From: Candidatus Xenobia bacterium
Lineage (GTDB): Bacteria > Vulcanimicrobiota > Xenobia > Xenobiales > QWHO01
Assembly: GCA_045863235.1 (NCBI GenBank)
Contig: BTUM01000007.1
Location: forward strand, 76,286 to 140,285
DNA: 64,000 nucleotides
Direction: 5' to 3'
Positions 1 to 64,000 of this stretch are shown here, piece after piece. Position 1 is the first letter of the stretch. Every line of letters begins with the position of its first letter. The position numbers were made by a program, and so were the translations under genes. Under the pieces are notes generated by a model. That model made no database searches and was not told where the DNA came from. It saw nothing but the letters and a program-made list of their open reading frames with translations.

Positions 1-23
1 CGAATCAGGTCCCCTCCGGTAAG

Positions 24-1763
24 ATGGTTGCAGGCCGCCAATCCGGCCCAGGTGGCCAGGGCGAGCCCGGCCCAGGTGCGGTTCATGACGACGCTTGTTC
101 TGCCCACGGTGAAAGTGGCCTTCACCAGACCCTGGCGCGGAGGGTCGACCTGGCCAGGAATTCCGGTCGCGTCGGTAAACCTGGCCGGGTGACCAGGGCG
201 CGAAGGCTACGGGAGATACTGGCGGGCAGCCAGTTGGAGTTCCTGCTGGAAGCCCACAACGCTCTCGCAGCGCGGATTGTGGAAGAGTCGGGCTTTGCCG
301 GGATCTGGGCCAGCGGATTGGCCCTTTCGTCCCAGTTTGGGGTGCGAGACTCCAATGAAGCGAGTTGGACGCAGGTGGTCGACATGGTCGAATTCATGGT
401 TGATGCCACCAGCATTCCCATCCTGCTCGACGGAGACACCGGTTACGGGAATTTCAACAATCTTCGTCGGCTCATTCGTAAGCTCGAGCAGCGCTCGGTG
501 GCCGGGGTGTGTATCGAGGACAAGCTGTTTCCCAAGAGCAACAGCCTGATGGGGGAGCACCATCAACTGTGCAGCCTGGATGAGTTCTGTGGAAAGATCA
601 AGGCGGGTAAGGACAGCCAGACAGACCCGGACTTTTGCCTGATCGCTCGAGTCGAGGCCCTGGTGGCTGGTCAGAGCCTGAGCGAGGCCCTGCTTCGTGC
701 TGAGGCGTATCGCCAGGCCGGAGCGGACGCCATCTTGATTCATTCTTGCCGGGCCCAGCCCGACGAAGTGCTTGCATTTGCTCGCGAGTGGGCCGGAAGA
801 GGCCCCCTGGTCATCGTTCCCACCCGCTACTCGAGCACCCCGGTCGAGGTGTTTCGCCGGGCCAACATTCAGCTGATCATCTGGGCCAACCATATGCTTC
901 GGGCCTCCATCGCGGCCATGCAGTCGGCTGCTGGTCGGATCAAGGCTGAGGAAAGCACCCTGCAGGTCGAGGATGAGATCGCACCACTATCGGAAGTGTT
1001 TCGACTTCAGGGTGCGGATGAGCTGGTGGCGGCTGAGAAGCTTTACCTCGGACGTCCTCTTCGGGCCGTGTTGCTGGCCGCCACTCGAGGCGAGATGAAC
1101 GGTCTGACCTCGGACAGACCCAAAGGGATGATCCCCATTGCCGGCAAGCCTCTGCTGAGTTGGACGGTGGACGCCCTCAAGGCCCTGGGGGCTCATCCCA
1201 TCACCGTGGTGGCCGGCTGGCAGCCGGACGCGGTGGATCTGCCGGGTGTGGAGCGGGTGGTGAACGATGCCCACGCCTCCAGCGGCGAATTGGGCTCGCT
1301 CGCCCAGGCCCGGGAGGCACTGAGCCACGATGTCCTGGTGCTGTACGGCGATCTGCTGCTTCGCAGCTACATCCTGCGTGAGCTTGCCGGGAGCACGGCC
1401 GAAGTCACGGTGGTGGTGGATTCCGACCTTGAGGGGCGCCGCAAGACGGGTCACCAGGACTACGCCCGCTGTGATCGGCCCGACGACCGCGGCGTCCTTC
1501 AACCCGTGGTGAGGCTCGTGGAGATCTCCGAGCGACCTCAGGAGGTCCACGGACGTTTCATCGGAGCGGCCAGCTTTCGAGCCGCCGGGGTCACCTGGCT
1601 GCGGGAGGCGCTGCTCGAGTTGCCTCCCAATCTTGGTCTGCCCGATCTCCTGAATCACCTGGTGGGGCGGGGCAATCCAGTGCGCGTGCTCTATATTCAC
1701 GGCCACTGGTTGGACGTCAATACCGTGGAGGATCTACCTCAGGCAGGCAGCTTCCTGGCATAA
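24..1763 (+). CDS. ppm: Phosphoenolpyruvate phosphomutase (N-terminal, ~300 aa) fused to a C-terminal MobA/LicC-like nucleotidyltransferase domain; likely makes and nucleotide-activates a phosphonate. True start is probably the GTG near 188.
   Basis: ICL/PEPM-superfamily sequence EAHNALAARIVEESGFAGIWASGLA...DTGYGNFNN with the PEP-mutase-specific EDKLFPKSNS (EDKX5NS). The C-terminal 250 aa begin GMIPIAGKPLLSW...VVAGWQ, typical of sugar-phosphate/phosphonate nucleotidyltransferases. Residues 1-55 are low-complexity and probably not translated. Confidence 0.8.
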   Translation: MVAGRQSGPGGQGEPGPGAVHDDACSAHGESGLHQTLARRVDLARNSGRVGKPGRVTRARRLREILAGSQLEFLLEAHNALAARIVEESGFAGIWASGLALSSQFGVRDSNEASWTQVVDMVEFMVDATSIPILLDGDTGYGNFNNLRRLIRKLEQRSVAGVCIEDKLFPKSNSLMGEHHQLCSLDEFCGKIKAGKDSQTDPDFCLIARVEALVAGQSLSEALLRAEAYRQAGADAILIHSCRAQPDEVLAFAREWAGRGPLVIVPTRYSSTPVEVFRRANIQLIIWANHMLRASIAAMQSAAGRIKAEESTLQVEDEIAPLSEVFRLQGADELVAAEKLYLGRPLRAVLLAATRGEMNGLTSDRPKGMIPIAGKPLLSWTVDALKALGAHPITVVAGWQPDAVDLPGVERVVNDAHASSGELGSLAQAREALSHDVLVLYGDLLLRSYILRELAGSTAEVTVVVDSDLEGRRKTGHQDYARCDRPDDRGVLQPVVRLVEISERPQEVHGRFIGAASFRAAGVTWLREALLELPPNLGLPDLLNHLVGRGNPVRVLYIHGHWLDVNTVEDLPQAGSFLA

Positions 1764-1817
1764 AAAAGCCCCCCGCGGAGCGGAGGGCCTTGTTGTTGAA
1801 CCGAGACCGAGCGAGTG

Positions 1818-3452
1818 TCAGCGAACGCCGATCATCAGCGCGGTTGGGAACTGCGAAGCGGCGTTGGGCCGGCCGTCCACGATTCCATGCATGACGGTCC
1901 GGTTGGGACAGAACTGACCCGAGGTGAGGTTGATCTGCAACATGTTGCCGGTGATGGTACCGTCAGCGTTGACGCTGAAACTGCCTCCCACCACCGCTCC
2001 CATGACCTCGCGGACCAGCGGGAACGGGAAGATGGGAGTAAACGTGTCAGCATACAGCTTGGTAAACTGGAGGTTGGTGATGACCCCTCCGAGCAGGTCG
2101 ACGTTGGTGATATCCATGTCGGCGAGCAGTGACCCGTCGCCGCCGCGCAGGCCTACGTAGCGGATCTGGTTGGGCAGGTCATCGTTGCTGGACGTCTCGG
2201 TGGGCAGAGGAGCAGCATAGAAGACAAACTGCTGAAAGCCGAACTGAGCAGGAGTGGCGACTGCGGTCAGCATGACGCTGCCGTCGCCGGCCATGGTGCC
2301 CGACAGGCTGAAGTCGGAGATGCCGGGAATCGTGATCGTTCCTGTCACGTCGCCGTTGACGGCCACGTTATAGGTCCCGGTCGCGGAGTTGCCCACCACG
2401 GTACCCGTGAGATTGCCGGCTCCGTCGAATACAAGGTCGCCCGCTTGAGCCCCGGAATTGGGAGTAAAGCCGATCACGCCCGAGCCAGAGACCTTGAACG
2501 GCCCGTTCAAGCTGGCGTTGCTGAGGCCTGTCTGGGCTTTCTGCAGCTTGGCCATGCCGACCATGTAGTCGGTGGTCGGAGGATCGCCTCCAAAGAAGGT
2601 GGTGTAGATGGCGTCACCTGCTGGCGTGACCGTGACTCGCCCGTCCCAATCGATGTCGGCGAGGCGATCGGTGATCATGTCGGCGTGAAAATTTCGGGCC
2701 GCGTCGATGGTGTAGGTACCGCCGGTGATGTTGTAGGTCGTGCTCAAGTAGGTAGCCGGCGGGCCGGCCAGCGTGCCAAACGGGTTGGATTTGAGGATCT
2801 GGCCCCCGGTGATGTTGCCATTGCCGTCCAGGGTCACATTGCCGCTGATGACCCCGCTGCCGACGGCGCCACTGGCGCCGGTGATGGTGTAAGCACCCAC
2901 AGCCAGGCCATTGGTGCCGGTCAGCTGGTCGAAGAAGTCAGGGTTGTTGATGGGAAAGGTTTCATTGGCAACCAGCTGGACGAACTGGGTAAAGGTTCCC
3001 ACGACGTTGGTGCCCTGGACAAACTGGACGACCAGGATGACCACGGTCGGATCGACATCTTCGATCAGGATCTGCGCCGCCAGAGGCAGGTCGGCAGTCT
3101 GGAGGAGCTGGGTTCCAGCCGCGTTGAAGCCGGTGACTCGCACGGCTGTGACCGTATTGGGGACCTGGCGGGGCTGGAGGTCGAGGTTGAGCTGGATGTC
3201 AGCCAGGTTGTTGGGTACGTTCCCCCCGTCGACGGCTCCGCCAGCGGCTGCCCCACCAGCGTTCCCTCCGGCGGCGTTCCCTCCAGCAGCGTTCCCTCCA
3301 GCGGCGTTCCCTCCGGCGGCCGCGCCACCATCATTGAACGTAAAGTCCCCCCCTGTGCCCCCACCGCTCACATCAGCGCCGCTGGTGCATCCGAAGGCGA
3401 TGAGCATCGTGAGGAAGATGAAAAGAAATGCAAATTGTCTGAGCTGAACCAA
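1818..3452 (-). CDS. Secreted lipoprotein with a (GGNAA)n low-complexity tract followed by a Gly/Thr-rich beta-rich domain; function unknown.
   Basis: TTG start at 3452 with GGAGGG 6 nt upstream. Signal peptide LRQFAFLFIFLTMLIAFGC has a lipobox (AFGC). The tract GGNAAGGNAAGGNAAGGNAGGAAAGG is encoded by 15-bp tandem repeats. The ORF part upstream of 3452 would overlap the divergent GT gene. Confidence 0.6.
   Translation of the reverse strand: MVQLRQFAFLFIFLTMLIAFGCTSGADVSGGGTGGDFTFNDGGAAAGGNAAGGNAAGGNAAGGNAGGAAAGGAVDGGNVPNNLADIQLNLDLQPRQVPNTVTAVRVTGFNAAGTQLLQTADLPLAAQILIEDVDPTVVILVVQFVQGTNVVGTFTQFVQLVANETFPINNPDFFDQLTGTNGLAVGAYTITGASGAVGSGVISGNVTLDGNGNITGGQILKSNPFGTLAGPPATYLSTTYNITGGTYTIDAARNFHADMITDRLADIDWDGRVTVTPAGDAIYTTFFGGDPPTTDYMVGMAKLQKAQTGLSNASLNGPFKVSGSGVIGFTPNSGAQAGDLVFDGAGNLTGTVVGNSATGTYNVAVNGDVTGTITIPGISDFSLSGTMAGDGSVMLTAVATPAQFGFQQFVFYAAPLPTETSSNDDLPNQIRYVGLRGGDGSLLADMDITNVDLLGGVITNLQFTKLYADTFTPIFPFPLVREVMGAVVGGSFSVNADGTITGNMLQINLTSGQFCPNRTVMHGIVDGRPNAASQFPTALMIGVR
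3258..3318. repeat. In-frame 15-bp tandem repeat (x4) inside the lipoprotein gene, encoding GGNAA units.
   Basis: cgttccctccRgcRg repeated four times. Confidence 0.8.
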
Positions 3453-3546
3453 AGTGGATCCCTCCCTTGTCGTGAAGCCGCCTGGTTCGCAGTGTGGACG
3501 GCAATCACCTGCAGGGGCCGATTCTCCCACGCCCGAACCTGGCCGG

Positions 3547-4563
3547 ATGCCGTGGCTGTTTTTCAGCAAGCTTGGCAATCCGGCCCTCGAGGAGCTGATC
3601 AGAGCCCTGCGAGGTCTGGGGCTTGCAGTCGAGGCCGTGCATCCAGGTCTCGCCTGGTCCCCCCTTTCGCGAGCGGTCCCGGTGCTGCCGGTCGGCCCTC
3701 GATGGCTTGCACAACTGCACGGGCCACTGCTCGAAGGACTGCGCCCCGAGGTCGTGGTCTACTCCTATCCTGACCAGGCACCGCTGGCGCGACGCTTCCC
3801 AGGCGCGAGCAAGGTTTACTACGTGCAAGACGATTTTCGAGCTTACAATTATCCGGACGCCCGGCTGCGAGCCTGGGAGGAAGAGCTCCTGCCGCGAATC
3901 GACTTGTTGGTGGTCGTCTCCGAGGCCCTGGCCGACTCGTATCGAGAGAGATACAAGTTTGAAGGCACGATTTTGGTTGCTCCACTGGCCGTCCCAGAGC
4001 GTTTCTTGCCGGCCGCTTGCCCCCCCCGCCTCTCTCGAGGCGGAAAAGTCGGGGTTCTCGGCCGGATCTCGAGCCGTCTGCGCCTGGGCTGGCTGCGACA
4101 GGCAGTGGAGCGGCTCAACTGGATGCGCCTCGAACTGGTTGGTGACGTGGAGGCCTCCGAGTTGATGGCCGAGGACCGCTACCACCTGCGCTACCTGCAG
4201 CAGTGCCCTCGCTGCCGGTTTTATGGTTGGAAGCCTTTCGCCCACCTGTTTGAGCGGGCTTCCCAGCTTGATCTGGCGCTCCTGCCGTACAGCCCTCGAA
4301 GTGTCAATCCCTGCGGCTCGGCCTATCGATTCTATATCCACCTTGCTTACGGGGCCCCCATGCTGGCCACCCCGGGCGTGGCTCAGCTTGAGGAGTATCA
4401 GCCTCTGGTTCAGATTTGCCGCAGCAGCGATGAGTTCTTGAGCAGGTTGGACGAGCTGGCCAGGCGGGGCTTTGATGACGGCCTCCATACGCAACGTTGG
4501 GAAGCCGCTCGGGCCAATACCTGGAGTCATCGGGCCCGGGCTCTACTGGAGGCTCTGGGGTAA
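3547..4563 (+). CDS. Putative GT-B fold glycosyltransferase (GT1/GT4-like).
   Basis: 339 aa from ATG 3547 (MPWLFFSKLG). Layout is a Rossmann-like N-terminal half and a C-terminal half (GKVGVLGRIS...ELVGDVE...LLPYSPRSVNPCGSA), as in GT4/GT1 enzymes. No signal peptide. Convergent with the minus-strand operon ending at 4585. Confidence 0.5.
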   Translation: MPWLFFSKLGNPALEELIRALRGLGLAVEAVHPGLAWSPLSRAVPVLPVGPRWLAQLHGPLLEGLRPEVVVYSYPDQAPLARRFPGASKVYYVQDDFRAYNYPDARLRAWEEELLPRIDLLVVVSEALADSYRERYKFEGTILVAPLAVPERFLPAACPPRLSRGGKVGVLGRISSRLRLGWLRQAVERLNWMRLELVGDVEASELMAEDRYHLRYLQQCPRCRFYGWKPFAHLFERASQLDLALLPYSPRSVNPCGSAYRFYIHLAYGAPMLATPGVAQLEEYQPLVQICRSSDEFLSRLDELARRGFDDGLHTQRWEAARANTWSHRARALLEALG

Positions 4564-4584
4564 GAATCGCCCGCCACCAGGACC

Positions 4585-5406
4585 TCAGGGTCGGGTCGGG
4601 AGGTCGCCCTGGCCTTGAGGGGCGCGCAGCCGCCAGGCCAGCACATCCAGCCAGCGGTGCAGCCAGTAGAATGCCCGCACCAGCGGGTCGGCAGCCATCG
4701 GGATCAGGTTGCTGACCTTGTTGCGCGTGCGCAGAAAAGGTACCGGGTCGGGCGAGCTGATGTCGAGGGCGTCCCGGGTCAAGGTAACCAGTCCGCGCTC
4801 CTGGGCATCGTAAAGCAACAGGCTCAGAAGGGCCTGCTCGAACTGGTGCACCGCCAGTCGAGCTCCCGGAGGGTTCTGGATGCAGCCATTGAGAGCCCAC
4901 TGCTTCCACCGCTCCGTCAGGGCTCGAACCCATTCGCGGCGGCCATCGAAAGCGCACACTCCGCTGGCCCGGGTGCGCAGGCGGGCCAGCTCAGGGTTCA
5001 CTCCCGTGAGCGTCAACGGCCCGGGAAGCACCCGAATGGGGCCACCCCCTCCAAACGGGGTATACACCCCCGTGCGCTCCACCTCCCGGGTGATCCGGTC
5101 GAGAGGGCCAAGTACGACGGTTGCTGAGTCCAGCCAGAGGACAGGCCCCTGATAGTGACTGACCAGGTCGGCCACGATGATAGGTTTCCAGGCGTAGGCG
5201 CCCCTTTCGAGTCGGACGTGATCCGGATATCGGTCAAAGGGAAAGACGCGCAACTCATAGCGTTCTGACAACCACCGGCGCTGTTGGGCCGTCATGCCCA
5301 GATCGTAGAGCACCAGTTGATCAGACAGGCCAGCGCGCTCGAGGCTGAGCAGGAACTGACGCAGCGACCGATAGTAGACCCGGTCAGCCCCCGAGACGAT
5401 CAGCAC
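4585..5406 (-). CDS. Putative nucleotide-diphospho-sugar (GT-A-like, DxD-type) transferase; last gene of the minus-strand operon.
   Basis: GTG start at 5406 overlaps the TGA of the upstream gene (GTGCTGA). The region VLIVSGADRVYY...YAWKPIIVADL...VLWLDSATVV resembles GT8/GT-A DxD transferases. The N-terminal 50 aa of the longer ORF call overlap the upstream gene and are rejected. Confidence 0.4.
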   Translation of the reverse strand: MLIVSGADRVYYRSLRQFLLSLERAGLSDQLVLYDLGMTAQQRRWLSERYELRVFPFDRYPDHVRLERGAYAWKPIIVADLVSHYQGPVLWLDSATVVLGPLDRITREVERTGVYTPFGGGGPIRVLPGPLTLTGVNPELARLRTRASGVCAFDGRREWVRALTERWKQWALNGCIQNPPGARLAVHQFEQALLSLLLYDAQERGLVTLTRDALDISSPDPVPFLRTRNKVSNLIPMAADPLVRAFYWLHRWLDVLAWRLRAPQGQGDLPTRP

Positions 5407-6083
5407 AGTCTGGGATGCAGAGCACGGGCGCGAGCCAGTTGCCTGGCATCGTCGATCTCGGCCCACAGCAGGTCCTGCACTAACGGGCACGCAATCGGGT
5501 GGGTGGGCGCGCACCCGACCATCCCGTGGCTTTCGTAGTGCTGGCCAGGTTGGCACAGGAGCTTGGAATAGAGATTCTGGCTCACCCGCGAGATACCGAC
5601 TAGCTCACCGGTCACGTTGCTCAGTCGGCTGCGGTCTTTTGACATCGATACCAGCCAGCCGTCGCGCGCCTCCACCCAGACTTCGTCGCCCGCCCCGGTG
5701 GGGCCGGACAGCAGCACGGCGTCTGGATGAGAGAGTTGGAGCAAGACCTCGAGCGCACGCCGCTCATAGATGAGGTCCGATTCGAGCAGCAGAAAGTCGC
5801 CGGTCAAGTGTTCGCGTGCCGCCGCGAGGCTCTGCAGACTGCCGGTGCTGGCATAGTCAGCGTTGTGAACCAGGCGCACCCCCTCCAGCTCCTGGTAAAA
5901 GGAGGCAAGATGGCCCGTGACCACCACCACCTCGGTAATGCCCACCGATCGCAGCCGCTCCAACGACTCCGCCACGATGGGTAGCTCCCCCAGGCGGAGG
6001 AATCCCTTCGGGTAAGGCAGGGGCCCCAGTCGAGTCCCTTGTCCGGCGGCCAGGATGCAGGCCAGGTTCGGCATGGTGCTCAC
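5400..6083 (-). CDS. LicC-like nucleotidyltransferase (cytidylyltransferase for phosphocholine or 2-aminoethylphosphonate type substrates).
   Basis: N-terminal ILAAGQGTRLGPLP is the G-x-G-T-R-L signature of the sugar/phosphoalcohol NTP-transferase family. Size is 227 aa. The start overlaps the ABC gene stop (ATGA). Confidence 0.7.
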   Translation of the reverse strand: MSTMPNLACILAAGQGTRLGPLPYPKGFLRLGELPIVAESLERLRSVGITEVVVVTGHLASFYQELEGVRLVHNADYASTGSLQSLAAAREHLTGDFLLLESDLIYERRALEVLLQLSHPDAVLLSGPTGAGDEVWVEARDGWLVSMSKDRSRLSNVTGELVGISRVSQNLYSKLLCQPGQHYESHGMVGCAPTHPIACPLVQDLLWAEIDDARQLARARALHPRLC

Positions 6084-7867
6084 GGCAGTCGGGCCAGCTG
6101 CTGAAACTGGGGACTGGAATAGAGCAGCTCCTGGTAGGTGCCCCTGGCTCGCACCTGGCCCTCTTCCAGCAGGTAGATCTGCTCACAGGCCTGCACTGTC
6201 GTGAGTCGATGAGCGATGACCAGCAGCGTCTTGGAGTGGACCAGTTCGGCCAGGGCCTCCAGGAACCAGCGCTCGGTCTGATTGTCGAGCGCACTGGTGG
6301 CTTCGTCCAGGATTAAGAGCTCGGGCTCGTGATAGAGGGCGCGGGCGATGCCGATGCGCTGGCGCTCGCCCCCGCTCAGGGCCACTCCGCGCTCGCCCAG
6401 GACCGCGTCGTAGCCCTCGGGTCGGGCGGCGATGAATTCGTGCAGATGGGCTGCCCGGGCAGCCCGCTCGACAGCCAGCTCGTCGATCTCCTCGTCTGCC
6501 AGGCCGAGGGCGATGTTGCGACGGATCGTGTCGTCGGCCAGGTAAACCTCCTGGGGGACGTAACCGATGCATTGATGCCAACGTGTCAGGTCCTCGGGTC
6601 GCAGCGGTTGCCCGTCGACGAGCAAGGTGCCCTCTCCCGGCGTCAATAGCCCGGCCACCAGGTCGGCCACGGTGGTCTTACCCGAGCCGGTTCGACCCAC
6701 CAGGGCCACCGAGCTGTGTCGGGGAATGGTCAGGTCGAGGTCGTGCACAGCGGGAGCGACGGCCCCCGGGTAGGTGAATGCGACGCGGCGGAGCTCGATG
6801 GCTCGGGTGAAGGGCAGGGGGGGGTCCCCTTCTGCGGGCGTCAGGGGCTCGGGGTCGGCCAGCTCGCGGTAGATTTCCTCCACCAGGGGAAGCCGGAACT
6901 GCAGGTCCACCAGGTCGTCATAAAGGCACTGCAGGCACGGCACGAGCCGCCATGTGGCCATGACGTAGGCCCCCACCAGGGGAAGGGCCGCGCGACTGGC
7001 CTGGGTGATGCAGAGGTATACAAGAACGGTGACGATAGCAGCCAGGGCCAGAATTTCGGTGCAGGGCCGGGCGACCTCGCCCAGTGTCAGTCGGTGGAGG
7101 AGCAGCCTGTTCTCGCGCTCAAAGGCGCGTCGGTAGCTCTCCAGGAAGTGGCGCCTGCGAGGCAGGGCTTTGGCCTCCCGCAGGGCCGACAGACTCTCTG
7201 CCGCGATCTTTGCCCGCTGGTATCCTGCCTTGTGGCACTCGTTGCCCAATCGGTCCAGATTTCGGTTGAAAAATCGGTAGATGGCCATGAACAGCATGCT
7301 CAGGACCAGACCGGTGGTCAAAGCCACCCGATAGTCGAGCCAGAGCAGCCCGGCACAGAGAAACAGCGAGGTCATGGCTCGCATTGCCATGGTAGCCAGG
7401 GTTCGTACCACTTTGTGGACCAGCTCATCTACCTGCTGCAGTACCACCCTCGTCAACCGACTTGTGTTCTGACCAAGATGCCAGACATGCGGACGGTGAA
7501 GGTAGCGGCGCAGCAGATTGAGCGACAGGTCGGAGCTGACCTCGGTGGTCAAACGGTAGATGAACCACCAGGTCAGCGTGTTGAGAAAGCTGGTCAGAGC
7601 GAAAAGGGTCAGGAACAAGACTCCCAGCAGGGCAAAGAAGCTCTCGAAGCTGGCGCAACCCGACCAGGTGTAGAAGCGGTTCAGCGTAGCGTTCTGTTGG
7701 ACTAAATCCGGGTCGGCGGCTACTGCGAGCAGGGGCACCAGGCCGGCCACTCCCGACAATTCAGTGCTTGCGTTGACAAGGGTGCACAGGCCAAGACTGA
7801 GGGCTTTGCGGCGCGCGGCGGGAGAAAGAATGGCTCGAACCATTCGGAATGCTTCAAACACCGCCAT
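6080..7867 (-). CDS. ABC exporter, fused 6-TM permease and ATPase (MsbA/type-I exporter-like).
   Basis: Six predicted TM helices in the N-terminal half. Walker A GRTGSGKTT, ABC signature LSGGERQRIGIARAL, Walker B LLILDEATSALD. Confidence 0.85.
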   Translation of the reverse strand: MAVFEAFRMVRAILSPAARRKALSLGLCTLVNASTELSGVAGLVPLLAVAADPDLVQQNATLNRFYTWSGCASFESFFALLGVLFLTLFALTSFLNTLTWWFIYRLTTEVSSDLSLNLLRRYLHRPHVWHLGQNTSRLTRVVLQQVDELVHKVVRTLATMAMRAMTSLFLCAGLLWLDYRVALTTGLVLSMLFMAIYRFFNRNLDRLGNECHKAGYQRAKIAAESLSALREAKALPRRRHFLESYRRAFERENRLLLHRLTLGEVARPCTEILALAAIVTVLVYLCITQASRAALPLVGAYVMATWRLVPCLQCLYDDLVDLQFRLPLVEEIYRELADPEPLTPAEGDPPLPFTRAIELRRVAFTYPGAVAPAVHDLDLTIPRHSSVALVGRTGSGKTTVADLVAGLLTPGEGTLLVDGQPLRPEDLTRWHQCIGYVPQEVYLADDTIRRNIALGLADEEIDELAVERAARAAHLHEFIAARPEGYDAVLGERGVALSGGERQRIGIARALYHEPELLILDEATSALDNQTERWFLEALAELVHSKTLLVIAHRLTTVQACEQIYLLEEGQVRARGTYQELLYSSPQFQQLARLP

Positions 7868-7908
7868 GATCGCGCGAGGTTCGACGCGGAAGGGGCGATT
7901 CCGCCTCG

Positions 7909-8514
7909 TCAGTTTCGCTGGCGGACGAAGTAGCCCGTGGCCCGGTCACGCACGGCGTCCGAGCCCAGGTATCCATAGTGGTGCTCGAGCAGCTCCCGGG
8001 GCCGGGCAGGTAGCCACGTTTCCTGGCCCAGGAAGGTTGCGCTCTGCAAGGGGAAAACGAACTCGTCGGGAATCTTGGAGCGCTCGCCCGGAAAGGTGCC
8101 TCGCTCGAGGGGGAGGAGCCAGCTCTGCTCGGCTCGGTAGAAATAGAGGTCGGCTTCCCATCCGTCCCACTCGACGTAGAGCTTGGGGCCGAGGTGTCGC
8201 GCGCTGGTGTCCTGGAGCCGAAAGCCCGGCGGAAGACGAGAAGCGGCCTTCTTCACACGGGTGTAGTCCGACTCACGCAGTCCGAAGTCGACATCCACGT
8301 CGCCTCTGATGATCTGGCCTTCTCGATGCTGGCCGAGCAGAGTGCCGAAGGCCAGCCAGTAGTCCACCCCCGTCTCGCGCAGGAAGGCGTTGGTGGTGAC
8401 GAACAGTCGGCCCAGCTGCCGGGCCACCGCCTCACGGTGGCTTGCCCCGAGCAGGAGGGGGTTGTAGCGGACGTGGCGCCAGAGCAGCCTGGCGGTTCGT
8501 GGCAGCCTGATCAT
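7909..8514 (-). CDS. LicD-family phosphotransferase (transfers a phosphocholine or phosphonate head group from a CDP/CMP-activated donor to a glycan).
   Basis: YWLAFGTLLGQHREGQIIRGDVDVDFGL matches the LicD GTLLGAxR...DDDID core. Size is 201 aa. Its start ATG overlaps the stop of the PhyH gene (ATGA). Confidence 0.7.
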   Translation of the reverse strand: MIRLPRTARLLWRHVRYNPLLLGASHREAVARQLGRLFVTTNAFLRETGVDYWLAFGTLLGQHREGQIIRGDVDVDFGLRESDYTRVKKAASRLPPGFRLQDTSARHLGPKLYVEWDGWEADLYFYRAEQSWLLPLERGTFPGERSKIPDEFVFPLQSATFLGQETWLPARPRELLEHHYGYLGSDAVRDRATGYFVRQRN

Positions 8515-9290
8515 ACCCGGTAGCGATAGGTCCTGCCCGGCTCGCGCTCGCAGTCAGGAGGATAGCTCTTGCGCTTGGCAGCAAAGTATTCTTCGCGCCG
8601 ATCCCCCTCGCGACGCAGGCCGTAGGTGATGTACAGGATGCGCCGTGCCTGCGAGCTGTCGTTGGGACCCGACCGGTGGGGCACGAACGAGTCGAAGAAG
8701 ATGGTATCTCCCGGGGCCGCTTCCAGAGGCTGAAACTCGAGCCCCAACTCGCTCAGGGGCTCGTGCATCGGCCCGAGCAATCCTTCGCGGTGGCGCCCCG
8801 GGACGACTTCCAGGCAACCATTGCCCGGGGTGGCTCGATCGATGGCCACCATGGCCGTCAGGTGGATCGAGCCCCAGGCGTCCCAACCGGCCTGAACGTC
8901 CTGGTGGGGGGCAAAGCCGTCCCCTCCGGGAAGCTTGAAGTTCAACTTGTCCTTAAACAAGACCAGGCTCTCGCCCATGAGTTGCTCGGCGGTTTCGAGC
9001 AGCGCGCCCGTGCAGAGCTCCCGCAGATCGGGGTGGTAGGGAAGGAAGTTTTCGGCCCGGCAGAGCAAGCGTTGGTGGGGAATTCTTCGGTGAGGCTCGT
9101 AGTAGAGCATCCATTTGCCCTGGGTCTCGGGCCAGCTCTCCAACTCACCCACCCACTCTCGCAGAGGCTCGGCAGGCAAGAATCCGCTCAGGTGAAGGTA
9201 GCCGTCTCGTCGGTAATGCTCGACCTGATCAGGGGTCAGACTCACGGCTGGAGGTTTGACGCGCCTGGGCATTTCCTGCCAGGCGCTCAT
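8511..9290 (-). CDS. PhyH-family Fe(II)/2-oxoglutarate dioxygenase (PhnY*-like hydroxylase class).
   Basis: HxD...H...R arrangement: FAPHQDVQAGW and later FFDSFVPHRSGPNDSSQARR. About 250 aa. The start codon is uncertain because the first 60 nt overlap the PAP2 gene 3' end. Confidence 0.7.
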   Translation of the reverse strand: MSAWQEMPRRVKPPAVSLTPDQVEHYRRDGYLHLSGFLPAEPLREWVGELESWPETQGKWMLYYEPHRRIPHQRLLCRAENFLPYHPDLRELCTGALLETAEQLMGESLVLFKDKLNFKLPGGDGFAPHQDVQAGWDAWGSIHLTAMVAIDRATPGNGCLEVVPGRHREGLLGPMHEPLSELGLEFQPLEAAPGDTIFFDSFVPHRSGPNDSSQARRILYITYGLRREGDRREEYFAAKRKSYPPDCEREPGRTYRYRV

Positions 9291-10098
9291 AGAGCCCGGG
9301 TCCTACCAGGGCCCAGCCCAGAGCTACCGCCCAGCCAGCTGGCACGTCCACCAGGTAGTGGAATCGCGCGTAAACCGTGGCGAAAGCAATCGAGAGAGCG
9401 ATGAAGAGATAAAGACCGGTCAGGCCCGAGCGGGCACGCCAGGCGGCCAGCGCAGCGGCGGTGGACCAGGCGACATGACTTGAAGGAAAGGCGGCGCCGT
9501 CGACGGCTCCGTGATCGACCAGGCGATGGCACATATGCCAGAAGAAGCCCTGGCAGGCCGGCTCGAGGGCTGGCCAGAGCGGACGGGGACCCTGCACCGG
9601 AAAGAAGACTGCCACGAGATAGCAGGAGTAGAGCGTGGCCAGGCCCGTGAAAGTGGCCTGCTCGGCCGCTCCGGGGCGGCCCAGTTGGCGCAACCTCAGG
9701 GTCAGCAACGGGAGCAGAAGGTAGTAAAGCAGATAGCAGAGGTGCAGCCATTCGGAGAGCAGTCGATAGGGGAGCACCTGGCTCAGCCAGGCCGCCGGAG
9801 AGGCTCCAAAGAGCCGGGTCTCCCAGGCCAGCACGGTGGCGTCGTAATAAACCCCTGACAGGATGCGGTTCTGGATCTCTAATTCGCTGTACATGGGGAT
9901 CAGGAGGAAGAAGGGGTAGAGTCGGACCAGTCCGCCGCCAAGACGCGGGATCAGCCAGATGACCGCCAGGTGCCACAGGATACGGAGCGTGAGCTCTGCG
10001 GTGCTATGCCCGGCCGGCGGGTGGAACAGGCCCAGGGCCAGAAAGCCGGCAGTCAGGGCCAGGTAGGCCCGCACCAGCAGATCGACCGGATCGCTCAT
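9229..10098 (-). CDS. PAP2-superfamily membrane phosphatase/phosphotransferase (lipid phosphate phosphatase or sphingomyelin-synthase-like fold).
   Basis: Five or six TM segments. PAP2 motifs PSSHVAWS (C2) and SRFHYLVDV (C3: SRxxxxxHxxxD). The start ATG overlaps the upstream stop (ATGA). Confidence 0.65.
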   Translation of the reverse strand: MSDPVDLLVRAYLALTAGFLALGLFHPPAGHSTAELTLRILWHLAVIWLIPRLGGGLVRLYPFFLLIPMYSELEIQNRILSGVYYDATVLAWETRLFGASPAAWLSQVLPYRLLSEWLHLCYLLYYLLLPLLTLRLRQLGRPGAAEQATFTGLATLYSCYLVAVFFPVQGPRPLWPALEPACQGFFWHMCHRLVDHGAVDGAAFPSSHVAWSTAAALAAWRARSGLTGLYLFIALSIAFATVYARFHYLVDVPAGWAVALGWALVGPGLYERLAGNAQARQTSSRESDP

Positions 10099-11132
10099 CG
10101 CTTTCGCACCAGGAAGAAGGGGTCGTGGACGATTCGGCGGGCATCGATGAGGACCAGGTCATCCTCCACCACCAGATGGTGCAGCCCGTCGGGATAGGGC
10201 CAGCACTTCCGGGGAGAGAGCCGCAGCACGGGCTTCTCGTGAAAGGTCTCTGGAGTCAGCTCGAGCACCTCGTTGATCACTACGGCGTCGCCATAGCTCG
10301 AGGAGCAATCCTGGGCCGGGCGATAGAGGCGGCCGTCGAGCCGAAAAGGCTTGCCGGCCGAGCGCGTGGAGCGGATGTCCTGTTTGAGCGGGCTCTGAGC
10401 ATGGGGCTGAAAAGGGCCCAGCGGGGTCGCTGCAAAGGCAGCTTTGAGCCGGTAAGCGCCATGCCGGCTGGGACCGGTGTAGAGCAGCCACCAGCGGCCT
10501 TGATGCTCGAACAACACCGGATCCACGACTTGCGCGTCCTCGAGCAGAACCCGTTCCAGGATCAGGCCGTCTTGCACCCGATAGAGCTTGAGTCGCTGCT
10601 CGGCCAGGCTCTCCGGCAGGCAGTAGAGCTGGTCGTTCCAGGTGAGCAGGTAGGGGAATGAATGGTGCGAGCCTTCCAGGCGGGGAATGCGCTGGTTGTT
10701 CTCCGTAATCTCGACCAGTCGGGCCGGCCTTCCGTGACGGTGCTCCTCGACCATCAGGTGCCAGGCGTGATCTTGTCGGAAAGCGAAGGGGTCGGCCTCA
10801 TAGGTGAGCGGAGCGAGCTCGGGGCGCCAGGCCCACTTGAGGTGAGGGAGCTCGGAGAGGCTCTGAAGGCGATGGAGGGCGTAGCCAACTGCCCAGATGT
10901 CGTAAGTGAAAGCTTCGCGATAGAGATACTCGAGCCCGCGTCGTGCCTCGAACAGGGCTGTGAGGAATCGCTGGGGCCAGCTGATTCGAGCCGCCGGTTG
11001 AGCTCGGTGGAACTGCCCGGCCGCGCGCCGCAGAGTGCCCTGGTAGCTCCAGTGGGGGCGGAACCAGGCCTCGAACCCGTCCTCGCGCACGACCTTGATG
11101 GGCTTTCGTCGCCAGTACTCTTGAATGGTCAC
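10095..11132 (-). CDS. Hypothetical protein, predicted beta-rich (propeller or glycoside-hydrolase-like) fold; function unknown.
   Basis: GTG start at 11132 overlaps the GNAT gene stop (GTGA). No TM segment or signal peptide. The N-terminal 37 aa of the longer ORF call overlap the upstream gene and are rejected. Confidence 0.45.
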   Translation of the reverse strand: MTIQEYWRRKPIKVVREDGFEAWFRPHWSYQGTLRRAAGQFHRAQPAARISWPQRFLTALFEARRGLEYLYREAFTYDIWAVGYALHRLQSLSELPHLKWAWRPELAPLTYEADPFAFRQDHAWHLMVEEHRHGRPARLVEITENNQRIPRLEGSHHSFPYLLTWNDQLYCLPESLAEQRLKLYRVQDGLILERVLLEDAQVVDPVLFEHQGRWWLLYTGPSRHGAYRLKAAFAATPLGPFQPHAQSPLKQDIRSTRSAGKPFRLDGRLYRPAQDCSSSYGDAVVINEVLELTPETFHEKPVLRLSPRKCWPYPDGLHHLVVEDDLVLIDARRIVHDPFFLVRKR

Positions 11133-12196
11133 GCCCGCTCCAGCAGGCGGTAGGTCTTCTCGCGCCGAGCTCCCAGGGCGTTCAGCATGGCCTGCATGGG
11201 GCGGTTGTCGGCCAGCACCCAGGAAGCCTCCAGTCGCTCCCACGGGATGCGCGCGTCCAGTTTTACCAGCGCCTCGATCATGGCCCCAGCTACGTCAAGC
11301 TGTCGAGCCTCGCGCACGATCCCGATGGCATAGGCTCGATAGTTGCGGATCCAGCTGCGGCGCGTGAGGTAGTCGTAGAGAAGGCGAAGGGTCAATCGTC
11401 CCTGGCTTCGGGTCAGCATGGGGTTGAGATCGGGCAGGGTGATGAGAGCGCCCACCGTGGCGCCCTGATGCTCGGCGAACAGCACGGTCTCCGGGCGGAT
11501 CAAGAGCAAGCTGAGGACCACGAACTCCCGCATCATGGGCTCGTCGAATTCTTCGAAGCCCCAGTTGTCGGCCAGCGCGTTGTTGAAGACACTTGCCAGC
11601 CTGCGGGTGTCGCGAACCCGGTGCCAGGGATCCATGGATCGCACCGTCACCCCCTGCTCGGCCGCCCGGCGGGCCCGGCCTCGCATCAGGTCTTGCCTGA
11701 CCTCGCCCCGCTGGAAGCTGTAGGTATGCATCTCCTGCAGACTGCGAAAGCCGGCTTGCTCGAGCAACTCGGCGTAGTAGGGTGGGTGGTAGGCCAGCAA
11801 GAAGCTAGGCGGGGTGTCGAAGCCATCGACCAGCAGGCCCGGGTAGGGGTCCTCCTGGCGAAAATGGTAGGGGCCCCGCAGGGGCAGTCCGGGAAAAGTC
11901 TCGCAGGCCTGCTTGAAGAGTTCGTTCAGAGCCTGGTGCTGCCCCGGCAGGCACTCCAGAAAGCCGAAGTGGAGAGCTTGCTGATGGCGCTTGACGCCCA
12001 GGTGAGCCACCGGCTCGCCGTTATGCCAGGCCACGTAGAAGGCGCGCTCGGGGTCGTCGAGCCCACCCATCAGCTGTCGGTAGTGCTGCCAGAGCGGAGG
12101 CACCCAGGCCGGATGGCGGCCCGGGTAGATGGCTCGCGCGAGGCTCCAGAAAGCCAGACGCTCGCGCTCGGTGCGCACGCGGGTGATGCTCGTCAA
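11129..12196 (-). CDS. GNAT-like acyl/acetyltransferase with an extended N-terminal domain (putative).
   Basis: C-terminal VGALITLPDLNP...AIGIVREARQLDVAGAMIEALV fits the GNAT acyl-CoA-binding core. 355 aa. Confidence 0.45.
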   Translation of the reverse strand: MTSITRVRTERERLAFWSLARAIYPGRHPAWVPPLWQHYRQLMGGLDDPERAFYVAWHNGEPVAHLGVKRHQQALHFGFLECLPGQHQALNELFKQACETFPGLPLRGPYHFRQEDPYPGLLVDGFDTPPSFLLAYHPPYYAELLEQAGFRSLQEMHTYSFQRGEVRQDLMRGRARRAAEQGVTVRSMDPWHRVRDTRRLASVFNNALADNWGFEEFDEPMMREFVVLSLLLIRPETVLFAEHQGATVGALITLPDLNPMLTRSQGRLTLRLLYDYLTRRSWIRNYRAYAIGIVREARQLDVAGAMIEALVKLDARIPWERLEASWVLADNRPMQAMLNALGARREKTYRLLERA

Positions 12197-12233
12197 GGCC
12201 AGGTTTGTTCTGAACCGGCCGGGATGGGCCCTC

Positions 12234-13163
12234 TCAGGCCGAGCGGGTCAAGGGCTCCAATCGACGCATGTAGCGGGCCAGGGTCTGGATGGTGGGACCG
12301 TAGCCCTTGTGATAGATCGCGTACTCGAGCTCGTAGCCAAGCTTGCCGGCGCTCTCGAGCCGCTCGTTCGGATCGGGGGCCAGGCAACGATCGAGGGTTG
12401 CGGCCAGCATCGGGGTCAGGCCCGGGGGACTGCTCAGCCGGGTGCTCAGAAGCCGGGTGAGGGTTTCGCTCAAGCTCTCTCCCTCCACCAGGAAGGGATT
12501 CCGGCCCGTCAACAGCTCGTAGTAGACGACACCCAGGCTGAAGAGGTCGCTGCGACCGTCGGTGACCTGGCAGCTGGCCTGCTCGGGCGCCATGTACTCT
12601 ACCCGGCCATAGACCTGCTCGCCTTCTTTTGACTCGAGGTAGTGGGCCGCCTTGGCCACCCCGAAGTCTGCCAGCTTGACCTCGCCTTCGCCGGAAATCA
12701 GGATATTGTTGGGCGACACGTCACGATGGACCAGACCCAGGGGCTGGCCCTGCTCGTCGGTGCGCTCGTGAGCATACTCCAGGGCCCGGGCCAGCCGGCT
12801 GACGATGAAGGTGGCCAGCTCGACCGGCACGGTCTTTCCAGCGTGCAGATCGAGAAAGTGCCTCAGGCTCATCCCCTCGATCAGCTCCATGGCGATATAG
12901 GCTCCAAAGTCCGCCCGGCCCAGCTGGTAAATTTGCACGATGTTGGGGTGGATCAGGTTGGCCACCAGACGAGCTTCCCCCACGAACATCTGGCTGAACT
13001 CGCTCGACTCGCTCAACCAGGGGTGCAACACCTTGAGGGCAACCCGCTTGGAGAAGCCGTCGGCTCCCAGTTGCTGAGCCTCGTAAACGGTGCCCATGCC
13101 TCCCGAAGCGAGCTCGCGGATGATCCGGTAGCGAGTTTCTTGAACGAAATACTGAGGAGTCAC
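12234..13163 (-). CDS. Hanks-type Ser/Thr protein kinase, kinase domain only.
   Basis: GxGxxGxV loop (LASGGMGTVYEA), VAIK-like ALKVL, catalytic HRDVSPNNILI, DFGVAK, APE (MAPEQ). No sensor or TM domain. First gene of the minus-strand operon. Confidence 0.85.
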   Translation of the reverse strand: MTPQYFVQETRYRIIRELASGGMGTVYEAQQLGADGFSKRVALKVLHPWLSESSEFSQMFVGEARLVANLIHPNIVQIYQLGRADFGAYIAMELIEGMSLRHFLDLHAGKTVPVELATFIVSRLARALEYAHERTDEQGQPLGLVHRDVSPNNILISGEGEVKLADFGVAKAAHYLESKEGEQVYGRVEYMAPEQASCQVTDGRSDLFSLGVVYYELLTGRNPFLVEGESLSETLTRLLSTRLSSPPGLTPMLAATLDRCLAPDPNERLESAGKLGYELEYAIYHKGYGPTIQTLARYMRRLEPLTRSA

Positions 13164-13245
13164 GACAGAGCTTGACTTCGATTCAAGCGCTCGCGGTCCT
13201 TCTTTTCGGGTTTCCTTCAGGCAGGCAGGCTAGTCTGATGTCAAC

Positions 13246-14391
13246 ATGCGCATTCTGGTTACCCATAGCTCCTCCACCGGACACGGCCACCGGATGGCCG
13301 CCGAGGCCCTGGTCAGCGCCCTGCGCGAGCATCCGGGTGTGGAGGCCGAGTCGTTCGACATGCTCAGCGTCTGCCCGCCCGAGGTGCGCGAAGCCCAGAA
13401 GAAGAGCGTGCAGGCCTTCGAAAGCCGCGAGAAGCTGGCTCGCTGGAGCTACGAGCTGGCCCTGGCCGGCAACCCTGTCATCGGCACCGTGCAGTGGGCC
13501 ATCAACCACTACAAGGCATGGATGGCCCCGGAAGCTCTGCAGTACATCAAAGACTACCAGCCTGACCTGATCGTCAGCACCCACGAGCAGGCCAGCGGCC
13601 TGGTGGACATCTGGAAAGATAGCGGCGAGCTGACCGCCCCGCTGGTCAACGTGCACACCGACCACCTGGCCGACATGCGCTGGGTGCAGCCCCAGGTGCA
13701 GCACTACTTCGTCGCCAACGAGCTCATGCGCGAGGATCTCGCCCGCCTGGGGGTCGAGCCCGAGAAGGTGAGCGTCACCGGAATTCCCATTCGTCCGGAG
13801 TTTGGCCAGCCCGCCCCGGCCGATCTGGATCAGAAGCTGGGCCTCGACCCGACCTTGCCCACCGTGCTCATCATGGGCGGCGGGCTGGGCCTGCAGCCCT
13901 TCAATCGCCAGGTGGAGGCGCTCGAGCGCCAGCCGTATCCGATGCAGATCGTGTGCGTGTGCGGCACCAACCAGGCTGCCTACGACGAGCTGAAGGCCCG
14001 CCAGGGTGGCAATCACCCGTTGCATGTGCTGGGCTCGGTCAAGAATATGCCCGAGCTGTTGAAGGCGGCCGACGTGGTGGTCAGCAAGGCGGGGGGGTTG
14101 ACCACCTCGGAGATCCTGGCCACCGGCAAGCCGATGATTCTGTACAATCCGCGTCTGGGTCTGTCGGTGCACCAGTCCAATCGGCTCGAGTCCATCGGGG
14201 TCGCCAGCATCGCCCGCAGTGGCGACGAGATGGCCGGCCAGGTGGTGGGCTACCTGAGCGACGAGACTCGCAAGGAGCAGGTAGCCCAGGCCATGGCCCG
14301 GGCCAGCAAGCCCGACTCCAGTCGCGCCATCGCCTCCGAGCTGGTCCAGATGGCAGCCCGGCACCAGAACACCCTGAACGTCTCAGCCTGA
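13246..14391 (+). CDS. GT28-family diacylglycerol glycosyltransferase (MGDG synthase/UgtP-like).
   Basis: N-terminal RILVTHSSSTGHGHRMAAEAL matches the MGDG-synthase/UgtP N-terminal signature. C-terminal GT-B half has GGLTTSE. 381 aa. Divergent from the kinase gene. Confidence 0.75.
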   Translation: MRILVTHSSSTGHGHRMAAEALVSALREHPGVEAESFDMLSVCPPEVREAQKKSVQAFESREKLARWSYELALAGNPVIGTVQWAINHYKAWMAPEALQYIKDYQPDLIVSTHEQASGLVDIWKDSGELTAPLVNVHTDHLADMRWVQPQVQHYFVANELMREDLARLGVEPEKVSVTGIPIRPEFGQPAPADLDQKLGLDPTLPTVLIMGGGLGLQPFNRQVEALERQPYPMQIVCVCGTNQAAYDELKARQGGNHPLHVLGSVKNMPELLKAADVVVSKAGGLTTSEILATGKPMILYNPRLGLSVHQSNRLESIGVASIARSGDEMAGQVVGYLSDETRKEQVAQAMARASKPDSSRAIASELVQMAARHQNTLNVSA

Positions 14392-14461
14392 CTTCGTCTA
14401 TAGCGATGTTGAGAGGGTCTTGCCCTGTTCTTGGGGGAAAGCTGCTGCAGAGGCTCCGCGC

Positions 14462-16939
14462 TCAGATCTTGTTCAACAGGTCGTACTTGCGCGTGACAGG
14501 AGCGACCGCGGTCAGTCCGGTGTGCAATCCCTCCACCGTCACCGATGACACGCGGGTGCGCCAGGGACGAACCGAGTGGATCAGCCCGCCCCAGCTCTCC
14601 ATACCGGTATCTTTCCGATATTGCCCGGGGAAGAAGATGGGGTCGGGCATCTGGATGGAAAGCCCGCTGGCTGCTCCCAGCGACGCCTCGTTGCGATTCA
14701 CCACCACCGCCTCCTGCAAAAGCGCCTGGCAGCGGGCGGCCAGCTGGGCCACCTCGGCATCGGGACAGCCCTGCTGCAGCTTTTCCAGAAAGCTCCCAAG
14801 GTCGCCGTAGCCCGGGAAGTTCACGAAGCGCTTGAGCCCCAGCCACAAGTTCTCCAGTGTTCCTCGCCAGCCCGGGGCGGTGGACTTCTCCTCGCGAGGG
14901 AAATGGCGCGTCTGGGCGGCCGCTTGCTGGAAGTGCTCGCCGACCACGGGTAGCTTCTCTTGCACTATGGCCGCCAGCTCTTCCACCGAGGCGGTCAGGG
15001 CCGGCAGCTTCTCCAGGTCCACCAGCGAGAGCGTGGGCACCACCTCGTTGCCGCCATGGCGTTTCACCAGCATTTCGCCGAAGGTCTTGGGGTCCTTGTC
15101 GATCTCTCCCAGTCGGGGCAGGATATAGGTCCAGGGCAGACCTGCTTCCCACAGGCTGTCCTGGCTGACCACTGCGTAGCGGGCGTGCTGGCCCAGGTCC
15201 TTGAGCGCTTCCAGGTTGGCCATCTCGCAGGCTTCCATGATCAGCACGTCAACCTTTTTGCCCGTCTGGGCGTGGGTCAGCTCCAGGGCTTTGCTCACGT
15301 CGGCCATCTTCATGCCGGCCAGGCGCTTGTAGCCCAGGCCATGGCCTTCGAGCAGCACGGCAGTGTGCTCGGAAGGGTAACGTTTCATCGAGCGCACCCA
15401 CAGGTTGCTCAGGGCTTCGGGGCTGGGCGCGTCGGTGCTGGAGCTGCGCTCGACCGTGTGGGTCTGGATGGTGTTGCGGCCGGGAGTGTGCACGCCCCCG
15501 GCAGCCAGTTCGTAGGTGCGGGTGCCCGACCAGCTGGCCTCCTCGTGAGCCTCAGCCACCCGGCCGGCGGTCCGGCGGTCCTTGATACCCTGATAGATGG
15601 AGAAAGCCGCCCCCTGAGCCAGCTGGCTTCCCACCAGCAGGGCCGGGATTCCGGCCAGACCGAACAGTCCGAAAGCTGCTGCGCCTGCCGCCACGGCCAG
15701 GGCCGGCAGAGCATAGATCTTGAAAGTCGCGCTGCGCTTTAAAGACTCCACGTCTTTGCCCTCGCGTCGCAACTGCAGCACCACGTGGGCATCCGGATGG
15801 GGGTTGCGCTCGAAGTCGATCACCTGACGGGTGCGCATCGGCTCGAGCTCACTGGCAGTGGCGTCCAGGTGCCCGACGATGGTCCAGGGGCGGGAAGCGG
15901 CCATCGGCACCATCGGCAGGGACTCCCTGACACTGGTTGGAGTTTCCACCTGGCAACCGCATCCGCAGCCGACCGGGTGGCGATGGCTCTCGCCCTGCCC
16001 GTCCACCAGATCGCGGGTGAGGTTGCGTCCCAGCACTCGCCCGCCGTGCCAGCCCTCGATGGCGCCCAGTTTGAGTCCTTTGCCCAGCCCGACCGCGAGG
16101 CCGGCCACAAAACCCGCCGGGCCCAGCACGGCCGAGGCGGCCAGACTGCCAACGGCTCTTGCCATGCTTTCGTGCCAACCGGCCAGCGTTTTGTCCAGCT
16201 TCGAGCCTTCCGCCGAGGGGCCGTATCTCTTGGTCCAGCTCGCTTCCAGGCTGGCGTTTTGACCGAGCCCCGAGTTGACTCCCCGGAAGGCCCCGTAGCT
16301 GGCTCCCACCAGTCCGAAGGCGCACAGTCCGGTCAGGCCGCCCAGCACTCCACCCACCACCGAGCCGGTGGCGGTGGCCGCTCCGGCCAGCGGGCCCAGT
16401 TTTTTCTTATCGGGCTGCACCCAGGGCCGGTTGTGAATGATCTTGAAGCGCGGGGGAGCGGTCGGATCGTGGTCGGGATGCTCCACGACCAGCACCCGCA
16501 GCTCGTCCTTGAGGATCTTGACCCACTCTTCATTGAGGGCTTTCGCCTCGCTGGCCCGCCCGGCTTTCAGCTCGGACTGCATCCGGCCCAGAATCTGGTG
16601 CACATCCGCCAGACGCTCGAGCGCAGCCTGGTCTTCCACCGCAAAGCGCGTTCCCACCTGATCGGGTGGTGTCGTGGCCAGCTGTACCACAAACTGTTTC
16701 AAGCGCTCCTCATACTGGTCGGACGAGCAACGCTTGAGGCGCATCAACCCCGAGAAGGCCCCCTGGACCATGCCATCCTGCTCGACGGCTTCCTTCATGA
16801 AAGCACTGCAGGACGGGGTGTACATGCAGTGAGCGCCCCGCTCGCCGTTGTAGTCGGCCGAGATGTAGTCCTGGTAAAGGCTGACCACCTTGTGAGCGGC
16901 GCCTGCCACGACCTGGCGAGGGATCTGGGTCACCTTCAT
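14462..16939 (-). CDS. Multi-domain membrane protein: N-terminal YidD-like (membrane-protein insertion efficiency factor) domain, two Gly-zipper TM regions, C-terminal clostripain-like (peptidase C11) domain.
   Basis: N-terminus LYQDYIS...CMYTPSCSAFMKEAVEQDGMVQGAFSGLMRLKRC parallels the YidD core (FYQxFIS...CRFxPTCSxYaxeAi...RC). The C-terminal 300 aa carry the C11 His/Cys dyad context (LLEGHGLGYK ... VDVLIMEACEMANLEA). Hydrophobic GxxxG-rich segments lie in the middle. Confidence 0.7.
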   Translation of the reverse strand: MKVTQIPRQVVAGAAHKVVSLYQDYISADYNGERGAHCMYTPSCSAFMKEAVEQDGMVQGAFSGLMRLKRCSSDQYEERLKQFVVQLATTPPDQVGTRFAVEDQAALERLADVHQILGRMQSELKAGRASEAKALNEEWVKILKDELRVLVVEHPDHDPTAPPRFKIIHNRPWVQPDKKKLGPLAGAATATGSVVGGVLGGLTGLCAFGLVGASYGAFRGVNSGLGQNASLEASWTKRYGPSAEGSKLDKTLAGWHESMARAVGSLAASAVLGPAGFVAGLAVGLGKGLKLGAIEGWHGGRVLGRNLTRDLVDGQGESHRHPVGCGCGCQVETPTSVRESLPMVPMAASRPWTIVGHLDATASELEPMRTRQVIDFERNPHPDAHVVLQLRREGKDVESLKRSATFKIYALPALAVAAGAAAFGLFGLAGIPALLVGSQLAQGAAFSIYQGIKDRRTAGRVAEAHEEASWSGTRTYELAAGGVHTPGRNTIQTHTVERSSSTDAPSPEALSNLWVRSMKRYPSEHTAVLLEGHGLGYKRLAGMKMADVSKALELTHAQTGKKVDVLIMEACEMANLEALKDLGQHARYAVVSQDSLWEAGLPWTYILPRLGEIDKDPKTFGEMLVKRHGGNEVVPTLSLVDLEKLPALTASVEELAAIVQEKLPVVGEHFQQAAAQTRHFPREEKSTAPGWRGTLENLWLGLKRFVNFPGYGDLGSFLEKLQQGCPDAEVAQLAARCQALLQEAVVVNRNEASLGAASGLSIQMPDPIFFPGQYRKDTGMESWGGLIHSVRPWRTRVSSVTVEGLHTGLTAVAPVTRKYDLLNKI

Positions 16940-17017
16940 AGCTCGATTATCCCGCCATGAACTGAAAGAAGCCTGACGAGCATTCTCGCCAGGCTTCTCG
17001 AGGGTGCTACGCGTGGA

Positions 17018-17293
17018 TCAGCCGCGCTGGTTCTGACCGTTGGAGCAGCAGACGCTGAAGACTACCAGGGCGCAGACACCGGCGGCCACCAGGGTGAGGA
17101 AGTCGGTCTCCATGTTGGCGGCCTTGCTGTTGGGCGCGGCGGTTTCGGCGTAAGCGACCTTGGGGGAGACGGCTTCGTCCGAGACGCTGCCGGCGTAGCC
17201 GTCCTGGCTGCCGGACGCGGCCTGCGGCTGGGAGCCGGAGGCGCGGGTCGCCTGGGTGTAGCCGGCGACGGCGGGGTTGATGGTGCTGATCAT
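17018..17293 (-). CDS. Small (91 aa) tail-anchored membrane protein; Ala/Ser/Gln-rich N-terminus, C-terminal TM helix, Cys-Cys near the C-terminus.
   Basis: GGGAGG Shine-Dalgarno 6 nt upstream of the ATG. C-terminal FLTLVAAGVCALVVFSVCCS is a TM segment. Isolated transcription unit. Confidence 0.45.
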   Translation of the reverse strand: MISTINPAVAGYTQATRASGSQPQAASGSQDGYAGSVSDEAVSPKVAYAETAAPNSKAANMETDFLTLVAAGVCALVVFSVCCSNGQNQRG

Positions 17294-17419
17294 GGTGGTC
17301 CTCCCGTGTTTGTGATTTGGTCCCTTGTCTGTGACGATTTGCGTCGAGACTACCCAGGTGGCCTGAAAATCTTCTGAAGCGGCAGGAACCGTGCGCTCGG
17401 CCGCACAGAATCAGACCGC

Positions 17420-18325
17420 ATGGCACGTATTGCTCGCAAAGGACGCGACGGGGCGCTCTATATCGGCTACCGAGAAGAAGACGGCGGGATCTTGATCCCC
17501 GACGAGCGCATGAAGGGGCCGGCCGGCAGCACGCGCACCGGGGATATCGTGGGCCACGAGTTTCGCTCGGAGATTCTCGGCGATGAGCGCATCATCATGG
17601 TCTATCGGCCGCCCGGCTATTCGCCCATGAATCCCTGGCGCTACCCGGTGCTCTACCTCAACGACGGACAGAACATGTTCGATGCCGCCACTTCGGCCTT
17701 CGGTGTCGAATGGCAGGTGGACGAGACGCTCGAGCGCCTCATCTCTGAGCGAGCCATTCAGCCGATTCTGGCGGTAGCGGTCTACAACTCGGCGGAGCGT
17801 TTCGACGAATACACCCCCGCGCCCGATCCCGAGCATGGGGGCGGTGGAGCCGACCGCTACGGGATGTTCCTGGCCAACGAGTTGCAGCCATTCATCAACC
17901 GCGAGTATCGCACCAACACCGATCAGACCGCCTTGATGGGCTCCAGCCTGGGGGGTCTTTGCTCATTGTACCTGGGCTGGCAGTATCCGCGTTGCTTCAA
18001 CCTGGTGGCCGCCCTCTCGCCCTCCCTCTGGTGGGCAGGGCGGGAGCTGACCAGAGCCATTGCCGAGTCTCCCCGCACGTGTGACGACGGGCCGGAGAAG
18101 ATCTGGCTCGACATGGGAACGAAGGAAGACAAGGACGACGACCTGATCGCTGACATTCGCGCCCTGCGCAAGGTTCTGGTGAGCAAGGGATACGTGGTGG
18201 GGGAGAACCTGTTTTATCGCGAGGTCAAGGGGGCCTATCACACCGAGTCTTCCTGGGCCAAGCGGGTGGGGGACGTCTTGCAGGCGTTGTTCCCTCCCGG
18301 TCGAGGCTACTTTACGGCCGACTGA
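17420..18325 (+). CDS. Esterase-family alpha/beta hydrolase (enterochelin-esterase/esterase D-like).
   Basis: Nucleophile elbow LMGSSLGG (GxSxG), central VLYLNDGQNMFD motif, C-terminal His. 301 aa. Confidence 0.7.
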   Translation: MARIARKGRDGALYIGYREEDGGILIPDERMKGPAGSTRTGDIVGHEFRSEILGDERIIMVYRPPGYSPMNPWRYPVLYLNDGQNMFDAATSAFGVEWQVDETLERLISERAIQPILAVAVYNSAERFDEYTPAPDPEHGGGGADRYGMFLANELQPFINREYRTNTDQTALMGSSLGGLCSLYLGWQYPRCFNLVAALSPSLWWAGRELTRAIAESPRTCDDGPEKIWLDMGTKEDKDDDLIADIRALRKVLVSKGYVVGENLFYREVKGAYHTESSWAKRVGDVLQALFPPGRGYFTAD

Positions 18326-18375
18326 CCTGCGTTTTCAATTTCGTGGTGGCTGTCTGGAAGGAGTCCCCCTCGGAT

Positions 18376-18480
18376 GCCGAATCATGCGGCTGGATTTTTT
18401 TTCAAGGAGCTTCGATGCGTTTAAGAACCAGCCTCTACTTGCTAGCTTTGCTCTTCCTGTTCGGCTGTTCCGGCGGGGGG
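18376..18480 (+). repeat. Duplicated leader/5' region, copy A: hairpin-like gccgaatcatgcggc, then T8, SD AAGGAGC, ATG, and signal-peptide codons. Near-identical to 19916-20020.
   Basis: Direct comparison of the two regions (~90% identity across leader, RBS and first ~60 codons). Confidence 0.8.
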
Positions 18481-19782
18481 TCGAGTTCCGCCGGCGGCGG
18501 CGTGCCCGCCCCGCCTCCAGGCCCCCAGCTGGTGAGCATGAAACTCGATGTCGAGGTCCTCGACCAGGCTCAGCGGTCCATCCAGGGCCGTTCGGGGGTC
18601 ATCGAGGTGGTCGCCGAGGTGGTGGACCGCAATACTCTCGATACCGGCACTCTCAGCGGCCGCAAGGTCATCTCGCGAGGGGCGGCCACGGTGGGGGACA
18701 CCGACCGAGTCGTCAAGATCTTGCTGGACATCATTCCGGGCATCTGGGATATCTACATCTTCGGCCTGGACTCCGAGGGCAAGGTGGTGGCACTTTCCAC
18801 CATCGATCAGCTGACCATCACTCCGGGAGTGGTGCTCGAGCAGCGGGTCAGCCTGCAGTCCCAGAGTCGCTCGGTGTTCGTCAATCCGTCCAATGCGGCT
18901 ATCCAGGTCGGACAGCAGCAGCAATTCTCCGCCCTCGTCTTCCTCCCCACCGGGAACAGCACCAGCGTGAACTGGGCCTCGGACAACCCGGCCGTCGCTA
19001 CGGTAGACGCTAACGGCCTGGCGACCGGGTTGGCGGCCGGTGTCACCACCATCCGGGCGACTTCCACGGTGGACAACAGCCTGCAGGGCTCCGCCCAATT
19101 GACCGTGGCTGCCGACAACAATGCCCGCCTTGTTGGCCTTTACACCGTGGCCCTGGCGGGAACGAGCGCGGACGGCCTGGATGTCTTCTCGGTTCTGTCC
19201 AACCTGAATTTGGACGGAGCGGGAGGAGTTACTGATGCCGGCTCCGGTCTCTTCGAGGATGGAGTGCCCGGTCTGCAGCCAGTGACTCTGGGCCTCGTGC
19301 AGTACAGCGTCGCCAATGACGGGACGGTCACCTTTACCGGGAATGCCACCGCCAGTACCGGCGTGGGCCCCCTCTCGGCGGACAATCTGACCATTCCTCT
19401 GACCTTCGCGGGACCGGCGGGGAGCGGCGAGGGGTTTGCCGTTCGCCAGGAGGCGGGCGGGGTGACCCCTGCCTCCATCGCAGGGAACTGGACGGGGGCG
19501 CTTCTGAGGAGTACGGGGGTTCCGTTCGCGCCCGGTACCACGGCGACCGTGACGATCAATGGCAATGGCACGCTCAGTGGAGCCATTCAGGAGCCTGGCC
19601 TGCCCGACGTGACCTTTGCCGGAAACTTCACCGTGACCGCAACTGGCCTGCTGCAGGCAAACGTGGTCGATGGCTTCGGAGATCCCATCGTCATCAACGG
19701 CCAGGTCGGGGCCAACCAGACCCGGATCGTCATCATCGGTCAGGACAGCTTGAATACAAGCTTTGCCGCCGTGCTTCAGTAG
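18415..19782 (+). CDS. Lipoprotein with a Big_2 (bacterial Ig-like) domain; paralog A.
   Basis: ATG at 18415 with AAGGAG 5 nt upstream. Signal peptide MRLRTSLYLLALLFLFGCSGG (lipobox LFGC). Big_2-like segment VFVNPSNAAIQVGQQQQF...VNWASDNPAVATVDANGLATG. Confidence 0.7.
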   Translation: MRLRTSLYLLALLFLFGCSGGGSSSAGGGVPAPPPGPQLVSMKLDVEVLDQAQRSIQGRSGVIEVVAEVVDRNTLDTGTLSGRKVISRGAATVGDTDRVVKILLDIIPGIWDIYIFGLDSEGKVVALSTIDQLTITPGVVLEQRVSLQSQSRSVFVNPSNAAIQVGQQQQFSALVFLPTGNSTSVNWASDNPAVATVDANGLATGLAAGVTTIRATSTVDNSLQGSAQLTVAADNNARLVGLYTVALAGTSADGLDVFSVLSNLNLDGAGGVTDAGSGLFEDGVPGLQPVTLGLVQYSVANDGTVTFTGNATASTGVGPLSADNLTIPLTFAGPAGSGEGFAVRQEAGGVTPASIAGNWTGALLRSTGVPFAPGTTATVTINGNGTLSGAIQEPGLPDVTFAGNFTVTATGLLQANVVDGFGDPIVINGQVGANQTRIVIIGQDSLNTSFAAVLQ

Positions 19783-19793
19783 CTCGTTCTCTG

Positions 19794-19881
19794 CGTTCGA
19801 GCCAGTCCGACTGGCTTGAACGCAGGGTCGTTCGTCTCAGTCAAGCCAGTCACAGGCTCTCTGCTTGTGCTGGCTTGACTG
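19794..19881. promoter_or_regulatory. Array of four alternating-orientation copies of a ~11-bp motif (GACTGGCTTGA / TCAAGCCAGTC) forming two hairpins or palindromic operators upstream of lipoprotein paralog B. It overlaps a TTGACT -35-like hexamer.
   Basis: gttcgagccagtc|cgactggcttgaac and cagtcaagccag...ctggcttgactg. Confidence 0.4.
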
Positions 19882-19915
19882 CGTGTTGGGCTGGAAAAGG
19901 AGTTTGCCCTGAATG

Positions 19916-20020
19916 CCGAATCATGGGGCTGGATTTTTTTTCAAGGAGCTCTGATGCGTTTAAGAACCAGCCTTTACTTGCTAGCTCTGCTCTTCCTGTT
20001 CGGCTGTTCCGGCGGGGGGG
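19916..20020 (+). repeat. Duplicated leader/5' region, copy B (see 18376-18480).
   Basis: Same T8 tract, SD and signal-peptide coding as copy A. Confidence 0.8.
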
Positions 20021-21915
20021 CGAGTTCTGCCGGCGGTGGTGTGCCTGCCCCCCCTCCAGGCCCTCAGTTCGTGAGCATGCGACTCGATGTCGCGGTGCCC
20101 GATCTGGCCCAGCGGGCCGTTCAGAGCCGCTCGCAGATCTTCGAAGTGGTGGTCGAGGTCGTTGATCGGAATTCGCTCGACCCGGGCACCCTCAGCGGCC
20201 GGAAGATCATCTCTCGCGGGGCGGCCTCGGTGGGTGAAACCGACCGGACTGTGAAGGTTCTCCTGGATGTGATTCCGGGGATCTGGGACATCTACATTTT
20301 CGGCCTGGATTCGCAGGGCAAAGTGGCGGCCCTCTCGACCATCGACCAGCTCGCGATCGTCGCGGGCGCCGTCATTGAGCGGAAGGTCAACCTTCAACAG
20401 GTGAACCAGGGAGTCTTCGTGACTCCCACCAGTGCGGCGGTTCCTGTCGGCGGGCAGGCTCAATTTTCAGCCGTGGTCTTCCTGCCGACCGGGACCAGCA
20501 CCAGTGTCAACTGGGTTTCTGATAATCCCGCAGTGGCCGGCGTTGACGCCAACGGCTTGGCGACCGGTTTGTCTCCGGGTCAGGCTCTTATCCGGGCGAT
20601 TTCCACCGTGGACAGCACCCTCCAGGGGACCGGGGTCCTGAATGTGACACCGCCCAATGTCACCGTGCAGTCGGTCACGCTCACTTTCAACCCCGGCTCC
20701 CCGGTGCGGCTTGGCCAGGCGGGTCTGCAGTTCAGCGCAGTTGCGAGTTTTAGCGATGGCACAAGCCAGGCTATTACACCGGACCAGTTCGTCAGCAGCG
20801 ATCCGACGGTGCTATCCGTGGATTCGGCCGGAGCGGCTCAGGCTCTGGACGTGGGCACGAGTGACGTGACGGCGGACTTCATGGGCGTGACGAGCGCACC
20901 GGTGACCGTGGACGTCGAGGCAAGCCGGGTCATCGTCGTGGAGTCCGAGCTCATCCAGCCCGACGAGATTTTCTCCTATCTTCTCGATGAGGGGACGGGC
21001 AGTCTCGTCCAGGTTGATGTCGAGACAGTCCCGGGCGGAGTCGGGGCTGGAATGGGCGGAGATCCTGACAGCGATGCCGTGTTCGTCAGCCAGACCAACA
21101 ACACTCTGGCGATTTACCTGGTGAGCGCACTGGGTATTCTGAACCAGTCCCAGATCATCGGTCTGGGCGGTGCTCCGACGCTTGTGCCCGCCACCGGCGC
21201 GGGAGGCTTCCTCTACCTCGCCGACAACAACCCGACTCCCCCTGATCTTCGCACCTTTGCCTTTGACGGTGTGCTCTACAACCTGGTCGGCCTCTCAAGT
21301 CCTGCTGGCGTTGCCGAGGTCCAGGTGATGGCCGCCAAGAACGGGATTCCAGCACTCTACCTGGCAGATTTCCTCGGGAATCTGTTGAACGGCCTGGTGC
21401 TGACCGGCTCCATTCCGGATGCGGTCGGAACCCAGGTGGGCGGCTCTCCCCAGGCGCTCGGCACTTCGCCTGCTCGCCTCGAGATTCACCCCAGCAACAA
21501 CTTCCTGGTGGTCGGTCGTACCGCTCATCTCGATGTCTTCCCCATCGATGCTGCCGGCAACATCACCGGGCCCGCCATCAGCACCCAGGTGACGGCCGGG
21601 ACGGCTTTCACCGCCCTGGCCATTCACCCGAGCGGGAACTTCGTGGCCGCCTGCACCCAGCAGGCCGGGGGAGTGATCGAGATCTTCCCGATCAACGCTT
21701 CGGGCATCCTGTCGCCGGCGGTGGCTACCATTCCCTCATCCGGCTCGCAGATCTTTGGCCTCGGTTTCAACGCCACCGGGACCTTCCTGATCTATCCGGA
21801 GCTGACCAACAATCAGGTGGTGGTCCAGCGGTTCGATCCGAATACCGGTGCCGTGACCCCCGCCACCACCAGCGGCGGGATCAACCGGCCCTTCGAGATG
21901 TTCATCTTCCCCTGA
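19954..21915 (+). CDS. Lipoprotein, paralog B: same signal peptide and N-terminal domain as 18415-19782 plus two Big_2-like domains and a C-terminal lactonase-like beta-propeller region.
   Basis: The first ~220 aa are ~75% identical to paralog A, including an identical lipobox. The C-terminal 200 aa (HPSNNFLVV...FPIDAAGNITGP...AIHPSGNFVAA...) have repeated propeller-blade-like units. Confidence 0.7.
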   Translation: MRLRTSLYLLALLFLFGCSGGGASSAGGGVPAPPPGPQFVSMRLDVAVPDLAQRAVQSRSQIFEVVVEVVDRNSLDPGTLSGRKIISRGAASVGETDRTVKVLLDVIPGIWDIYIFGLDSQGKVAALSTIDQLAIVAGAVIERKVNLQQVNQGVFVTPTSAAVPVGGQAQFSAVVFLPTGTSTSVNWVSDNPAVAGVDANGLATGLSPGQALIRAISTVDSTLQGTGVLNVTPPNVTVQSVTLTFNPGSPVRLGQAGLQFSAVASFSDGTSQAITPDQFVSSDPTVLSVDSAGAAQALDVGTSDVTADFMGVTSAPVTVDVEASRVIVVESELIQPDEIFSYLLDEGTGSLVQVDVETVPGGVGAGMGGDPDSDAVFVSQTNNTLAIYLVSALGILNQSQIIGLGGAPTLVPATGAGGFLYLADNNPTPPDLRTFAFDGVLYNLVGLSSPAGVAEVQVMAAKNGIPALYLADFLGNLLNGLVLTGSIPDAVGTQVGGSPQALGTSPARLEIHPSNNFLVVGRTAHLDVFPIDAAGNITGPAISTQVTAGTAFTALAIHPSGNFVAACTQQAGGVIEIFPINASGILSPAVATIPSSGSQIFGLGFNATGTFLIYPELTNNQVVVQRFDPNTGAVTPATTSGGINRPFEMFIFP

Positions 21916-21935
21916 CACTCGACGGTAGACCAGCA

Positions 21936-21975
21936 AGAAGGCGCGGAGCCGAAGCATCCGCGCCTTCTTCTGTTG
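21936..21975 (+). terminator. Rho-independent terminator-like hairpin after lipoprotein B (12-bp perfect stem, 9-nt loop, then TCTGTTG).
   Basis: agaaggcgcgga gccgaagca tccgcgccttct tctgtt. Confidence 0.5.
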
Positions 21976-22034
21976 AGGACGAACATACTTTTGAAAGGGA
22001 TTCAACCAGCTCGGGCGTAATTGAAGAACATCCT

Positions 22035-23750
22035 ATGCTCTCCATTTCCGCAAGTGCCGAGTTTCGTCTGGCCGCCGCGGCCGATCTGCCGGCCGAGCTG
22101 GCTCGACTGCCTGAGGGTGCCACCGCCGTGCTCGCGCCCGGTCGCTACCGGCTCGGTGAGCTGACGCTCAAGCGCAACCTGCGATTGGTGGGTGCCGGGC
22201 TGGAGCGCACGGTATTGGAGGGGTCCCTGCGTCTCGAGCAGGGGCAATTCGGGCTGCTCGACCTCACCGTGGGGAAACTGCAGGCTCTCGACTGCCAGCT
22301 CGAGATAGAGCGCTGTCGGCTGCCGGGTATGGCCCTCGAGGGTGAGACCAGCGCCCGGGTGCGCTTCTGCCAGTGCGAGGGAGAAGAGGTGGGCATCCGG
22401 GTGGGCGGAACCGCTCGGGCCGAGCTGGAGAGCAATCGTTGCTGTCAGTGTGCCCTGTACGGCATTCTCTTTCAGGACGAGAGCAGCGGGCGGGCGGTTC
22501 AAAACGATTGCTCCGGCAACCAGGTGGGTATCGGCGTGATGGGGCAGGCCGCTGCGGAGCTTCTTGGTAACCACTGCAGCCAGAACGAGTCGGCCGGCAT
22601 TGCCTACCATCAGGAGGGCGGTGGTTTGGCTCGCAACAATGACTGCGAGGACAACGGCCACCATGGCATCGCTGTGGCCGGTCAGGCGGCCCCCCGTTTG
22701 CAGGGAAACTCCTGCTGTCACAACGGCTTCTGCGGCATCGACTACAGCGGCCAGGCCTCCGGCAGCGCCGAGAGCAACACTTGTTACGGCAACCAGGCCT
22801 ATGGCATTCAGGTAGGGGAGACCTCGGAACCGCGCTTGCTGGCCAATAGTTGCTCGGAGAATGCTCAGGCCGGGCTGGCCTACTTTGGCCGCGGCCAGGG
22901 CTCGGCCGACCGGAATCAGTGCGCTCGCAATCAGTTGCATGGCATCCAGGTGGGTGAGGAGGCTGCTCCCGCCCTACGGAGCAACATCTGCAGCCAGAAC
23001 TTGCTCTCCGGGCTGGCCTACTATGGCAAGAGCGGCGGCCAGGCCGGGCAGAACGAGCTCCACGACAACCAGTACCATGGCCTGCAGGTTTGCGAGCAGG
23101 CTCGTCCCGTGCTATGCGACAACGTGTGCCGGGCCAATGTCATGTCGGGGATCGCCTGTTTTGGCGAATCGCAGCCTGTGCTGGTGCGCAATCAGTGCCT
23201 CCACAATCAGCTGCACGGTCTCTACGTGGGCGAGCAGGCCGTTCCGGTGGCCCATGCCAACCTGGCCCACGAGAACCAGGGCAACGGTTTGCTGTTCACC
23301 GAGGAGGCGGCTGGCCTGGCCACCCACAATCAGGCTGATGCCAACGGCCGCCATGGACTCTACCTGGGCCATCGGGCCACTCCCTTCGCGCGCGAGAACC
23401 TCTGCCGGCGCAACTTGCTGTCGGACGTTGTGACCCTGGGCCAGGTCGACCCCGTGGTCAGCGTGGCGCCCGTGCGACGTCACCGGCTGACCCTCGAGTC
23501 CGAGGGCGGTTCCTTCGAGCTGGCCCTGCCCTTCGAGCTGAAGCCCACCGAGCGGGCGGTGCTCGAGCACCTGGCCCGCTACGGCCGCATGAGCGAGGCG
23601 GCCCTGGGCAAGGCGGTGGGCACCCGGCGCATCGGGGGGCTCTTAGAGAGCCTGGTGGAGCGCCTGAACCGGGCTGGATTTCTGGCTCTGGGCCGTGAGG
23701 GGGACGGCCCGGAGGGCAATGTCTATGAGCTGAGGAGAGACCGACTGTGA
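22035..23750 (+). CDS. Cytoplasmic Cys-rich right-handed parallel beta-helix (PbH1-repeat) protein with a C-terminal winged-helix-like domain; first gene of the four-gene coupled operon.
   Basis: About 17 tandem ~23-aa units of the form NxC..N..xGI/L....A.P.L (e.g. NHCSQNESAGIAYHQEGGGLARN / NDCEDNGHHGIAVAGQAAPRLQG). No signal peptide. C-terminal 90 aa (LEHLARYGRMSEAALGKAVGTRRIGGLLESLVERLNRAGFLAL) look like a winged HTH. The stop overlaps the next gene start (GTGA). Confidence 0.7.
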   Translation: MLSISASAEFRLAAAADLPAELARLPEGATAVLAPGRYRLGELTLKRNLRLVGAGLERTVLEGSLRLEQGQFGLLDLTVGKLQALDCQLEIERCRLPGMALEGETSARVRFCQCEGEEVGIRVGGTARAELESNRCCQCALYGILFQDESSGRAVQNDCSGNQVGIGVMGQAAAELLGNHCSQNESAGIAYHQEGGGLARNNDCEDNGHHGIAVAGQAAPRLQGNSCCHNGFCGIDYSGQASGSAESNTCYGNQAYGIQVGETSEPRLLANSCSENAQAGLAYFGRGQGSADRNQCARNQLHGIQVGEEAAPALRSNICSQNLLSGLAYYGKSGGQAGQNELHDNQYHGLQVCEQARPVLCDNVCRANVMSGIACFGESQPVLVRNQCLHNQLHGLYVGEQAVPVAHANLAHENQGNGLLFTEEAAGLATHNQADANGRHGLYLGHRATPFARENLCRRNLLSDVVTLGQVDPVVSVAPVRRHRLTLESEGGSFELALPFELKPTERAVLEHLARYGRMSEAALGKAVGTRRIGGLLESLVERLNRAGFLALGREGDGPEGNVYELRRDRL

Positions 23751-25066
23751 ACCAAAACCCCCAAGTCCTCGACCGGGCCGTCGCCCTGGGAATCGTCAAC
23801 GCCCTGCGCTCGGGAACCGTTCCCCCTGAAGGGCTCGAGCACTTTGCCGTGGGGCTGGACGCCCCGATGAAAGCCCTGTCCGAGCAGCGGGCCTACGTCA
23901 AGCAGGGCAAGAGCGCCTACAAGTTCATCCGGGGAAGCTACGGGTCGGGCAAGACTTTCTTGACCAGCCTGGCCGGTGCCCAGGCCCTGCAGGATGGCTT
24001 TTTGACCAGTAAAGTGGTCATCTCGGTCGCGGATACGCCTTTGTATCGGCTGAGCGAAGTCTATCGTCGTCTGTGCCAGAACCTGACCCTGCCCGGTCGC
24101 AGGGGTGGGGCCCTGCAAAGCCTGCTCGACCGCTGGCTCTACGGCCTGGAGGAGCAGGTCATCGAGGTGGACGGCGTGGACGAGAATGCACCCGAGTTCG
24201 AAGCCGCCGTGGGCCAGAAAGTGGAGCAGCACCTGGTGGCCGTCGGCCAGCGGGCGGGCCGCCTGGCTGCCTGCCTGAAGGCTTACCACGAGGCCAAGTT
24301 TCGCCAGGATTTCGAGGAGGCCCGGGGCATTCTCGACTGGATGGCGGGGGAGGCCAAAGTGGGCGCGGCCATCAAGCGGGTCGCCGGGGTCACCGGGCAG
24401 ATCGACAACACCGACGCCCTGGTCTTCTTGCGCGGCTGGCTCGAGCTGGTGCGGGCCGCCGGTCACGCCGGCATCCTGGTCATTCTCGACGAGGTGGAGA
24501 CGGTGCTGCGCCTGCGCCGTCCCGAGCGGCTCAAGAGCCTGGAGGTGCTGCGGCAGCTGGTGGACGCCCAGGATAACCAGGAATTCCCCGGTCTACACCT
24601 GCTCATTACCGGCACGCCCGATTTCTTTGACAGCCCGCAAGGGGTGCTCGAGCTCGAGCCCCTGCACGAGCGCATCAAGGTGCTCAAAGCCCACGATCAG
24701 CCCGAGAACCTGCGCCAGCCCCAGATCCCCCTGCGGCCCTTCGATACCGCTCGGCTCTTGCTCGCGGCCCGGCGCATTCGCGAGCTGTACCCGGCCGATC
24801 ACCCCGAGCGCTTGAAAGCCAGGGTGACCGATGATGTCTTCGAGGCCATGGTCGAGCGGGTCACGCGAGGTTTCGGTGGACGGGTCGAAGTCGTGCCGCG
24901 TCTGTTCTTGCGCGAGGTCGTCAACCTGCTCGACCTGGTGGATCAGCATGAGAGCTACGCGCCGATGCGCGACTACAGCTTCGACGAGAGCGCGGTGAAG
25001 ACGCTGGCCCTGGCTCCCGAGGAGGAGGAAGCCCTCAGCGGTGCTGTGCGCGAAGTGGTGCTGTGA
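23747..25066 (+). CDS. P-loop ATPase resembling the BREX ATP-binding protein BrxD (DUF2791-like).
   Basis: Walker A GSYGSGKTFL and Walker B ILVILDEVET in a ~440-aa protein. Domain order and length match BrxD-type ATPases. GTG start overlaps the previous stop; its own stop overlaps the helicase start (GTGCTGTGA). Confidence 0.6.
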   Translation: MNQNPQVLDRAVALGIVNALRSGTVPPEGLEHFAVGLDAPMKALSEQRAYVKQGKSAYKFIRGSYGSGKTFLTSLAGAQALQDGFLTSKVVISVADTPLYRLSEVYRRLCQNLTLPGRRGGALQSLLDRWLYGLEEQVIEVDGVDENAPEFEAAVGQKVEQHLVAVGQRAGRLAACLKAYHEAKFRQDFEEARGILDWMAGEAKVGAAIKRVAGVTGQIDNTDALVFLRGWLELVRAAGHAGILVILDEVETVLRLRRPERLKSLEVLRQLVDAQDNQEFPGLHLLITGTPDFFDSPQGVLELEPLHERIKVLKAHDQPENLRQPQIPLRPFDTARLLLAARRIRELYPADHPERLKARVTDDVFEAMVERVTRGFGGRVEVVPRLFLREVVNLLDLVDQHESYAPMRDYSFDESAVKTLALAPEEEEALSGAVREVVL

Positions 25067-27165
25067 CCTCGGCGCCCCCCAGCGCCTTCTTCCAGCTCTC
25101 CGAGCGAATGCGCCACGGCCTGGTCCACCGACTGGGATGGCGCTCCTTGCGTCCGGTGCAAGAGGTCAGCTTCCCGCCCATCCTGGCGGGCGAGAATGTG
25201 CTGGTTCTGGCCCCCACCGCCGGAGGCAAGACCGAGGCTGCCGTTCTGCCTGTGCTGGACCGACTGGGAACCGGGTTGGGCGCCCTGTTTCTCTCTCCTC
25301 TGCGGGCCCTGCTCAACAACCAGGAGCCGCGCCTCAAGGAGCTCGCCTCCCTGGTCGGGCTGGAGGTCTTCAAGTGGCACGGGGACGTTTCCGCCCATCT
25401 CAAGAAGCGGGTACAGGCCCACCTCTTGATGATCACGCCCGAGTCGCTGGAGGTCATCCTGACCTCGGGCCGGGGCGAGATGTTGAGCGAACTTTCCTGC
25501 GTCATCGTGGATGAGATCCACGCTTTCGCTGGAGATGACAGGGGAGACCATCTCCTGTGCCTGCTCGAGCGCCTGCGCGCCTACACTCCCCACGATTTCC
25601 AGCGCATCGGCCTGTCGGCCACGGTGGGAAATCCCGAGACGCTGTGTGAGTGGCTGCAGGGGTCGAGTCAGCGCCCGCGTCGGGTCGTGTCGCCCACGCG
25701 TGAGCCCGGTCGCCGCTTGATCGAGATCCACCCTCATGAGGAGTTCCAGGACCCGATTCGCACCGCGGCCCGTCTGGCCCGGGGCAAGAAGTCGCTCTTC
25801 TTCGCCGAGTCGCGGGGCAAGGTGGAGCGGGTTCGTGGGCAGCTCCAGGAGCTGGGGGTGCAGGCACTGGTGCACCACTCCTCGCTATCGCGCGAGGTGC
25901 GCGAGGCCACCGAGCAGGCCTTTCGCTCCGGCAGTAACTGTGCCATCGTGTGTACCCGCACCCTGGAGCTGGGATTGGACGTCGGGGACCTCGACCTGGT
26001 GCTGCAGCTCGACGCTCCCACTACGGTCTCGGGGTTTCTCCAGCGCCTCGGACGCACCGGGCGGCGCGACGGGGCGCGCGGGCACATGGCTTTCTGCACC
26101 GATGACCGTTGGAGCTTCCTCAGAGCCATCTCCCTGATTTCCCTGGCTGCCAAGGGGGTGGTCGAGCCGGTGCGCCCCTCGCGCTTTTCGCCCCATCTGT
26201 TCGTTCATCAGGTGCTCACCCGGGCGCTCGAGCAGCGCGGTCTCTCGCGCCCGGCCCTGCTGGCCACCCAGGGCTACTGTTTCTCCGACCTGACTGATTT
26301 GCAGCGCGAGCGCATTCTCGACCACCTGCTCGAGATGGACATCCTGGCCCGGGTCGACGGGCGTCTGGTGGTAGGCCGTCAGGGGGAGAAGGAGTTCGGA
26401 CGGGGCTACTTCCGCGAGCTCTACTCGGTCTTCGAGGCCCCTCGCGAGCTGGCCGTGGAAACTCCCGACGGCAAGCGCATCGGGTCGGTGGAATGCTGGT
26501 TTGCCCAGGTGAGCGGCGATAAACCGTTCTGCTTCCTGCTGGCCGGTCGTGCCTGGCGGGCGGTTCGCTGCCTCTGGGAGCGCTCCGTTCTGCTCGTCGA
26601 GCCAGCCGGCCAGGGGGCCATCCCTTCTTGGAGCGGCGAGCTGGTGCTGCTTCATCGGGACCTGTGCCGCGAGATGCGCGCTCACCTCGTGGCCGAGGAG
26701 CCGGTCTTGTTCTTGTCCGACGCCGCTCAGGCGATCCTCGAGCGGCTGCGCTCCGAGTGGCGCCCGCTCCTTTCTCACGCCCCGGTGATCTTGGAGCGCC
26801 GTGACCAGAAAGCGACCCTCTACACCTTTGCCGGGGGGCGCGTCAACAACGTGGTAGCAAGGCTCTACGCTCAGAGGACGGGGCTCGAGGCCCGGGCCGA
26901 CAACCTGCGGGTGCGCTTTGAGATGCCCACGGATGAGGTCTGGTCCGGCCCCATGGAGCGAGTTCTGGAGGAGCTGGCCACGCCCCTCTCGGGCGAGACC
27001 CTGCAGGCCCTCGTGAAAAGCATCCCCCGCGCGCGCGCCTCGAAGTTCCAGCCCTTTTTGCCGCCCGACCTGGAGGCCGCTTTCGTAGCCGGGCGATTGT
27101 TGGACCTGGAGGGAGCCATGAGCCTGGCGGCCGAAGACCTCGGGGTGGTGACCTTCGATGCCTGA
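25063..27165 (+). CDS. Lhr-like superfamily-2 DEAH helicase (BREX BrxHI-like).
   Basis: Motif I LAPTAGGKTEAA, motif II DEIHAF (DExH), motif III SAT (GLSATVGN), motif VI QRLGRTGRR. 700 aa with a C-terminal domain of Lhr-core type. GTG start overlaps the BrxD-like gene stop. Confidence 0.8.
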   Translation: MTSAPPSAFFQLSERMRHGLVHRLGWRSLRPVQEVSFPPILAGENVLVLAPTAGGKTEAAVLPVLDRLGTGLGALFLSPLRALLNNQEPRLKELASLVGLEVFKWHGDVSAHLKKRVQAHLLMITPESLEVILTSGRGEMLSELSCVIVDEIHAFAGDDRGDHLLCLLERLRAYTPHDFQRIGLSATVGNPETLCEWLQGSSQRPRRVVSPTREPGRRLIEIHPHEEFQDPIRTAARLARGKKSLFFAESRGKVERVRGQLQELGVQALVHHSSLSREVREATEQAFRSGSNCAIVCTRTLELGLDVGDLDLVLQLDAPTTVSGFLQRLGRTGRRDGARGHMAFCTDDRWSFLRAISLISLAAKGVVEPVRPSRFSPHLFVHQVLTRALEQRGLSRPALLATQGYCFSDLTDLQRERILDHLLEMDILARVDGRLVVGRQGEKEFGRGYFRELYSVFEAPRELAVETPDGKRIGSVECWFAQVSGDKPFCFLLAGRAWRAVRCLWERSVLLVEPAGQGAIPSWSGELVLLHRDLCREMRAHLVAEEPVLFLSDAAQAILERLRSEWRPLLSHAPVILERRDQKATLYTFAGGRVNNVVARLYAQRTGLEARADNLRVRFEMPTDEVWSGPMERVLEELATPLSGETLQALVKSIPRARASKFQPFLPPDLEAAFVAGRLLDLEGAMSLAAEDLGVVTFDA

Positions 27166-27496
27166 GCCGAAAAAGTTTGCTCTGAGTGCTGATGAGATCC
27201 GTCCTCTGGTTTCGGGGCGGGGCGCCTGTTTTGCCAGCGATCGGATCACCGTGGACGGGAGCCGGGTCGGCTACTGCTATCGAGAAGAGCCCGACAACGA
27301 GGTGGATAGTGGCTGGAGGTTCCTGGCCGGGGATGAGACGGACGCTTACATGGAGGACGTCGCCAATCACGGTGTTTACGACGTGAACACGATTGCCAAC
27401 TACGACCCGGACATCATCGCCCTGCTCGATTCTCCCATCGGCTCGGAGTTTGCGCGGGATCGGGCCAGCGGGGAGTTCCGGACCCTCCCGGGCTAG
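27158..27496 (+). CDS. Small (112 aa) acidic protein, fourth gene of the coupled operon; function unknown (immunity-protein-like DUF).
   Basis: ATG at 27158 overlaps the helicase stop (GATGCCTGA). Acidic, with a DSGWRF motif. No TM segment or signal peptide. Confidence 0.5.
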   Translation: MPEPKKFALSADEIRPLVSGRGACFASDRITVDGSRVGYCYREEPDNEVDSGWRFLAGDETDAYMEDVANHGVYDVNTIANYDPDIIALLDSPIGSEFARDRASGEFRTLPG

Positions 27497-27527
27497 GAGC
27501 GCAGCCGGAAACCCCCTTGACACGACC
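27497..27527. repeat. ~30-bp motif GAGCGCAGCCGGAAACCC(C/A)TTGAC(-/G)ACACG, copy 1, directly after the stop of the 112-aa gene. Copy 2 is at 45968-45999.
   Basis: 20-nt exact match aggagcgcagccggaaaccc plus a conserved TTGAC...ACACG tail. Both copies lie in convergent intergenic regions. Confidence 0.75.
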
Positions 27528-27570
27528 TACTGTGGTGTCCTCTAAACCTCGTCGCTTTGACCGTGCCAGG

Positions 27571-28065
27571 TTAAAGGAGACGGCCGAGCAGGGCGGGCTC
27601 GTCGGAGGGCTTGTGGAAGATCGAGTCGACCTCCAAGACGCCGTAGGTGTCGAAAGCCTTGACATCGTTGGGCCGCCGGGCGCTGTAAAGGATGCCCTCG
27701 ATGTCTTGCTGCTGGAATTCGTCAAGCAGGCGCTCGGCCCGGTCGCTGGTGCAGAAATTGGGATCGCACCCCTCGAGAATGGTATCCAGCAGTTGCTTGC
27801 GGTAGTCGCTGGGAGGTCGCTGGCTCAACAGCTCGAGAAAGTTCAGGCCGTTGATGCGCTCTTGAAGGTCGGCCAGGTCGAGGTCGAAGTCCGAGACGAT
27901 CGCTCGGAGACGCGAGAGCTTACCGTCCTCGTGGGCTGCCAGGAGCGTCTGCAAGGCTTCACAGGGGCTATCCACGACCCGGCAGCGCAGCTTCTTGGAG
28001 CGCAAACGTAAGACAGCGCGCTCGATCAGTTCAGGCTCATTTTCGATCCACAGTACCCAGGCCAT
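27571..28065 (-). CDS. Degenerate (pseudo-)receiver domain protein.
   Basis: CheY-like beta-alpha pattern VLWIENEP...LRCRVVDS...AIVSDFDLD, but the conserved Asp pair is replaced by E-N-E. 164 aa. Convergent with the four-gene operon. Confidence 0.45.
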   Translation of the reverse strand: MAWVLWIENEPELIERAVLRLRSKKLRCRVVDSPCEALQTLLAAHEDGKLSRLRAIVSDFDLDLADLQERINGLNFLELLSQRPPSDYRKQLLDTILEGCDPNFCTSDRAERLLDEFQQQDIEGILYSARRPNDVKAFDTYGVLEVDSIFHKPSDEPALLGRLL

Positions 28066-28104
28066 GACTCCCGGGATATCTACACCTGCCCCGGATCTCC
28101 TGCT

Positions 28105-28548
28105 TCAGACGTTGTGCTCGCTGCGGGCCGACCGTCTCTGGTAGTCGATCTCGGTGAGGATCTCCTCGAACTGAGGGAAAAAAAATTGCTCGATCCGGGC
28201 GAAGGACGTCCCGTCGCTGACCGTGGCCACCATGAAGCTGCCCTTGATCCTCTGGGGCTTGAGCAGGGTGACGTTGCGCCAGCGGATAGCCAGCTCTTGC
28301 TTTCCATTCTCGTAGAGCAGGCAGTCGGGCCGGAGGGTGAATCGCTTGCCGCGGTATGCATTGAAGGCCAGGACGGGCAACAGCAGCAAGAGCAGGGACA
28401 TCCCAATGGGTAGATAGCCTGCGATGAGACGGAGACCGGGCTCATTCAATTGCTTGGGGATTCCAATGTTCAGCTCGTAAACCCCGGCGGCGATCCCCAG
28501 CAGGCTTACCACCACAGCAGCGATGGCAAAGGGCCAGAATCGCTTCAT
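28105..28548 (-). CDS. Small membrane protein with two TM helices and a bacterial PH-like C-terminal domain.
   Basis: MKRFWPFAIAAVVVSLLGIAAGV and LIAGYLPIGMSLLLLLLPVLAF are TM helices. The upstream 200 codons of the longer ORF call overlap the divergent pilin gene and are rejected. Confidence 0.45.
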   Translation of the reverse strand: MKRFWPFAIAAVVVSLLGIAAGVYELNIGIPKQLNEPGLRLIAGYLPIGMSLLLLLLPVLAFNAYRGKRFTLRPDCLLYENGKQELAIRWRNVTLLKPQRIKGSFMVATVSDGTSFARIEQFFFPQFEEILTEIDYQRRSARSEHNV

Positions 28549-28698
28549 GTTGGCCTGATAGACTTTGAATTGAGGTTCCTGCTTCTTCGGAGGCACCAGT
28601 TTTCTTTCGGGGTAATGCCGATGCTTCCCTACCCTAGCTAGCAACAGGATTCGCGTCACCAGAAGAGAAAAAACCTCCAAGTAAGACAGGAGGCCAGG

Positions 28699-29112
28699 AT
28701 GCAAGTTCGCCGCCGGCGAGGGTTCACACTGATCGAGCTCATGATCGTGTTGATGATCTTCGTCATCCTGTTGACCTTGATGATGCCCAGCCTGATCAAG
28801 GCCCGCTACCGGGCCCAGCTGACCGCCTGCATGGATACTGTCAAGCATGTCGCTACCGCTCTCGAGCAGTATTCGGTGGACAACAAGGTCTACCCCATAG
28901 CGCTCGATCCCACCTTCACCAAGGCCTATCTCAATCGCACCAAAGTGGTGTGTCCCAGCTCGCAGCAAGACTATTCCTACCAGGTCGACAATGTGGAGCA
29001 CAGCTTCACCATCTACTGCGGGACGGGCATGCACGAAGTGGCCCTGCCGGGCGTGGTCCTCAGCGGTTACCCCCAATTCTCGCATCATCTCGGCTCGGTG
29101 ATGCTCAAGTAA
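28699..29112 (+). CDS. Prepilin-type (type IV pilin / T2SS pseudopilin) protein.
   Basis: Class-III signal and N-methylation motif RRRGFTLIELMIVLMIFVIL. AGGAGG 6 nt upstream of the ATG. Two hairpins follow the stop. Confidence 0.75.
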   Translation: MQVRRRRGFTLIELMIVLMIFVILLTLMMPSLIKARYRAQLTACMDTVKHVATALEQYSVDNKVYPIALDPTFTKAYLNRTKVVCPSSQQDYSYQVDNVEHSFTIYCGTGMHEVALPGVVLSGYPQFSHHLGSVMLK

Positions 29113-29171
29113 AGTGCAAGGCTTCTGGTCTTGCACTGTGCAGCGCGCCGTCGTCTGATTCAGGGCGGCGC
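29113..29171 (+). terminator. Two consecutive hairpins immediately after the pilin stop codon.
   Basis: agtgcaag-gcttctggt-cttgcact, then gcgcgccg-tcgtctgattcagg-gcggcgc. Confidence 0.4.
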
Positions 29172-29341
29172 TCGTTGAAGTCAGACAATCTGTTGAACGG
29201 CGCCACGCTACAGCCTCAGGTCAAACGCGGGCGTGTAGAAGGCGAGCACATTCGCTCGAGGGGAACTGTTCACCCCTTTTTCACAAAATTCGGGGCCGGC
29301 TCGCTTATGCTCCCGCCAGACAAGCAGGCAGGAGGAACCCC

Positions 29342-30037
29342 GTGCAAGCCGCAGCCCTGGCATTTCGGCCCGCTCTGGCGCTCACCAGCGCGGGCACGCA
29401 GACGTGGAAGAACGGCGTCGTGCACACGGACGGCTCGGCTGATGTGTATGAGCTTCCCAGCCAGACTCCGGGCGTGGCACAGCGCATCGAGGTGCGGCCA
29501 GTCCTGTGGGGCCTGCTGGGCAAAGAGGTGACGGCCACCGATTGTCAGGGCAAGCCGCTGCAGGCAACTCGGGATTGGAGTGGACTGGTGACGCGCGATC
29601 CGCGCTCGGGCCTGGAGACCGTGCTTGACCCGAAGGCCCGGACGATCACCGTTTCAACTCCGATGGTGCGCGAGAAGCTCGAAGACAAGAATAACTTCCA
29701 GCGGGACAGCTATCATCGGGAGGCCCGTCAGGAGGTCGATGACCAGGGCAACTGCCGCTATGTGAGCAATCTGCACGGTGAGAGCGAGGCCGTCATGATC
29801 TCCATGGTGCGCGAGATGCCTCCCAACCAGCGCTGCGTAACCCGTGACAGCAAGAGTTGGGAAGAAACCACGCTGTCTCCGGGTCGAGCGCCGGAGACCC
29901 GGCGGCTGAGCTCGGAGCAGCACACGGGACCGCGTCTTGAAGCAACCCTCTCCAGCTCGCTCTCACTCGATGGCAAGCTGGTCGTGGTGGGCGACGACGG
30001 GGTCACCCGAACCTACGAGATGTTTCTGAAGGTCTGA
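29342..30037 (+). CDS. Hypothetical, probably secreted protein.
   Basis: GTG start with AGGAGG 8 nt upstream. The N-terminus AAALAFRPALALTSAG looks like a signal peptide. No recognisable domain. Confidence 0.4.
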   Translation: MQAAALAFRPALALTSAGTQTWKNGVVHTDGSADVYELPSQTPGVAQRIEVRPVLWGLLGKEVTATDCQGKPLQATRDWSGLVTRDPRSGLETVLDPKARTITVSTPMVREKLEDKNNFQRDSYHREARQEVDDQGNCRYVSNLHGESEAVMISMVREMPPNQRCVTRDSKSWEETTLSPGRAPETRRLSSEQHTGPRLEATLSSSLSLDGKLVVVGDDGVTRTYEMFLKV

Positions 30038-30041
30038 AGCC

Positions 30042-30671
30042 ATGGCAGTGCTCACCCTGATCGCCACCTGCCTGGGAATTTTTTTGTCCATCTTGAACCT
30101 GATCGTCTTCTTGCGCGAAAAAGACCGCAGCTACCTCAAGCTGGCTCTGTCGGTCGTCTTCCTGGGTGGAGCCCTGGTGACCTGTTTGACCCTGCCAGGC
30201 TTTGCGCCCGACCTGGCCCGGCGCTTCGCTCGGCAGCTCCCCGACCACCATCTGGTGCGCCTCTGGCTCTCCCAAGCTGGCTCCGGCGAGCACCCGCCTG
30301 ACGCTTCGCCTCTTCGCGGCTCGTTCACGCCCGAGTTGCAGCACAACCTGTTCGGTGGCATCTCGGGACTCAAGCTCAAGTTTCGTTTTGTCTCCCTGCA
30401 TTCGGTTCGGGCCCGGGTGCTGGGGTACCGCCTCCGGATCGAGCCCGAGCGCGGTCAGGCAGAGTTGAGCTACGAGCGCTTGCTTTCCGAGCCCCTGGTG
30501 GTCGAGCCTCATGAAACGGGTCTGGTCGAAGTTGAAGTGGACCGGGAGATTCTCGAGGCCTACTTCCGACGGATGGATGCGGCCAATCCGGGCAGGATCT
30601 CCATTACCTGGCAGGGGGCCGACGAGCGAGGTCAGAGCTTCGACTTTTCCGCCGAAGGCGGTACGACTTGA
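30042..30671 (+). CDS. Hypothetical membrane protein (two N-terminal TM helices).
   Basis: MAVLTLIATCLGIFLSILNLIVFL and LALSVVFLGGALVTCLTL are TM helices. Start lies 5 nt after the previous stop. Confidence 0.45.
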   Translation: MAVLTLIATCLGIFLSILNLIVFLREKDRSYLKLALSVVFLGGALVTCLTLPGFAPDLARRFARQLPDHHLVRLWLSQAGSGEHPPDASPLRGSFTPELQHNLFGGISGLKLKFRFVSLHSVRARVLGYRLRIEPERGQAELSYERLLSEPLVVEPHETGLVEVEVDREILEAYFRRMDAANPGRISITWQGADERGQSFDFSAEGGTT

Positions 30672-30749
30672 GGCCGCGCGTTGATCTTCAGCAGTAGGCA
30701 ATGAGCGCTCAAGGCCGGGCGAGCCTGCTGCTCGGCTCCCTGGTGAGGC

Positions 30750-31313
30750 TCAGACGTTGAGTTGTTCCATGTAGACCATTCGCTTGCGTTGCTCGCGAAC
30801 CAGGCCCCAGATCGTCTCCTTCATCTTCTCCGGGTGGGGGATTCCCCGCATGGCCAGGTCGGGCTCGGTCTTGTCGGTGCTGATCAGGTGCAGATCGCCC
30901 ACCTTGAAGAGCCGGTTCCAAAAGGTCTGGTTGAAGTTGATGTCCTCGACCCTGACCAGCTTGAGGTCCTCGGAACTGCGGCCGAAGACGCCTGAAGTCA
31001 CCGTCAAGCGCTCGCTGGTCAGCCGATAGTGTCGGTTGGCCTTGCGATACCAGGCCACCCCAAGAAAGATCACAATCGGGACCACGAGCAGGAACCCGAT
31101 GAACCACCACAGATTCAAGAGCGAGCTGGCGGCGCAGGTTCCCTCCCAGACCAGGCGCTCGGGCTCATCGGTGGGGGCCGGAGCGTGCGCTTGCATGGAC
31201 TTGCCGCAATGGTTGCAGAACTGCGAGCCGTCGGGGTTATCCTTCAGACAGGCGGGGCAGTTCAAGCTAACTTCCCATGCTGCGCCACTGGTCGATCCAG
31301 TTCTGCAGCCCAT
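30750..31313 (-). CDS. Zinc-ribbon plus bacterial PH (YdbS/bPH_2-like) domain membrane protein.
   Basis: CPACLKD...CNHCGK zinc ribbon, TM helix LLNLWWFIGFLLVVPIVIFLGVAW, then a bPH_2-like region (YRLTSERLTVTSGVFGRSSEDLKLVRVEDI). The start may be internal because it overlaps the upstream gene by 46 nt. Confidence 0.5.
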   Translation of the reverse strand: MGCRTGSTSGAAWEVSLNCPACLKDNPDGSQFCNHCGKSMQAHAPAPTDEPERLVWEGTCAASSLLNLWWFIGFLLVVPIVIFLGVAWYRKANRHYRLTSERLTVTSGVFGRSSEDLKLVRVEDINFNQTFWNRLFKVGDLHLISTDKTEPDLAMRGIPHPEKMKETIWGLVREQRKRMVYMEQLNV

Positions 31314-33771
31314 CGATCACGGCCGGATTGGCGTTCAGGAGGGCTCGATAGAGATCCTGGCCGGACTGGAGCAGGGGCTCGAGGTTGGGGTAGCTCTTGC
31401 AGGCCTCTTCGAGCACTCCGAGCGAGTAGTAAAGCTCTTCCGCCAGAGGCTCGGCGTGGGCCCGGCTGGGCTGGCGGCGAAGCCGGTCGAGCTTTTGCTC
31501 CACTCCGTCCAGCCGCTCCAGGAACTGCTGGCGAAGGTTCTTCGGTTCGACCGCGCCGGAGACTGTGGTGCGGCCAGGCACGTGCCCGACGGCTGCCGCC
31601 TCGGCTCCAAACGTCCAGACGGACTCGAAGGCCGGGTCGATCTCGCCCGTCACGCGAGTCATGCTGTCGTCTTGAATCAGCCGCCGGACCTCCGGGGTCT
31701 CCTTGTTGATGGAGTCGAGCTTGTCTTTGTGCTTGTCGCGGATCTTGGCGGCCTGCTCGCCCTCGATCTTGGCTCGATCGCTTCCAGGAGGCTTCTGGCG
31801 AGTAAACTGAGCTTTGGCACCCTCGGCAATCTTCTTGGCGCCGCCCTGGCTCTTGGCTGTCAAGCGATTGGAAGTATTCACCCCGGTTTTGGCGGTCAGG
31901 CCCCGATCTCTACGCACTTCCAGGGGCTTGGGCGCCGGGGGAGCCGGAGCGGGCTCGGCCGGAGGCTTGTTCTCCAGCGGTGGGAGCGGCGGCAGTTTGG
32001 CAGTCTCCACTGCGGGTTGCGCGGGTTGCTTCGCCGGCGCTGGTGGGTCGGCCAGTGCTTGTGAGGACGCAGCCGCCGGACCAGTTCCATCTGCCAGCAC
32101 GTGAAGGTGGGCCACGTTTTGCAGATCGAGCAGCACCAGGGCGGTGGCCAGGCTGAGGACGCCGCTCTGGACGGAAAGCTCACTGAGCTCCTGGGTCAAC
32201 CCCGCCTGGTCGGATGGGCCGGCAAGCTGACGCTGCTCTTCCAGTTGAGCCAGGCGCAGGCGGGCCCAACCCGCTGCCAGAGCCGGGTTCTTGCTGGGGA
32301 AGGGAGCGATCTTGGCGGTGCGGACGGCGGTCTCGTGCGGGAGTTTGAGCTGCAGGGCCAGGGCACCCTGGCCCGTCTTGCGGCCTGCTGCCGAGACCGG
32401 TCGCTGGGCCAGGAGGTCGCTCAGCTGGGTCGGAACCAGAGAGTCGGGCAGAAGACCCAGCCCCTGGTCCTGGAGCTCGAGCTCGAAGGCGACCGGTTGG
32501 CGAAGACTGCCGATCAGACGCTCGACCGCGTCCTTCAGTTGCTCGGCCTGGACCTGGAAGGCGTGACCGCGGCACTGATCGGAGAGTCGACTGAGAACGA
32601 CCTGGTTTTCGCGCGAAAGGCTGAACGCATAGAGCCGCCCGGGCAGGGGACGAGTCCGGGCGGCTTTGATGAGCTCACCACCCTGGGGCAGGCTCGATGC
32701 GGTGATGAGCACGAGCCAGAGGGTCCGGCCCGTACCAGGCACCGCTCGCAGTTGCTCGAGCACCTTGGGCAGATCGGCCGTCCCGGCAGGAGCCAGGGTC
32801 TTCAGCCACTCGAGCGCGGCCGGGCGCTCGGCCGGTCCGGTCAAACGCCCGCCGGATGGCCCGGCAAGTTGCTCGTTGTAGGCCCAGATGGCAAATCGGT
32901 CACGCTCACCCAGCATTCCCAGGGCCTGGGTCAGGGCCTGGCGAGCCCCATCGAGGTTGGCCCCGGCCATAGCCTGAGAGCGGTCGAGCAGGAACACCAC
33001 GTCCACCCCGGCAGGGCTGGGGACGGTGTTCTTGGGGGGCAGAATCCCGACGTGGAAATGCTGATCGCCGGCAAAGAGCTGAACCCTGGGTTGCTCGGCT
33101 CCCAGCCGAAAGCGGAGGGTGAAGTCGCGAGGCTTCAGCTCCGCCGGGCGGGCCAGCTCGATGCGCAGGTCCCCCCTCTGGCTCGATTGAGTGGCGGTGG
33201 GCTGGCTGGCTGCCAGCCGAGCCGGTGGCACCCCGGCCGTTTCGAGCACGGTCACCATCTGAAAGTTGGCCGGCACGTTCCCGGCCTGGTCCAGCAAAGG
33301 AAAATGGAACACCAGGTCGCCGCCGGCTTGCGGCTCGAGGGCCTCGACATAGGCCAGATTGATGGCGACCTCGGAACCGGGGGGGACAGCTCCCAGATTA
33401 ATCTGGAGGGTAGCGACCGATTGCTCGGTGAGAGTGGCTGGTTGGCCCTTGGCCAGCACGGCCTGATAGGCCTGCATGGCCCGCCCCCGGTCCTGCAGCC
33501 GTCCTTCCAGGACTTTGCCGGCAACCTGAGCCCGGAAACGGCTCAGCCTGGCCCCGAGGGGAAAAGCGAGCTGGTAGGTCAGCGGGGTTGTTCCGGACCC
33601 GGCCGTATAGCGCGCCGTGCTCTCCACCCAGGCCAGCGACCCGGAGATCCAGACCCGAACGGATGCGTCCAGAAGTTGCCCGCCCGAGAGCATGCCAGGG
33701 CCAAGACCCCGCGAAATCGAGGGGCACTCGGCATCGCCAAGTAGCTCCAGGGCCCGGGCAGCTGCCTCCAT
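31267..33771 (-). CDS. VIT (vault protein inter-alpha-trypsin) plus von Willebrand factor A domain protein with a low-complexity, coiled C-terminal tail.
   Basis: N-terminal VIT-like region. vWA MIDAS motif VVFLLDRSQAM (DxSxS). Pro/Ala/Lys-rich C-terminal 350 aa. 834 aa. Confidence 0.7.
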   Translation of the reverse strand: MEAAARALELLGDAECPSISRGLGPGMLSGGQLLDASVRVWISGSLAWVESTARYTAGSGTTPLTYQLAFPLGARLSRFRAQVAGKVLEGRLQDRGRAMQAYQAVLAKGQPATLTEQSVATLQINLGAVPPGSEVAINLAYVEALEPQAGGDLVFHFPLLDQAGNVPANFQMVTVLETAGVPPARLAASQPTATQSSQRGDLRIELARPAELKPRDFTLRFRLGAEQPRVQLFAGDQHFHVGILPPKNTVPSPAGVDVVFLLDRSQAMAGANLDGARQALTQALGMLGERDRFAIWAYNEQLAGPSGGRLTGPAERPAALEWLKTLAPAGTADLPKVLEQLRAVPGTGRTLWLVLITASSLPQGGELIKAARTRPLPGRLYAFSLSRENQVVLSRLSDQCRGHAFQVQAEQLKDAVERLIGSLRQPVAFELELQDQGLGLLPDSLVPTQLSDLLAQRPVSAAGRKTGQGALALQLKLPHETAVRTAKIAPFPSKNPALAAGWARLRLAQLEEQRQLAGPSDQAGLTQELSELSVQSGVLSLATALVLLDLQNVAHLHVLADGTGPAAASSQALADPPAPAKQPAQPAVETAKLPPLPPLENKPPAEPAPAPPAPKPLEVRRDRGLTAKTGVNTSNRLTAKSQGGAKKIAEGAKAQFTRQKPPGSDRAKIEGEQAAKIRDKHKDKLDSINKETPEVRRLIQDDSMTRVTGEIDPAFESVWTFGAEAAAVGHVPGRTTVSGAVEPKNLRQQFLERLDGVEQKLDRLRRQPSRAHAEPLAEELYYSLGVLEEACKSYPNLEPLLQSGQDLYRALLNANPAVIDGLQNWIDQWRSMGS

Positions 33772-34244
33772 CAGTTCCTTTCCGTCAGTTTTGTAGTCCC
33801 AGGTTCGCTCCCGGAGGCTTCCGCCCCTACTGCGCTCCGGGTCAAGTCCCGGGTGAGCAGGGAGCGCACCTCGGGTTGAATGGGTCGAGTCTGACCGGTC
33901 GCGTAGTCGTAGCCCACCTGCACGGTGCGCCCAACCGCGGCCACCTGTCCATCGCCTCGTCGGACCCGGTACTCCAGGTCAAAGCTCTTGGTCCCCAGCT
34001 TGGAGCAGCGCACGCCCACCTGGAGGGTGTCAGGGAAGGACACGCTGCTGCGGTAATCGCATTCGACCCGGGCCAGGATGAAGTCCAGAGCGGCCACCGA
34101 GCGAACCCCGCTCAACTGCATCCAGTATGCCGTACGGGCGATTTCGAAGTAGGTGAGAAAACTGGCGTGGTTCACGTGGCCGAGCGCGTCCAGGTCGCGA
34201 AAGCGTACCTCTACCGGATGCTCGAAGCTAAACTCCCCGTCCAT
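33771..34244 (-). CDS. Hotdog-fold acyl-CoA thioesterase (4HBT/YbgC-like).
   Basis: FEHPVEVRFRDLDALGHVNHASFLTYFEIART matches the 4HBT active-site region (D...GHVNN). Start taken at MDGEF. Confidence 0.65.
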   Translation of the reverse strand: MDGEFSFEHPVEVRFRDLDALGHVNHASFLTYFEIARTAYWMQLSGVRSVAALDFILARVECDYRSSVSFPDTLQVGVRCSKLGTKSFDLEYRVRRGDGQVAAVGRTVQVGYDYATGQTRPIQPEVRSLLTRDLTRSAVGAEASGSEPGTTKLTERN

Positions 34245-34291
34245 GCTGGCTCGCCCATTCGCCCAGGAAGGGAAGGCAACCTGCCCTGAGC

Positions 34292-36079
34292 TCACCGATA
34301 GACCAGATAGAGGCTGGTGGCGACAAATCCGGCAGTGAGGGCAACCGGGAGCAGCAGACGTACGATACCGTTGCTGATCCAGCGATCCAAAATTCCAGTA
34401 ACCGACAAGAAGAGATAGATGCTGGCAAGGAGATTGAAGGCGGCAAACCAGACGAACTGATGGGCGTAGCTCATCACGGCCAGCTCCGGGTGGAGGAACA
34501 GGCGACTCGACAGGGCGGGCCCGGTCAGGATCACGGACAGGATAATCAGCGGCAGGGTCATGCCCAGCAGGTAGATCATCCCAAATTCGCCTTGCTGACG
34601 GTTGGGTAAGCGCTGGTAGAGCTTGGTGGTGATGAGCGGGGCCAGCACGGCCAGCAGGAAGTAGAAGAGTGCCGTGGTCTCGACCATCGGCAAGACGTCC
34701 ACCTCGAGGGCGGAGATGCCTGAGCCTTGAAGCGAGACCGGTTGTCGGCCCAGGTAGGACTCTTGAAAAGCCGTGCTGGTATAGCTCAGAAGGTAATGCT
34801 TGATGCGTCCCAAGGAGTAGTAAAAGCGGAACAGGATATAGGCGGTGCCGATCAAGCTGGGACCAAGCAGCAGCAAAATGGCTCGGGCCGGTGTCAGGTT
34901 GGGGATCTTCGAGCTGGGCAGCAGCATGGTGAGCGGGATCTTCCTGATCTCATGCGGGGTCTGGATGATGAGATACTCGGGCCCGTCACTCAGGGCTGCC
35001 GGATCGATCCAGTAGTCGATCCGGGCATAGCTGCCTTGAAAGACCGTCGGCTTCACGGTCACCTTGGGGTGGGTCGCGCGGATCTGACCGGTGACCGGGC
35101 TGTCGTCCGGCAAGATGATCTCCACGCGCCCCCGGTAGGAGTATCGCCCCTCCTGACTGCGGTCGGGACCGACATAGGTAATCTGGTGGTGCAGCCTCGG
35201 GGTCGGGGGCGGCTCGGGCGCCTTCTCCTCGACCATCTCTTCTTTCTTCTTGATGGGGCCGGTGTGCTCGCGTTGGAGCATGCTCACGACCAGCCGGGTC
35301 AATTCTTCGGCTTCCTGGGTAGCCGACCCGGCAGGAGAGTTGGCCCCGGAGACCGGCGGCGGGGACACTGCCCCCGACTTTCGGCCCTCACGCAAGCGCA
35401 GCGTGAAGCCGGTGCGAAGCAGACGGTCGCGCCAGCGAACGACCATCTCCATTTGTCCGAATTTCGACCCGGTCTCGAAGCGGTGGTCACAATCTTGGAG
35501 AAAACGCCGCGAAGCCAACACCCAATCGTGCAAGACAGGGAGGAACATCTTGAGCTGTTGCTCGCACACCTCCACCGGGGGCGTTTCCTGGGTGGAGGCA
35601 AACCAGGCAATCAGCTGGTCTTTCCCTTCCACCGGCTCGCCTGCGCCAAGCAGGCGGGTGAAAGTACGGGGGCCCCAGCCCGGCTCAACGAACACCTCAA
35701 CCAGCACGCGGGCCAGGGGGTCCTCGGTCATATCGGCCAGGGCTTGCAGGGAGAGCACGATTAGCTCGACTCGCTCGGGTGTGCTGCGGGCCTCGCGCCA
35801 GAGGGTGAGCACTTCGGGAGGAGGGGCCGCCAGGCTGCGCCATGCGGCCGGCAGAACGCCTGCATAGTATCGGGTCAGCAGGCCCAGGGCGTCACGAGTG
35901 GCTGCCCAGCAGCGAGCCGGGTCTCCTTGAGCCAGTTTGCGCTCGAGCTCGCGCAACAAGACCACCAGGTGATCGGGGGCACCTACCGGCACCAGGGGCG
36001 CGTCCAAGCCCTCCAGGGCATTGCTGGCCGGCGGTGTGCCTGAAGAGGCGGGCGGGTTATGCCCTGCAAGCTCGGACAT
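34292..36079 (-). CDS. Hypothetical protein with a soluble N-terminal ~380 aa and a polytopic C-terminal membrane domain (~6 TM).
   Basis: Hydropathy of the C-terminal 200 aa (LLLGPSLIGTAYILF..., LFYFLLAVLAPLITT..., MIYLLGMTLPLIILSVILTG...). No recognisable catalytic motif. Confidence 0.5.
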   Translation of the reverse strand: MSELAGHNPPASSGTPPASNALEGLDAPLVPVGAPDHLVVLLRELERKLAQGDPARCWAATRDALGLLTRYYAGVLPAAWRSLAAPPPEVLTLWREARSTPERVELIVLSLQALADMTEDPLARVLVEVFVEPGWGPRTFTRLLGAGEPVEGKDQLIAWFASTQETPPVEVCEQQLKMFLPVLHDWVLASRRFLQDCDHRFETGSKFGQMEMVVRWRDRLLRTGFTLRLREGRKSGAVSPPPVSGANSPAGSATQEAEELTRLVVSMLQREHTGPIKKKEEMVEEKAPEPPPTPRLHHQITYVGPDRSQEGRYSYRGRVEIILPDDSPVTGQIRATHPKVTVKPTVFQGSYARIDYWIDPAALSDGPEYLIIQTPHEIRKIPLTMLLPSSKIPNLTPARAILLLLGPSLIGTAYILFRFYYSLGRIKHYLLSYTSTAFQESYLGRQPVSLQGSGISALEVDVLPMVETTALFYFLLAVLAPLITTKLYQRLPNRQQGEFGMIYLLGMTLPLIILSVILTGPALSSRLFLHPELAVMSYAHQFVWFAAFNLLASIYLFLSVTGILDRWISNGIVRLLLPVALTAGFVATSLYLVYR

Positions 36080-36125
36080 CGATCTTGAGCTACTTCGCTC
36101 CCGCGGCAGCTCAGCCTTCCGCCGG

Positions 36126-37214
36126 CTACCTCTCGGTCAGCTCGGTCCACACCTGGCCCAGGCGTGACTGGCAGTGCCGGGCCAGGTTCAAAAGCTTTTG
36201 CAGATCGCCGATGCGTTCGTCCATGGCCAGCTCGACCACGGCCGCCCGGTCGGGGAAGTAGGAGACCAGGACCAGCACGGAGGGCCCACTCGCCGGCGTA
36301 ACTGCCTCCTCCTCCCCCTCGTCCTCAGTGGTCTGGGAGAGGGCGGGGGCATTCTGATCGATGCGGGTTGGAACCCCTCGGAAGCTGGGTGCCTGCGAGC
36401 TGGCTGCCATTCCGGCGTCGAGGTAGTCAGGCCGGGCCGGGCCGGTGGGCGTGATGTCGCCAAAGGCGACCGAAGGGGAGGGAGGCGCTTGCGGGGCAGG
36501 GGGAGCTTGCTCGGCTGCCTGAGGCTGCCCGGGGGCTGGTTCGGGCTCGGCTGGCAGCGGCAGGCGGGCAAGAAAGCTCTCGCTGCCAATTCCAAAGACG
36601 TCCTCGCGCTTGAGGGCGGCTGCCTTGAGGGTGTGATAGATCTGCTCGGCCTTGATGCTGGTCGTGCCCCCGTAGACCGCCACCTGAACGAATCCGAGGC
36701 TCTCGGTGTTGTAGCGCCTCAGACTGAAGGGCACGGGAGCCTCGCTGCCTCTGGTGCGCAGCATATTGTTCGGCCGGGATGTGCGCGGACGAAGGCCCGC
36801 GCTGGGGGCATAACTGTAAGGAGCCACTTTCCCGAATACCTCAGGTTGAGGTCCGGTGGGCCTGGCTTGCAGTTCAGCCAGCATCTCCGGAGGCAGGTCT
36901 TTGGGCAGGGCAGGCTCGAGGGTGGGGAAGGGAGGGACGTCCCACTGCTTGGGGGGCGGAAGCGAGCGACCCGGACGGTCTTCGGCCACAGGGACGTCGC
37001 TCAGAGGCACGACCGGCGGGCCGAGCAAGGAGGGAGCAGACTCCTCGACGCTCTGGAATCGCTGGCCAAGGGAGATCTCTTCCTCGACGTCCCGCTGGCT
37101 CATCAGCGTCACAGCGAGGTCCCGGGGGTAGATGGTCGAGTTCTGTGCCTGGCAAAGCAGCAGCGAGCCCAGAAAGAAGGCCAGCCCCACCAGTTTGCCC
37201 GGCAATCGTCCCAT
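36126..37214 (-). CDS. Secreted proline-rich protein.
   Basis: Signal peptide MGRLPGKLVGLAFFLGSLLLCQAQ. Pro-rich linker (PAPGQPQAAEQAPPAPQAPPSP). Confidence 0.5.
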   Translation of the reverse strand: MGRLPGKLVGLAFFLGSLLLCQAQNSTIYPRDLAVTLMSQRDVEEEISLGQRFQSVEESAPSLLGPPVVPLSDVPVAEDRPGRSLPPPKQWDVPPFPTLEPALPKDLPPEMLAELQARPTGPQPEVFGKVAPYSYAPSAGLRPRTSRPNNMLRTRGSEAPVPFSLRRYNTESLGFVQVAVYGGTTSIKAEQIYHTLKAAALKREDVFGIGSESFLARLPLPAEPEPAPGQPQAAEQAPPAPQAPPSPSVAFGDITPTGPARPDYLDAGMAASSQAPSFRGVPTRIDQNAPALSQTTEDEGEEEAVTPASGPSVLVLVSYFPDRAAVVELAMDERIGDLQKLLNLARHCQSRLGQVWTELTER

Positions 37215-37230
37215 CCAGAACTCCCTTTCC

Positions 37231-37350
37231 CGCTCGCAGGCTCGCTGCGCGCTTCGCTTGCCCTTGGAGCTACGCTCGCAGGCTCGCTGCGCGCTTCGCT
37301 TGCCCTTGGAGCTACGCTCGCAGGCTCGCTGCGCGCTTCGCTTGCTTGTT
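37231..37350. repeat. 42-bp direct tandem repeat, 2.8 copies, in the divergent intergenic region between the Pro-rich secreted protein gene and the beta-CASP gene.
   Basis: Unit cgctcgcaggctcgctgcgcgcttcgcttgcccttggagcta repeated exactly twice, plus a diverged third copy. Confidence 0.85.
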
Positions 37351-37417
37351 GGGCTTTGGTGGCTCGAATCCTGCTCACAGGATCTTTCTTGCAGCCGCGC
37401 GAACCGCGTGCCCTGTC

Positions 37418-38824
37418 ATGTTGAGCTTGCAGTTTCTTGGAGCCGCCGGCACGGTCACCGGCTCGAAATACCTCCTGACCTACCAGGGCCGTCGCATTCT
37501 GATCGATTGCGGACTCTTCCAGGGCCTCAAAGAGATCCGCTCACGCAACTGGGAGGACCTGCCCGTCGACCCGGCCTCGATCGAGGCCCTGGTGCTGACG
37601 CACGCCCACATCGACCACACCGGGTTCATTCCCCGGCTGGTGCGGGACGGCTTTAAAGGCAAGATTCACTGTACCCCGGCGACCCGTGACCTTTGCACGC
37701 TGCTCTTGCCCGATTCGGCCCACCTGCAAGAAGAGCAGGCTTTCTATATGAATAAGGAGCGACTCAGCCGCCACAAGCCGGCCCTGCCCCTGTACACGAT
37801 CTACGATGCCGAGGCGAGCTTGAGGCGCTTCGTCACCCACGACTACCACGAGGCCTTTGAGCCCCTTCCCGGGATCTCCATCGTCTACCACGACGCCGGC
37901 CACATTCTGGGCTCGGCCTGGATCGAGCTCACGGTGGATGGGAGAAAGATTGTCTTCTCGGGCGATCTGGGGCGGAAGAACGCCCCCATCCTGCGCGATC
38001 CGGAAGCGCTGGTGGGCTGCGAGTACCTGGTGTGCGAGTCCACTTACGGTGATCGTCTGCACGGAGACCACCCCGTTCAGGAGAATATGCGCGAGATCTT
38101 GTGGGAGACGATGAAGCGGTTTGGAGTGCTGGTCATCCCGGCCTTCGCCGTGGAGCGCTCTCAGGAGATCGTCTATCTCTTGCAGGAGATTCGTCGTGAC
38201 GGCGGCATTCCCGACGTCCCGGTCTTCATCGACTCCCCGATGGCCGCCCGGGCCACCCGTATCTTCGCCAACTACCCCCAGTACTTCGACGAGGATGCTC
38301 TGGAGCAGCTGCGCACCCAGGGCGCCCTGCCGGGCCTCAAGCTGTGCGAGAGCGTGGCCGATTCGAAGGCCATTGCCAGCGTGCGCCCGCCCTTCGTGGT
38401 CATTTCGGCCAGCGGGATGGCCACCGGAGGTCGTATCCTTCACCACCTCAAGCAGTATCTGCCCGATGCTCGTAATACCGTGCTGCTGGTAGGCTACCAG
38501 TCGATCGGTACGCGCGGTTGGCAGCTGCAGCAGGGTGAGGAGCGGATCAAGATCTTCGGGCAGTTCGTTCCTGTTCACGCTCGCGTTCGCAAGCTGGATG
38601 GGTTTTCTGGTCATGCCGATTACGAGCAGATCAATGAGTGGCTGAGAGCCTGTCCTCAACCGCCCAGGCGGGTCTTCTTGACCCACGGTGAAGGAGCCGC
38701 CCTGGAAGCTCAGCGCGCGCGCATCTCGGCCTGGCCGGGATGGCAGGCCCATGTGCCCGAGCACCTCGAGGAGGTGCAGCTTACATTCCAGACCAGGGAG
38801 GCCGCCGGTGGAGCTGTGGTTTGA
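37418..38824 (+). CDS. MBL-fold beta-CASP family RNA-metabolising hydrolase (CPSF/Ysh1-like).
   Basis: HxHxDH motif LTHAHIDHTG. beta-CASP motifs DSP..A and C-terminal GHAD (SGHADYEQI). 468 aa. The longer ORF call starting at 36779 crosses the tandem-repeat region and is rejected. Confidence 0.8.
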   Translation: MLSLQFLGAAGTVTGSKYLLTYQGRRILIDCGLFQGLKEIRSRNWEDLPVDPASIEALVLTHAHIDHTGFIPRLVRDGFKGKIHCTPATRDLCTLLLPDSAHLQEEQAFYMNKERLSRHKPALPLYTIYDAEASLRRFVTHDYHEAFEPLPGISIVYHDAGHILGSAWIELTVDGRKIVFSGDLGRKNAPILRDPEALVGCEYLVCESTYGDRLHGDHPVQENMREILWETMKRFGVLVIPAFAVERSQEIVYLLQEIRRDGGIPDVPVFIDSPMAARATRIFANYPQYFDEDALEQLRTQGALPGLKLCESVADSKAIASVRPPFVVISASGMATGGRILHHLKQYLPDARNTVLLVGYQSIGTRGWQLQQGEERIKIFGQFVPVHARVRKLDGFSGHADYEQINEWLRACPQPPRRVFLTHGEGAALEAQRARISAWPGWQAHVPEHLEEVQLTFQTREAAGGAVV

Positions 38825-39644
38825 GGAGAGCACGCCTGAGGGCTGGGGTCTGAAGGTGCGCCTCGAGCGCACGCTGGAGTCTGTCCAGAGCCAGTTCCAG
38901 CGAATCGACCTCTATCAGACCTCAGGGATGGGGAAGCTCCTGGTCATCGACGGGAAGGTCCAACTGTGCGAGTTGGACGAGTTCACCTATCACGAGATGC
39001 TGGCCCACGTTCCGCTGCTCTGCCACCCGGCTCCTCGCCGGGTCATGGTGGTGGGCGGAGGGGACGGCGGCACCATGCGGGAGGTGCTGGCCCACCCCAG
39101 CGTGGAGAGAGCGGTGCTCGTCGAGATCGACCCCGAGGTGGTGCGCGTATGCCGCGAGCATCTGCCGACCCTGTCCGGGCGGCTGGGCGACCCGAGAGTG
39201 GAGATTGTGGCCGCCGACGCGGCCGAGTACATGCGCACCGCCCGCGATTTTGACGCCATCCTGGTGGACTCGAGCGATCCGGTGGGACCCTCCGAGGTGC
39301 TCTTCAGCGGCGGGTTCTATTCGGATCTCCGTCAGGCGCTCACCCCGCAGGGCGTTATGGCCATGCAGTCCGGCTCCCCCTTCTTCTACCTCGAGCAGAT
39401 CGTCGGCGCTGTGCGCGGATTGAAGGAGCAATTTCGCCACGTGCGTCCGCTGATCGTGCCTGTGCCGACCTATCCCAGCGGTACCTGGTCGTTGGTGGCC
39501 GCTTCGCTGGGCGAGGATCTCGAGCTCGGCGCGGATGAGCTGGCCCGCCGTTATCGCGAGCGCGGACTGCAAACCCGGTGGTACAGCCCCCAGATGCATC
39601 GGGCCAGCCTGGCTCTTCCCCCCTTCCTGGAGCAGGCCTTGTAG
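38808..39644 (+). CDS. speE: Spermidine synthase.
   Basis: SAM-binding VMVVGGGDGGTMREVL and aminopropyltransferase motif VDSSDPVGP. GTG start overlaps the MBL gene 3' end. Confidence 0.8.
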   Translation: MELWFEESTPEGWGLKVRLERTLESVQSQFQRIDLYQTSGMGKLLVIDGKVQLCELDEFTYHEMLAHVPLLCHPAPRRVMVVGGGDGGTMREVLAHPSVERAVLVEIDPEVVRVCREHLPTLSGRLGDPRVEIVAADAAEYMRTARDFDAILVDSSDPVGPSEVLFSGGFYSDLRQALTPQGVMAMQSGSPFFYLEQIVGAVRGLKEQFRHVRPLIVPVPTYPSGTWSLVAASLGEDLELGADELARRYRERGLQTRWYSPQMHRASLALPPFLEQAL

Positions 39645-39647
39645 GCG

Positions 39648-41012
39648 ATGGAGATCGTCCATCTCCCGCCGGCCATGGTCGGGCTCCTCAATGCGCTGCG
39701 GGAAGGGGAGGCCGACGTTGACACCCGGCTGGAAGAGTTTCGCTCCGAGCGCCAGGCGGCGGGGCGCTGGCTGGAGTTCCACGGGGCCTTCAGTCTAGAC
39801 GCTGAGGACGAGAAGGACCTCGAGAACATCGCTTATCTTTTCGAGCAGGTGGATGAGGCGCTGGATGATCTTGCTCTGGAGCGTCTGCTTCCGCCTCTCT
39901 ATCAGGCCGTGGCCTTGATGGAGCGGGTCAACAAGCGCCGCGAGCAGCCCCACTTTTCCCCGCAACCGGCCGTGAATGACTTCATCATGGCCGCGGCTGC
40001 CTACCTCCAGGGCCGGGGCCAGAAGCGAGGCGTGCTCGAGCGTCTGCCGATGCTGGACGAATCTTATCAGAGCCTGCGCCAGCTCTACCGCCTGCGCAAG
40101 GATGAGCTGAAGAGCGAAGTGCGACCCGAGCTCGAGACCGGCCTGCGCCATCTCAAGAGGGGCCTGGAGGAGGCCCGCTCAGCCCTGGAGGCCGACGATC
40201 GCGACGGATTGCACGATTCCCTGGCTCGTCTTTCGGGTGGAGCCGGGATTCTGGACCACTTGCTGGAGTGGGAACGTCAAGACCGGCAGCGGTATCAGGC
40301 CCGCTATCGCCGCTACAACATCCCTCTGGTGGGCAGCGACCTGGAGCTGGCTCTGGAAACGGGCCGCCAGGTGCCCCGCGAGGACTGGCGGCGGGGAGTT
40401 CGCAATCTGGTGGATACCGTGCTGCCCCGCCTCTTCGGGTTCTGGAACCAGGTGCGCTGGCTACTGGTCTTGCCCATGGAGGACCGAGGGTTGCTCGAAG
40501 AGATCGACCTGGGCCTGGAACGTCTGGAGGACGCGGTCGGCCAATTGATGGTGAGCGAGATCACGGCCGAGGAGGCTCTCGGCGAGTATGCCGCGGCTTG
40601 CGAAAGCCTTCACCATCTCTTCTCGAGCCTCGAGAGCCGGGCTCTGCGAGGAGATCGATACGCCGGCACTCCGGCTGGCGCCTACTGGCAGGTTGGCACC
40701 GGGCTGCTGGCCGGAAGCGTGCCGCTGGTAGCTCTGGAGGAGCTGCTTTTGCGCTCACCCCCGCTGGCTGAGTGGGGAGAGGTGGGCGAGCTGATGTCCC
40801 AGTTTCTGCGGCGACCCGACCTCGAGCTCGTCAGGGAGGCCCTCTGCCTGTTGCACGAGCTGGTCCCTGAGCCGGAGCCGGACGGCGGCTCCGTGCCCGA
40901 CAGTTGGAGCTGCGGGTTCTGCGGTTTTGTGAATCCGCTCGGTCAGCACCCCTGCCGACGCTGCGGGGCCAGCCCATCGGCTTCCTCAATCGAGGAAGCC
41001 TGGGAGGCCTAA
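39648..41012 (+). CDS. Hypothetical protein with a C-terminal RanBP2-like zinc ribbon.
   Basis: ATG 4 nt after the speE stop. C-terminus WSCGFCGFVNPLGQHPCRRCGA. Otherwise alpha-helical with no known motif. Confidence 0.5.
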   Translation: MEIVHLPPAMVGLLNALREGEADVDTRLEEFRSERQAAGRWLEFHGAFSLDAEDEKDLENIAYLFEQVDEALDDLALERLLPPLYQAVALMERVNKRREQPHFSPQPAVNDFIMAAAAYLQGRGQKRGVLERLPMLDESYQSLRQLYRLRKDELKSEVRPELETGLRHLKRGLEEARSALEADDRDGLHDSLARLSGGAGILDHLLEWERQDRQRYQARYRRYNIPLVGSDLELALETGRQVPREDWRRGVRNLVDTVLPRLFGFWNQVRWLLVLPMEDRGLLEEIDLGLERLEDAVGQLMVSEITAEEALGEYAAACESLHHLFSSLESRALRGDRYAGTPAGAYWQVGTGLLAGSVPLVALEELLLRSPPLAEWGEVGELMSQFLRRPDLELVREALCLLHELVPEPEPDGGSVPDSWSCGFCGFVNPLGQHPCRRCGASPSASSIEEAWEA

Positions 41013-41037
41013 AAAAAAGTCGGGCTGTCGGGCAGCC
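41009..41037. terminator. A8 tract followed by a GC hairpin (gggctg tcggg cagccc). Would be a canonical intrinsic terminator on the minus strand and an A-tract-first terminator on the plus strand.
   Basis: taaaaaaaagtcgggctgtcgggcagcccgc directly after the stop of 39648-41012. Confidence 0.3.
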
Positions 41038-41192
41038 CGCATAAGGGAAGGAGGCCTGGGGATCTTGTGCGACCGGGCGTCGCACGGAACTTGATCGTTG
41101 AGCTTATCATCACCCCGGTCCGGCCTCTGACCAGGGGGAGAAGGTTACTCTTTCGTTTCCAGTCTGTTACAAGATTGTGAAGCGGCCCTTTC

Positions 41193-42248
41193 ATGGGCCT
41201 TTCAGCCTCTCTGGGTAGAATGGGCAGGATGCAAATTCATGCTTTCAGCAGATCTCTTGCCTCCCTCGGCTCGCCTCGTTCGGCGGCTTCCGAGCCCGCC
41301 TCGGGGGATCGGGTCACCCTGTCGCACCCGGCCGGCTGCGCGTGCTGCCAGCCGGCCACGGGGCCCGTGCCAGCCGGCCAGCCCTCCTTGCGGCAACGCC
41401 TGGACGCCCTGAAGCTCAAGCCCGAGGAAGTAACCCACGTTCTCTATCACGACCCTTGTTTCGATGGCTACGGGGCAGCCTGGGCTGCCCACCGGGCGCT
41501 GGGAGACCGGGCTCAGTACATCGGGGTCAACTATGACGAGCCGGTGCCCGAGCTGCCCAGGGACGCAAAGGTTGCCATCGTGGACTTCAGCTACCCCCGC
41601 GAGAAGCTTTTGGCCCTGAAAGAGCAGGTAGCCGACCTGGTGGTGCTCGACCACCACAAGACCGCCGAAGAGGGCCTCCAGGGCCTCTCTTTCGCCGTCT
41701 TCGAGAAGACGCGGGCGGGCGCCGGCATCGCCTGGGAATACTTTCATCCGCACAAAGCCGTGCCAGCCCTGGTCTCCTACGTAGAGGATCGCGATCTGTG
41801 GAAGTGGGAGCTGCCCCAGAGCCGCGAGGTATCCGCCGCTCTGGCCAGCTATCCTCGTGAATTCTCGGTCTGGAACCAGCTGGATACCGACCTGGAGAGG
41901 CTCAAGACCGAAGGGGGGGCCATCCGGCGCTACAAGGACCAGCTGGTGGAGGCCACTCTGGAGCGGGTGCGCACGGGGAACATCCGCGGCTATCAGGTGC
42001 CCATCGTGAACACTCCCGCCGAGCTTCGCTCGGAAGTGGGCGATGCCATGTGTGAAAAGTTCCCAGAAGCCCCCTTCGTGGCCCTCTACTTCGACGACGC
42101 GCAGGGCGATCGCAAGTGGTCGCTTCGCTCGCGGGGCGAGTTCGACGCCACCACGGTGGCCAGGACCTTTCCGGGTGGAGGGGGCCATCCTCAGGCATGC
42201 GGCTTCGAGCAGCCCCGGGCGAACCTGAGCGAGGAGTGGTTGGCCTGA
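41193..42248 (+). CDS. DHH-family phosphoesterase (NrnA-like oligoribonuclease/pAp phosphatase fold).
   Basis: DHH motifs HDPCFDGYGAAW (motif I/II region), VLDHHK (motif III), and GGGH (PGGGGHPQA) in the DHHA1-like C-terminal domain. Start uncertain; alternative M at 41220. Confidence 0.65.
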   Translation: MGLSASLGRMGRMQIHAFSRSLASLGSPRSAASEPASGDRVTLSHPAGCACCQPATGPVPAGQPSLRQRLDALKLKPEEVTHVLYHDPCFDGYGAAWAAHRALGDRAQYIGVNYDEPVPELPRDAKVAIVDFSYPREKLLALKEQVADLVVLDHHKTAEEGLQGLSFAVFEKTRAGAGIAWEYFHPHKAVPALVSYVEDRDLWKWELPQSREVSAALASYPREFSVWNQLDTDLERLKTEGGAIRRYKDQLVEATLERVRTGNIRGYQVPIVNTPAELRSEVGDAMCEKFPEAPFVALYFDDAQGDRKWSLRSRGEFDATTVARTFPGGGGHPQACGFEQPRANLSEEWLA

Positions 42249-42252
42249 CGAT

Positions 42253-42320
42253 CAGCGGTCGAATTCTTCAGCGACGACAGGAGCGGTCGAATTCCTCAGC
42301 GACGACAGGAGCGGTCGAAA
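42253..42320. repeat. 28-bp direct repeat, 2.5 copies, spanning the trmB stop codon and 3' end.
   Basis: agcggtcgaattcttcagcgacgacagg / agcggtcgaattcctcagcgacgacagg / agcggtcgaaagtt. Confidence 0.8.
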
Positions 42321-43231
42321 GTTTGGTGCAGGGCATCCAGGGCACGCTGGACTCCGCGAGTGGGGTAGAAGACGCATCCCGGAGCCGGCCGCAGGTGCCA
42401 GGCGCCTTCCGAGGGGGTGAGCTCGATCCAAAGGTCCTGGTGGAGGGGCTCTTCCACCACGAACACCCGCACCATGGCCTTCTGACGCTCGCGGTCGAAG
42501 ACCAGGTCACGGAACTGCACTCGGAAGGCTCCCTCAGCCACCGTCTCGGGCAGATTCCAGCGATCGGGGAATTCTTTGACCACGTAAGTGCGCACGGGAA
42601 CCTCCGCAGGACGGGGAGCGGGGGGAGCCGGTCCCTCGGGATAGAGCCACGATTCAAAAAATTCTTGCTGTCCTTCGGAGGTCCAGCGCCGTTCGTACTT
42701 GGTGTTCAGAGAAGCCGGCACGGTTCGAGTCTGGATCTTATACCCGGCTGCCGGCGCGTTGGCCTGGATCTGCTGGAACAGGGGCTCGAAGTCGGTCACG
42801 ATCCAGATCCCCCCGTCCGGCTTCAGACGATGGCGCAGCAACCCCAAGAACTCCACCGAGAACAGGCGATGACGCTCGTGGCGACGCTTGGGCCAGGGAC
42901 AGGGGAACAGGATGGTGACCTGGCTCAGACAGTCGGATGACAGGCTCCATTCCACCATCTGGCGGGCGTCGCCTTGCATCACTCGCAGGTTGGTCAGTTT
43001 CTCCTGGGCGGCCCGACGCAGGGCCCGCCGCACCGACTTCCACTCCAGGTCGATGCCCAGGAAGTTCTTCTCACGCTCCGCGCTGGCCGTTCGGACCAGG
43101 AACTCACCGTTACCAAAGCCGATCTCCAGCACCACCGGCGCCTGGCGTCCGAACAGTGTTCCCAGGTCCAGTGGGCGCGGGCTCGAGCGCCAGCAGACCA
43201 GGGGCGCCAGGGAGAGATACTTGCCCTGCAT
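42296..43231 (-). CDS. trmB: tRNA (guanine46-N7)-methyltransferase with a C-terminal extension.
   Basis: SAM-binding LEIGFGNGEF and the TrmB-specific FPCPWPKRRH (canonical FPDPWPKKRH). Confidence 0.75.
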   Translation of the reverse strand: MQGKYLSLAPLVCWRSSPRPLDLGTLFGRQAPVVLEIGFGNGEFLVRTASAEREKNFLGIDLEWKSVRRALRRAAQEKLTNLRVMQGDARQMVEWSLSSDCLSQVTILFPCPWPKRRHERHRLFSVEFLGLLRHRLKPDGGIWIVTDFEPLFQQIQANAPAAGYKIQTRTVPASLNTKYERRWTSEGQQEFFESWLYPEGPAPPAPRPAEVPVRTYVVKEFPDRWNLPETVAEGAFRVQFRDLVFDRERQKAMVRVFVVEEPLHQDLWIELTPSEGAWHLRPAPGCVFYPTRGVQRALDALHQTFDRSCRR

Positions 43232-43480
43232 GGCCAGTTTGCTTCTGGGCCACGCTGAAATGACCTGGAGGCGCGGCCGGAAAGGTTTCGCGTAGGCTGG
43301 GTCGATCCCCGTCAGGATGTGCCAGGAGGGCCGATGAGGCCTGGCCTGACCTGAGAGGCTTGACCGGACCTGGGACCCAGCTCGCTGTCAATCGGGTTGT
43401 GTTGGTCGGAGACATGTCCTCCATTGAGGGAGTCTCCCCCAGGTTCCACCCGAGGTCGAGGCCTTCGGCTGCCGACCCCT

Positions 43481-44008
43481 CTACTCGGGAACGACGTACA
43501 GCGTACGGTCCGGCTTGTTGAAACCCTCCATCTTCTCGGTCGGCACGCCGAATGTGGCCGCGAACGTCCGGGTGGGGACACCGGCGAAGCTGGTCGAGAT
43601 CCCGATGTCCTGGGGCTTGCTGTTGTTGAAGCAAATTGCCAGTTCGCACTCGGTGTCGCCAGCGTTCTCCAGGTAGTGGAGGTAGCCTTGGGGGATGAAC
43701 CCGACATCGCCCGGGTTCAGCACGACCTCGTCGAAGGTGTCGTCCGGATTGACGACCCCCAGGCGCACCTGGCCTTTCACTACGAAGTTCAACTCCCAGC
43801 AATTGGGGTGCCAGTGGGGCTCGCGCAGCCCCTTGGGCTCCAGACGCACGTAGTATACGGCTGCCGCCTGACCGGTGACCACCGGGAATACGTCCTGGTC
43901 GCAGACGCTGACTGACCCAACGGACGTTTTGACGACGGGGGTGATGCTGGTAAGGGGGAAACGGTGCGTGGGCCCGCCGGCTTTCAGGGTTGGTTTACTG
44001 TCCATGCG
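43481..44008 (-). CDS. Cupin-domain protein (germin/oxalate-decarboxylase-like single cupin).
   Basis: Two-motif cupin core HWHPNCWELNFVVKGQ ... PGDVGFIPQGYLHY. Confidence 0.6.
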   Translation of the reverse strand, partial: RMDSKPTLKAGGPTHRFPLTSITPVVKTSVGSVSVCDQDVFPVVTGQAAAVYYVRLEPKGLREPHWHPNCWELNFVVKGQVRLGVVNPDDTFDEVVLNPGDVGFIPQGYLHYLENAGDTECELAICFNNSKPQDIGISTSFAGVPTRTFAATFGVPTEKMEGFNKPDRTLYVVPE

Positions 44009-44219
44009 CGACCGGTTCGAGCAGTCGGCGTTCAAGCCTGCCCGTGAGACGCACAGAAAGTGACGACCGTTTCGGACGCGCAATCAAGGGCTCCAGTCCA
44101 GAGGAACGGGGGTAGACCAGGGATTGGCTGCTCCCGGAACTCATCCACCCTACTGGAAGGGCGATTCTCCTGCCGCTCGAACAGTATGCGACCATCAAAG
44201 TTCTTCAAGGAGTCGCCGA

Positions 44220-45836
44220 ATGCACAAGTGTAATGTTCTGCTCGGAGTCCTGGCGGGGGGAATACTGTTCTGCGCCGGGTGCTCGGGGAGCACCGAACCG
44301 AACGTGACCACAGCGACTCCGCCTAACCCAAGCGCGCTTGACGTGCAGCTGAGGCAATTGGCCCAACAGAACGGGGTCACCCCGCTGGATAATCCGATTC
44401 CCACCGATCCTCCCAATGGCAGTGCCCGGGCCCAGATCTTCCTGGGTCAGCAGCTTTTTCGAGACAAAGCTATCAGCGGTAACGCCAGTATCTCCTGTAA
44501 CAGTTGTCATACGACGGCCCAGAACCTGGGAGACGGGATGTCGATCGGCGTGGGCCAGGATGCGCAGGGTACCGCTCCCTTTCGACGTAACGGCTTTCAG
44601 ACGGGCTTCCTGAATACCAGTGGGCTCCGCGTCCCTTATTTCCACCGCAACTCCATGCCGCTGTTCAATGTGGGCTCTGAGTTCTGGCGCGTTCGTCTCT
44701 GGGATGGACGGGTTCAGGAAGGCACCCAGACGATCGGCAATCTCGAGAGCAATGGCCAGTTCATCTCCCCGGCCGGCAACTTGCTGCCCCTTGGCTTCGA
44801 CAACGTAACGGCCGTGCTGGAATGCTTCCCGCCCACGACCGATCGCGAGATGCTTGGAAACATCGGTGATCATCGTCGCAATCCCCAGGACACGATGGTC
44901 TACACTGGCCCCTTGAACGAGGTCGCGTCGGCAGGCATCTCTCAGGTAGAGGGAACCCAGGAAGGCAGCGACCCCGAGTTTGCCGACCAGATCGGCGCCA
45001 TTATGGGGCGACTGTCGGGTCCTCTGAATCTGGCGGGCGAGCCCAACCCCTACATCGAGCTGTTCCAAGCCGCTTACGGCCATCCGCCGATCAACGGCCC
45101 CCAGGGCTACGTCGACGTAGGAAACGCCATGTCGGCCTTCTTGAAGGTGGCGTTCACCTATATCAACAGTCCTTTCGAACAGTATCTGCGGGGCGACGAC
45201 ACTGCTCTCAACGCCCAGGAGAAACGCGGCATGCTGGTGTTCTTCACCAATGGGCGCTGCGTGGCGTGCCACAACGGACCGCTGCTCACCGACCAGGACT
45301 TCCACAACATCGGTGTGCCGCAGATCGGTCCGGGAAACATCGCCGGCCTCGATTCCACGGCTCCCAACGGCGAGATCGCCACCAAGAGCGACTACGGCCG
45401 CTTCGGGCGCACGCTGATCGAGAGCGACAAGTTCAAGTTCCGTACGCCCACGCTGCACTCCACCGCTCTGACGGGGCCTTTCATGCACGACGGCACTTTC
45501 TTCACGCTGGAAGCCGCCGTGCGCCATCACCTGAACGTCCAGGGCTCGTTCCAGACGTACAATGCGGCGCAGGTGTTCCCGCAGCAATTGCTCGACCCTA
45601 ATCTGGGCGGCGGGCCGGTGAACCGCGATCCGATCCTCACCACCAACCTGGATCCGGTCGTGGCCAACGGCATCCCGCTGACCGAGGAGGAGATCCAGGA
45701 CCTGCTGGCTTTCCTGAACGCTTTGACCGACCCCGCCGCGCTTACCACCCTGGACCGCGCCAACCCGACGGGCCGATTCGCGACCATCAGCCCCAGCGGC
45801 ATGCCGATCAGCGACAGTTTTGGCGGCAACCCCTAG
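44220..45836 (+). CDS. Di-haem cytochrome c peroxidase family lipoprotein (CCP/MauG-like).
   Basis: AAGGAG 8 nt upstream of the ATG. Lipobox LFCAGCSGS. Two CxxCH haem sites (CNSCHT, CVACHN) and the conserved C-terminal PTLHSTA/FMHDGTF region. Confidence 0.75.
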   Translation: MHKCNVLLGVLAGGILFCAGCSGSTEPNVTTATPPNPSALDVQLRQLAQQNGVTPLDNPIPTDPPNGSARAQIFLGQQLFRDKAISGNASISCNSCHTTAQNLGDGMSIGVGQDAQGTAPFRRNGFQTGFLNTSGLRVPYFHRNSMPLFNVGSEFWRVRLWDGRVQEGTQTIGNLESNGQFISPAGNLLPLGFDNVTAVLECFPPTTDREMLGNIGDHRRNPQDTMVYTGPLNEVASAGISQVEGTQEGSDPEFADQIGAIMGRLSGPLNLAGEPNPYIELFQAAYGHPPINGPQGYVDVGNAMSAFLKVAFTYINSPFEQYLRGDDTALNAQEKRGMLVFFTNGRCVACHNGPLLTDQDFHNIGVPQIGPGNIAGLDSTAPNGEIATKSDYGRFGRTLIESDKFKFRTPTLHSTALTGPFMHDGTFFTLEAAVRHHLNVQGSFQTYNAAQVFPQQLLDPNLGGGPVNRDPILTTNLDPVVANGIPLTEEEIQDLLAFLNALTDPAALTTLDRANPTGRFATISPSGMPISDSFGGNP

Positions 45837-45918
45837 CTAGGAGACTGATGCAAAACCGGTTGTGGCGGCGGAGCTCTGCCACTACAAGAAATTGTGTAGG
45901 GCATCAGCCTGGCGCAGG

Positions 45919-45957
45919 ATGATGCAAAAGCCCTCTTCGAGGACTTTTGCATCATCT
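45919..45957. other. Perfect 13-bp inverted repeat (gatgatgcaaaag / cttttgcatcatc) with a 13-nt loop. AT-rich hairpin in the CCP-cydB convergent intergenic region.
   Basis: Sequence inspection. Confidence 0.6.
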
Positions 45958-45967
45958 CTGCCAGGCC

Positions 45968-45999
45968 AGGAGCGCAGCCGGAAACCCATTGACGACACG
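45968..45999. repeat. Copy 2 of the GAGCGCAGCCGGAAACCC-TTGAC motif. Here it carries an internal 10-bp inverted repeat (cagccggaaa / tttccggctg) and is preceded by an AT-rich 13-bp-stem hairpin (45919-45957).
   Basis: Direct sequence comparison with 27497-27527. Confidence 0.75.
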
Positions 46000-46081
46000 C
46001 CTTTCCGGCTGTGCGCGCCCAGCATATTGTTCGCTGGCGGAGGTGGGGGCCGGGGCCCCCGAGGGACTTTAGACCTGGACC

Positions 46082-47116
46082 TCAGGATTCCGACGACTCT
46101 CTGGTCTTCTCGCGGGCTTTGGCGCGAAACACCCAGTACACCGTCCCCGTGTAAGCCAGCGCCAGGGGCATGCCCACCAGCGCCACCCAGCGCATCGTGC
46201 TGAGCGTGCCCTGACTGGAGGCTGAGTTGTAAATCGTCAAGTTCAAGCCAGGGTCGGCGTGGGACGCGATCAGGTTGGGGAACAGCACGGCGGCGTAGAG
46301 GAAGGCCAGGCACGCGATGTTGGCGGCCGACAGCATGAACGCCACCACGGGACGGCTATGCGCGAGGGCAAGTCCGGAGCCCACCATCAGGGCGAGCTTG
46401 AGGCCCATTGCGACGCGCGCGATAGCCAGGTGGACGAGGCTGGTGTATTCCCAGAACACGTATTTCCAGGCATAGTATGAGACAGCAGCGTAGCTCAGGA
46501 GGTAGATGATCCAGAAAATCCAGGCGGCCCGTGTCACGCGGTCGAGCAGGGCTCCCGGCTCGATTCGCATGCGGAGAAACAGCGTTCCATGGAGCGCGAA
46601 AAGCATAATGGTCTTGAAGGCCACCAGGCCCGCCCCCACCGAGAAGAGGTCCGCCAGCGTGCCGGCGAATTCGTGGTGGGTCCCGAGCGGTACGCCCGCA
46701 AGGGCGTTGGCGATCATGCACCCGAACACAGCCGAGGTGAGCAGACAGGCCGCTCCCAGCGCCAGATCCCACAGCTTGCGCCACCAGGACCAGGTCTCAT
46801 GGTCACGCAGCTCCATCGCGACCGCGCGCAGAAGAAGTGCGGCCAGCAGGGCCATGAAGGGCAGATAGAACCCGGAGAACGCGGCAGCGTAGGCGTCCGG
46901 AAAGGCTCCGAAGAAGGCGCCGCCGAAACAGACCAGCCAGACCTCGTTGCCGTCCCAGAGGGGGGCGATCGTGCTCAGGAGCGTTCGCTTCTCCGCCTCG
47001 GTGCGCGCCAGCAGGTTGAGAACGATGCCCACGCCCAGATCGAATCCGTCCAGAATGGCATAGGCCGTCAGCATGACGGCCAGAAGCACGAACCAGAGGA
47101 CGTTCAGGTCGGTCAC
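46082..47116 (-). CDS. cydB: Cytochrome bd ubiquinol oxidase subunit II.
   Basis: GTG start overlaps the cydA TGA (GTGA). N-terminus LNVLWFVLLAVMLTAYAILDGFDLGVG is the CydB signature. The 120-codon N-terminal extension in the ORF call overlaps cydA and is rejected. Confidence 0.8.
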   Translation of the reverse strand: MTDLNVLWFVLLAVMLTAYAILDGFDLGVGIVLNLLARTEAEKRTLLSTIAPLWDGNEVWLVCFGGAFFGAFPDAYAAAFSGFYLPFMALLAALLLRAVAMELRDHETWSWWRKLWDLALGAACLLTSAVFGCMIANALAGVPLGTHHEFAGTLADLFSVGAGLVAFKTIMLFALHGTLFLRMRIEPGALLDRVTRAAWIFWIIYLLSYAAVSYYAWKYVFWEYTSLVHLAIARVAMGLKLALMVGSGLALAHSRPVVAFMLSAANIACLAFLYAAVLFPNLIASHADPGLNLTIYNSASSQGTLSTMRWVALVGMPLALAYTGTVYWVFRAKAREKTRESSES

Positions 47117-48519
47117 TCGTTCACCCTGGATTTGGCGCGGGATACCACGCTGTCTGCCCATCCCCTGGCCAGGCTCTGGTTGGTGCCGAGCGCGAAGACC
47201 TCCGGGCCGGCCTGGATCCGCCGCTTGAGGGTGTAGAGCCAGAGCAGGCCCATCAGAAAGTAGATGACCAGGAACATGAGGATGGATGCCAGCACATGCG
47301 AGGCCTGAACGGCCTCGCTGATGGCGTCGCTGGTGCGGAGGAGCTTGTACACGATCCAGGGCTGCCTCCCCACCTCGGCGGCGACCCAGCCGGCCTCGTT
47401 GGCCAGGAAGGCTGCCGGAGCGCCCATCATCAGGAGGACCAGGAGCCAACGTTGGCGCTCCAGGCTCTTCCGCCAATGGAAGAATAGCCCCACGTACGCC
47501 ACCGTGGCCATGTAGACCCCTAGAAACGCCATCAGGTGAAACGAGAAGAAGGAGAGGGGGAGGGGAGGCCAGTCCTGCTCAGGGGTCTGGTCGAGCCCGG
47601 GAACCGGCTTGTTCTCGAGCGAGTGATAGGTCAGGATACTGAGCAGCCACGGTATCTCGATCGCGTAGCGTAGCTTCTTGGCCTCTTTGTCGGGCCAGCC
47701 GATAAGGGCGAAGGACGACCGCCCGGTGCCGGTTTCGAAGTGACCCTCGAAGGCCGCCAGCTTGGTCGGCTGGTGCTGCGCCACCATTCGGGCGCTCGAG
47801 TCCCCCGAAACCATCACCAGGGTGCAGGCGATGGCTGCGTAGAACAGACCCAGCCTCAGCATGATAGGGGTCATGTCCGGGTGCTGCTTGCGCAGCGCGT
47901 ACCAGGCGGAGATCGCCAGCGAGAAGTAGGCACCCAGCACGAACGCGGCCAGCCAGACGTGCACCAGGCGGTCCACGGTGGACGGGTTGAGCACCATCGC
48001 CCAGAAGTCCGTGACGTGCGCCCGAGCATTCAGGCCTGTTCCCACGATCGTGTACCCTGCCGGGGTCTGCATCCAGGAGTTGGCGATCACGATCCAGATG
48101 CTGGAGAAGATCCCTCCGAACATCACCATCGTGGTGCAGAAGAAGTGAAACCTGGGGGAGACGCGGTTCCAGCCGAACACGACGACGCCGAAGAACCCTG
48201 TCTCCAGGAAGAAGGCGAAGATTCCCTCGGACGCGAGCGCCGTGCCGAAGATGTCCCCCACGAACCGCGAGTAGGCGGCCCAGTTCGTCCCGAACTGGAA
48301 CTGGTTCACGATGCCAGTGGCCACGCCCATCACGAACGTCACGCCGAAGAGCTTGGTCCAGAAGTGGGCGATGGAAAGGTAACGAACGTCCTTCGTCTTG
48401 AGGTAAAGCCCCTCGGCCACCACCATCAGCACACTCAGCCCGATCGTTAGCGGCGGGAACAGGTAGTGGAACATGATGGTCATCGCAAACTGAAGGCGGG
48501 AGAGGATAACGACGTCCAT
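47113..48519 (-). CDS. cydA: Cytochrome bd ubiquinol oxidase subunit I.
   Basis: AAGGAGAGG Shine-Dalgarno. Motifs [14 protein letters not shown]-loop and GRQPW. Confidence 0.9.
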
Positions 48520-48745
48520 CAGGTGCCTCTCCTTTGTGGGATGGGCCCGATCCCCTGCGTTCGGATGTTCAAAGAGCTAAGGGCCAGGAAAACTGCTCGA
48601 AACTTTCTCAATGGTGGTTATCGACGGCTGCGTCCTTCTGCATTTACTCCCTGAGTGCCACCATCGGCCGGGACCAACCTCGTCCCCGGCCGGGCTGCAG
48701 TCGACAAGTGGAAGAATGACCGCCATAGCGGGCTGATGTGGTCTG

Positions 48746-49339
48746 CTAGTTGCGCGGAGCGGCGGAGAACACGTTGGTCTGAACTTCCATCTGCATCGAG
48801 TTGGGACGGCGCCGCTGGGCTACGATGGTCAGCCCCAAGACTCCCCCCAGGTCCTGGACCTGGAAGCTGGTGACCGAGCGGGCCAGGACTCGTCCGCCTA
48901 CCAGGCTGTTGGCCAGGGGCTGGCCGGTGTACTGCTCGATCGGCACCACGGCGCTGGTGGGGGGAACGATGGGCACCTCCAGGTAACGCACCTCGCCCGA
49001 GGGGGCGTCGAAATAGTAGAGCTGATAGCTCTGCCAGATCAGCTCGCTGGTGGTGGGGTCGATGGCGAAAACCCCGGCCGGGGTGATGGCCGAGGGCAGG
49101 CTGCAGGCATTCCCGGTGGCTGACAGGCTGATGGCCGACAGGCTTGCCGTCTCGGTCTCGCGCACCCAGCGTCCTCCGACCGCCTGGCCCTGTTGCTGTA
49201 GCTCGGCCAGCCCATCGGCTTTGAACCAGGCCCCGATGCCCATGCGGAAGATGGCGAAGATGGCTGCGGTCAGGATGGCCAGGATGCCGGCTCCAACCAT
49301 CGTCTCGAGCAGGGTGGCTGCCCGCTGATCAGGGCGCAT
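48746..49339 (-). CDS. Pseudopilin (GspJ/PilW-like minor pilin).
   Basis: N-terminal prepilin-type TM segment AATLLETMVGAGILAILTAAIFAIF. Confidence 0.55.
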   Translation of the reverse strand: MRPDQRAATLLETMVGAGILAILTAAIFAIFRMGIGAWFKADGLAELQQQGQAVGGRWVRETETASLSAISLSATGNACSLPSAITPAGVFAIDPTTSELIWQSYQLYYFDAPSGEVRYLEVPIVPPTSAVVPIEQYTGQPLANSLVGGRVLARSVTSFQVQDLGGVLGLTIVAQRRRPNSMQMEVQTNVFSAAPRN

Positions 49340-49736
49340 AGAAACAGCTCTCCGTCATCACCCGGTGCTGTTGCTGCCAGCGAACCTCGACTCGCACGGC
49401 CACGAAGTCCGGGCGGATCGGCTGGGTGGTCACGAACAGGGTGAAGGGCAGATTGGCCACCGCGGCGGTGGGGTAGGGCGCGGGCGGAAAGCCGGCCACC
49501 GTAGGGGTGGGAATGGAGCCATCGAAGGTCAGGGCGTTGTGCGGGACGTTGCCTGAAACGCGCACCTGCTCGAGCAACTGGCGGGCGAGCTGGGTGGCCG
49601 CTTGGGCGTCGCGCGATTGGGCCAGCAGGCGTAGACCCGAGGTGAAGACCCCGATCAGGGCCAGCATCGCCACCGCCAGGATGCCCACGGCCAGCATGAT
49701 CTCGGCCAGGTTGATGCCTCGCCGACGCGAATTCAA
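49329..49736 (-). CDS. Pseudopilin (GspI/PilV-like minor pilin).
   Basis: RRRGINLAEIMLAVGILAVAMLAL prepilin N-terminus. Overlaps the upstream gene stop (ATGA). Confidence 0.55.
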   Translation of the reverse strand: MNSRRRGINLAEIMLAVGILAVAMLALIGVFTSGLRLLAQSRDAQAATQLARQLLEQVRVSGNVPHNALTFDGSIPTPTVAGFPPAPYPTAAVANLPFTLFVTTQPIRPDFVAVRVEVRWQQQHRVMTESCFYAP

Positions 49737-51550
49737 CGACTCATCCAGACGCTGACCTGGAACGTGCCGATGGTCGAGCCGGATTGCTCGAGCAGATCGC
49801 GCACGAAGGTCACTCGCACTCCCCGGTTGAGGTAGATGTCGCCTGGATTCACCTGCAAGCCGGGGTTGGTGGGGTCCGGGAAGCCAGGGGGCTGGGTCCC
49901 GTCGTCGGCGGCGATCAGCCCGCCCCGGATGTTGACCTCGTTCTCCGAGTAGAAGTAACCGTTGGTGTAGATCAGGCCGTTGAAATGGGCCGCGCCCAGC
50001 TTGTCATAGTCGAGCTGGCTCATGGTGGAGCTGATCAGGCTGTAAATCAGGGCCTGCTGAGCCGGCCCATAGGTGGAATAGGAGTCGTTGGAGCCGTCTG
50101 CCAGACCATCCGTAGATCCGTTCGCCAGCGCAGCGTTGACGTCGTTCTGCGAGTCGCCTACGCCGGCGTGCCAGGCATACAGGCCCTTGAGCTGGTCATT
50201 GGGATCCTGCAGGTAGGTGAATTTTTCCAGCAGGAACTGCTGGGTCGGGCTGAACGGCTGGGCCTGGAGCAGGTTATTGAGCTTGACGACCGGGGCCATC
50301 TCGTTTGGGGCCACCACGAAAGGAGGGGTCACATCGGCCGTGCCCTGGTGGCCCAGCATGTCGATGCAGAAGTCGAAGTCCGAGCCTTGAAAGCCGTAAT
50401 CCGTGGGCCCGAAGTTGGCCAGAAAGGTCTGGGCCTGTTGGGTCCAGTTCTTGGTGTTGGTCCAGTGGGTGCTGTAAGGAACCCCGTTGGGGTCGTTACC
50501 GGCCGTGGCCACCAGGTTGTCGAGGTAGGTGGTGCCGTCGAAGCCACGCAGGGCCACGCTACCCTTGCTGTACACGGAGACCTGCTCGGCGTTGCTGGCG
50601 GTGATCTCGCTGTCGCCGTAGAAACTTGTGTTACCGCCCGTGAACACGCTGCCCTGGCCTTTGATCGTGCCGTTCACTGTCAGATTGCCGGCCACGTAGA
50701 GGTTGGCTCCCTGCAGGTCGAGATCGCCATTGTAGTTGAGGTTGCCCCCCACGTAGTAGTCGCCAGCCGCCAGGGTGGTCACTCCGGGAACCAGGACCGG
50801 GGCCGGAGCGGCCGAGTTGGCGCTGATGCGTCCGGTGATGTCCACGATGGGCGGAGGGGGAGAGGGCTGGTTGTTCTGGACCTGGCCCGTGACGCTGGCT
50901 CCGGCCATCTGGATGGCTGAGGGATGGGCGCTGGCCGAGAAGACGGAGCCCTTGATGGTGGCTGATTCGCCCGGGACGCCGGTCCAGACGACCTGGCCTG
51001 CGGAGTTGACACTCGAGCCCGAACGCACGTCGGCATCCACCGGAACGGGATTGCTGAGACTTTCGATGCCGTCGATCTCCACGTTGCCCCGCATGCGGAT
51101 GACGCCCGAGCCGGTCAGGGAGGCCGTCGTGCTGGCCGGGCCCTGGCGCGTGACGATGACCTCGAGCACCCGGTGGGTCAGGCCCTGCTCGCCGTCCACC
51201 ACCAGAAAGGCGGTGCCGGGTTGGACCGGCCCGCGAGGGCCGGGTACGGCCACCCCGCCGCCGATGTTGTTGACCGAGGCGGTCGGTGAGAAGCGGATGC
51301 TGTAGCGAGCGCCACCCGAGGGGAGGGGCTGGTTGATGAGGTCGGTGGACCAGCCGGGAAGGGCGGTCAGGCGTGACAGAGCATCGGCCACGCCTGCTTC
51401 GGCTGCGTTGAGAGCGGCCAGGCCGCTCTGAGACTGCAGTCCAAAGAATCCCTGGGCTCGCAATCGCACCGTGAAAGCGATCAGCATCAGGGCCAGGATA
51501 CCCATCATCAAGAGAGTGGTGACCAGAGCCATCGCTCGGTGGTTGCGCAT
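49733..51550 (-). CDS. Large minor pseudopilin (GspK/PilX-like) with a beta-rich body.
   Basis: N-terminal TM MALVTTLLMMGILALMLIAF followed by a NAAEAG-type motif. 605 aa. Heads a three-gene pseudopilin operon. Confidence 0.5.
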   Translation of the reverse strand: MRNHRAMALVTTLLMMGILALMLIAFTVRLRAQGFFGLQSQSGLAALNAAEAGVADALSRLTALPGWSTDLINQPLPSGGARYSIRFSPTASVNNIGGGVAVPGPRGPVQPGTAFLVVDGEQGLTHRVLEVIVTRQGPASTTASLTGSGVIRMRGNVEIDGIESLSNPVPVDADVRSGSSVNSAGQVVWTGVPGESATIKGSVFSASAHPSAIQMAGASVTGQVQNNQPSPPPPIVDITGRISANSAAPAPVLVPGVTTLAAGDYYVGGNLNYNGDLDLQGANLYVAGNLTVNGTIKGQGSVFTGGNTSFYGDSEITASNAEQVSVYSKGSVALRGFDGTTYLDNLVATAGNDPNGVPYSTHWTNTKNWTQQAQTFLANFGPTDYGFQGSDFDFCIDMLGHQGTADVTPPFVVAPNEMAPVVKLNNLLQAQPFSPTQQFLLEKFTYLQDPNDQLKGLYAWHAGVGDSQNDVNAALANGSTDGLADGSNDSYSTYGPAQQALIYSLISSTMSQLDYDKLGAAHFNGLIYTNGYFYSENEVNIRGGLIAADDGTQPPGFPDPTNPGLQVNPGDIYLNRGVRVTFVRDLLEQSGSTIGTFQVSVWMSR

Positions 51551-51558
51551 ATGTTCTT

Positions 51559-52215
51559 ATGGTAGCACTGATTCGTGGGGTCGGCAGGTGCCGGCGCCCG
51601 GAGGGCAAAAATGCCGCCGTGGCACTCGATCTCCCCGACCTCGACCCCGATCCGCTCAGGCAGTTCCAGAGTTGGTATGCCGATTGGTGCAAAGTCTGCC
51701 CGCGCGACCCTGAGGCCATGTTCCTGGCCACCTGCTCTCCCGAGGGCCAGCCGTCGGTGCGCACGGTGCTGTTGCGCGGTCTGGACGAGCGAGGGTTCTG
51801 CTTTTATACCAACTACGAAGGGCGTAAGGGGCGCGAATTGAGCCGAAATCCCCTGGCTTGCCTGCTCTTTTACTGGCTCGAGCCCGGTCGGCAGGTTCGG
51901 GTGGACGGTCCGGTCGAGCGCATGGACGAGGCTGAGTCGGATGACTACTTTGCCGGAAGGCCCCGCCTGAGCCAGCTGGGGGCCTGGGCCAGCCACCAGA
52001 GCCAGCCCCTGGAGAGCCGACACCAACTGCTCGACCGCCTGCACGAGTTGGAGCGGCGCTACCCCGAGGTGGTCCCGCGTCCGCCCCACTGGGGTGGTTA
52101 TCGCTTGCGCCCCAACAGCTGGGAGTTCTGGCAGGCAGGGGAGTTCCGCCTGCACGACCGGTTTCTCTATCAGGCCCGTGAGGGCGGCTGGAGTATCCTT
52201 CGCCTCAACCCTTGA
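51559..52215 (+). CDS. pdxH: Pyridoxamine 5'-phosphate oxidase.
   Basis: LDLPDLDPDPLRQFQSW, FCFYTNYEGRKG, and C-terminal EFWQAGEFRLHDRFLY are classic PdxH motifs. Start uncertain (ATG 51559 with no SD; alternative GTG 51625). Confidence 0.75.
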   Translation: MVALIRGVGRCRRPEGKNAAVALDLPDLDPDPLRQFQSWYADWCKVCPRDPEAMFLATCSPEGQPSVRTVLLRGLDERGFCFYTNYEGRKGRELSRNPLACLLFYWLEPGRQVRVDGPVERMDEAESDDYFAGRPRLSQLGAWASHQSQPLESRHQLLDRLHELERRYPEVVPRPPHWGGYRLRPNSWEFWQAGEFRLHDRFLYQAREGGWSILRLNP

Positions 52216-52260
52216 GGCTGTTCGAGAGGAACGCCGCAGGGAGCGCGAGAAAGCCCCGCC

Positions 52261-52818
52261 ATGGTCGTCGAGGAACTTCTTCAAGAGCTGGATGGTCGAC
52301 TGCGCGATTGCTGCGACTGCCAGGCAAAAGTCCAAGCAACCTGCCAGCTGCTCGAGCAGAGCTCGCATTGCTGCGAGCTACCCGGCCGGCTCCAGCAGAT
52401 GAGCGCTCAGGGGTACGCGCGGCACCTCGTCTATCGCCATCCAGACGACCGCTACTGCGTCGTTGCGATGGTTTGGGGCCCGGGCCAGGGCACGGCCATT
52501 CACGACCACGATAACACCTGGTGCGTCGAGGGCTGCGTGGCCGGACAACTGGCCATCACCAGCTACGAGGTGGTGGCTCGGCACGAGGATCTGCTCGAGT
52601 TGCGTCCTGAGCGCACCATCGAAGTCGGGGTGGGGTCGGTTGGCTGCCTGATCCCGCCCTTCGAGCACCATCGCATCTTCAATCCATTCGAGCGGGAAGC
52701 CATCACGCTGCACGTCTACGGCAAAGAGCTCAAGCAGTGTACGCGTTTCCTCGAGACCGACCGCCCGAACTTCTACCGCGTGGAGCGCGTTCAGCTCGGC
52801 TACTGCACCATGCCTTGA
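52261..52818 (+). CDS. Cysteine-dioxygenase-type cupin (CDO or 3-mercaptopropionate dioxygenase family).
   Basis: 3-His cupin motifs GQGTAIHDHDNTWCVEGCVAG and PFEHHRIFN. 185 aa. Confidence 0.6.
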   Translation: MVVEELLQELDGRLRDCCDCQAKVQATCQLLEQSSHCCELPGRLQQMSAQGYARHLVYRHPDDRYCVVAMVWGPGQGTAIHDHDNTWCVEGCVAGQLAITSYEVVARHEDLLELRPERTIEVGVGSVGCLIPPFEHHRIFNPFEREAITLHVYGKELKQCTRFLETDRPNFYRVERVQLGYCTMP

Positions 52819-55379
52819 GGCTCCACCGGGCCGGTTGGCGCTACCTGCAGCAGCACCCGGGGCAGCTGCTGCTGGCCTTGCTGGGCATCGCGCTGGGGGT
52901 GGCCTCGGTGCTGGGGATCGAGCTGGCCAATCAGAGCGCCCGTCAGGCCTTCGAGCTATCCGTTCAGGCTGTTTCGGGGCGAGCCACCCACCAGCTCCAC
53001 GGGCCTCCTGCCGGAATTCCTGAGGAGATCTACGTTCGCCTGCGCCAGTCCGGCGTGGTGGCTGCTCCGGTGGTGGAGGGCTACCTGCGGCTGGATCGGG
53101 GCGAGCCCCTCACCGGCAAGGCGATTCCCATCTCCGGGCCCACCTTTCGCCTGCTGGGTCTGGATCTGACCGCGGAGGCGCCTTTTCGAGCTTATACCGG
53201 AGCTGGCTCGCCCGTGCCCCTGGACTCCTTTCTGACTCTGCACGGAGCCGTGTTGATGTCCGGTCCGGTTGCCCGGCGACTGGGTCTTGCTCCGGGTCAG
53301 GAGCTCGCGGTGTACATGGGGACCCAGGGCAAGACCTTGCGGCTGGTCGGCCTGCTCGAGCCCTCCAGCGATCTCAGCCGGCGAGCCCTGGAGGGGGTTC
53401 TGGTGGCCGATCTGGCCACTGCCCAGGAAGTGCTGGGGCAGGTGGGCCGCCTCAGTCGCATCGACCTGATCCTCCCGAAAGGACGTCTCCCCTTCGAGCT
53501 TCCAGCCAACCTGCGCCTGGTGGCTGCCGGCGAGAACGACCGCACGCTGGGTGCCATGAGCGAGGCCTTTCATCTGAACCTGACCGCCCTGAGTCTGCTC
53601 AGCCTGGTGGTGGGGATGTTTCTGATTTACCAGACTTCGGCCTTCACGGTGGTGCAGCGTCGCTTTCTGTGGGGCCGACTGCGCACGCTGGGGGTCACCC
53701 GGGGCGAGATCCTGCGCCTGGTCCTGGCTGAGGCAGCCGTGCTCGGTGGCCTCGGCACCTTGCTGGGAATGGCTCTGGGTCTGGCTCTGAGCCAGGTTCT
53801 GCTGCGACTGGTCACGCGCACCCTCAATGACCTTTACTTCGTGGTCTCGGTCGAGCAGGTGAGCCTCGATCCGGGCGCCCTGGCTCGGGCCGCCGCTCTG
53901 GGGCTCGGCGGGACGCTGCTGGCCGCCCTGGCCCCCGCCTGGGAGGCCACCACCACCCCCGCCGGGTGCGTGCTCTCGCGGGCCGATTCGGAGGAGCGGG
54001 CCAGCCGGCTGACCTGGGCCATGGCCGGGGCCGGTTTGCTGGCCGTGGGGCTGGGAGGAGGGCTGTTGAGCTGGCCCGGTCGGGCCATCCTGCCCGGACT
54101 TGCGGGGATGTTCGGCGTCATGGTGGGTCTGGCCGTGATGGGGCCCTGGCTGGTCGGCCTGGTCAGCCGTCGGATGCCTCTGCCCGGGCTGGGAGTCCTG
54201 TCAAAAGGCTTTCCCTCTGCGCTTCTGGTGGTCCGGCTGGGCGTGCGCTCGGTGCAGCGCTCCTTGAGTCGCACGGCCGTGGCCCTGGCGGCTCTCACAC
54301 TGGCCGTCTCGGCCACGGTCGGGATCGGGGTGATGGTGGACAGTTTTCGCTCCACCCTGGTGCACTGGCTGGCCGTCACGCTGCAGGAGGACGTGTACCT
54401 GGCCCCGCCCACGGTGGTAGCGGGTAAGAACCTCTCCACGCTGGATCAGGATCTGGTCGAGCTGGTGCGCCGCGAGAGCGGGGTCGCTTCGGTGAGCCTC
54501 TACCGGGGAGTGGACGCTCTGGCTCGCACGGTGAGCCATTCCGGCCAGGCCCGTCTGGTGGGTCTGGATGCCTCGCCGGCGGCCCGGCGGGCCTTTCTCT
54601 TCTTCGCCCAGAGCCCCGAGGTCTGGCAACGTTTCGAGGCCGGCAGCCTGCTGGTCAGCGAGCCCTTTGCCTATCGCTGGGGTCTCGAGCCGGGGTCCCA
54701 GCTCGACCTGCTGACCGAAACCGGCTACCGCTCGTTCGAAGTGGCCGGCGTGTTCGCCGACTATGGCTCTCCGGAGGGGGCGGTGCTGATGTCGCGGCCG
54801 GTCTATGTCCGGCACTGGGGAGACCCCCAGATCACTTCCTGTGCCCTGACGGCCACCCCCGGGACGGACGTGGACGAGCTGGTGGAGCGGCTCACGCGCA
54901 GACTGGGAGACCGGGAGGTGCTGGTGCGCTCCAACCGCGCCCTGCGAGAGGCCTCGTTGGCCATCTTCGAGCGCACCTTCGCGGTCACGGGGGTGCTGCG
55001 CACGCTGGCTGTGGTGGTGGCTTTCGTGGGACTGGTCAGCAGCCTGATCGCGCTGGGATTGGAGCGCTCGCGTGAGATCGCCATCTTGCGCTCTCTGGGA
55101 CTGACAACCTCTCAGGTCTGGCAAATTCTGGCCGTGCAGAGCGGCTGGATGGGTCTGTGGGCAGGGTTGTTGGCCCTGCCTCTGGGCCTGGTGCAGGCCC
55201 TGGGCATGATCTACGTGATCAACAAGCGCTCCTTTGGCTGGACCCTCCAGTTCTCGCTCTCACCCTCCATCCTGGCGCAGGCCGTGCTGGTCGCCCTGGC
55301 GGCCTCCCTGGCCGCCTCGGTTGTGCCTGCCTGGCGGCAGGCTCGTATGCCGGTGGCGGCCGCCCTGCGTGAGGAGTGA
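52815..55379 (+). CDS. ABC transporter permease, FtsX/MacB-like with duplicated 4-TM modules.
   Basis: N-terminus LRLHRAGWRYLQQHPGQLLLALLGIALGVASV is a typical MacB/FtsX start. Two FtsX-type permease domains, each preceded by a periplasmic domain. Proposed TTG start overlaps the previous stop (TTGA); alternative in-frame ATG at 52737. Confidence 0.65.
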   Translation: MRLHRAGWRYLQQHPGQLLLALLGIALGVASVLGIELANQSARQAFELSVQAVSGRATHQLHGPPAGIPEEIYVRLRQSGVVAAPVVEGYLRLDRGEPLTGKAIPISGPTFRLLGLDLTAEAPFRAYTGAGSPVPLDSFLTLHGAVLMSGPVARRLGLAPGQELAVYMGTQGKTLRLVGLLEPSSDLSRRALEGVLVADLATAQEVLGQVGRLSRIDLILPKGRLPFELPANLRLVAAGENDRTLGAMSEAFHLNLTALSLLSLVVGMFLIYQTSAFTVVQRRFLWGRLRTLGVTRGEILRLVLAEAAVLGGLGTLLGMALGLALSQVLLRLVTRTLNDLYFVVSVEQVSLDPGALARAAALGLGGTLLAALAPAWEATTTPAGCVLSRADSEERASRLTWAMAGAGLLAVGLGGGLLSWPGRAILPGLAGMFGVMVGLAVMGPWLVGLVSRRMPLPGLGVLSKGFPSALLVVRLGVRSVQRSLSRTAVALAALTLAVSATVGIGVMVDSFRSTLVHWLAVTLQEDVYLAPPTVVAGKNLSTLDQDLVELVRRESGVASVSLYRGVDALARTVSHSGQARLVGLDASPAARRAFLFFAQSPEVWQRFEAGSLLVSEPFAYRWGLEPGSQLDLLTETGYRSFEVAGVFADYGSPEGAVLMSRPVYVRHWGDPQITSCALTATPGTDVDELVERLTRRLGDREVLVRSNRALREASLAIFERTFAVTGVLRTLAVVVAFVGLVSSLIALGLERSREIAILRSLGLTTSQVWQILAVQSGWMGLWAGLLALPLGLVQALGMIYVINKRSFGWTLQFSLSPSILAQAVLVALAASLAASVVPAWRQARMPVAAALREE

Positions 55380-55475
55380 GCCGCTCAAAGCGCCGCGTTC
55401 AACAGATTGTCTAACTCCCGCGCGTTCTCAGCAACAGTAGCAGGAAGAATCTTCAACGCCTGGGAAGTTCTTTGG

Positions 55476-56180
55476 ATGCGCAGGTTGATGGTAGCCCTGT
55501 TTCTCCTGGTGCTGGCGCCCCTGGCTCTGCAGGCCCAGCCCGGTCGGGCCATCAAGCTGCAGGCCACTCGCAACACGCGGGATGTGGGCGGTCTGCCGGT
55601 GAGCTACGGAACGGTGCGCAAGGGGATGCTCTATCGTTCCGGTGCCCTTTGCTTTTTGACCGGTCAGGATGTGAGCCGCATGCGAGAGCTCAAGCTCAAG
55701 ACCATTCTCGACCTGCGTAACTCGAGCGAGATCCGCAAGGATGGACCGGACCGCCCGGCCCTGACCGAGGGGGTGCGGGTGCTGCACCTGCCCATGGCCA
55801 ACAGCCGGGGTTTGCGCCGCGAGGCCTACCACTACTATATTCGCGAGAACCCGCACGTCTGGCGGGGGTTTTACGCCGAGCTGGCGCGTGTCCAGGCATA
55901 TCCGATGTTGTTTCATTGCTCGGCCGGCAAGGATCGGACCGGGATCCTGACGGCCGTCTTGCTCGAACAACTCGGGGCCGAGCGCAGGGTCGTGCTCGAC
56001 GACTATCTTCAGTCCGTGCGCAATAGCCCTGGCCTGGAAGTCCATCCGGAGTGGATCCAGGAGGTTTTCGACTACGTGGATGCGAGCGGAGGCGCCTCGG
56101 CCTTCCTGGTCAAGAACGGGGTCAGTCTGCAGACGCAGCAAGCCGCGCGCGACATCCTGGTGGAGAGGAAAGTCCCGTGA
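55476..56180 (+). CDS. Secreted protein tyrosine/Ser phosphatase (CX5R type).
   Basis: Signal peptide MRRLMVALFLLVLAPLALQA. Active-site P-loop HCSAGKDRTG. Confidence 0.7.
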   Translation: MRRLMVALFLLVLAPLALQAQPGRAIKLQATRNTRDVGGLPVSYGTVRKGMLYRSGALCFLTGQDVSRMRELKLKTILDLRNSSEIRKDGPDRPALTEGVRVLHLPMANSRGLRREAYHYYIRENPHVWRGFYAELARVQAYPMLFHCSAGKDRTGILTAVLLEQLGAERRVVLDDYLQSVRNSPGLEVHPEWIQEVFDYVDASGGASAFLVKNGVSLQTQQAARDILVERKVP

Positions 56181-56566
56181 AACATACGCCCGCCTTCGAG
56201 GAGCTGGTTAACCGCTCGCGCGCTCGCATCCGCGAGACCAACTGCGCCGAGGTGCGTGAGCGTCAGGAACGCAACGAAGCTTTCCACCTCGTGGACGTGC
56301 GCGAGGAGAGCGAGTGGGCTCGAGGCCACCTGCCGGGGGCCATCCACATCGGCAAGGGGGTCATCGAGCGCGACATCGAGTCCCTCATCCCAGAGCTTCA
56401 AAGCGAGATCATCCTCTACTGCGGCGGCGGGTACCGCTCGGCCCTGGCGGCCGACGCCCTGCAGCAGATGGGTTACACCAACGTTGCCTCCATGGACGGC
56501 GGTTGGCGCGGCTGGACCGAAGCCGGATTCCCCACCGTCAGGCCCGGGATCGCACCTCCAACGTAA
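56177..56566 (+). CDS. Single-domain rhodanese-like sulfurtransferase.
   Basis: GTG start overlaps the PTP stop (GTGA), with GGAGAGG upstream. Active-site loop CGGGYRS. Confidence 0.7.
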   Translation: MKHTPAFEELVNRSRARIRETNCAEVRERQERNEAFHLVDVREESEWARGHLPGAIHIGKGVIERDIESLIPELQSEIILYCGGGYRSALAADALQQMGYTNVASMDGGWRGWTEAGFPTVRPGIAPPT

Positions 56567-58844
56567 AGCTGGCCCCGCCAAGTTGGGGCGAGCGCTCCAC
56601 GTGCACGAATCCACCGTGGCGCTGGGCGACTCGATTGGTGATGGCCAGGCCCAGCCCCGTGCCCTTGCCGGGCGGCTTGGTGGTGAAAAAGGGGTCGAAG
56701 ATCCGCGAGATCAGGGTCGGCTCGACTCCCGGGCCGCTGTCGGAAACGTTGACGAACACCCGCTCGCCCTCATAGAACGTGCTGATGGCGATGCGCGGCT
56801 CAGGCGAGCTTTCGGCCGCATCCCGGGCGTTGAGCACCAGGTTGCTGATCGCCTGGCGCAACTCCTGGGAGTTCCCGGGCACGCCTGGCAGATTGGTATC
56901 CACGTTCAACTCCAGCTGCACTCCGGAGCGTTCGATCAGGGGGCCGAGCATCTCCAGCACGTCGTGCACCAGCTTGTTCAGCCGGCAGGGCTCGCGGTCG
57001 TTGGCCGTCTGCTCGCGGGTATAGACCAGCAAGCTCTCAACGATCTGGCGCGACCGCTCCAGGGCCCGGCTGGCTTTCTCCAGGCTCCCATGGGCGGTGG
57101 TCGGAGCGGTGTCCATGGTGTCGGCGGCCAGGTCGATGGCCAGTTGCACCGCTCCCAGCGGATTGTTCAACTCGTGGGCGATGCCGGCAGCCAGGCCACC
57201 GATGGCGGCCAGCTTCGAGCTCTGGGTCACCTCGCGCTGAAGGCTCAGAGTCGTGAGGGCGGCTGCGGCCTGGTAGGCCAGCAGCGAGAACTGGTCTTGC
57301 TGGCGTCGGGTGAAGCATTCCTTCCTGGAGGCTGCCACCAGCACTCCGAGGGGCTCTCTTTCGAAGGCCAGGGGCACGATCAGCCAGCTCCTCATCGAGC
57401 GCAGGGGGGGCGGAAGTCGGCTGGTTGCCGGCTCGGTGACCAGCAGCGGCTTGCCCGAGTGGGCCACCGAGCGGCAGGCGGCCGGGTCACCCAGCTCGCC
57501 CCGATAAGCCACCGGACGGTCATTTAGTACGGCCAGCCAGGCGTCGGTTTTCAGGAGGCGCTCGGCGGTCTGCATGGCCTGGCGCAGGATCTGCTCCTCG
57601 TCCAGGGCGGTGGCCAGCAGGCGGCTGGCGCTGAGCAGCTCTTCCAACACCTGCACCGATTCTTGCAGCCGGCGGTGCTCGCGTGAGAGGCGGCTGAGCT
57701 GGGCCTGGAAGGATTGACTCCGAAGGGCGGTCGCCAGGGCAACCGTGGTGTGCTCGGCCAGGATGGCCAGGCGCTGTTTGTCGTCTTGATCGAAGGTGTC
57801 ATAAGGGTCGTCGCGCCCGGCATAGAGCACGCCGAATCCTGGGATTGGATAAGAGAGCTGCAAGCGCTCCTCCGGGGGAGCGACCTGCATGAAGACCGGC
57901 TTCTGGCGATGCCAGCAGGCCGAGACCGAGGTTTCGACCACACCGGAAAGGGCGGCGCCAGCCAGCCGCTCGGAATCGGGGCTGAGGTAAGCCGCGGCCA
58001 GCAGGTGTCCACTCTGGTGAAGCCAGATCACCACACTGCGGCAGCGAACCAGCTCCATGGCCACCCGCAGCACGGTGTTCAGGGCAGTGTCCACATCTTT
58101 AGCCGACGCGATGGCCCGGGCCATCTGGGTGAAGAGGCTCTGCTCCTGCCGACGGGCGATCAGGCCCGAGCGGGTGCGTCGCAACTCCCGGCTCTGCACG
58201 GCCAGCTCCTCCTGGCGGCGGGAAAGCTCGTTGGCCAGGGTCATCTCTTCTTCCGGGCTGGCCTGGCGGGCCAGATAGAGAACGCCGAGGTAAAGCCCCA
58301 GCATGGTCGGGATCAAGAGCAGGATCAGCCAGTCCGGGTGGAGCTGGGTGGCCGCCACCCCCAGCCCCACGGCTCCGAGTCGGACGGGCATGTACTCGCC
58401 CCAGTCGCTGGGGGTGCGCTCACCTGGATCGTAGTAGCTGGATACCCAGACGGCGGTGAAACAATAGACGGCCAGGCCAACGTGGGGATGCACCAGCCCC
58501 ATCACGGCCAGAGGGGGCAGAACGCCCAGAAGGTCGATCAGCATCTCCTGGGCGCGCACCGGCAGACTGGCGCCCCCTCGAGCCAGGGTGCGCATCAGGA
58601 TGGCCAGGCCGGCGAGCAGAATGGCCGGGCCCCACCCGGTCTTGATGGCTGCTGCCGCATAGACTGCGCTGGCCAGACTCACAAATCCACCCTGCGGCAG
58701 TCGAGTTGCCGTCAGTTCCACGGTCACGGCCAGGCCCAGCAGGAGCAGCCAGGTACCGACATCGGGCAACCGGGTCTGCGTCCCGCCCAGGATCCACAGA
58801 GCCAAACCGACCGCGAGTCCAACCGTCAGGCGCGGGCTCATCAA
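56538..58844 (-). CDS. Sensor histidine kinase: polytopic N-terminal membrane domain, GAF-like domains, HisKA and HATPase_c.
   Basis: H-box IAHELNNPL. N-box LNARDA. G-boxes DSGPGV and GTGLGL. About 10 TM helices at the N-terminus. Confidence 0.85.
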   Translation of the reverse strand: MMSPRLTVGLAVGLALWILGGTQTRLPDVGTWLLLLGLAVTVELTATRLPQGGFVSLASAVYAAAAIKTGWGPAILLAGLAILMRTLARGGASLPVRAQEMLIDLLGVLPPLAVMGLVHPHVGLAVYCFTAVWVSSYYDPGERTPSDWGEYMPVRLGAVGLGVAATQLHPDWLILLLIPTMLGLYLGVLYLARQASPEEEMTLANELSRRQEELAVQSRELRRTRSGLIARRQEQSLFTQMARAIASAKDVDTALNTVLRVAMELVRCRSVVIWLHQSGHLLAAAYLSPDSERLAGAALSGVVETSVSACWHRQKPVFMQVAPPEERLQLSYPIPGFGVLYAGRDDPYDTFDQDDKQRLAILAEHTTVALATALRSQSFQAQLSRLSREHRRLQESVQVLEELLSASRLLATALDEEQILRQAMQTAERLLKTDAWLAVLNDRPVAYRGELGDPAACRSVAHSGKPLLVTEPATSRLPPPLRSMRSWLIVPLAFEREPLGVLVAASRKECFTRRQQDQFSLLAYQAAAALTTLSLQREVTQSSKLAAIGGLAAGIAHELNNPLGAVQLAIDLAADTMDTAPTTAHGSLEKASRALERSRQIVESLLVYTREQTANDREPCRLNKLVHDVLEMLGPLIERSGVQLELNVDTNLPGVPGNSQELRQAISNLVLNARDAAESSPEPRIAISTFYEGERVFVNVSDSGPGVEPTLISRIFDPFFTTKPPGKGTGLGLAITNRVAQRHGGFVHVERSPQLGGASFTLEVRSRA

Positions 58845-59062
58845 TGGTCAGTCTCGATTCGAACCGGTGTTGATGGCATATTCCCCCATGTTCGCTTGCA
58901 GACTCGTTTCGTTCGCTCTTTTCACGAACCCTGCGCCCCGACTTCGGCCGCTCCCGGTTCGCAGTATGGAACTTCCCCAGGAAGGACTCCGACCTCTCAG
59001 AGCAAAGCCGCATGCCGAGAGAGTTGCCGGGGGAGCACAGCAAGATTCACAGGAGCCCGTTC

Positions 59063-60154
59063 ATGTCCAGCCCAGCCATTGTGAGTTCTCCGGTCCAGGC
59101 CCACAACGAATGGGATCCGCTGGAGGAGGTGATCGTGGGCCGCCTCGATGGAGCCGTGATCCCCTCCAGCCACATCGGGGTCGGGATCAGCGTGCCTCGT
59201 TCGGTGGCCTGGATCTTCAATATCGTCTCGGGGATGCGTTACCCCCGGTTCATGATCCAGCCAGCCGAGCGCGAGCTCGAGCGCTTCATCCGGGTACTCG
59301 AGGGGGAAGGCGTCACGGTGCGGCGACCCGACCCGCTCGATGGTCGGGTCAAGTTCCAGACACCCCACTGGTCCAGCCGGGGCTTTTGCACGGCCTGTCC
59401 CCGGGACGGCTTCCTGGTGGTGGGGGAGGAGATCATCGAGACCCCCATGGCCTGGCGCTGTCGCCAGTTGGAGATGCTGGCCTATCGCAAGCTCTTCAAG
59501 GAATACTGGCGCCAGGGCGCTCGCTGGACGGCCGCCCCGCGGCCGGAGCTGTCCGACCAGCTGTTTGACTACCGTTTCAAGCTCCCCAAGCCGGGCGAGC
59601 CGATGCGTTACGTCATCAATGAATTCGAGCCGGTTTTCGACGCGGCCGACTTCGTGCGCTGCGGCAAGGACCTCTTCGTGACCCGCTCCAATGTCACCAA
59701 CGAGTCCGGCATCCAGTGGCTGGAGCGCCATCTGGGCGATAGCTACCGCATTCACCGCGTGGAGAGCAAGTGCCGTCAACCCATGCACATCGACTCCACC
59801 TTCATGCCGCTGGCTCCAGGAAAGGTGCTGATCAATCCCGACTTCATCGACACCGAGCGTCTGCCGGCGGTGATTCGCAAGAGCTGGGACGTGCTGGTGG
59901 CCCCCCGGCCGGACAAGGCTCCCGGTCCCCTGATGTCGCTCTGCAGCGCCTGGCTCAGCATGAACGTCCTGATGCTCGACGAGAAGCGGGTGGTCTGCGA
60001 GACTTCCCAGAAGTCGATGATTCGGGCCCTGAAGGGCTGGGGCTTCGAGCCCATCGACCTGCCTTTCACCAACTTTGCCCCCTTTGGGGGAGCGTTCCAC
60101 TGCGCCACTCTGGACGTTCGGAGGCGGGGAACGCTTCAATCCTACTTCGACTGA
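59063..60154 (+). CDS. Amidinotransferase (glycine/inosamine amidinotransferase family).
   Basis: AGGAG 8 nt upstream. Family motifs DPLEEVIVG, FTRD-like region (VTRSN), and the C-terminal catalytic Cys context GGAFHCATLD. Confidence 0.75.
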   Translation: MSSPAIVSSPVQAHNEWDPLEEVIVGRLDGAVIPSSHIGVGISVPRSVAWIFNIVSGMRYPRFMIQPAERELERFIRVLEGEGVTVRRPDPLDGRVKFQTPHWSSRGFCTACPRDGFLVVGEEIIETPMAWRCRQLEMLAYRKLFKEYWRQGARWTAAPRPELSDQLFDYRFKLPKPGEPMRYVINEFEPVFDAADFVRCGKDLFVTRSNVTNESGIQWLERHLGDSYRIHRVESKCRQPMHIDSTFMPLAPGKVLINPDFIDTERLPAVIRKSWDVLVAPRPDKAPGPLMSLCSAWLSMNVLMLDEKRVVCETSQKSMIRALKGWGFEPIDLPFTNFAPFGGAFHCATLDVRRRGTLQSYFD

Positions 60155-60160
60155 CCGGCC

Positions 60161-60538
60161 GTGCTGCGCACCGTCCTCATCGTCAGCCTGGCGGTCCTGC
60201 TCTCGTCCATCGGGGATGTCTTGATGTCGCGAGCCATGCGTCGTCTGGGACCTTTCGAGTGGACCGGCCTGAGCTCGCTTGGGAGGTTCCTCCTGACGGC
60301 CCTGCATTCCGCCTGGTTCTGGGTAGCCGTGGCGTTCATGGCCGGCCACTTCTTCTTGTGGCTTTCGGTGCTGTCCTGGGCCGAGCTGTCGGTTGCCGTG
60401 CCTCTGACTGCCCTGCAGTATGTCTACAACGCCGTTCTCGCTCAAGCTGTGCTGGGTGAGCGGGTCAATTCCATGCGCTGGTGGGGCACCGCCGTCATCA
60501 TGACCGGGGTGTTGATGCTCACTCTGGGAGACCCCTGA
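60161..60538 (+). CDS. EamA-like 4-TM half transporter (DMT superfamily), partner 1.
   Basis: 125 aa with four TM helices. GTG start 6 nt after the amidinotransferase stop. Confidence 0.55.
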   Translation: MLRTVLIVSLAVLLSSIGDVLMSRAMRRLGPFEWTGLSSLGRFLLTALHSAWFWVAVAFMAGHFFLWLSVLSWAELSVAVPLTALQYVYNAVLAQAVLGERVNSMRWWGTAVIMTGVLMLTLGDP

Positions 60539-60975
60539 TGCGGCCCGGTCTGCTGGCCCGGACGGTTGTCGTCACGCTGGTAGCCGTGCTGGCCGCCACC
60601 CTGGGAGACATCTTTCTTTCGATGGCCATGAAATCGGTGGGGGAAGTGCAGGTGGACAGCCTCTCCTCGCTCTTCAAGACCGGGCTTCGCGTCTTTGGCT
60701 CCGCCCGGGTCTGGCTGGCCATCGCGCTGCTCTTCACCCACTTCCTGCTCTGGTTGGCGGTGCTCTCCTGGGCCGACCTGTCTCTGGCCTTCCCTCTCAA
60801 GGCCAGCAACTACGTCTTCAATGCCGTGCTGGCAGGGGCTTTGCTGCAAGAGGAGGTGACCTTGTGGCGCTGGTTGGGCACTCTGGTGGTGGCTTTCGGG
60901 GTGCTGCTGGTCAGCTTGAGTGCTCAGCAGCCAGCTTCTGAGCCAGCTCGATCGTCTCTGGCGTCAGCTGACTGA
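60538..60975 (+). CDS. EamA-like 4-TM half transporter, partner 2.
   Basis: ATG overlaps the TGA of partner 1 (TGATG). Paralogous to partner 1 (LWLSVLSWAELS vs LWLAVLSWADLS). Confidence 0.55.
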   Translation: MRPGLLARTVVVTLVAVLAATLGDIFLSMAMKSVGEVQVDSLSSLFKTGLRVFGSARVWLAIALLFTHFLLWLAVLSWADLSLAFPLKASNYVFNAVLAGALLQEEVTLWRWLGTLVVAFGVLLVSLSAQQPASEPARSSLASAD

Positions 60976-62038
60976 CGGCCAGACGGTCGCCGGGATAGCC
61001 CACCAGCTCGGTGTAGGCACGTCCCTGGACCGGCTGTCCGGCGATGGTGCCGGTCACGTGCATGCTGCCCTCCCAGTAGGTGGGCTTGGGCCCGAGCTCG
61101 GGATAGCTGAAGGGCGGATGGCCCACCATTTCCTGAGCATCCAGGCTGGGTTTGAGGTCGAGCTCGATCTGTTGCTGGGGCAGTGACAGGTGCCACTCGA
61201 TCGGGTATTCGGCCCCCGTCTCCTCGCTCTTCCAGGTGCGCCCTGGAGTGAGTCTGAGGTCTTCGGTCACGGACTGGCTGCCGTCCGGGTTCAGGATGCC
61301 CACCGAAGCCTGCACCGTGCCCCCATCGCCGGCCCGGAAGTGGAAGGCGTTGATCTCAGTGCGGTTGTCGAGCTGGATGCCGAACCAGTCCCAGCCTTTG
61401 TAGCCGTCGAAGATGGCCATGTCGCCCCACTGGTGGTCGAGCCAGGCGTTCCCCTTGACGGTCTTCTCCTCGCCGTCGAGCAGCAGCGTTCCCTGGACCT
61501 CCATGCGCGGGATCGAATAGTACTTGGAGAGCCCCTTGGGTCCCATTTTGATCTCGCCCTCGCCCCCCATCAGCAGGACGGGCTTGGTCTGCTTCATGTC
61601 CAGGTCGAGGTGGCCCCGGCCAGCGATGCCGCTGACCTTGATGGTCTGGCTGTCCCAGCGCCTCATGCGGAAGTTGCCCTCCGGGCCGCGATAGCTCACG
61701 TCCAGCTCGTTCTGCTTGAGCCCGGGGTGTTTGAGAAAGGGGGGCAGGATGGTCATCTGGCGCGAGCGGGTATGCTGGCCATCGGTCTCCTCGGTGAGGG
61801 CCGCGTCCAGGGCCATAGCTCCGGGCATGGCCGGAAGGTCCACGTTGTAGCGCCCGTTGATCACGTCCGGGGCATCGAACAGGGCGTGGTGGAAGCCGTA
61901 GCTTTTGCCCTCCTCGTCCTCGAGGTAGCCGTGCAGGTACCACCACTCGGTTTTGGCCTCGGGATGAGCGCCTTCGTCGGTGGGGAACTCGACCTTGGGT
62001 CGGGAGACGGGCTGGGGTCTGGCGGCGGTGATCAGCAT
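60911..62038 (-). CDS. CrtC/AttH-like lipocalin-domain protein (carotenoid 1,2-hydratase / AttH family).
   Basis: N-terminal FPTDEGAHPEAKTEWWYLHGYL matches the CrtC/AttH signature (FP.DHG.HP....EWWY.TG.L). 375 aa. Confidence 0.6.
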   Translation of the reverse strand: MLITAARPQPVSRPKVEFPTDEGAHPEAKTEWWYLHGYLEDEEGKSYGFHHALFDAPDVINGRYNVDLPAMPGAMALDAALTEETDGQHTRSRQMTILPPFLKHPGLKQNELDVSYRGPEGNFRMRRWDSQTIKVSGIAGRGHLDLDMKQTKPVLLMGGEGEIKMGPKGLSKYYSIPRMEVQGTLLLDGEEKTVKGNAWLDHQWGDMAIFDGYKGWDWFGIQLDNRTEINAFHFRAGDGGTVQASVGILNPDGSQSVTEDLRLTPGRTWKSEETGAEYPIEWHLSLPQQQIELDLKPSLDAQEMVGHPPFSYPELGPKPTYWEGSMHVTGTIAGQPVQGRAYTELVGYPGDRLAVSQLTPETIELAQKLAAEHSS

Positions 62039-62134
62039 GGGGGTAGTTTAAGGGCTCGAGAGGGGGAAGGCTTTGCCGATTCGTAAACTGACCAGGGAGT
62101 CGGACACGTGGCCTGTGACCCGATCACCGAAGGC

Positions 62135-62554
62135 TCAGCCCTCGGCGCGGGCCTTGAGTCCGGCGCAGAAGCCTTCGAAGGCCCCGGTCATGTCGGGCAG
62201 ACTCGATCCGATCATGAAGAGCATCGGCCCGCTGAAGACCTCGCGCAGCTCGAAATGCTGGGCCTCGCCCTGTGGGGTCAGGGTGAACGAACGGACGCCC
62301 TTGAACAGGCCGAGCGGCATCCCGCCCTCCCAGGTCATGCGCTTGCCGGGCGTAAACTCCCTGACCTTGACCGGGAACGTGCGTCCCGGGCTGAGTTTGG
62401 AGTGTACCTTCAGGGTCTCGCCGGGGGCGATCCGGCCCTCGAGCCTGGTGACGGACGGCTCCCACTCCGGGTAGCGGGAGCCGTCCGTGAGAATCTCCCA
62501 GATTTTCTCGGGACTGGCGTTGATCGTGGTGCTGGCTTTGAATTCCTTGGGCAT
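62135..62554 (-). CDS. SRPBCC (polyketide cyclase/START-like) small protein.
   Basis: ASTTINASPEKIWEILTDGSRYPEWEP is a typical SRPBCC N-terminus. About 140 aa from MPKEFK. Confidence 0.55.
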   Translation of the reverse strand: MPKEFKASTTINASPEKIWEILTDGSRYPEWEPSVTRLEGRIAPGETLKVHSKLSPGRTFPVKVREFTPGKRMTWEGGMPLGLFKGVRSFTLTPQGEAQHFELREVFSGPMLFMIGSSLPDMTGAFEGFCAGLKARAEG

Positions 62555-62676
62555 CGCGCTCCCTTCCTGGGAACGGCCCGTCATGCCTTCTGTGCCGGAG
62601 GTGGTTGTCGTCAGCCGCGCCTGCCAAGGTGGGGGGCTCTCGGGCGCCGTACCGCCCGAGAGCCGTGCGAATGCGA

Positions 62677-64000
62677 TCAGGCCGGGGCCACCTCGACGCG
62701 CAGCAGCCCGGGGCTGCCGGCTCGATCCTCACGGTACATGTTGCGCACGCACAGGGTGAAGTGCTGGGTTCCCGCGGCTGTGGCCACCAGGGGGATGGTG
62801 ACCTGTGCGGCGCCCGCGAAGTCGACCGCGAACTCCTTGACCTGGCCGCCTCCCACCACGCGAGTCAGGCAGTCCGGCAGGTTGAGGTAGACCAGATCCC
62901 CCATCTCGTAGCCCTCCTCGAGCTGCACATGCAGGTCCACCGCCTCGCCCACCCGCAACTGGCGGGGGGTCCACCAGACGCGCAGAGGAACGGCGAAGGA
63001 AAGCTCGCTCCAGTCCTCGGTGACCAGCAGATCCACCTCCACCGTGGCCAGGCCTTCCAGCACCCGCAAGGTGTCCTCGGTGCTCTCGGTGCGCGCCTGG
63101 CCGTTGAGCAGGCCACTGGCCGAGAGCTCGCGGAACATGGCCAGGGCGGCCACCGAGTCGCAGGTGGAGTAGAGCCGGCCCTGCTCGTTGAGGTCGGCGG
63201 TGATGGCGTTGGCCGTGCTGAGGACCGACTCCAGCTCGCCGCAGCGAAGCAGAATGGCCACCGCGAAGGCCGCCTGGGTGCGCCAGGCCACCCGGTCCGG
63301 CCCCCGGTCCTCGGCCAGGAAGGCCCGCGCCTGGCGGGCCGCCTCCTCCTGGCGCTGGGGCAGGCTCCAGTAGACGCCTGCCAGGGCGGTCTTCTCCAGG
63401 TTGGGGTAGACCTGCTGGACCCGGTTATCCAGCGCCTCGACGCGCGAGTCGGGGTAGAGCTGGCGCAGGGCCCGCAGGTTCATGGCCGCCATCTCGCTCC
63501 AGTAGGCATGCACCGTGGATTGCTCGGGGTAGATTCGAAAGCCCCGCCGATCCATCCACATCGACTCCAGCCGTTGGAGGCCAGCGCGCAGAGCGGCCTC
63601 GGCCTTCAGGCGACGCTCGGTGGTGCGGGCCAGCTCGAGCATGGTGGCTGCCGCCACCATTCGGGCCGAGGTCTGCTCGCAGCAACAGTAGCTGTAGTCG
63701 GTGGTGGCTTCGGCCAGGGTCTCGAGTGGCTGCTCACAGTTGGGGAGCAACCGCCAGGAGAGAATCTCGGGACTGAGCGACACCGACTCGCCGGCCCGCA
63801 GCAGGCGCAGGCTGCGCATCCTTCGGCGCAGCTTGCCGGGAGGGTTGACCCGGCACTCGGCGGTCAGACGCCCGGCCTGAGCGCGGTAGAGGCCGGGCTG
63901 GACCGGGAAGGTAAGATTCGGGCCCAGCTCCACTGGCTCCCCGTCCCGGGTCAGAGTCACCTCCGCCTGGCCTACCTGGAGCAGCCTTCCGGTGACCTGG
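62677..64000 (-). CDS. Bacterial alpha-2-macroglobulin family protein, C-terminal part (gene continues beyond the window end).
   Basis: Thioester-like CCCEQT (canonical CxEQ) followed by an alpha-helical TED-like region and C-terminal receptor-binding-like beta domain. The frame is open to position 64000. Confidence 0.6.
   Translation of the reverse strand, partial: QVTGRLLQVGQAEVTLTRDGEPVELGPNLTFPVQPGLYRAQAGRLTAECRVNPPGKLRRRMRSLRLLRAGESVSLSPEILSWRLLPNCEQPLETLAEATTDYSYCCCEQTSARMVAAATMLELARTTERRLKAEAALRAGLQRLESMWMDRRGFRIYPEQSTVHAYWSEMAAMNLRALRQLYPDSRVEALDNRVQQVYPNLEKTALAGVYWSLPQRQEEAARQARAFLAEDRGPDRVAWRTQAAFAVAILLRCGELESVLSTANAITADLNEQGRLYSTCDSVAALAMFRELSASGLLNGQARTESTEDTLRVLEGLATVEVDLLVTEDWSELSFAVPLRVWWTPRQLRVGEAVDLHVQLEEGYEMGDLVYLNLPDCLTRVVGGGQVKEFAVDFAGAAQVTIPLVATAAGTQHFTLCVRNMYREDRAGSPGLLRVEVAPA

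What the first reader, a model, noticed from the sequence alone, without database searches (positions are those of the whole stretch)
22035..23750. Cytoplasmic, cysteine-rich PbH1 beta-helix protein with C-terminal winged helix as lead gene of the ATPase/helicase operon
Right-handed parallel beta-helix (PbH1) proteins are typically secreted carbohydrate-active or adhesin proteins. This one has no signal peptide. It carries a strictly periodic ~23-aa repeat with a conserved N-x-C (more than 30 Cys in total) and ends in a ~90-aa domain whose pattern (LEHLARYGRMSEAALGKAVG...LVERLNRAGFLAL) looks like a wHTH DNA-binding fold. A long rigid repeat solenoid fused to a DNA-binding module and coupled to an ATPase/helicase could act as a sensor or scaffold, or as a decoy for phage components. 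The periodic cysteines could form a metal or disulfide ladder.
Basis: partly seen in the sequence, partly recalled or inferred. Interest (0 to 1): 0.6.

Follow-up and report, generated by a model that had tools for sequence, protein, structure and literature searches.

The report
Beta-helix head on BrxD/BrxHI defence motor
A cytoplasmic beta-helix rod ends in the small winged-helix domain otherwise found at the end of type-2 BREX PglZ, and it leads an operon with the BREX ATPase BrxD and helicase BrxHI but no other BREX genes, so it looks like an undescribed stand-alone relative of the BREX-2 and Shango phage-defence modules.

Summary
ORF 22035-23750 encodes a 571-aa protein without a signal-peptide-like N-terminus. 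It has about 16 gap-free 23-aa PbH1 coils (AF2 pLDDT 92) and a C-terminal winged helix (pLDDT 95). It has 23 Cys, not more than 30.

Its stop overlaps the start of BrxD (NCBIfam equivalog, 465 bits). BrxD overlaps a BrxHI/Lhr-like helicase, which overlaps an Imm33 gene.

The C-terminal domain (CTD) is homologous to the C-terminal wHTH of type-2 BREX PglZ (51% identity over 92 aa). In 1.84 billion representatives it occurs about 97 times, always at the C-terminus, behind different heads: beta-helix, PglZ, TPR, STAND-like and unknown.

Every beta-helix relative with the CTD and downstream sequence has BrxD next to it (12 loci, about 7 lineages). None of 11 relatives without the CTD does.

The window holds no PglZ body, PglX, PglY or TerB protein.

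Best reading: a stand-alone head-adaptor-motor module related to BREX-2 and Shango, with the beta-helix as a variable sensor or scaffold and the wHTH coupling it to BrxD. Defence function is inferred, not shown.

The cysteines sit at a buried core position that is aliphatic in a sister subclass, so a metal or disulfide ladder is unlikely.

The parts
21935..21969 (+). Terminator-like hairpin (13-bp perfect stem, 9-nt loop) after the upstream Big_2 gene. It marks the 5' boundary of the transcription unit.
   Evidence: Sequence. RNA fold dG -35.3 kcal/mol, z -5.2, 0 of 200 shuffles as stable. Not listed by the simple terminator scan.
22035..23750 (+). Head gene: 571-aa beta-helix protein with a C-terminal winged helix.
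22059..23435 (+). Right-handed parallel beta-helix (residues 9-467): N-terminal cap plus about 16 regular 23-aa coils with an Asn ladder and a buried Cys stack. Net charge -14.
   Evidence: Pfam PF13229 2.4e-48. AF2 pLDDT about 98. Foldseek hits to phage Andhra upper tail 8egr, AlgE4, alginate lyases and NosD. Repeat table and charge. Cys positions are aliphatic in the sister subclass.
23472..23747 (+). PglZ_C-like winged-helix domain (residues 480-571), the proposed adaptor to BrxD. E521, R532, G558 and G561 are nearly invariant across all head types.
   Evidence: AF2 pLDDT 95. Winged-helix structural matches. 51% identity over 92 aa to the C-terminus of type-2 BREX PglZ P0021, which carries Pfam PglZ_C PF25863. 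97 profile hits, all C-terminal. Conserved columns.
23747..25066 (+). BrxD, an ORC/Cdc6-type AAA+ ATPase (439 aa). Walker A is GSYGSGKT at residue 63; Walker B is ILDEVE.
   Evidence: Pfam BrxC_BrxD 2.3e-121. PADLOC BrxD 2.6e-141. NCBIfam BREX_BrxD equivalog 465 bits against a cut-off of 350. Motifs. GTGA start/stop overlap.
25063..27165 (+). BrxHI-type SF2 (Lhr/Ski2-like) DExH helicase, 700 aa.
   Evidence: Pfam DEAD and Helicase_C. PADLOC BrxHI 2.3e-210, SngC 1.6e-130. Motifs GGKT, DEIH, SAT, QRLGRTGR. 54% identity to the helicase of type-2 BREX locus L021.
27158..27496 (+). Imm33-domain protein (112 aa), translationally coupled to the helicase. A lineage-specific accessory, not a core part.
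   Evidence: Pfam PF09951 1.2e-34. 8-nt overlap. Present only in the ~93%-identical relatives L007, L008, L024 and L025; absent from L009, L001 and L026.

Best explanation
The locus is a stand-alone three-gene module, plus an accessory Imm33 gene, built as head - adaptor - motor.

- Head: a cytoplasmic, very regular right-handed beta-helix rod.
- Adaptor: its C-terminal ~90-aa winged helix, homologous to the C-terminal wHTH that distinguishes type-2 BREX PglZ.
- Motor: BrxD (an ORC/Cdc6-type AAA+ ATPase said to lack a DNA-binding domain of its own) and the Lhr/Ski2-like helicase BrxHI.

Proposed mechanism, all inferred. The winged helix docks the head onto BrxD and/or supplies in trans the winged-helix DNA contact that ORC/Cdc6 proteins normally carry. 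BrxD then loads or activates BrxHI on target, probably invading, DNA. The fast-evolving beta-helix acts as the recognition surface or rigid scaffold.

By homology to type-2 BREX and by architectural likeness to Shango, the most likely biological role is defence against phages or plasmids.

Shown here: domain architecture, translational coupling, homology of the CTD to the PglZ C-terminus, and the strict CTD-BrxD co-occurrence.

Inferred: the physical CTD-BrxD contact, DNA binding, what the beta-helix binds, and the defence phenotype.
For: 1. Architecture.
2. BrxD passes the NCBIfam equivalog cut-off. BrxHI gives PADLOC 2.3e-210. Catalytic motifs are intact in both.
3. Four genes have overlapping stop and start codons, and a terminator-like hairpin lies upstream.
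4. The CTD is 51% identical over 92 aa to the C-terminus of PglZ P0021. P0021 sits in a true type-2 BREX locus (PglY-PglZ-3 small genes-BrxD-helicase) and carries Pfam PglZ_C. Rakesh & Krishnan 2026 (PMC12839542) state that type-2 PglZ uniquely ends in a three-stranded wHTH, and they discuss BrxD and BrxHI as components specific to type-2 BREX.
5. A CTD profile search of 1.84e9 representatives gave 97 hits, all at the C-terminus. The heads differ: beta-helix, PglZ, TPR, STAND-like and unknown.
6. Co-occurrence: 12 of 12 beta-helix loci with the CTD and downstream sequence have BrxD downstream (about 7 lineages). 0 of 11 CTD-less beta-helix loci have BrxD or BrxHI. By my hand calculation, a Fisher exact test on 7 vs 10 lineages gives p about 5e-5.
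7. Other heads are also linked to BrxD: TPR L012 and L013, unknown head L023 in the order BrxD-helicase-head, STAND-like L038.
8. Conservation order is BrxD 63-74% > CTD 53-60% > BrxHI 44-56% > beta-helix 27-43%, as expected for a variable sensor on a conserved motor.
9. Flanking genes differ between lineages, as expected for a mobile accessory module.
10. Shango is experimentally anti-phage and has the same layout of head, BrxD-like ATPase and BrxHI-like helicase.
Against: - There is no experimental evidence for defence or for any interaction.
- The window is not an obvious defence island. Neighbours are Big_2 proteins, an esterase, a VIT/VWA protein and a C11 peptidase.
- PADLOC has no model matching the head, and no relatives were found in viral contigs.
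- No nuclease or other obvious effector is present, so how restriction would be executed is unclear.
- Two lineages (L010, L011) and the TPR class lack the helicase nearby, so the helicase is not obligatory.
- One CTD protein (L039) has no BrxD within 7 kb.
- Winged-helix structural matches are generic, all with E >= 0.011. They include both DNA-binding and purely protein-binding winged helices, so they do not tell the two roles apart.
Confidence: 0.55

Rival explanations
1. Decayed remnant of a type-2 BREX system. PglW, PglX, PglY and the PglZ body were lost, and an unrelated beta-helix gene became fused to the leftover PglZ tail. The operon would have no function of its own.
For: BrxD and BrxHI are 63% and 54% identical to those of a true type-2 BREX locus. 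The CTD is PglZ-derived. No other BREX gene lies in the 64-kb window.
Against: The same beta-helix-CTD-BrxD arrangement is kept with intact ORFs in about 7 lineages at 27-43% head identity. Catalytic motifs are intact. Genes are translationally coupled. Several other non-PglZ heads carry the same CTD next to BrxD.
Confidence: 0.08
2. A housekeeping or stress-related DNA-repair or replication-restart module. An Lhr-like helicase would be loaded by an ORC-like ATPase, and the beta-helix-wHTH protein would act as a DNA-bound scaffold, with no role in immunity.
For: The best NCBIfam matches of the helicase are the ligase-associated DNA-damage-response DEXH helicase and Lhr-type helicases, all below cut-off. 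The window is not a visible defence island.
Against: The family is very rare and patchy: 9 word-index hits in 5.8e9 proteins and 97 CTD hits in 1.84e9 representatives. Flanking genes differ between lineages. The closest relatives of both enzymes are BREX-2 and Shango components.
Confidence: 0.15
3. The winged helix is mainly a sequence-specific DNA-binding or autoregulatory domain. It would be a transcription-factor module that tethers the head to an operator or to target DNA, and it would not contact BrxD. Co-occurrence with BrxD would only reflect shared ancestry of the operon.
For: Fold matches include MarR-family regulators and the SaeR DNA-binding domain. A conserved T-R-R motif sits at the start of helix 3, the usual recognition helix. 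Weak Pfam hits to HTH_24, TrmB and MarR.
Against: The CTD is kept behind unrelated heads and in different gene orders, nearly always next to BrxD. That is hard to explain by operon ancestry alone. BrxD is reported to have no DNA-binding domain of its own. DNA binding and BrxD docking are not mutually exclusive.
Confidence: 0.15
4. An ordinary secreted carbohydrate-active or adhesin beta-helix protein that happens to lie next to an ATPase/helicase pair.
For: Fold and Pfam matches are to alginate epimerases and lyases, NosD and pertactin. One CTD-less relative (P0006) has a signal-peptide-like N-terminus.
Against: No signal peptide or TM segment. There is a 4-nt overlap with brxD. CTD-BrxD co-occurrence is perfect among beta-helix loci. 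The coils are featureless and indel-free, without the loops that form catalytic grooves. The NosD and AlgG NCBIfam scores are far below cut-off: 37 vs 300 and 26 vs 700.
Confidence: 0.02

Closest known systems
Type-2 BREX / Pgl system, specifically its PglZ-BrxD-BrxHI segment
   Same: BrxD meets the NCBIfam equivalog. BrxD and BrxHI are 63% and 54% identical to those of the true type-2 locus L021, and 43% and 43% to those of the Azospirillum plasmid locus L016. The head's C-terminal wHTH is homologous to the type-2-specific PglZ C-terminal wHTH. The gene order head -> BrxD -> BrxHI is the same.
   Different: The window has no PglZ phosphodiesterase body, no PglX methyltransferase and no PglY/BrxC. 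A PglW query was not available. With no methyltransferase there can be no BREX-style self-marking. The head is a beta-helix rather than an enzyme.
Shango (SngA TerB protein, SngB ATPase, SngC helicase), experimentally anti-phage
   Same: A three-gene operon of head protein, BrxD-like ATPase and BrxHI-like helicase with overlapping or closely spaced genes. PADLOC SngB scores 1.5e-45 and SngC 1.6e-130 on the window proteins. It stands alone, with no methyltransferase.
   Different: The enzymes are only 24-32% identical. The Shango head is TerB-N/TerB/TerB-C, not a beta-helix. Homology between TerB_C and the CTD is not demonstrated: hhalign E 0.07-0.11, best Pfam TerB_C E 0.036. No SngA homologue lies in the window.
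PbH1 / NosD / CASH right-handed parallel beta-helix proteins
   Same: Same fold and repeat signature, including the Asn ladder.
   Different: This protein is cytoplasmic. It is exceptionally regular, with a 23-aa period, no insertions and a 46-aa super-period. It has no catalytic-groove loops, is fused to a winged helix, and is genetically coupled to a AAA+/helicase pair.
ORC/Cdc6 initiators (AAA+ module plus C-terminal winged helix)
   Same: BrxD is classified as ORC/Cdc6-type AAA+ but lacks a DNA-binding domain. A winged helix is supplied by the adjacent gene product, so the pair resembles a split ORC/Cdc6.
   Different: This is an analogy only. Neither the CTD-BrxD contact nor DNA binding was tested, and the top structural matches of the CTD are not ORC/Cdc6 winged helices.

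Membership tests
Type-2 BREX (Pgl) | PglZ alkaline-phosphatase-fold domain | tested here: not met
   No Pfam PglZ hit on any operon protein. tblastn with three PglZ proteins matches only the last ~90 aa, at window 23472-23747.
Type-2 BREX (Pgl) | PglX/BrxX methyltransferase and PglY/BrxC ATPase in the locus | tested here: not met
   tblastn of L016 PglX and L021 PglY against the 64-kb window gave no hit. Genes outside the window cannot be excluded. PglW was not tested because no query was available.
Type-2 BREX (Pgl) | BrxD ATPase and BrxHI helicase as a linked pair | tested here: met
   NCBIfam BREX_BrxD 465 bits against a cut-off of 350. PADLOC BrxD 2.6e-141 and BrxHI 2.3e-210. 4-nt gene overlap.
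Type-2 BREX (Pgl) | Type-2-specific C-terminal wHTH of PglZ (Pfam PglZ_C, PF25863) | tested here: met
   Homology to PglZ C-termini: 51% identity over 92 aa, E 1.7e-18, and profile hits to PglZ proteins with E 1e-11 to 1e-19. PF25863 itself is not in the local Pfam copy, so the model score could not be computed.
Shango | SngA head with TerB / TerB-N / TerB-C domains | tested here: not met
   No TerB Pfam or PADLOC SngA hit on the head. tblastn with two SngA proteins finds nothing in the window. TerB_C similarity of the CTD is sub-threshold.
Shango | SngB-type ATPase and SngC-type helicase in one operon with the head gene | tested here: met
   PADLOC SngB 1.5e-45 and SngC 1.6e-130, though the BrxD and BrxHI models score much higher. 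Same layout as the Shango loci L014, L015 and L017-L020.
Right-handed parallel beta-helix (Pfam Beta_helix / PbH1) | Repeated ~22-24-aa coils forming a three-sheet right-handed helix | tested here: met
   PF13229 164 bits against a cut-off of 25.9. TIGR03804 74 bits against 19.45. AF2 pLDDT about 98 with three strands per coil. Foldseek prob 1.0 to AlgE4, alginate lyases and NosD.
NosD (copper-chaperone-type periplasmic beta-helix) | Full-length NosD family score and periplasmic location | tested here: not met
   TIGR04247 37 bits against a cut-off of 300. No signal peptide. No nos genes nearby.
Winged helix-turn-helix | H1-(strand)-H2-H3-beta-hairpin wing topology | tested here: met
   AF2 secondary structure at pLDDT 95. 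The top Foldseek hits are winged-helix proteins or domains, TM 0.5-0.6, prob ~1.0, E >= 0.011.
Winged helix-turn-helix | DNA binding | not testable with these tools
   Needs EMSA or a structure with DNA. Structural neighbours include both DNA-binding (MarR, SaeR) and protein-binding (ESCRT-II, cullin, ScpB, MukE) winged helices.

The most novel reading that the evidence does not exclude
The PglZ_C-like winged helix is a universal docking adaptor for the BrxD AAA+ ATPase. It defines a hitherto unrecognised modular family (head - wHTH adaptor - BrxD +/- BrxHI) in which interchangeable heads plug into one conserved motor. The heads seen here are PglZ nuclease/phosphodiesterase, beta-helix, TPR, STAND-like NTPase and several unknown domains.

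On this reading, type-2 BREX is a BREX core that captured one such module. The beta-helix version is a stand-alone immune sensor whose rod binds a linear phage polymer or a phage structural protein. Orphan heads elsewhere in a genome (for example L039, in the same MAG as L009) may share a single motor in trans.
Probability: 0.4. Interest if true: 0.72.

Novelty: new variant of a known kind. Interest (0 to 1): 0.58.

Why it matters
BrxD and BrxHI are the least understood parts of type-2 BREX. A 2026 survey calls BrxD 'specific to Type-2 BREX' with an 'uncharacterized role'.

This locus shows three things:
- The BrxD/BrxHI pair exists outside BREX.
- The one feature that travels with BrxD is the small winged helix at the end of the preceding protein.
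- Very different heads, including a catalytically featureless beta-helix rod, can occupy the place of PglZ.

That gives a minimal three-gene system in which to test what BrxD does, for example helicase loading through a trans-supplied winged helix. It also suggests how BREX-2, Shango and these modules relate, and it adds cytoplasmic beta-helices to the candidate sensor domains of prokaryotic immunity.

If the defence role is not borne out, the finding still re-annotates a protein that pipelines would call a 'parallel beta-helix repeat protein' lying next to a 'BREX system' gene where no BREX exists.

Tried and rejected
1. CTD homologous to TerB_C of Shango SngA. This was prompted by a weak Pfam hit (E 0.25; best 0.036 in 3 of 37 members). 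I tested it with hhalign against single SngA tails (E 0.36-0.75), against 6 SngA tails (E 0.07) and against 31-47 TerB_C sequences (E 0.067-0.11), and with reciprocal hmmsearch (E >= 0.07). The register is consistent in H1-H2 but never significant, so it is left as unproven.
2. Sequence search of the CTD against PDB: nothing below E 0.18.
3. PADLOC on the head or on the CTD, even at E <= 10: no hit.
4. The search for related loci with the CTD alignment A2 failed because no stretch was conserved enough. The viral-contig scan found no relatives.
5. The word-index search with the CTD profile returned only short fragments.
7. The sigma-70 promoter scan of the operon found nothing. The host is an Eremiobacterota/Vulcanimicrobiota-like organism, so this says little.
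8. Metal or disulfide Cys ladder: rejected because the positions are aliphatic in the sister subclass.
9. A catalytic patch on the helix: per-coil conservation shows only a mild peak at coils 11-12, 0.59 and 0.46 against about 0.35 elsewhere. No conclusion was drawn.
Full report
**Observation**

ORF 22035..23750 (+) is real and is the longest possible reading of that frame. It encodes 571 aa. Pfam gives Beta_helix PF13229 (E 2.4e-48, four stretches) and NosD PF05048 (8e-22). NCBIfam gives the parallel beta-helix repeat TIGR03804. The NosD and AlgG family models score far below their cut-offs.

The repeat is strikingly regular. About 16 coils of exactly 23 residues run without a single indel between residues 89 and 479. 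There is a 46-residue super-period that alternates 'HGIQVGxxAxPxL' and 'SGLAYxGxSGGxA' coils. Asn is at repeat position 22 in 13 of 16 coils and Cys at position 1 in 11 of 16. The protein has 23 cysteines, not 'more than 30'.

No segment looks like a signal peptide or a membrane helix: the maximum 15-residue hydropathy is 1.28, and the first 20 residues contain acidic residues. This is a heuristic, not a SignalP run.

AlphaFold2 with a shallow 7-sequence alignment gives pLDDT 92.1. It shows an uninterrupted beta-helix over residues 9-467, a low-confidence linker (474-481) and a compact C-terminal domain. Modelled alone with 37 homologues, that domain reaches pLDDT 95. Its topology is beta-hairpin, H1, short strand, H2, H3, two-strand wing. 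The top Foldseek hits are winged-helix proteins or domains: MarR-family PcaV, ESCRT-II, SaeR, cullins, ScpB and MukE. TM-scores are 0.5-0.6 and probability is about 1, but every E-value is 0.011 or higher. The whole-protein model matches phage Andhra upper-tail protein, AlgE4, alginate lyases, NosD and pertactin, which is the generic right-handed beta-helix.

**Operon**

The stop of the head gene overlaps the GTG start of the next gene (GTGA, 23747/23750). That gene's stop overlaps the next start in the same way (25063/25066). The third gene's stop overlaps an ATG by 8 nt (27158/27165). Upstream, a perfect 13-bp hairpin at 21935-21969 (dG -35.3 kcal/mol, z -5.2) follows the stop of an unrelated Big_2 gene. 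The beta-helix gene is therefore the lead gene of a four-gene unit.

- Gene 2 is BrxD: Pfam BrxC_BrxD 2.3e-121, PADLOC BrxD 2.6e-141, and the NCBIfam BREX_BrxD equivalog at 465 bits against a cut-off of 350. Walker A and B motifs are intact.
- Gene 3 is a BrxHI-type, Lhr/Ski2-like DExH helicase: PADLOC BrxHI 2.3e-210, with motifs GGKT, DEIH, SAT and QRLGRTGR.
- Gene 4 is an Imm33-domain protein (1.2e-34).

The Shango models SngB (1.5e-45) and SngC (1.6e-130) also match genes 2 and 3, with lower scores. Nothing in PADLOC matches the head, even at E <= 10.

**What the C-terminal domain is**

No family in the local Pfam copy covers it. There are only weak HTH_24, AsnC-type HTH, TrmB, MarR and TerB_C hits, and no PDB sequence matches.

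A profile of five CTDs was searched against 1.84 billion cluster representatives. It found 97 proteins (50 at E <= 1e-10), and the match was at the extreme C-terminus every time. The N-terminal parts differ:
- beta-helices of about 565-611 aa;
- PglZ-domain proteins of 830-1030 aa;
- TPR proteins of about 600 aa;
- a STAND/AAA_16-like protein;
- several heads with no Pfam match.

PglZ protein P0021 lies in a bona fide type-2 BREX locus: PglY, then PglZ, three small genes, BrxD, and a DEAD/Lhr-WHD helicase. It carries the newer Pfam domain PglZ_C (PF25863) at its end. The window's CTD is 51% identical to that tail over 92 residues.

This agrees with Rakesh & Krishnan 2026 (PMC12839542). [quoted passage not shown] They also state that BrxD and BrxHI form a tightly linked dyad, that BrxD's role is specific to type-2 BREX and uncharacterised, and that BrxD lacks any DNA-binding domain. 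That paper does not describe BrxD/BrxHI outside BREX or any beta-helix partner.

**Co-occurrence test**

I collected 39 loci from assemblies, GTDB genomes, metagenomes and plasmids and screened 37 of them by tblastn.

- Every beta-helix relative that has the CTD and has sequence downstream also has BrxD as the next same-strand gene. These are the window, L001, L002, L004, L007-L011 and L024-L026: 12 loci in about 7 independent lineages. In L004 one opposite-strand glycosyltransferase gene is interposed.
- None of the 11 beta-helix relatives that lack the CTD has BrxD or BrxHI in its flanks.
- My hand calculation of a Fisher exact test on 7 vs 10 lineages gives p of about 5e-5.

BrxHI follows BrxD in the window group, L009, L001 and L026. 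It is missing near L010 and L011.

Other heads behave in the same way:
- TPR heads in L012 and L013 are followed by BrxD, with no helicase.
- An unknown 446-aa head in L023 follows BrxD-helicase.
- The STAND-like head in L038 is followed by Uma2 and then BrxD.
- The one exception, L039, is an orphan head beside a WYL regulator. It comes from the same MAG as L009, which carries a complete beta-helix/BrxD/BrxHI operon.

Identity to the window falls in the order BrxD (63-74%) > CTD (53-60%) > BrxHI (44-56%) > beta-helix (27-43%).

The window itself contains no PglZ body, PglX, PglY or SngA homologue. Its other genes give no hint of a defence island. Imm33 occurs only in the ~93%-identical relatives and is absent from the 72% relative L009, so it is an accessory.

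The organism is close to Eremiobacterota/Vulcanimicrobiota MAGs.

**Cysteines**

The ladder positions are Cys in the window's subclass (Q, P0001, P0002, P0003, P0005, P0012). In the sister subclass (L010, P0014, P0019, P0020, P0022, P0023) they are L, V, F, I or A, yet that subclass keeps the same CTD, and L010 of that subclass, together with its relative L011, is followed by BrxD. In the window protein itself, the three non-Cys coils have L or A at this position. The position is therefore a buried core stack, not a conserved metal or disulfide site.

**Mechanism (inferred)**

The data fit a head-adaptor-motor design. The winged helix is the only element that always travels with BrxD, whatever the head and whatever the gene order. 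BrxD is an ORC/Cdc6-type AAA+ protein without the winged helix such proteins normally use on DNA.

I therefore propose that the CTD docks the head onto BrxD and/or supplies the DNA contact in trans, and that BrxD loads or activates BrxHI. In BREX-2 this would tether the PglZ effector to the motor. Here the head is an acidic (net -14), featureless rod. It is best read as a recognition surface or scaffold, and it evolves faster than the rest of the system.

What it recognises is unknown. No nuclease is present, so the executing step is unclear; it could be helicase-driven disruption of replication intermediates or recruitment of a trans factor.

**Comparison with known systems**

The closest systems are the PglZ-BrxD-BrxHI segment of type-2 BREX (homologous in all three positions, but without modification or BREX core genes here) and Shango (the same three-gene layout, experimentally anti-phage). 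Shango differs in having a TerB head and enzymes that are only 24-32% identical.

I could not show that Shango's TerB_C domain is homologous to the CTD. hhalign gave E 0.067-0.11 with a consistent register.

The locus fails the membership tests for BREX (no PglZ body, PglX or PglY) and for Shango (no TerB). I file it as a new variant of the BrxD/BrxHI-type module.

**Verdict**

The novelty lies in the stand-alone beta-helix-headed BrxD/BrxHI module and in the portable PglZ_C-type adaptor. The defence function is plausible but untested.

Noticed in passing
window 27158-27496 (+): An Imm33 (polymorphic-toxin immunity) domain gene is translationally coupled to the BrxHI helicase by an 8-nt overlap. 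It is present only in the ~93%-identical relatives and absent from the 72% relative L009 and from more distant loci. No cognate toxin gene is evident.
   Followed up: partly
window 21935-21969 (+): A perfect 13-bp GC-rich hairpin with a 9-nt loop (dG -35.3 kcal/mol, z -5.2) lies after the Big_2 gene stop. It was not reported by the simple terminator scan.
   Followed up: yes
L039 7001-8515 (NCBI GCA_039809865.1, contig JBDHVW010000099.1): An orphan 504-aa protein with an unknown head carries the same C-terminal winged helix. It sits next to a WYL-domain regulator, with a SIR2 gene about 3 kb away and no BrxD within 7 kb. It is in the same MAG as L009, which has the full beta-helix/BrxD/BrxHI operon, so the head may share that motor in trans.
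   Followed up: partly
L010 9497-12597 and L011 9638-12825: A two-gene variant: a Cys-poor beta-helix with the same CTD, followed by BrxD but no helicase. It is flanked by MutS2 upstream and a gamma-glutamyltranspeptidase-like gene downstream (assigned by eye, not scanned). L010 is labelled Selenomonadaceae and L008 Burkholderiales, but both share sequence or synteny with Vulcanimicrobiota/Eremiobacterota contigs, which suggests mis-binning.
   Followed up: partly
L012 6371-10702 and L013 6413-9520: TPR-headed members. The gene calls are split, probably by frameshifts in long-read assemblies. The CTD is followed by BrxD and then, in L012, by a 384-aa protein with a signal-peptide-like N-terminus instead of a helicase.
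   Followed up: no
L002 3-746 (- strand): A BrxHI-like N-terminal fragment (56% identity) lies on the opposite strand at the far end of the contig, about 10 kb from the beta-helix/BrxD pair. This may be a rearrangement or an assembly artefact.
   Followed up: no
L021 11957-13469: In a true type-2 BREX locus, three small genes of unknown function (122, 224 and 158 aa) lie between PglZ and BrxD. They have no counterpart in the window.
   Followed up: partly
window 14462-16939 (-): A single 825-aa ORF gives both a YidD (membrane-insertion efficiency factor) hit at its N-terminus and a Peptidase_C11 (clostripain) hit. This is either an unusual fusion or an over-extended ORF.
   Followed up: no
window 17420-21915 (+) and 31267-33771 (-): The neighbours are an esterase, two tandem Big_2 proteins (the second has a lactonase-like beta-propeller) and a VIT/VWA protein. 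None is defence-related, so the operon is not in an obvious defence island.
   Followed up: partly
window 22002-22940 (-) and 27517-28011 (+) / 27571-28065 (-): Long ORFs overlap real genes on the opposite strand and are probably shadow ORFs of GC-rich DNA. For the 164-aa pair downstream of Imm33, it is unclear which strand is coding. Neither matches NCBIfam or Pfam.
   Followed up: partly
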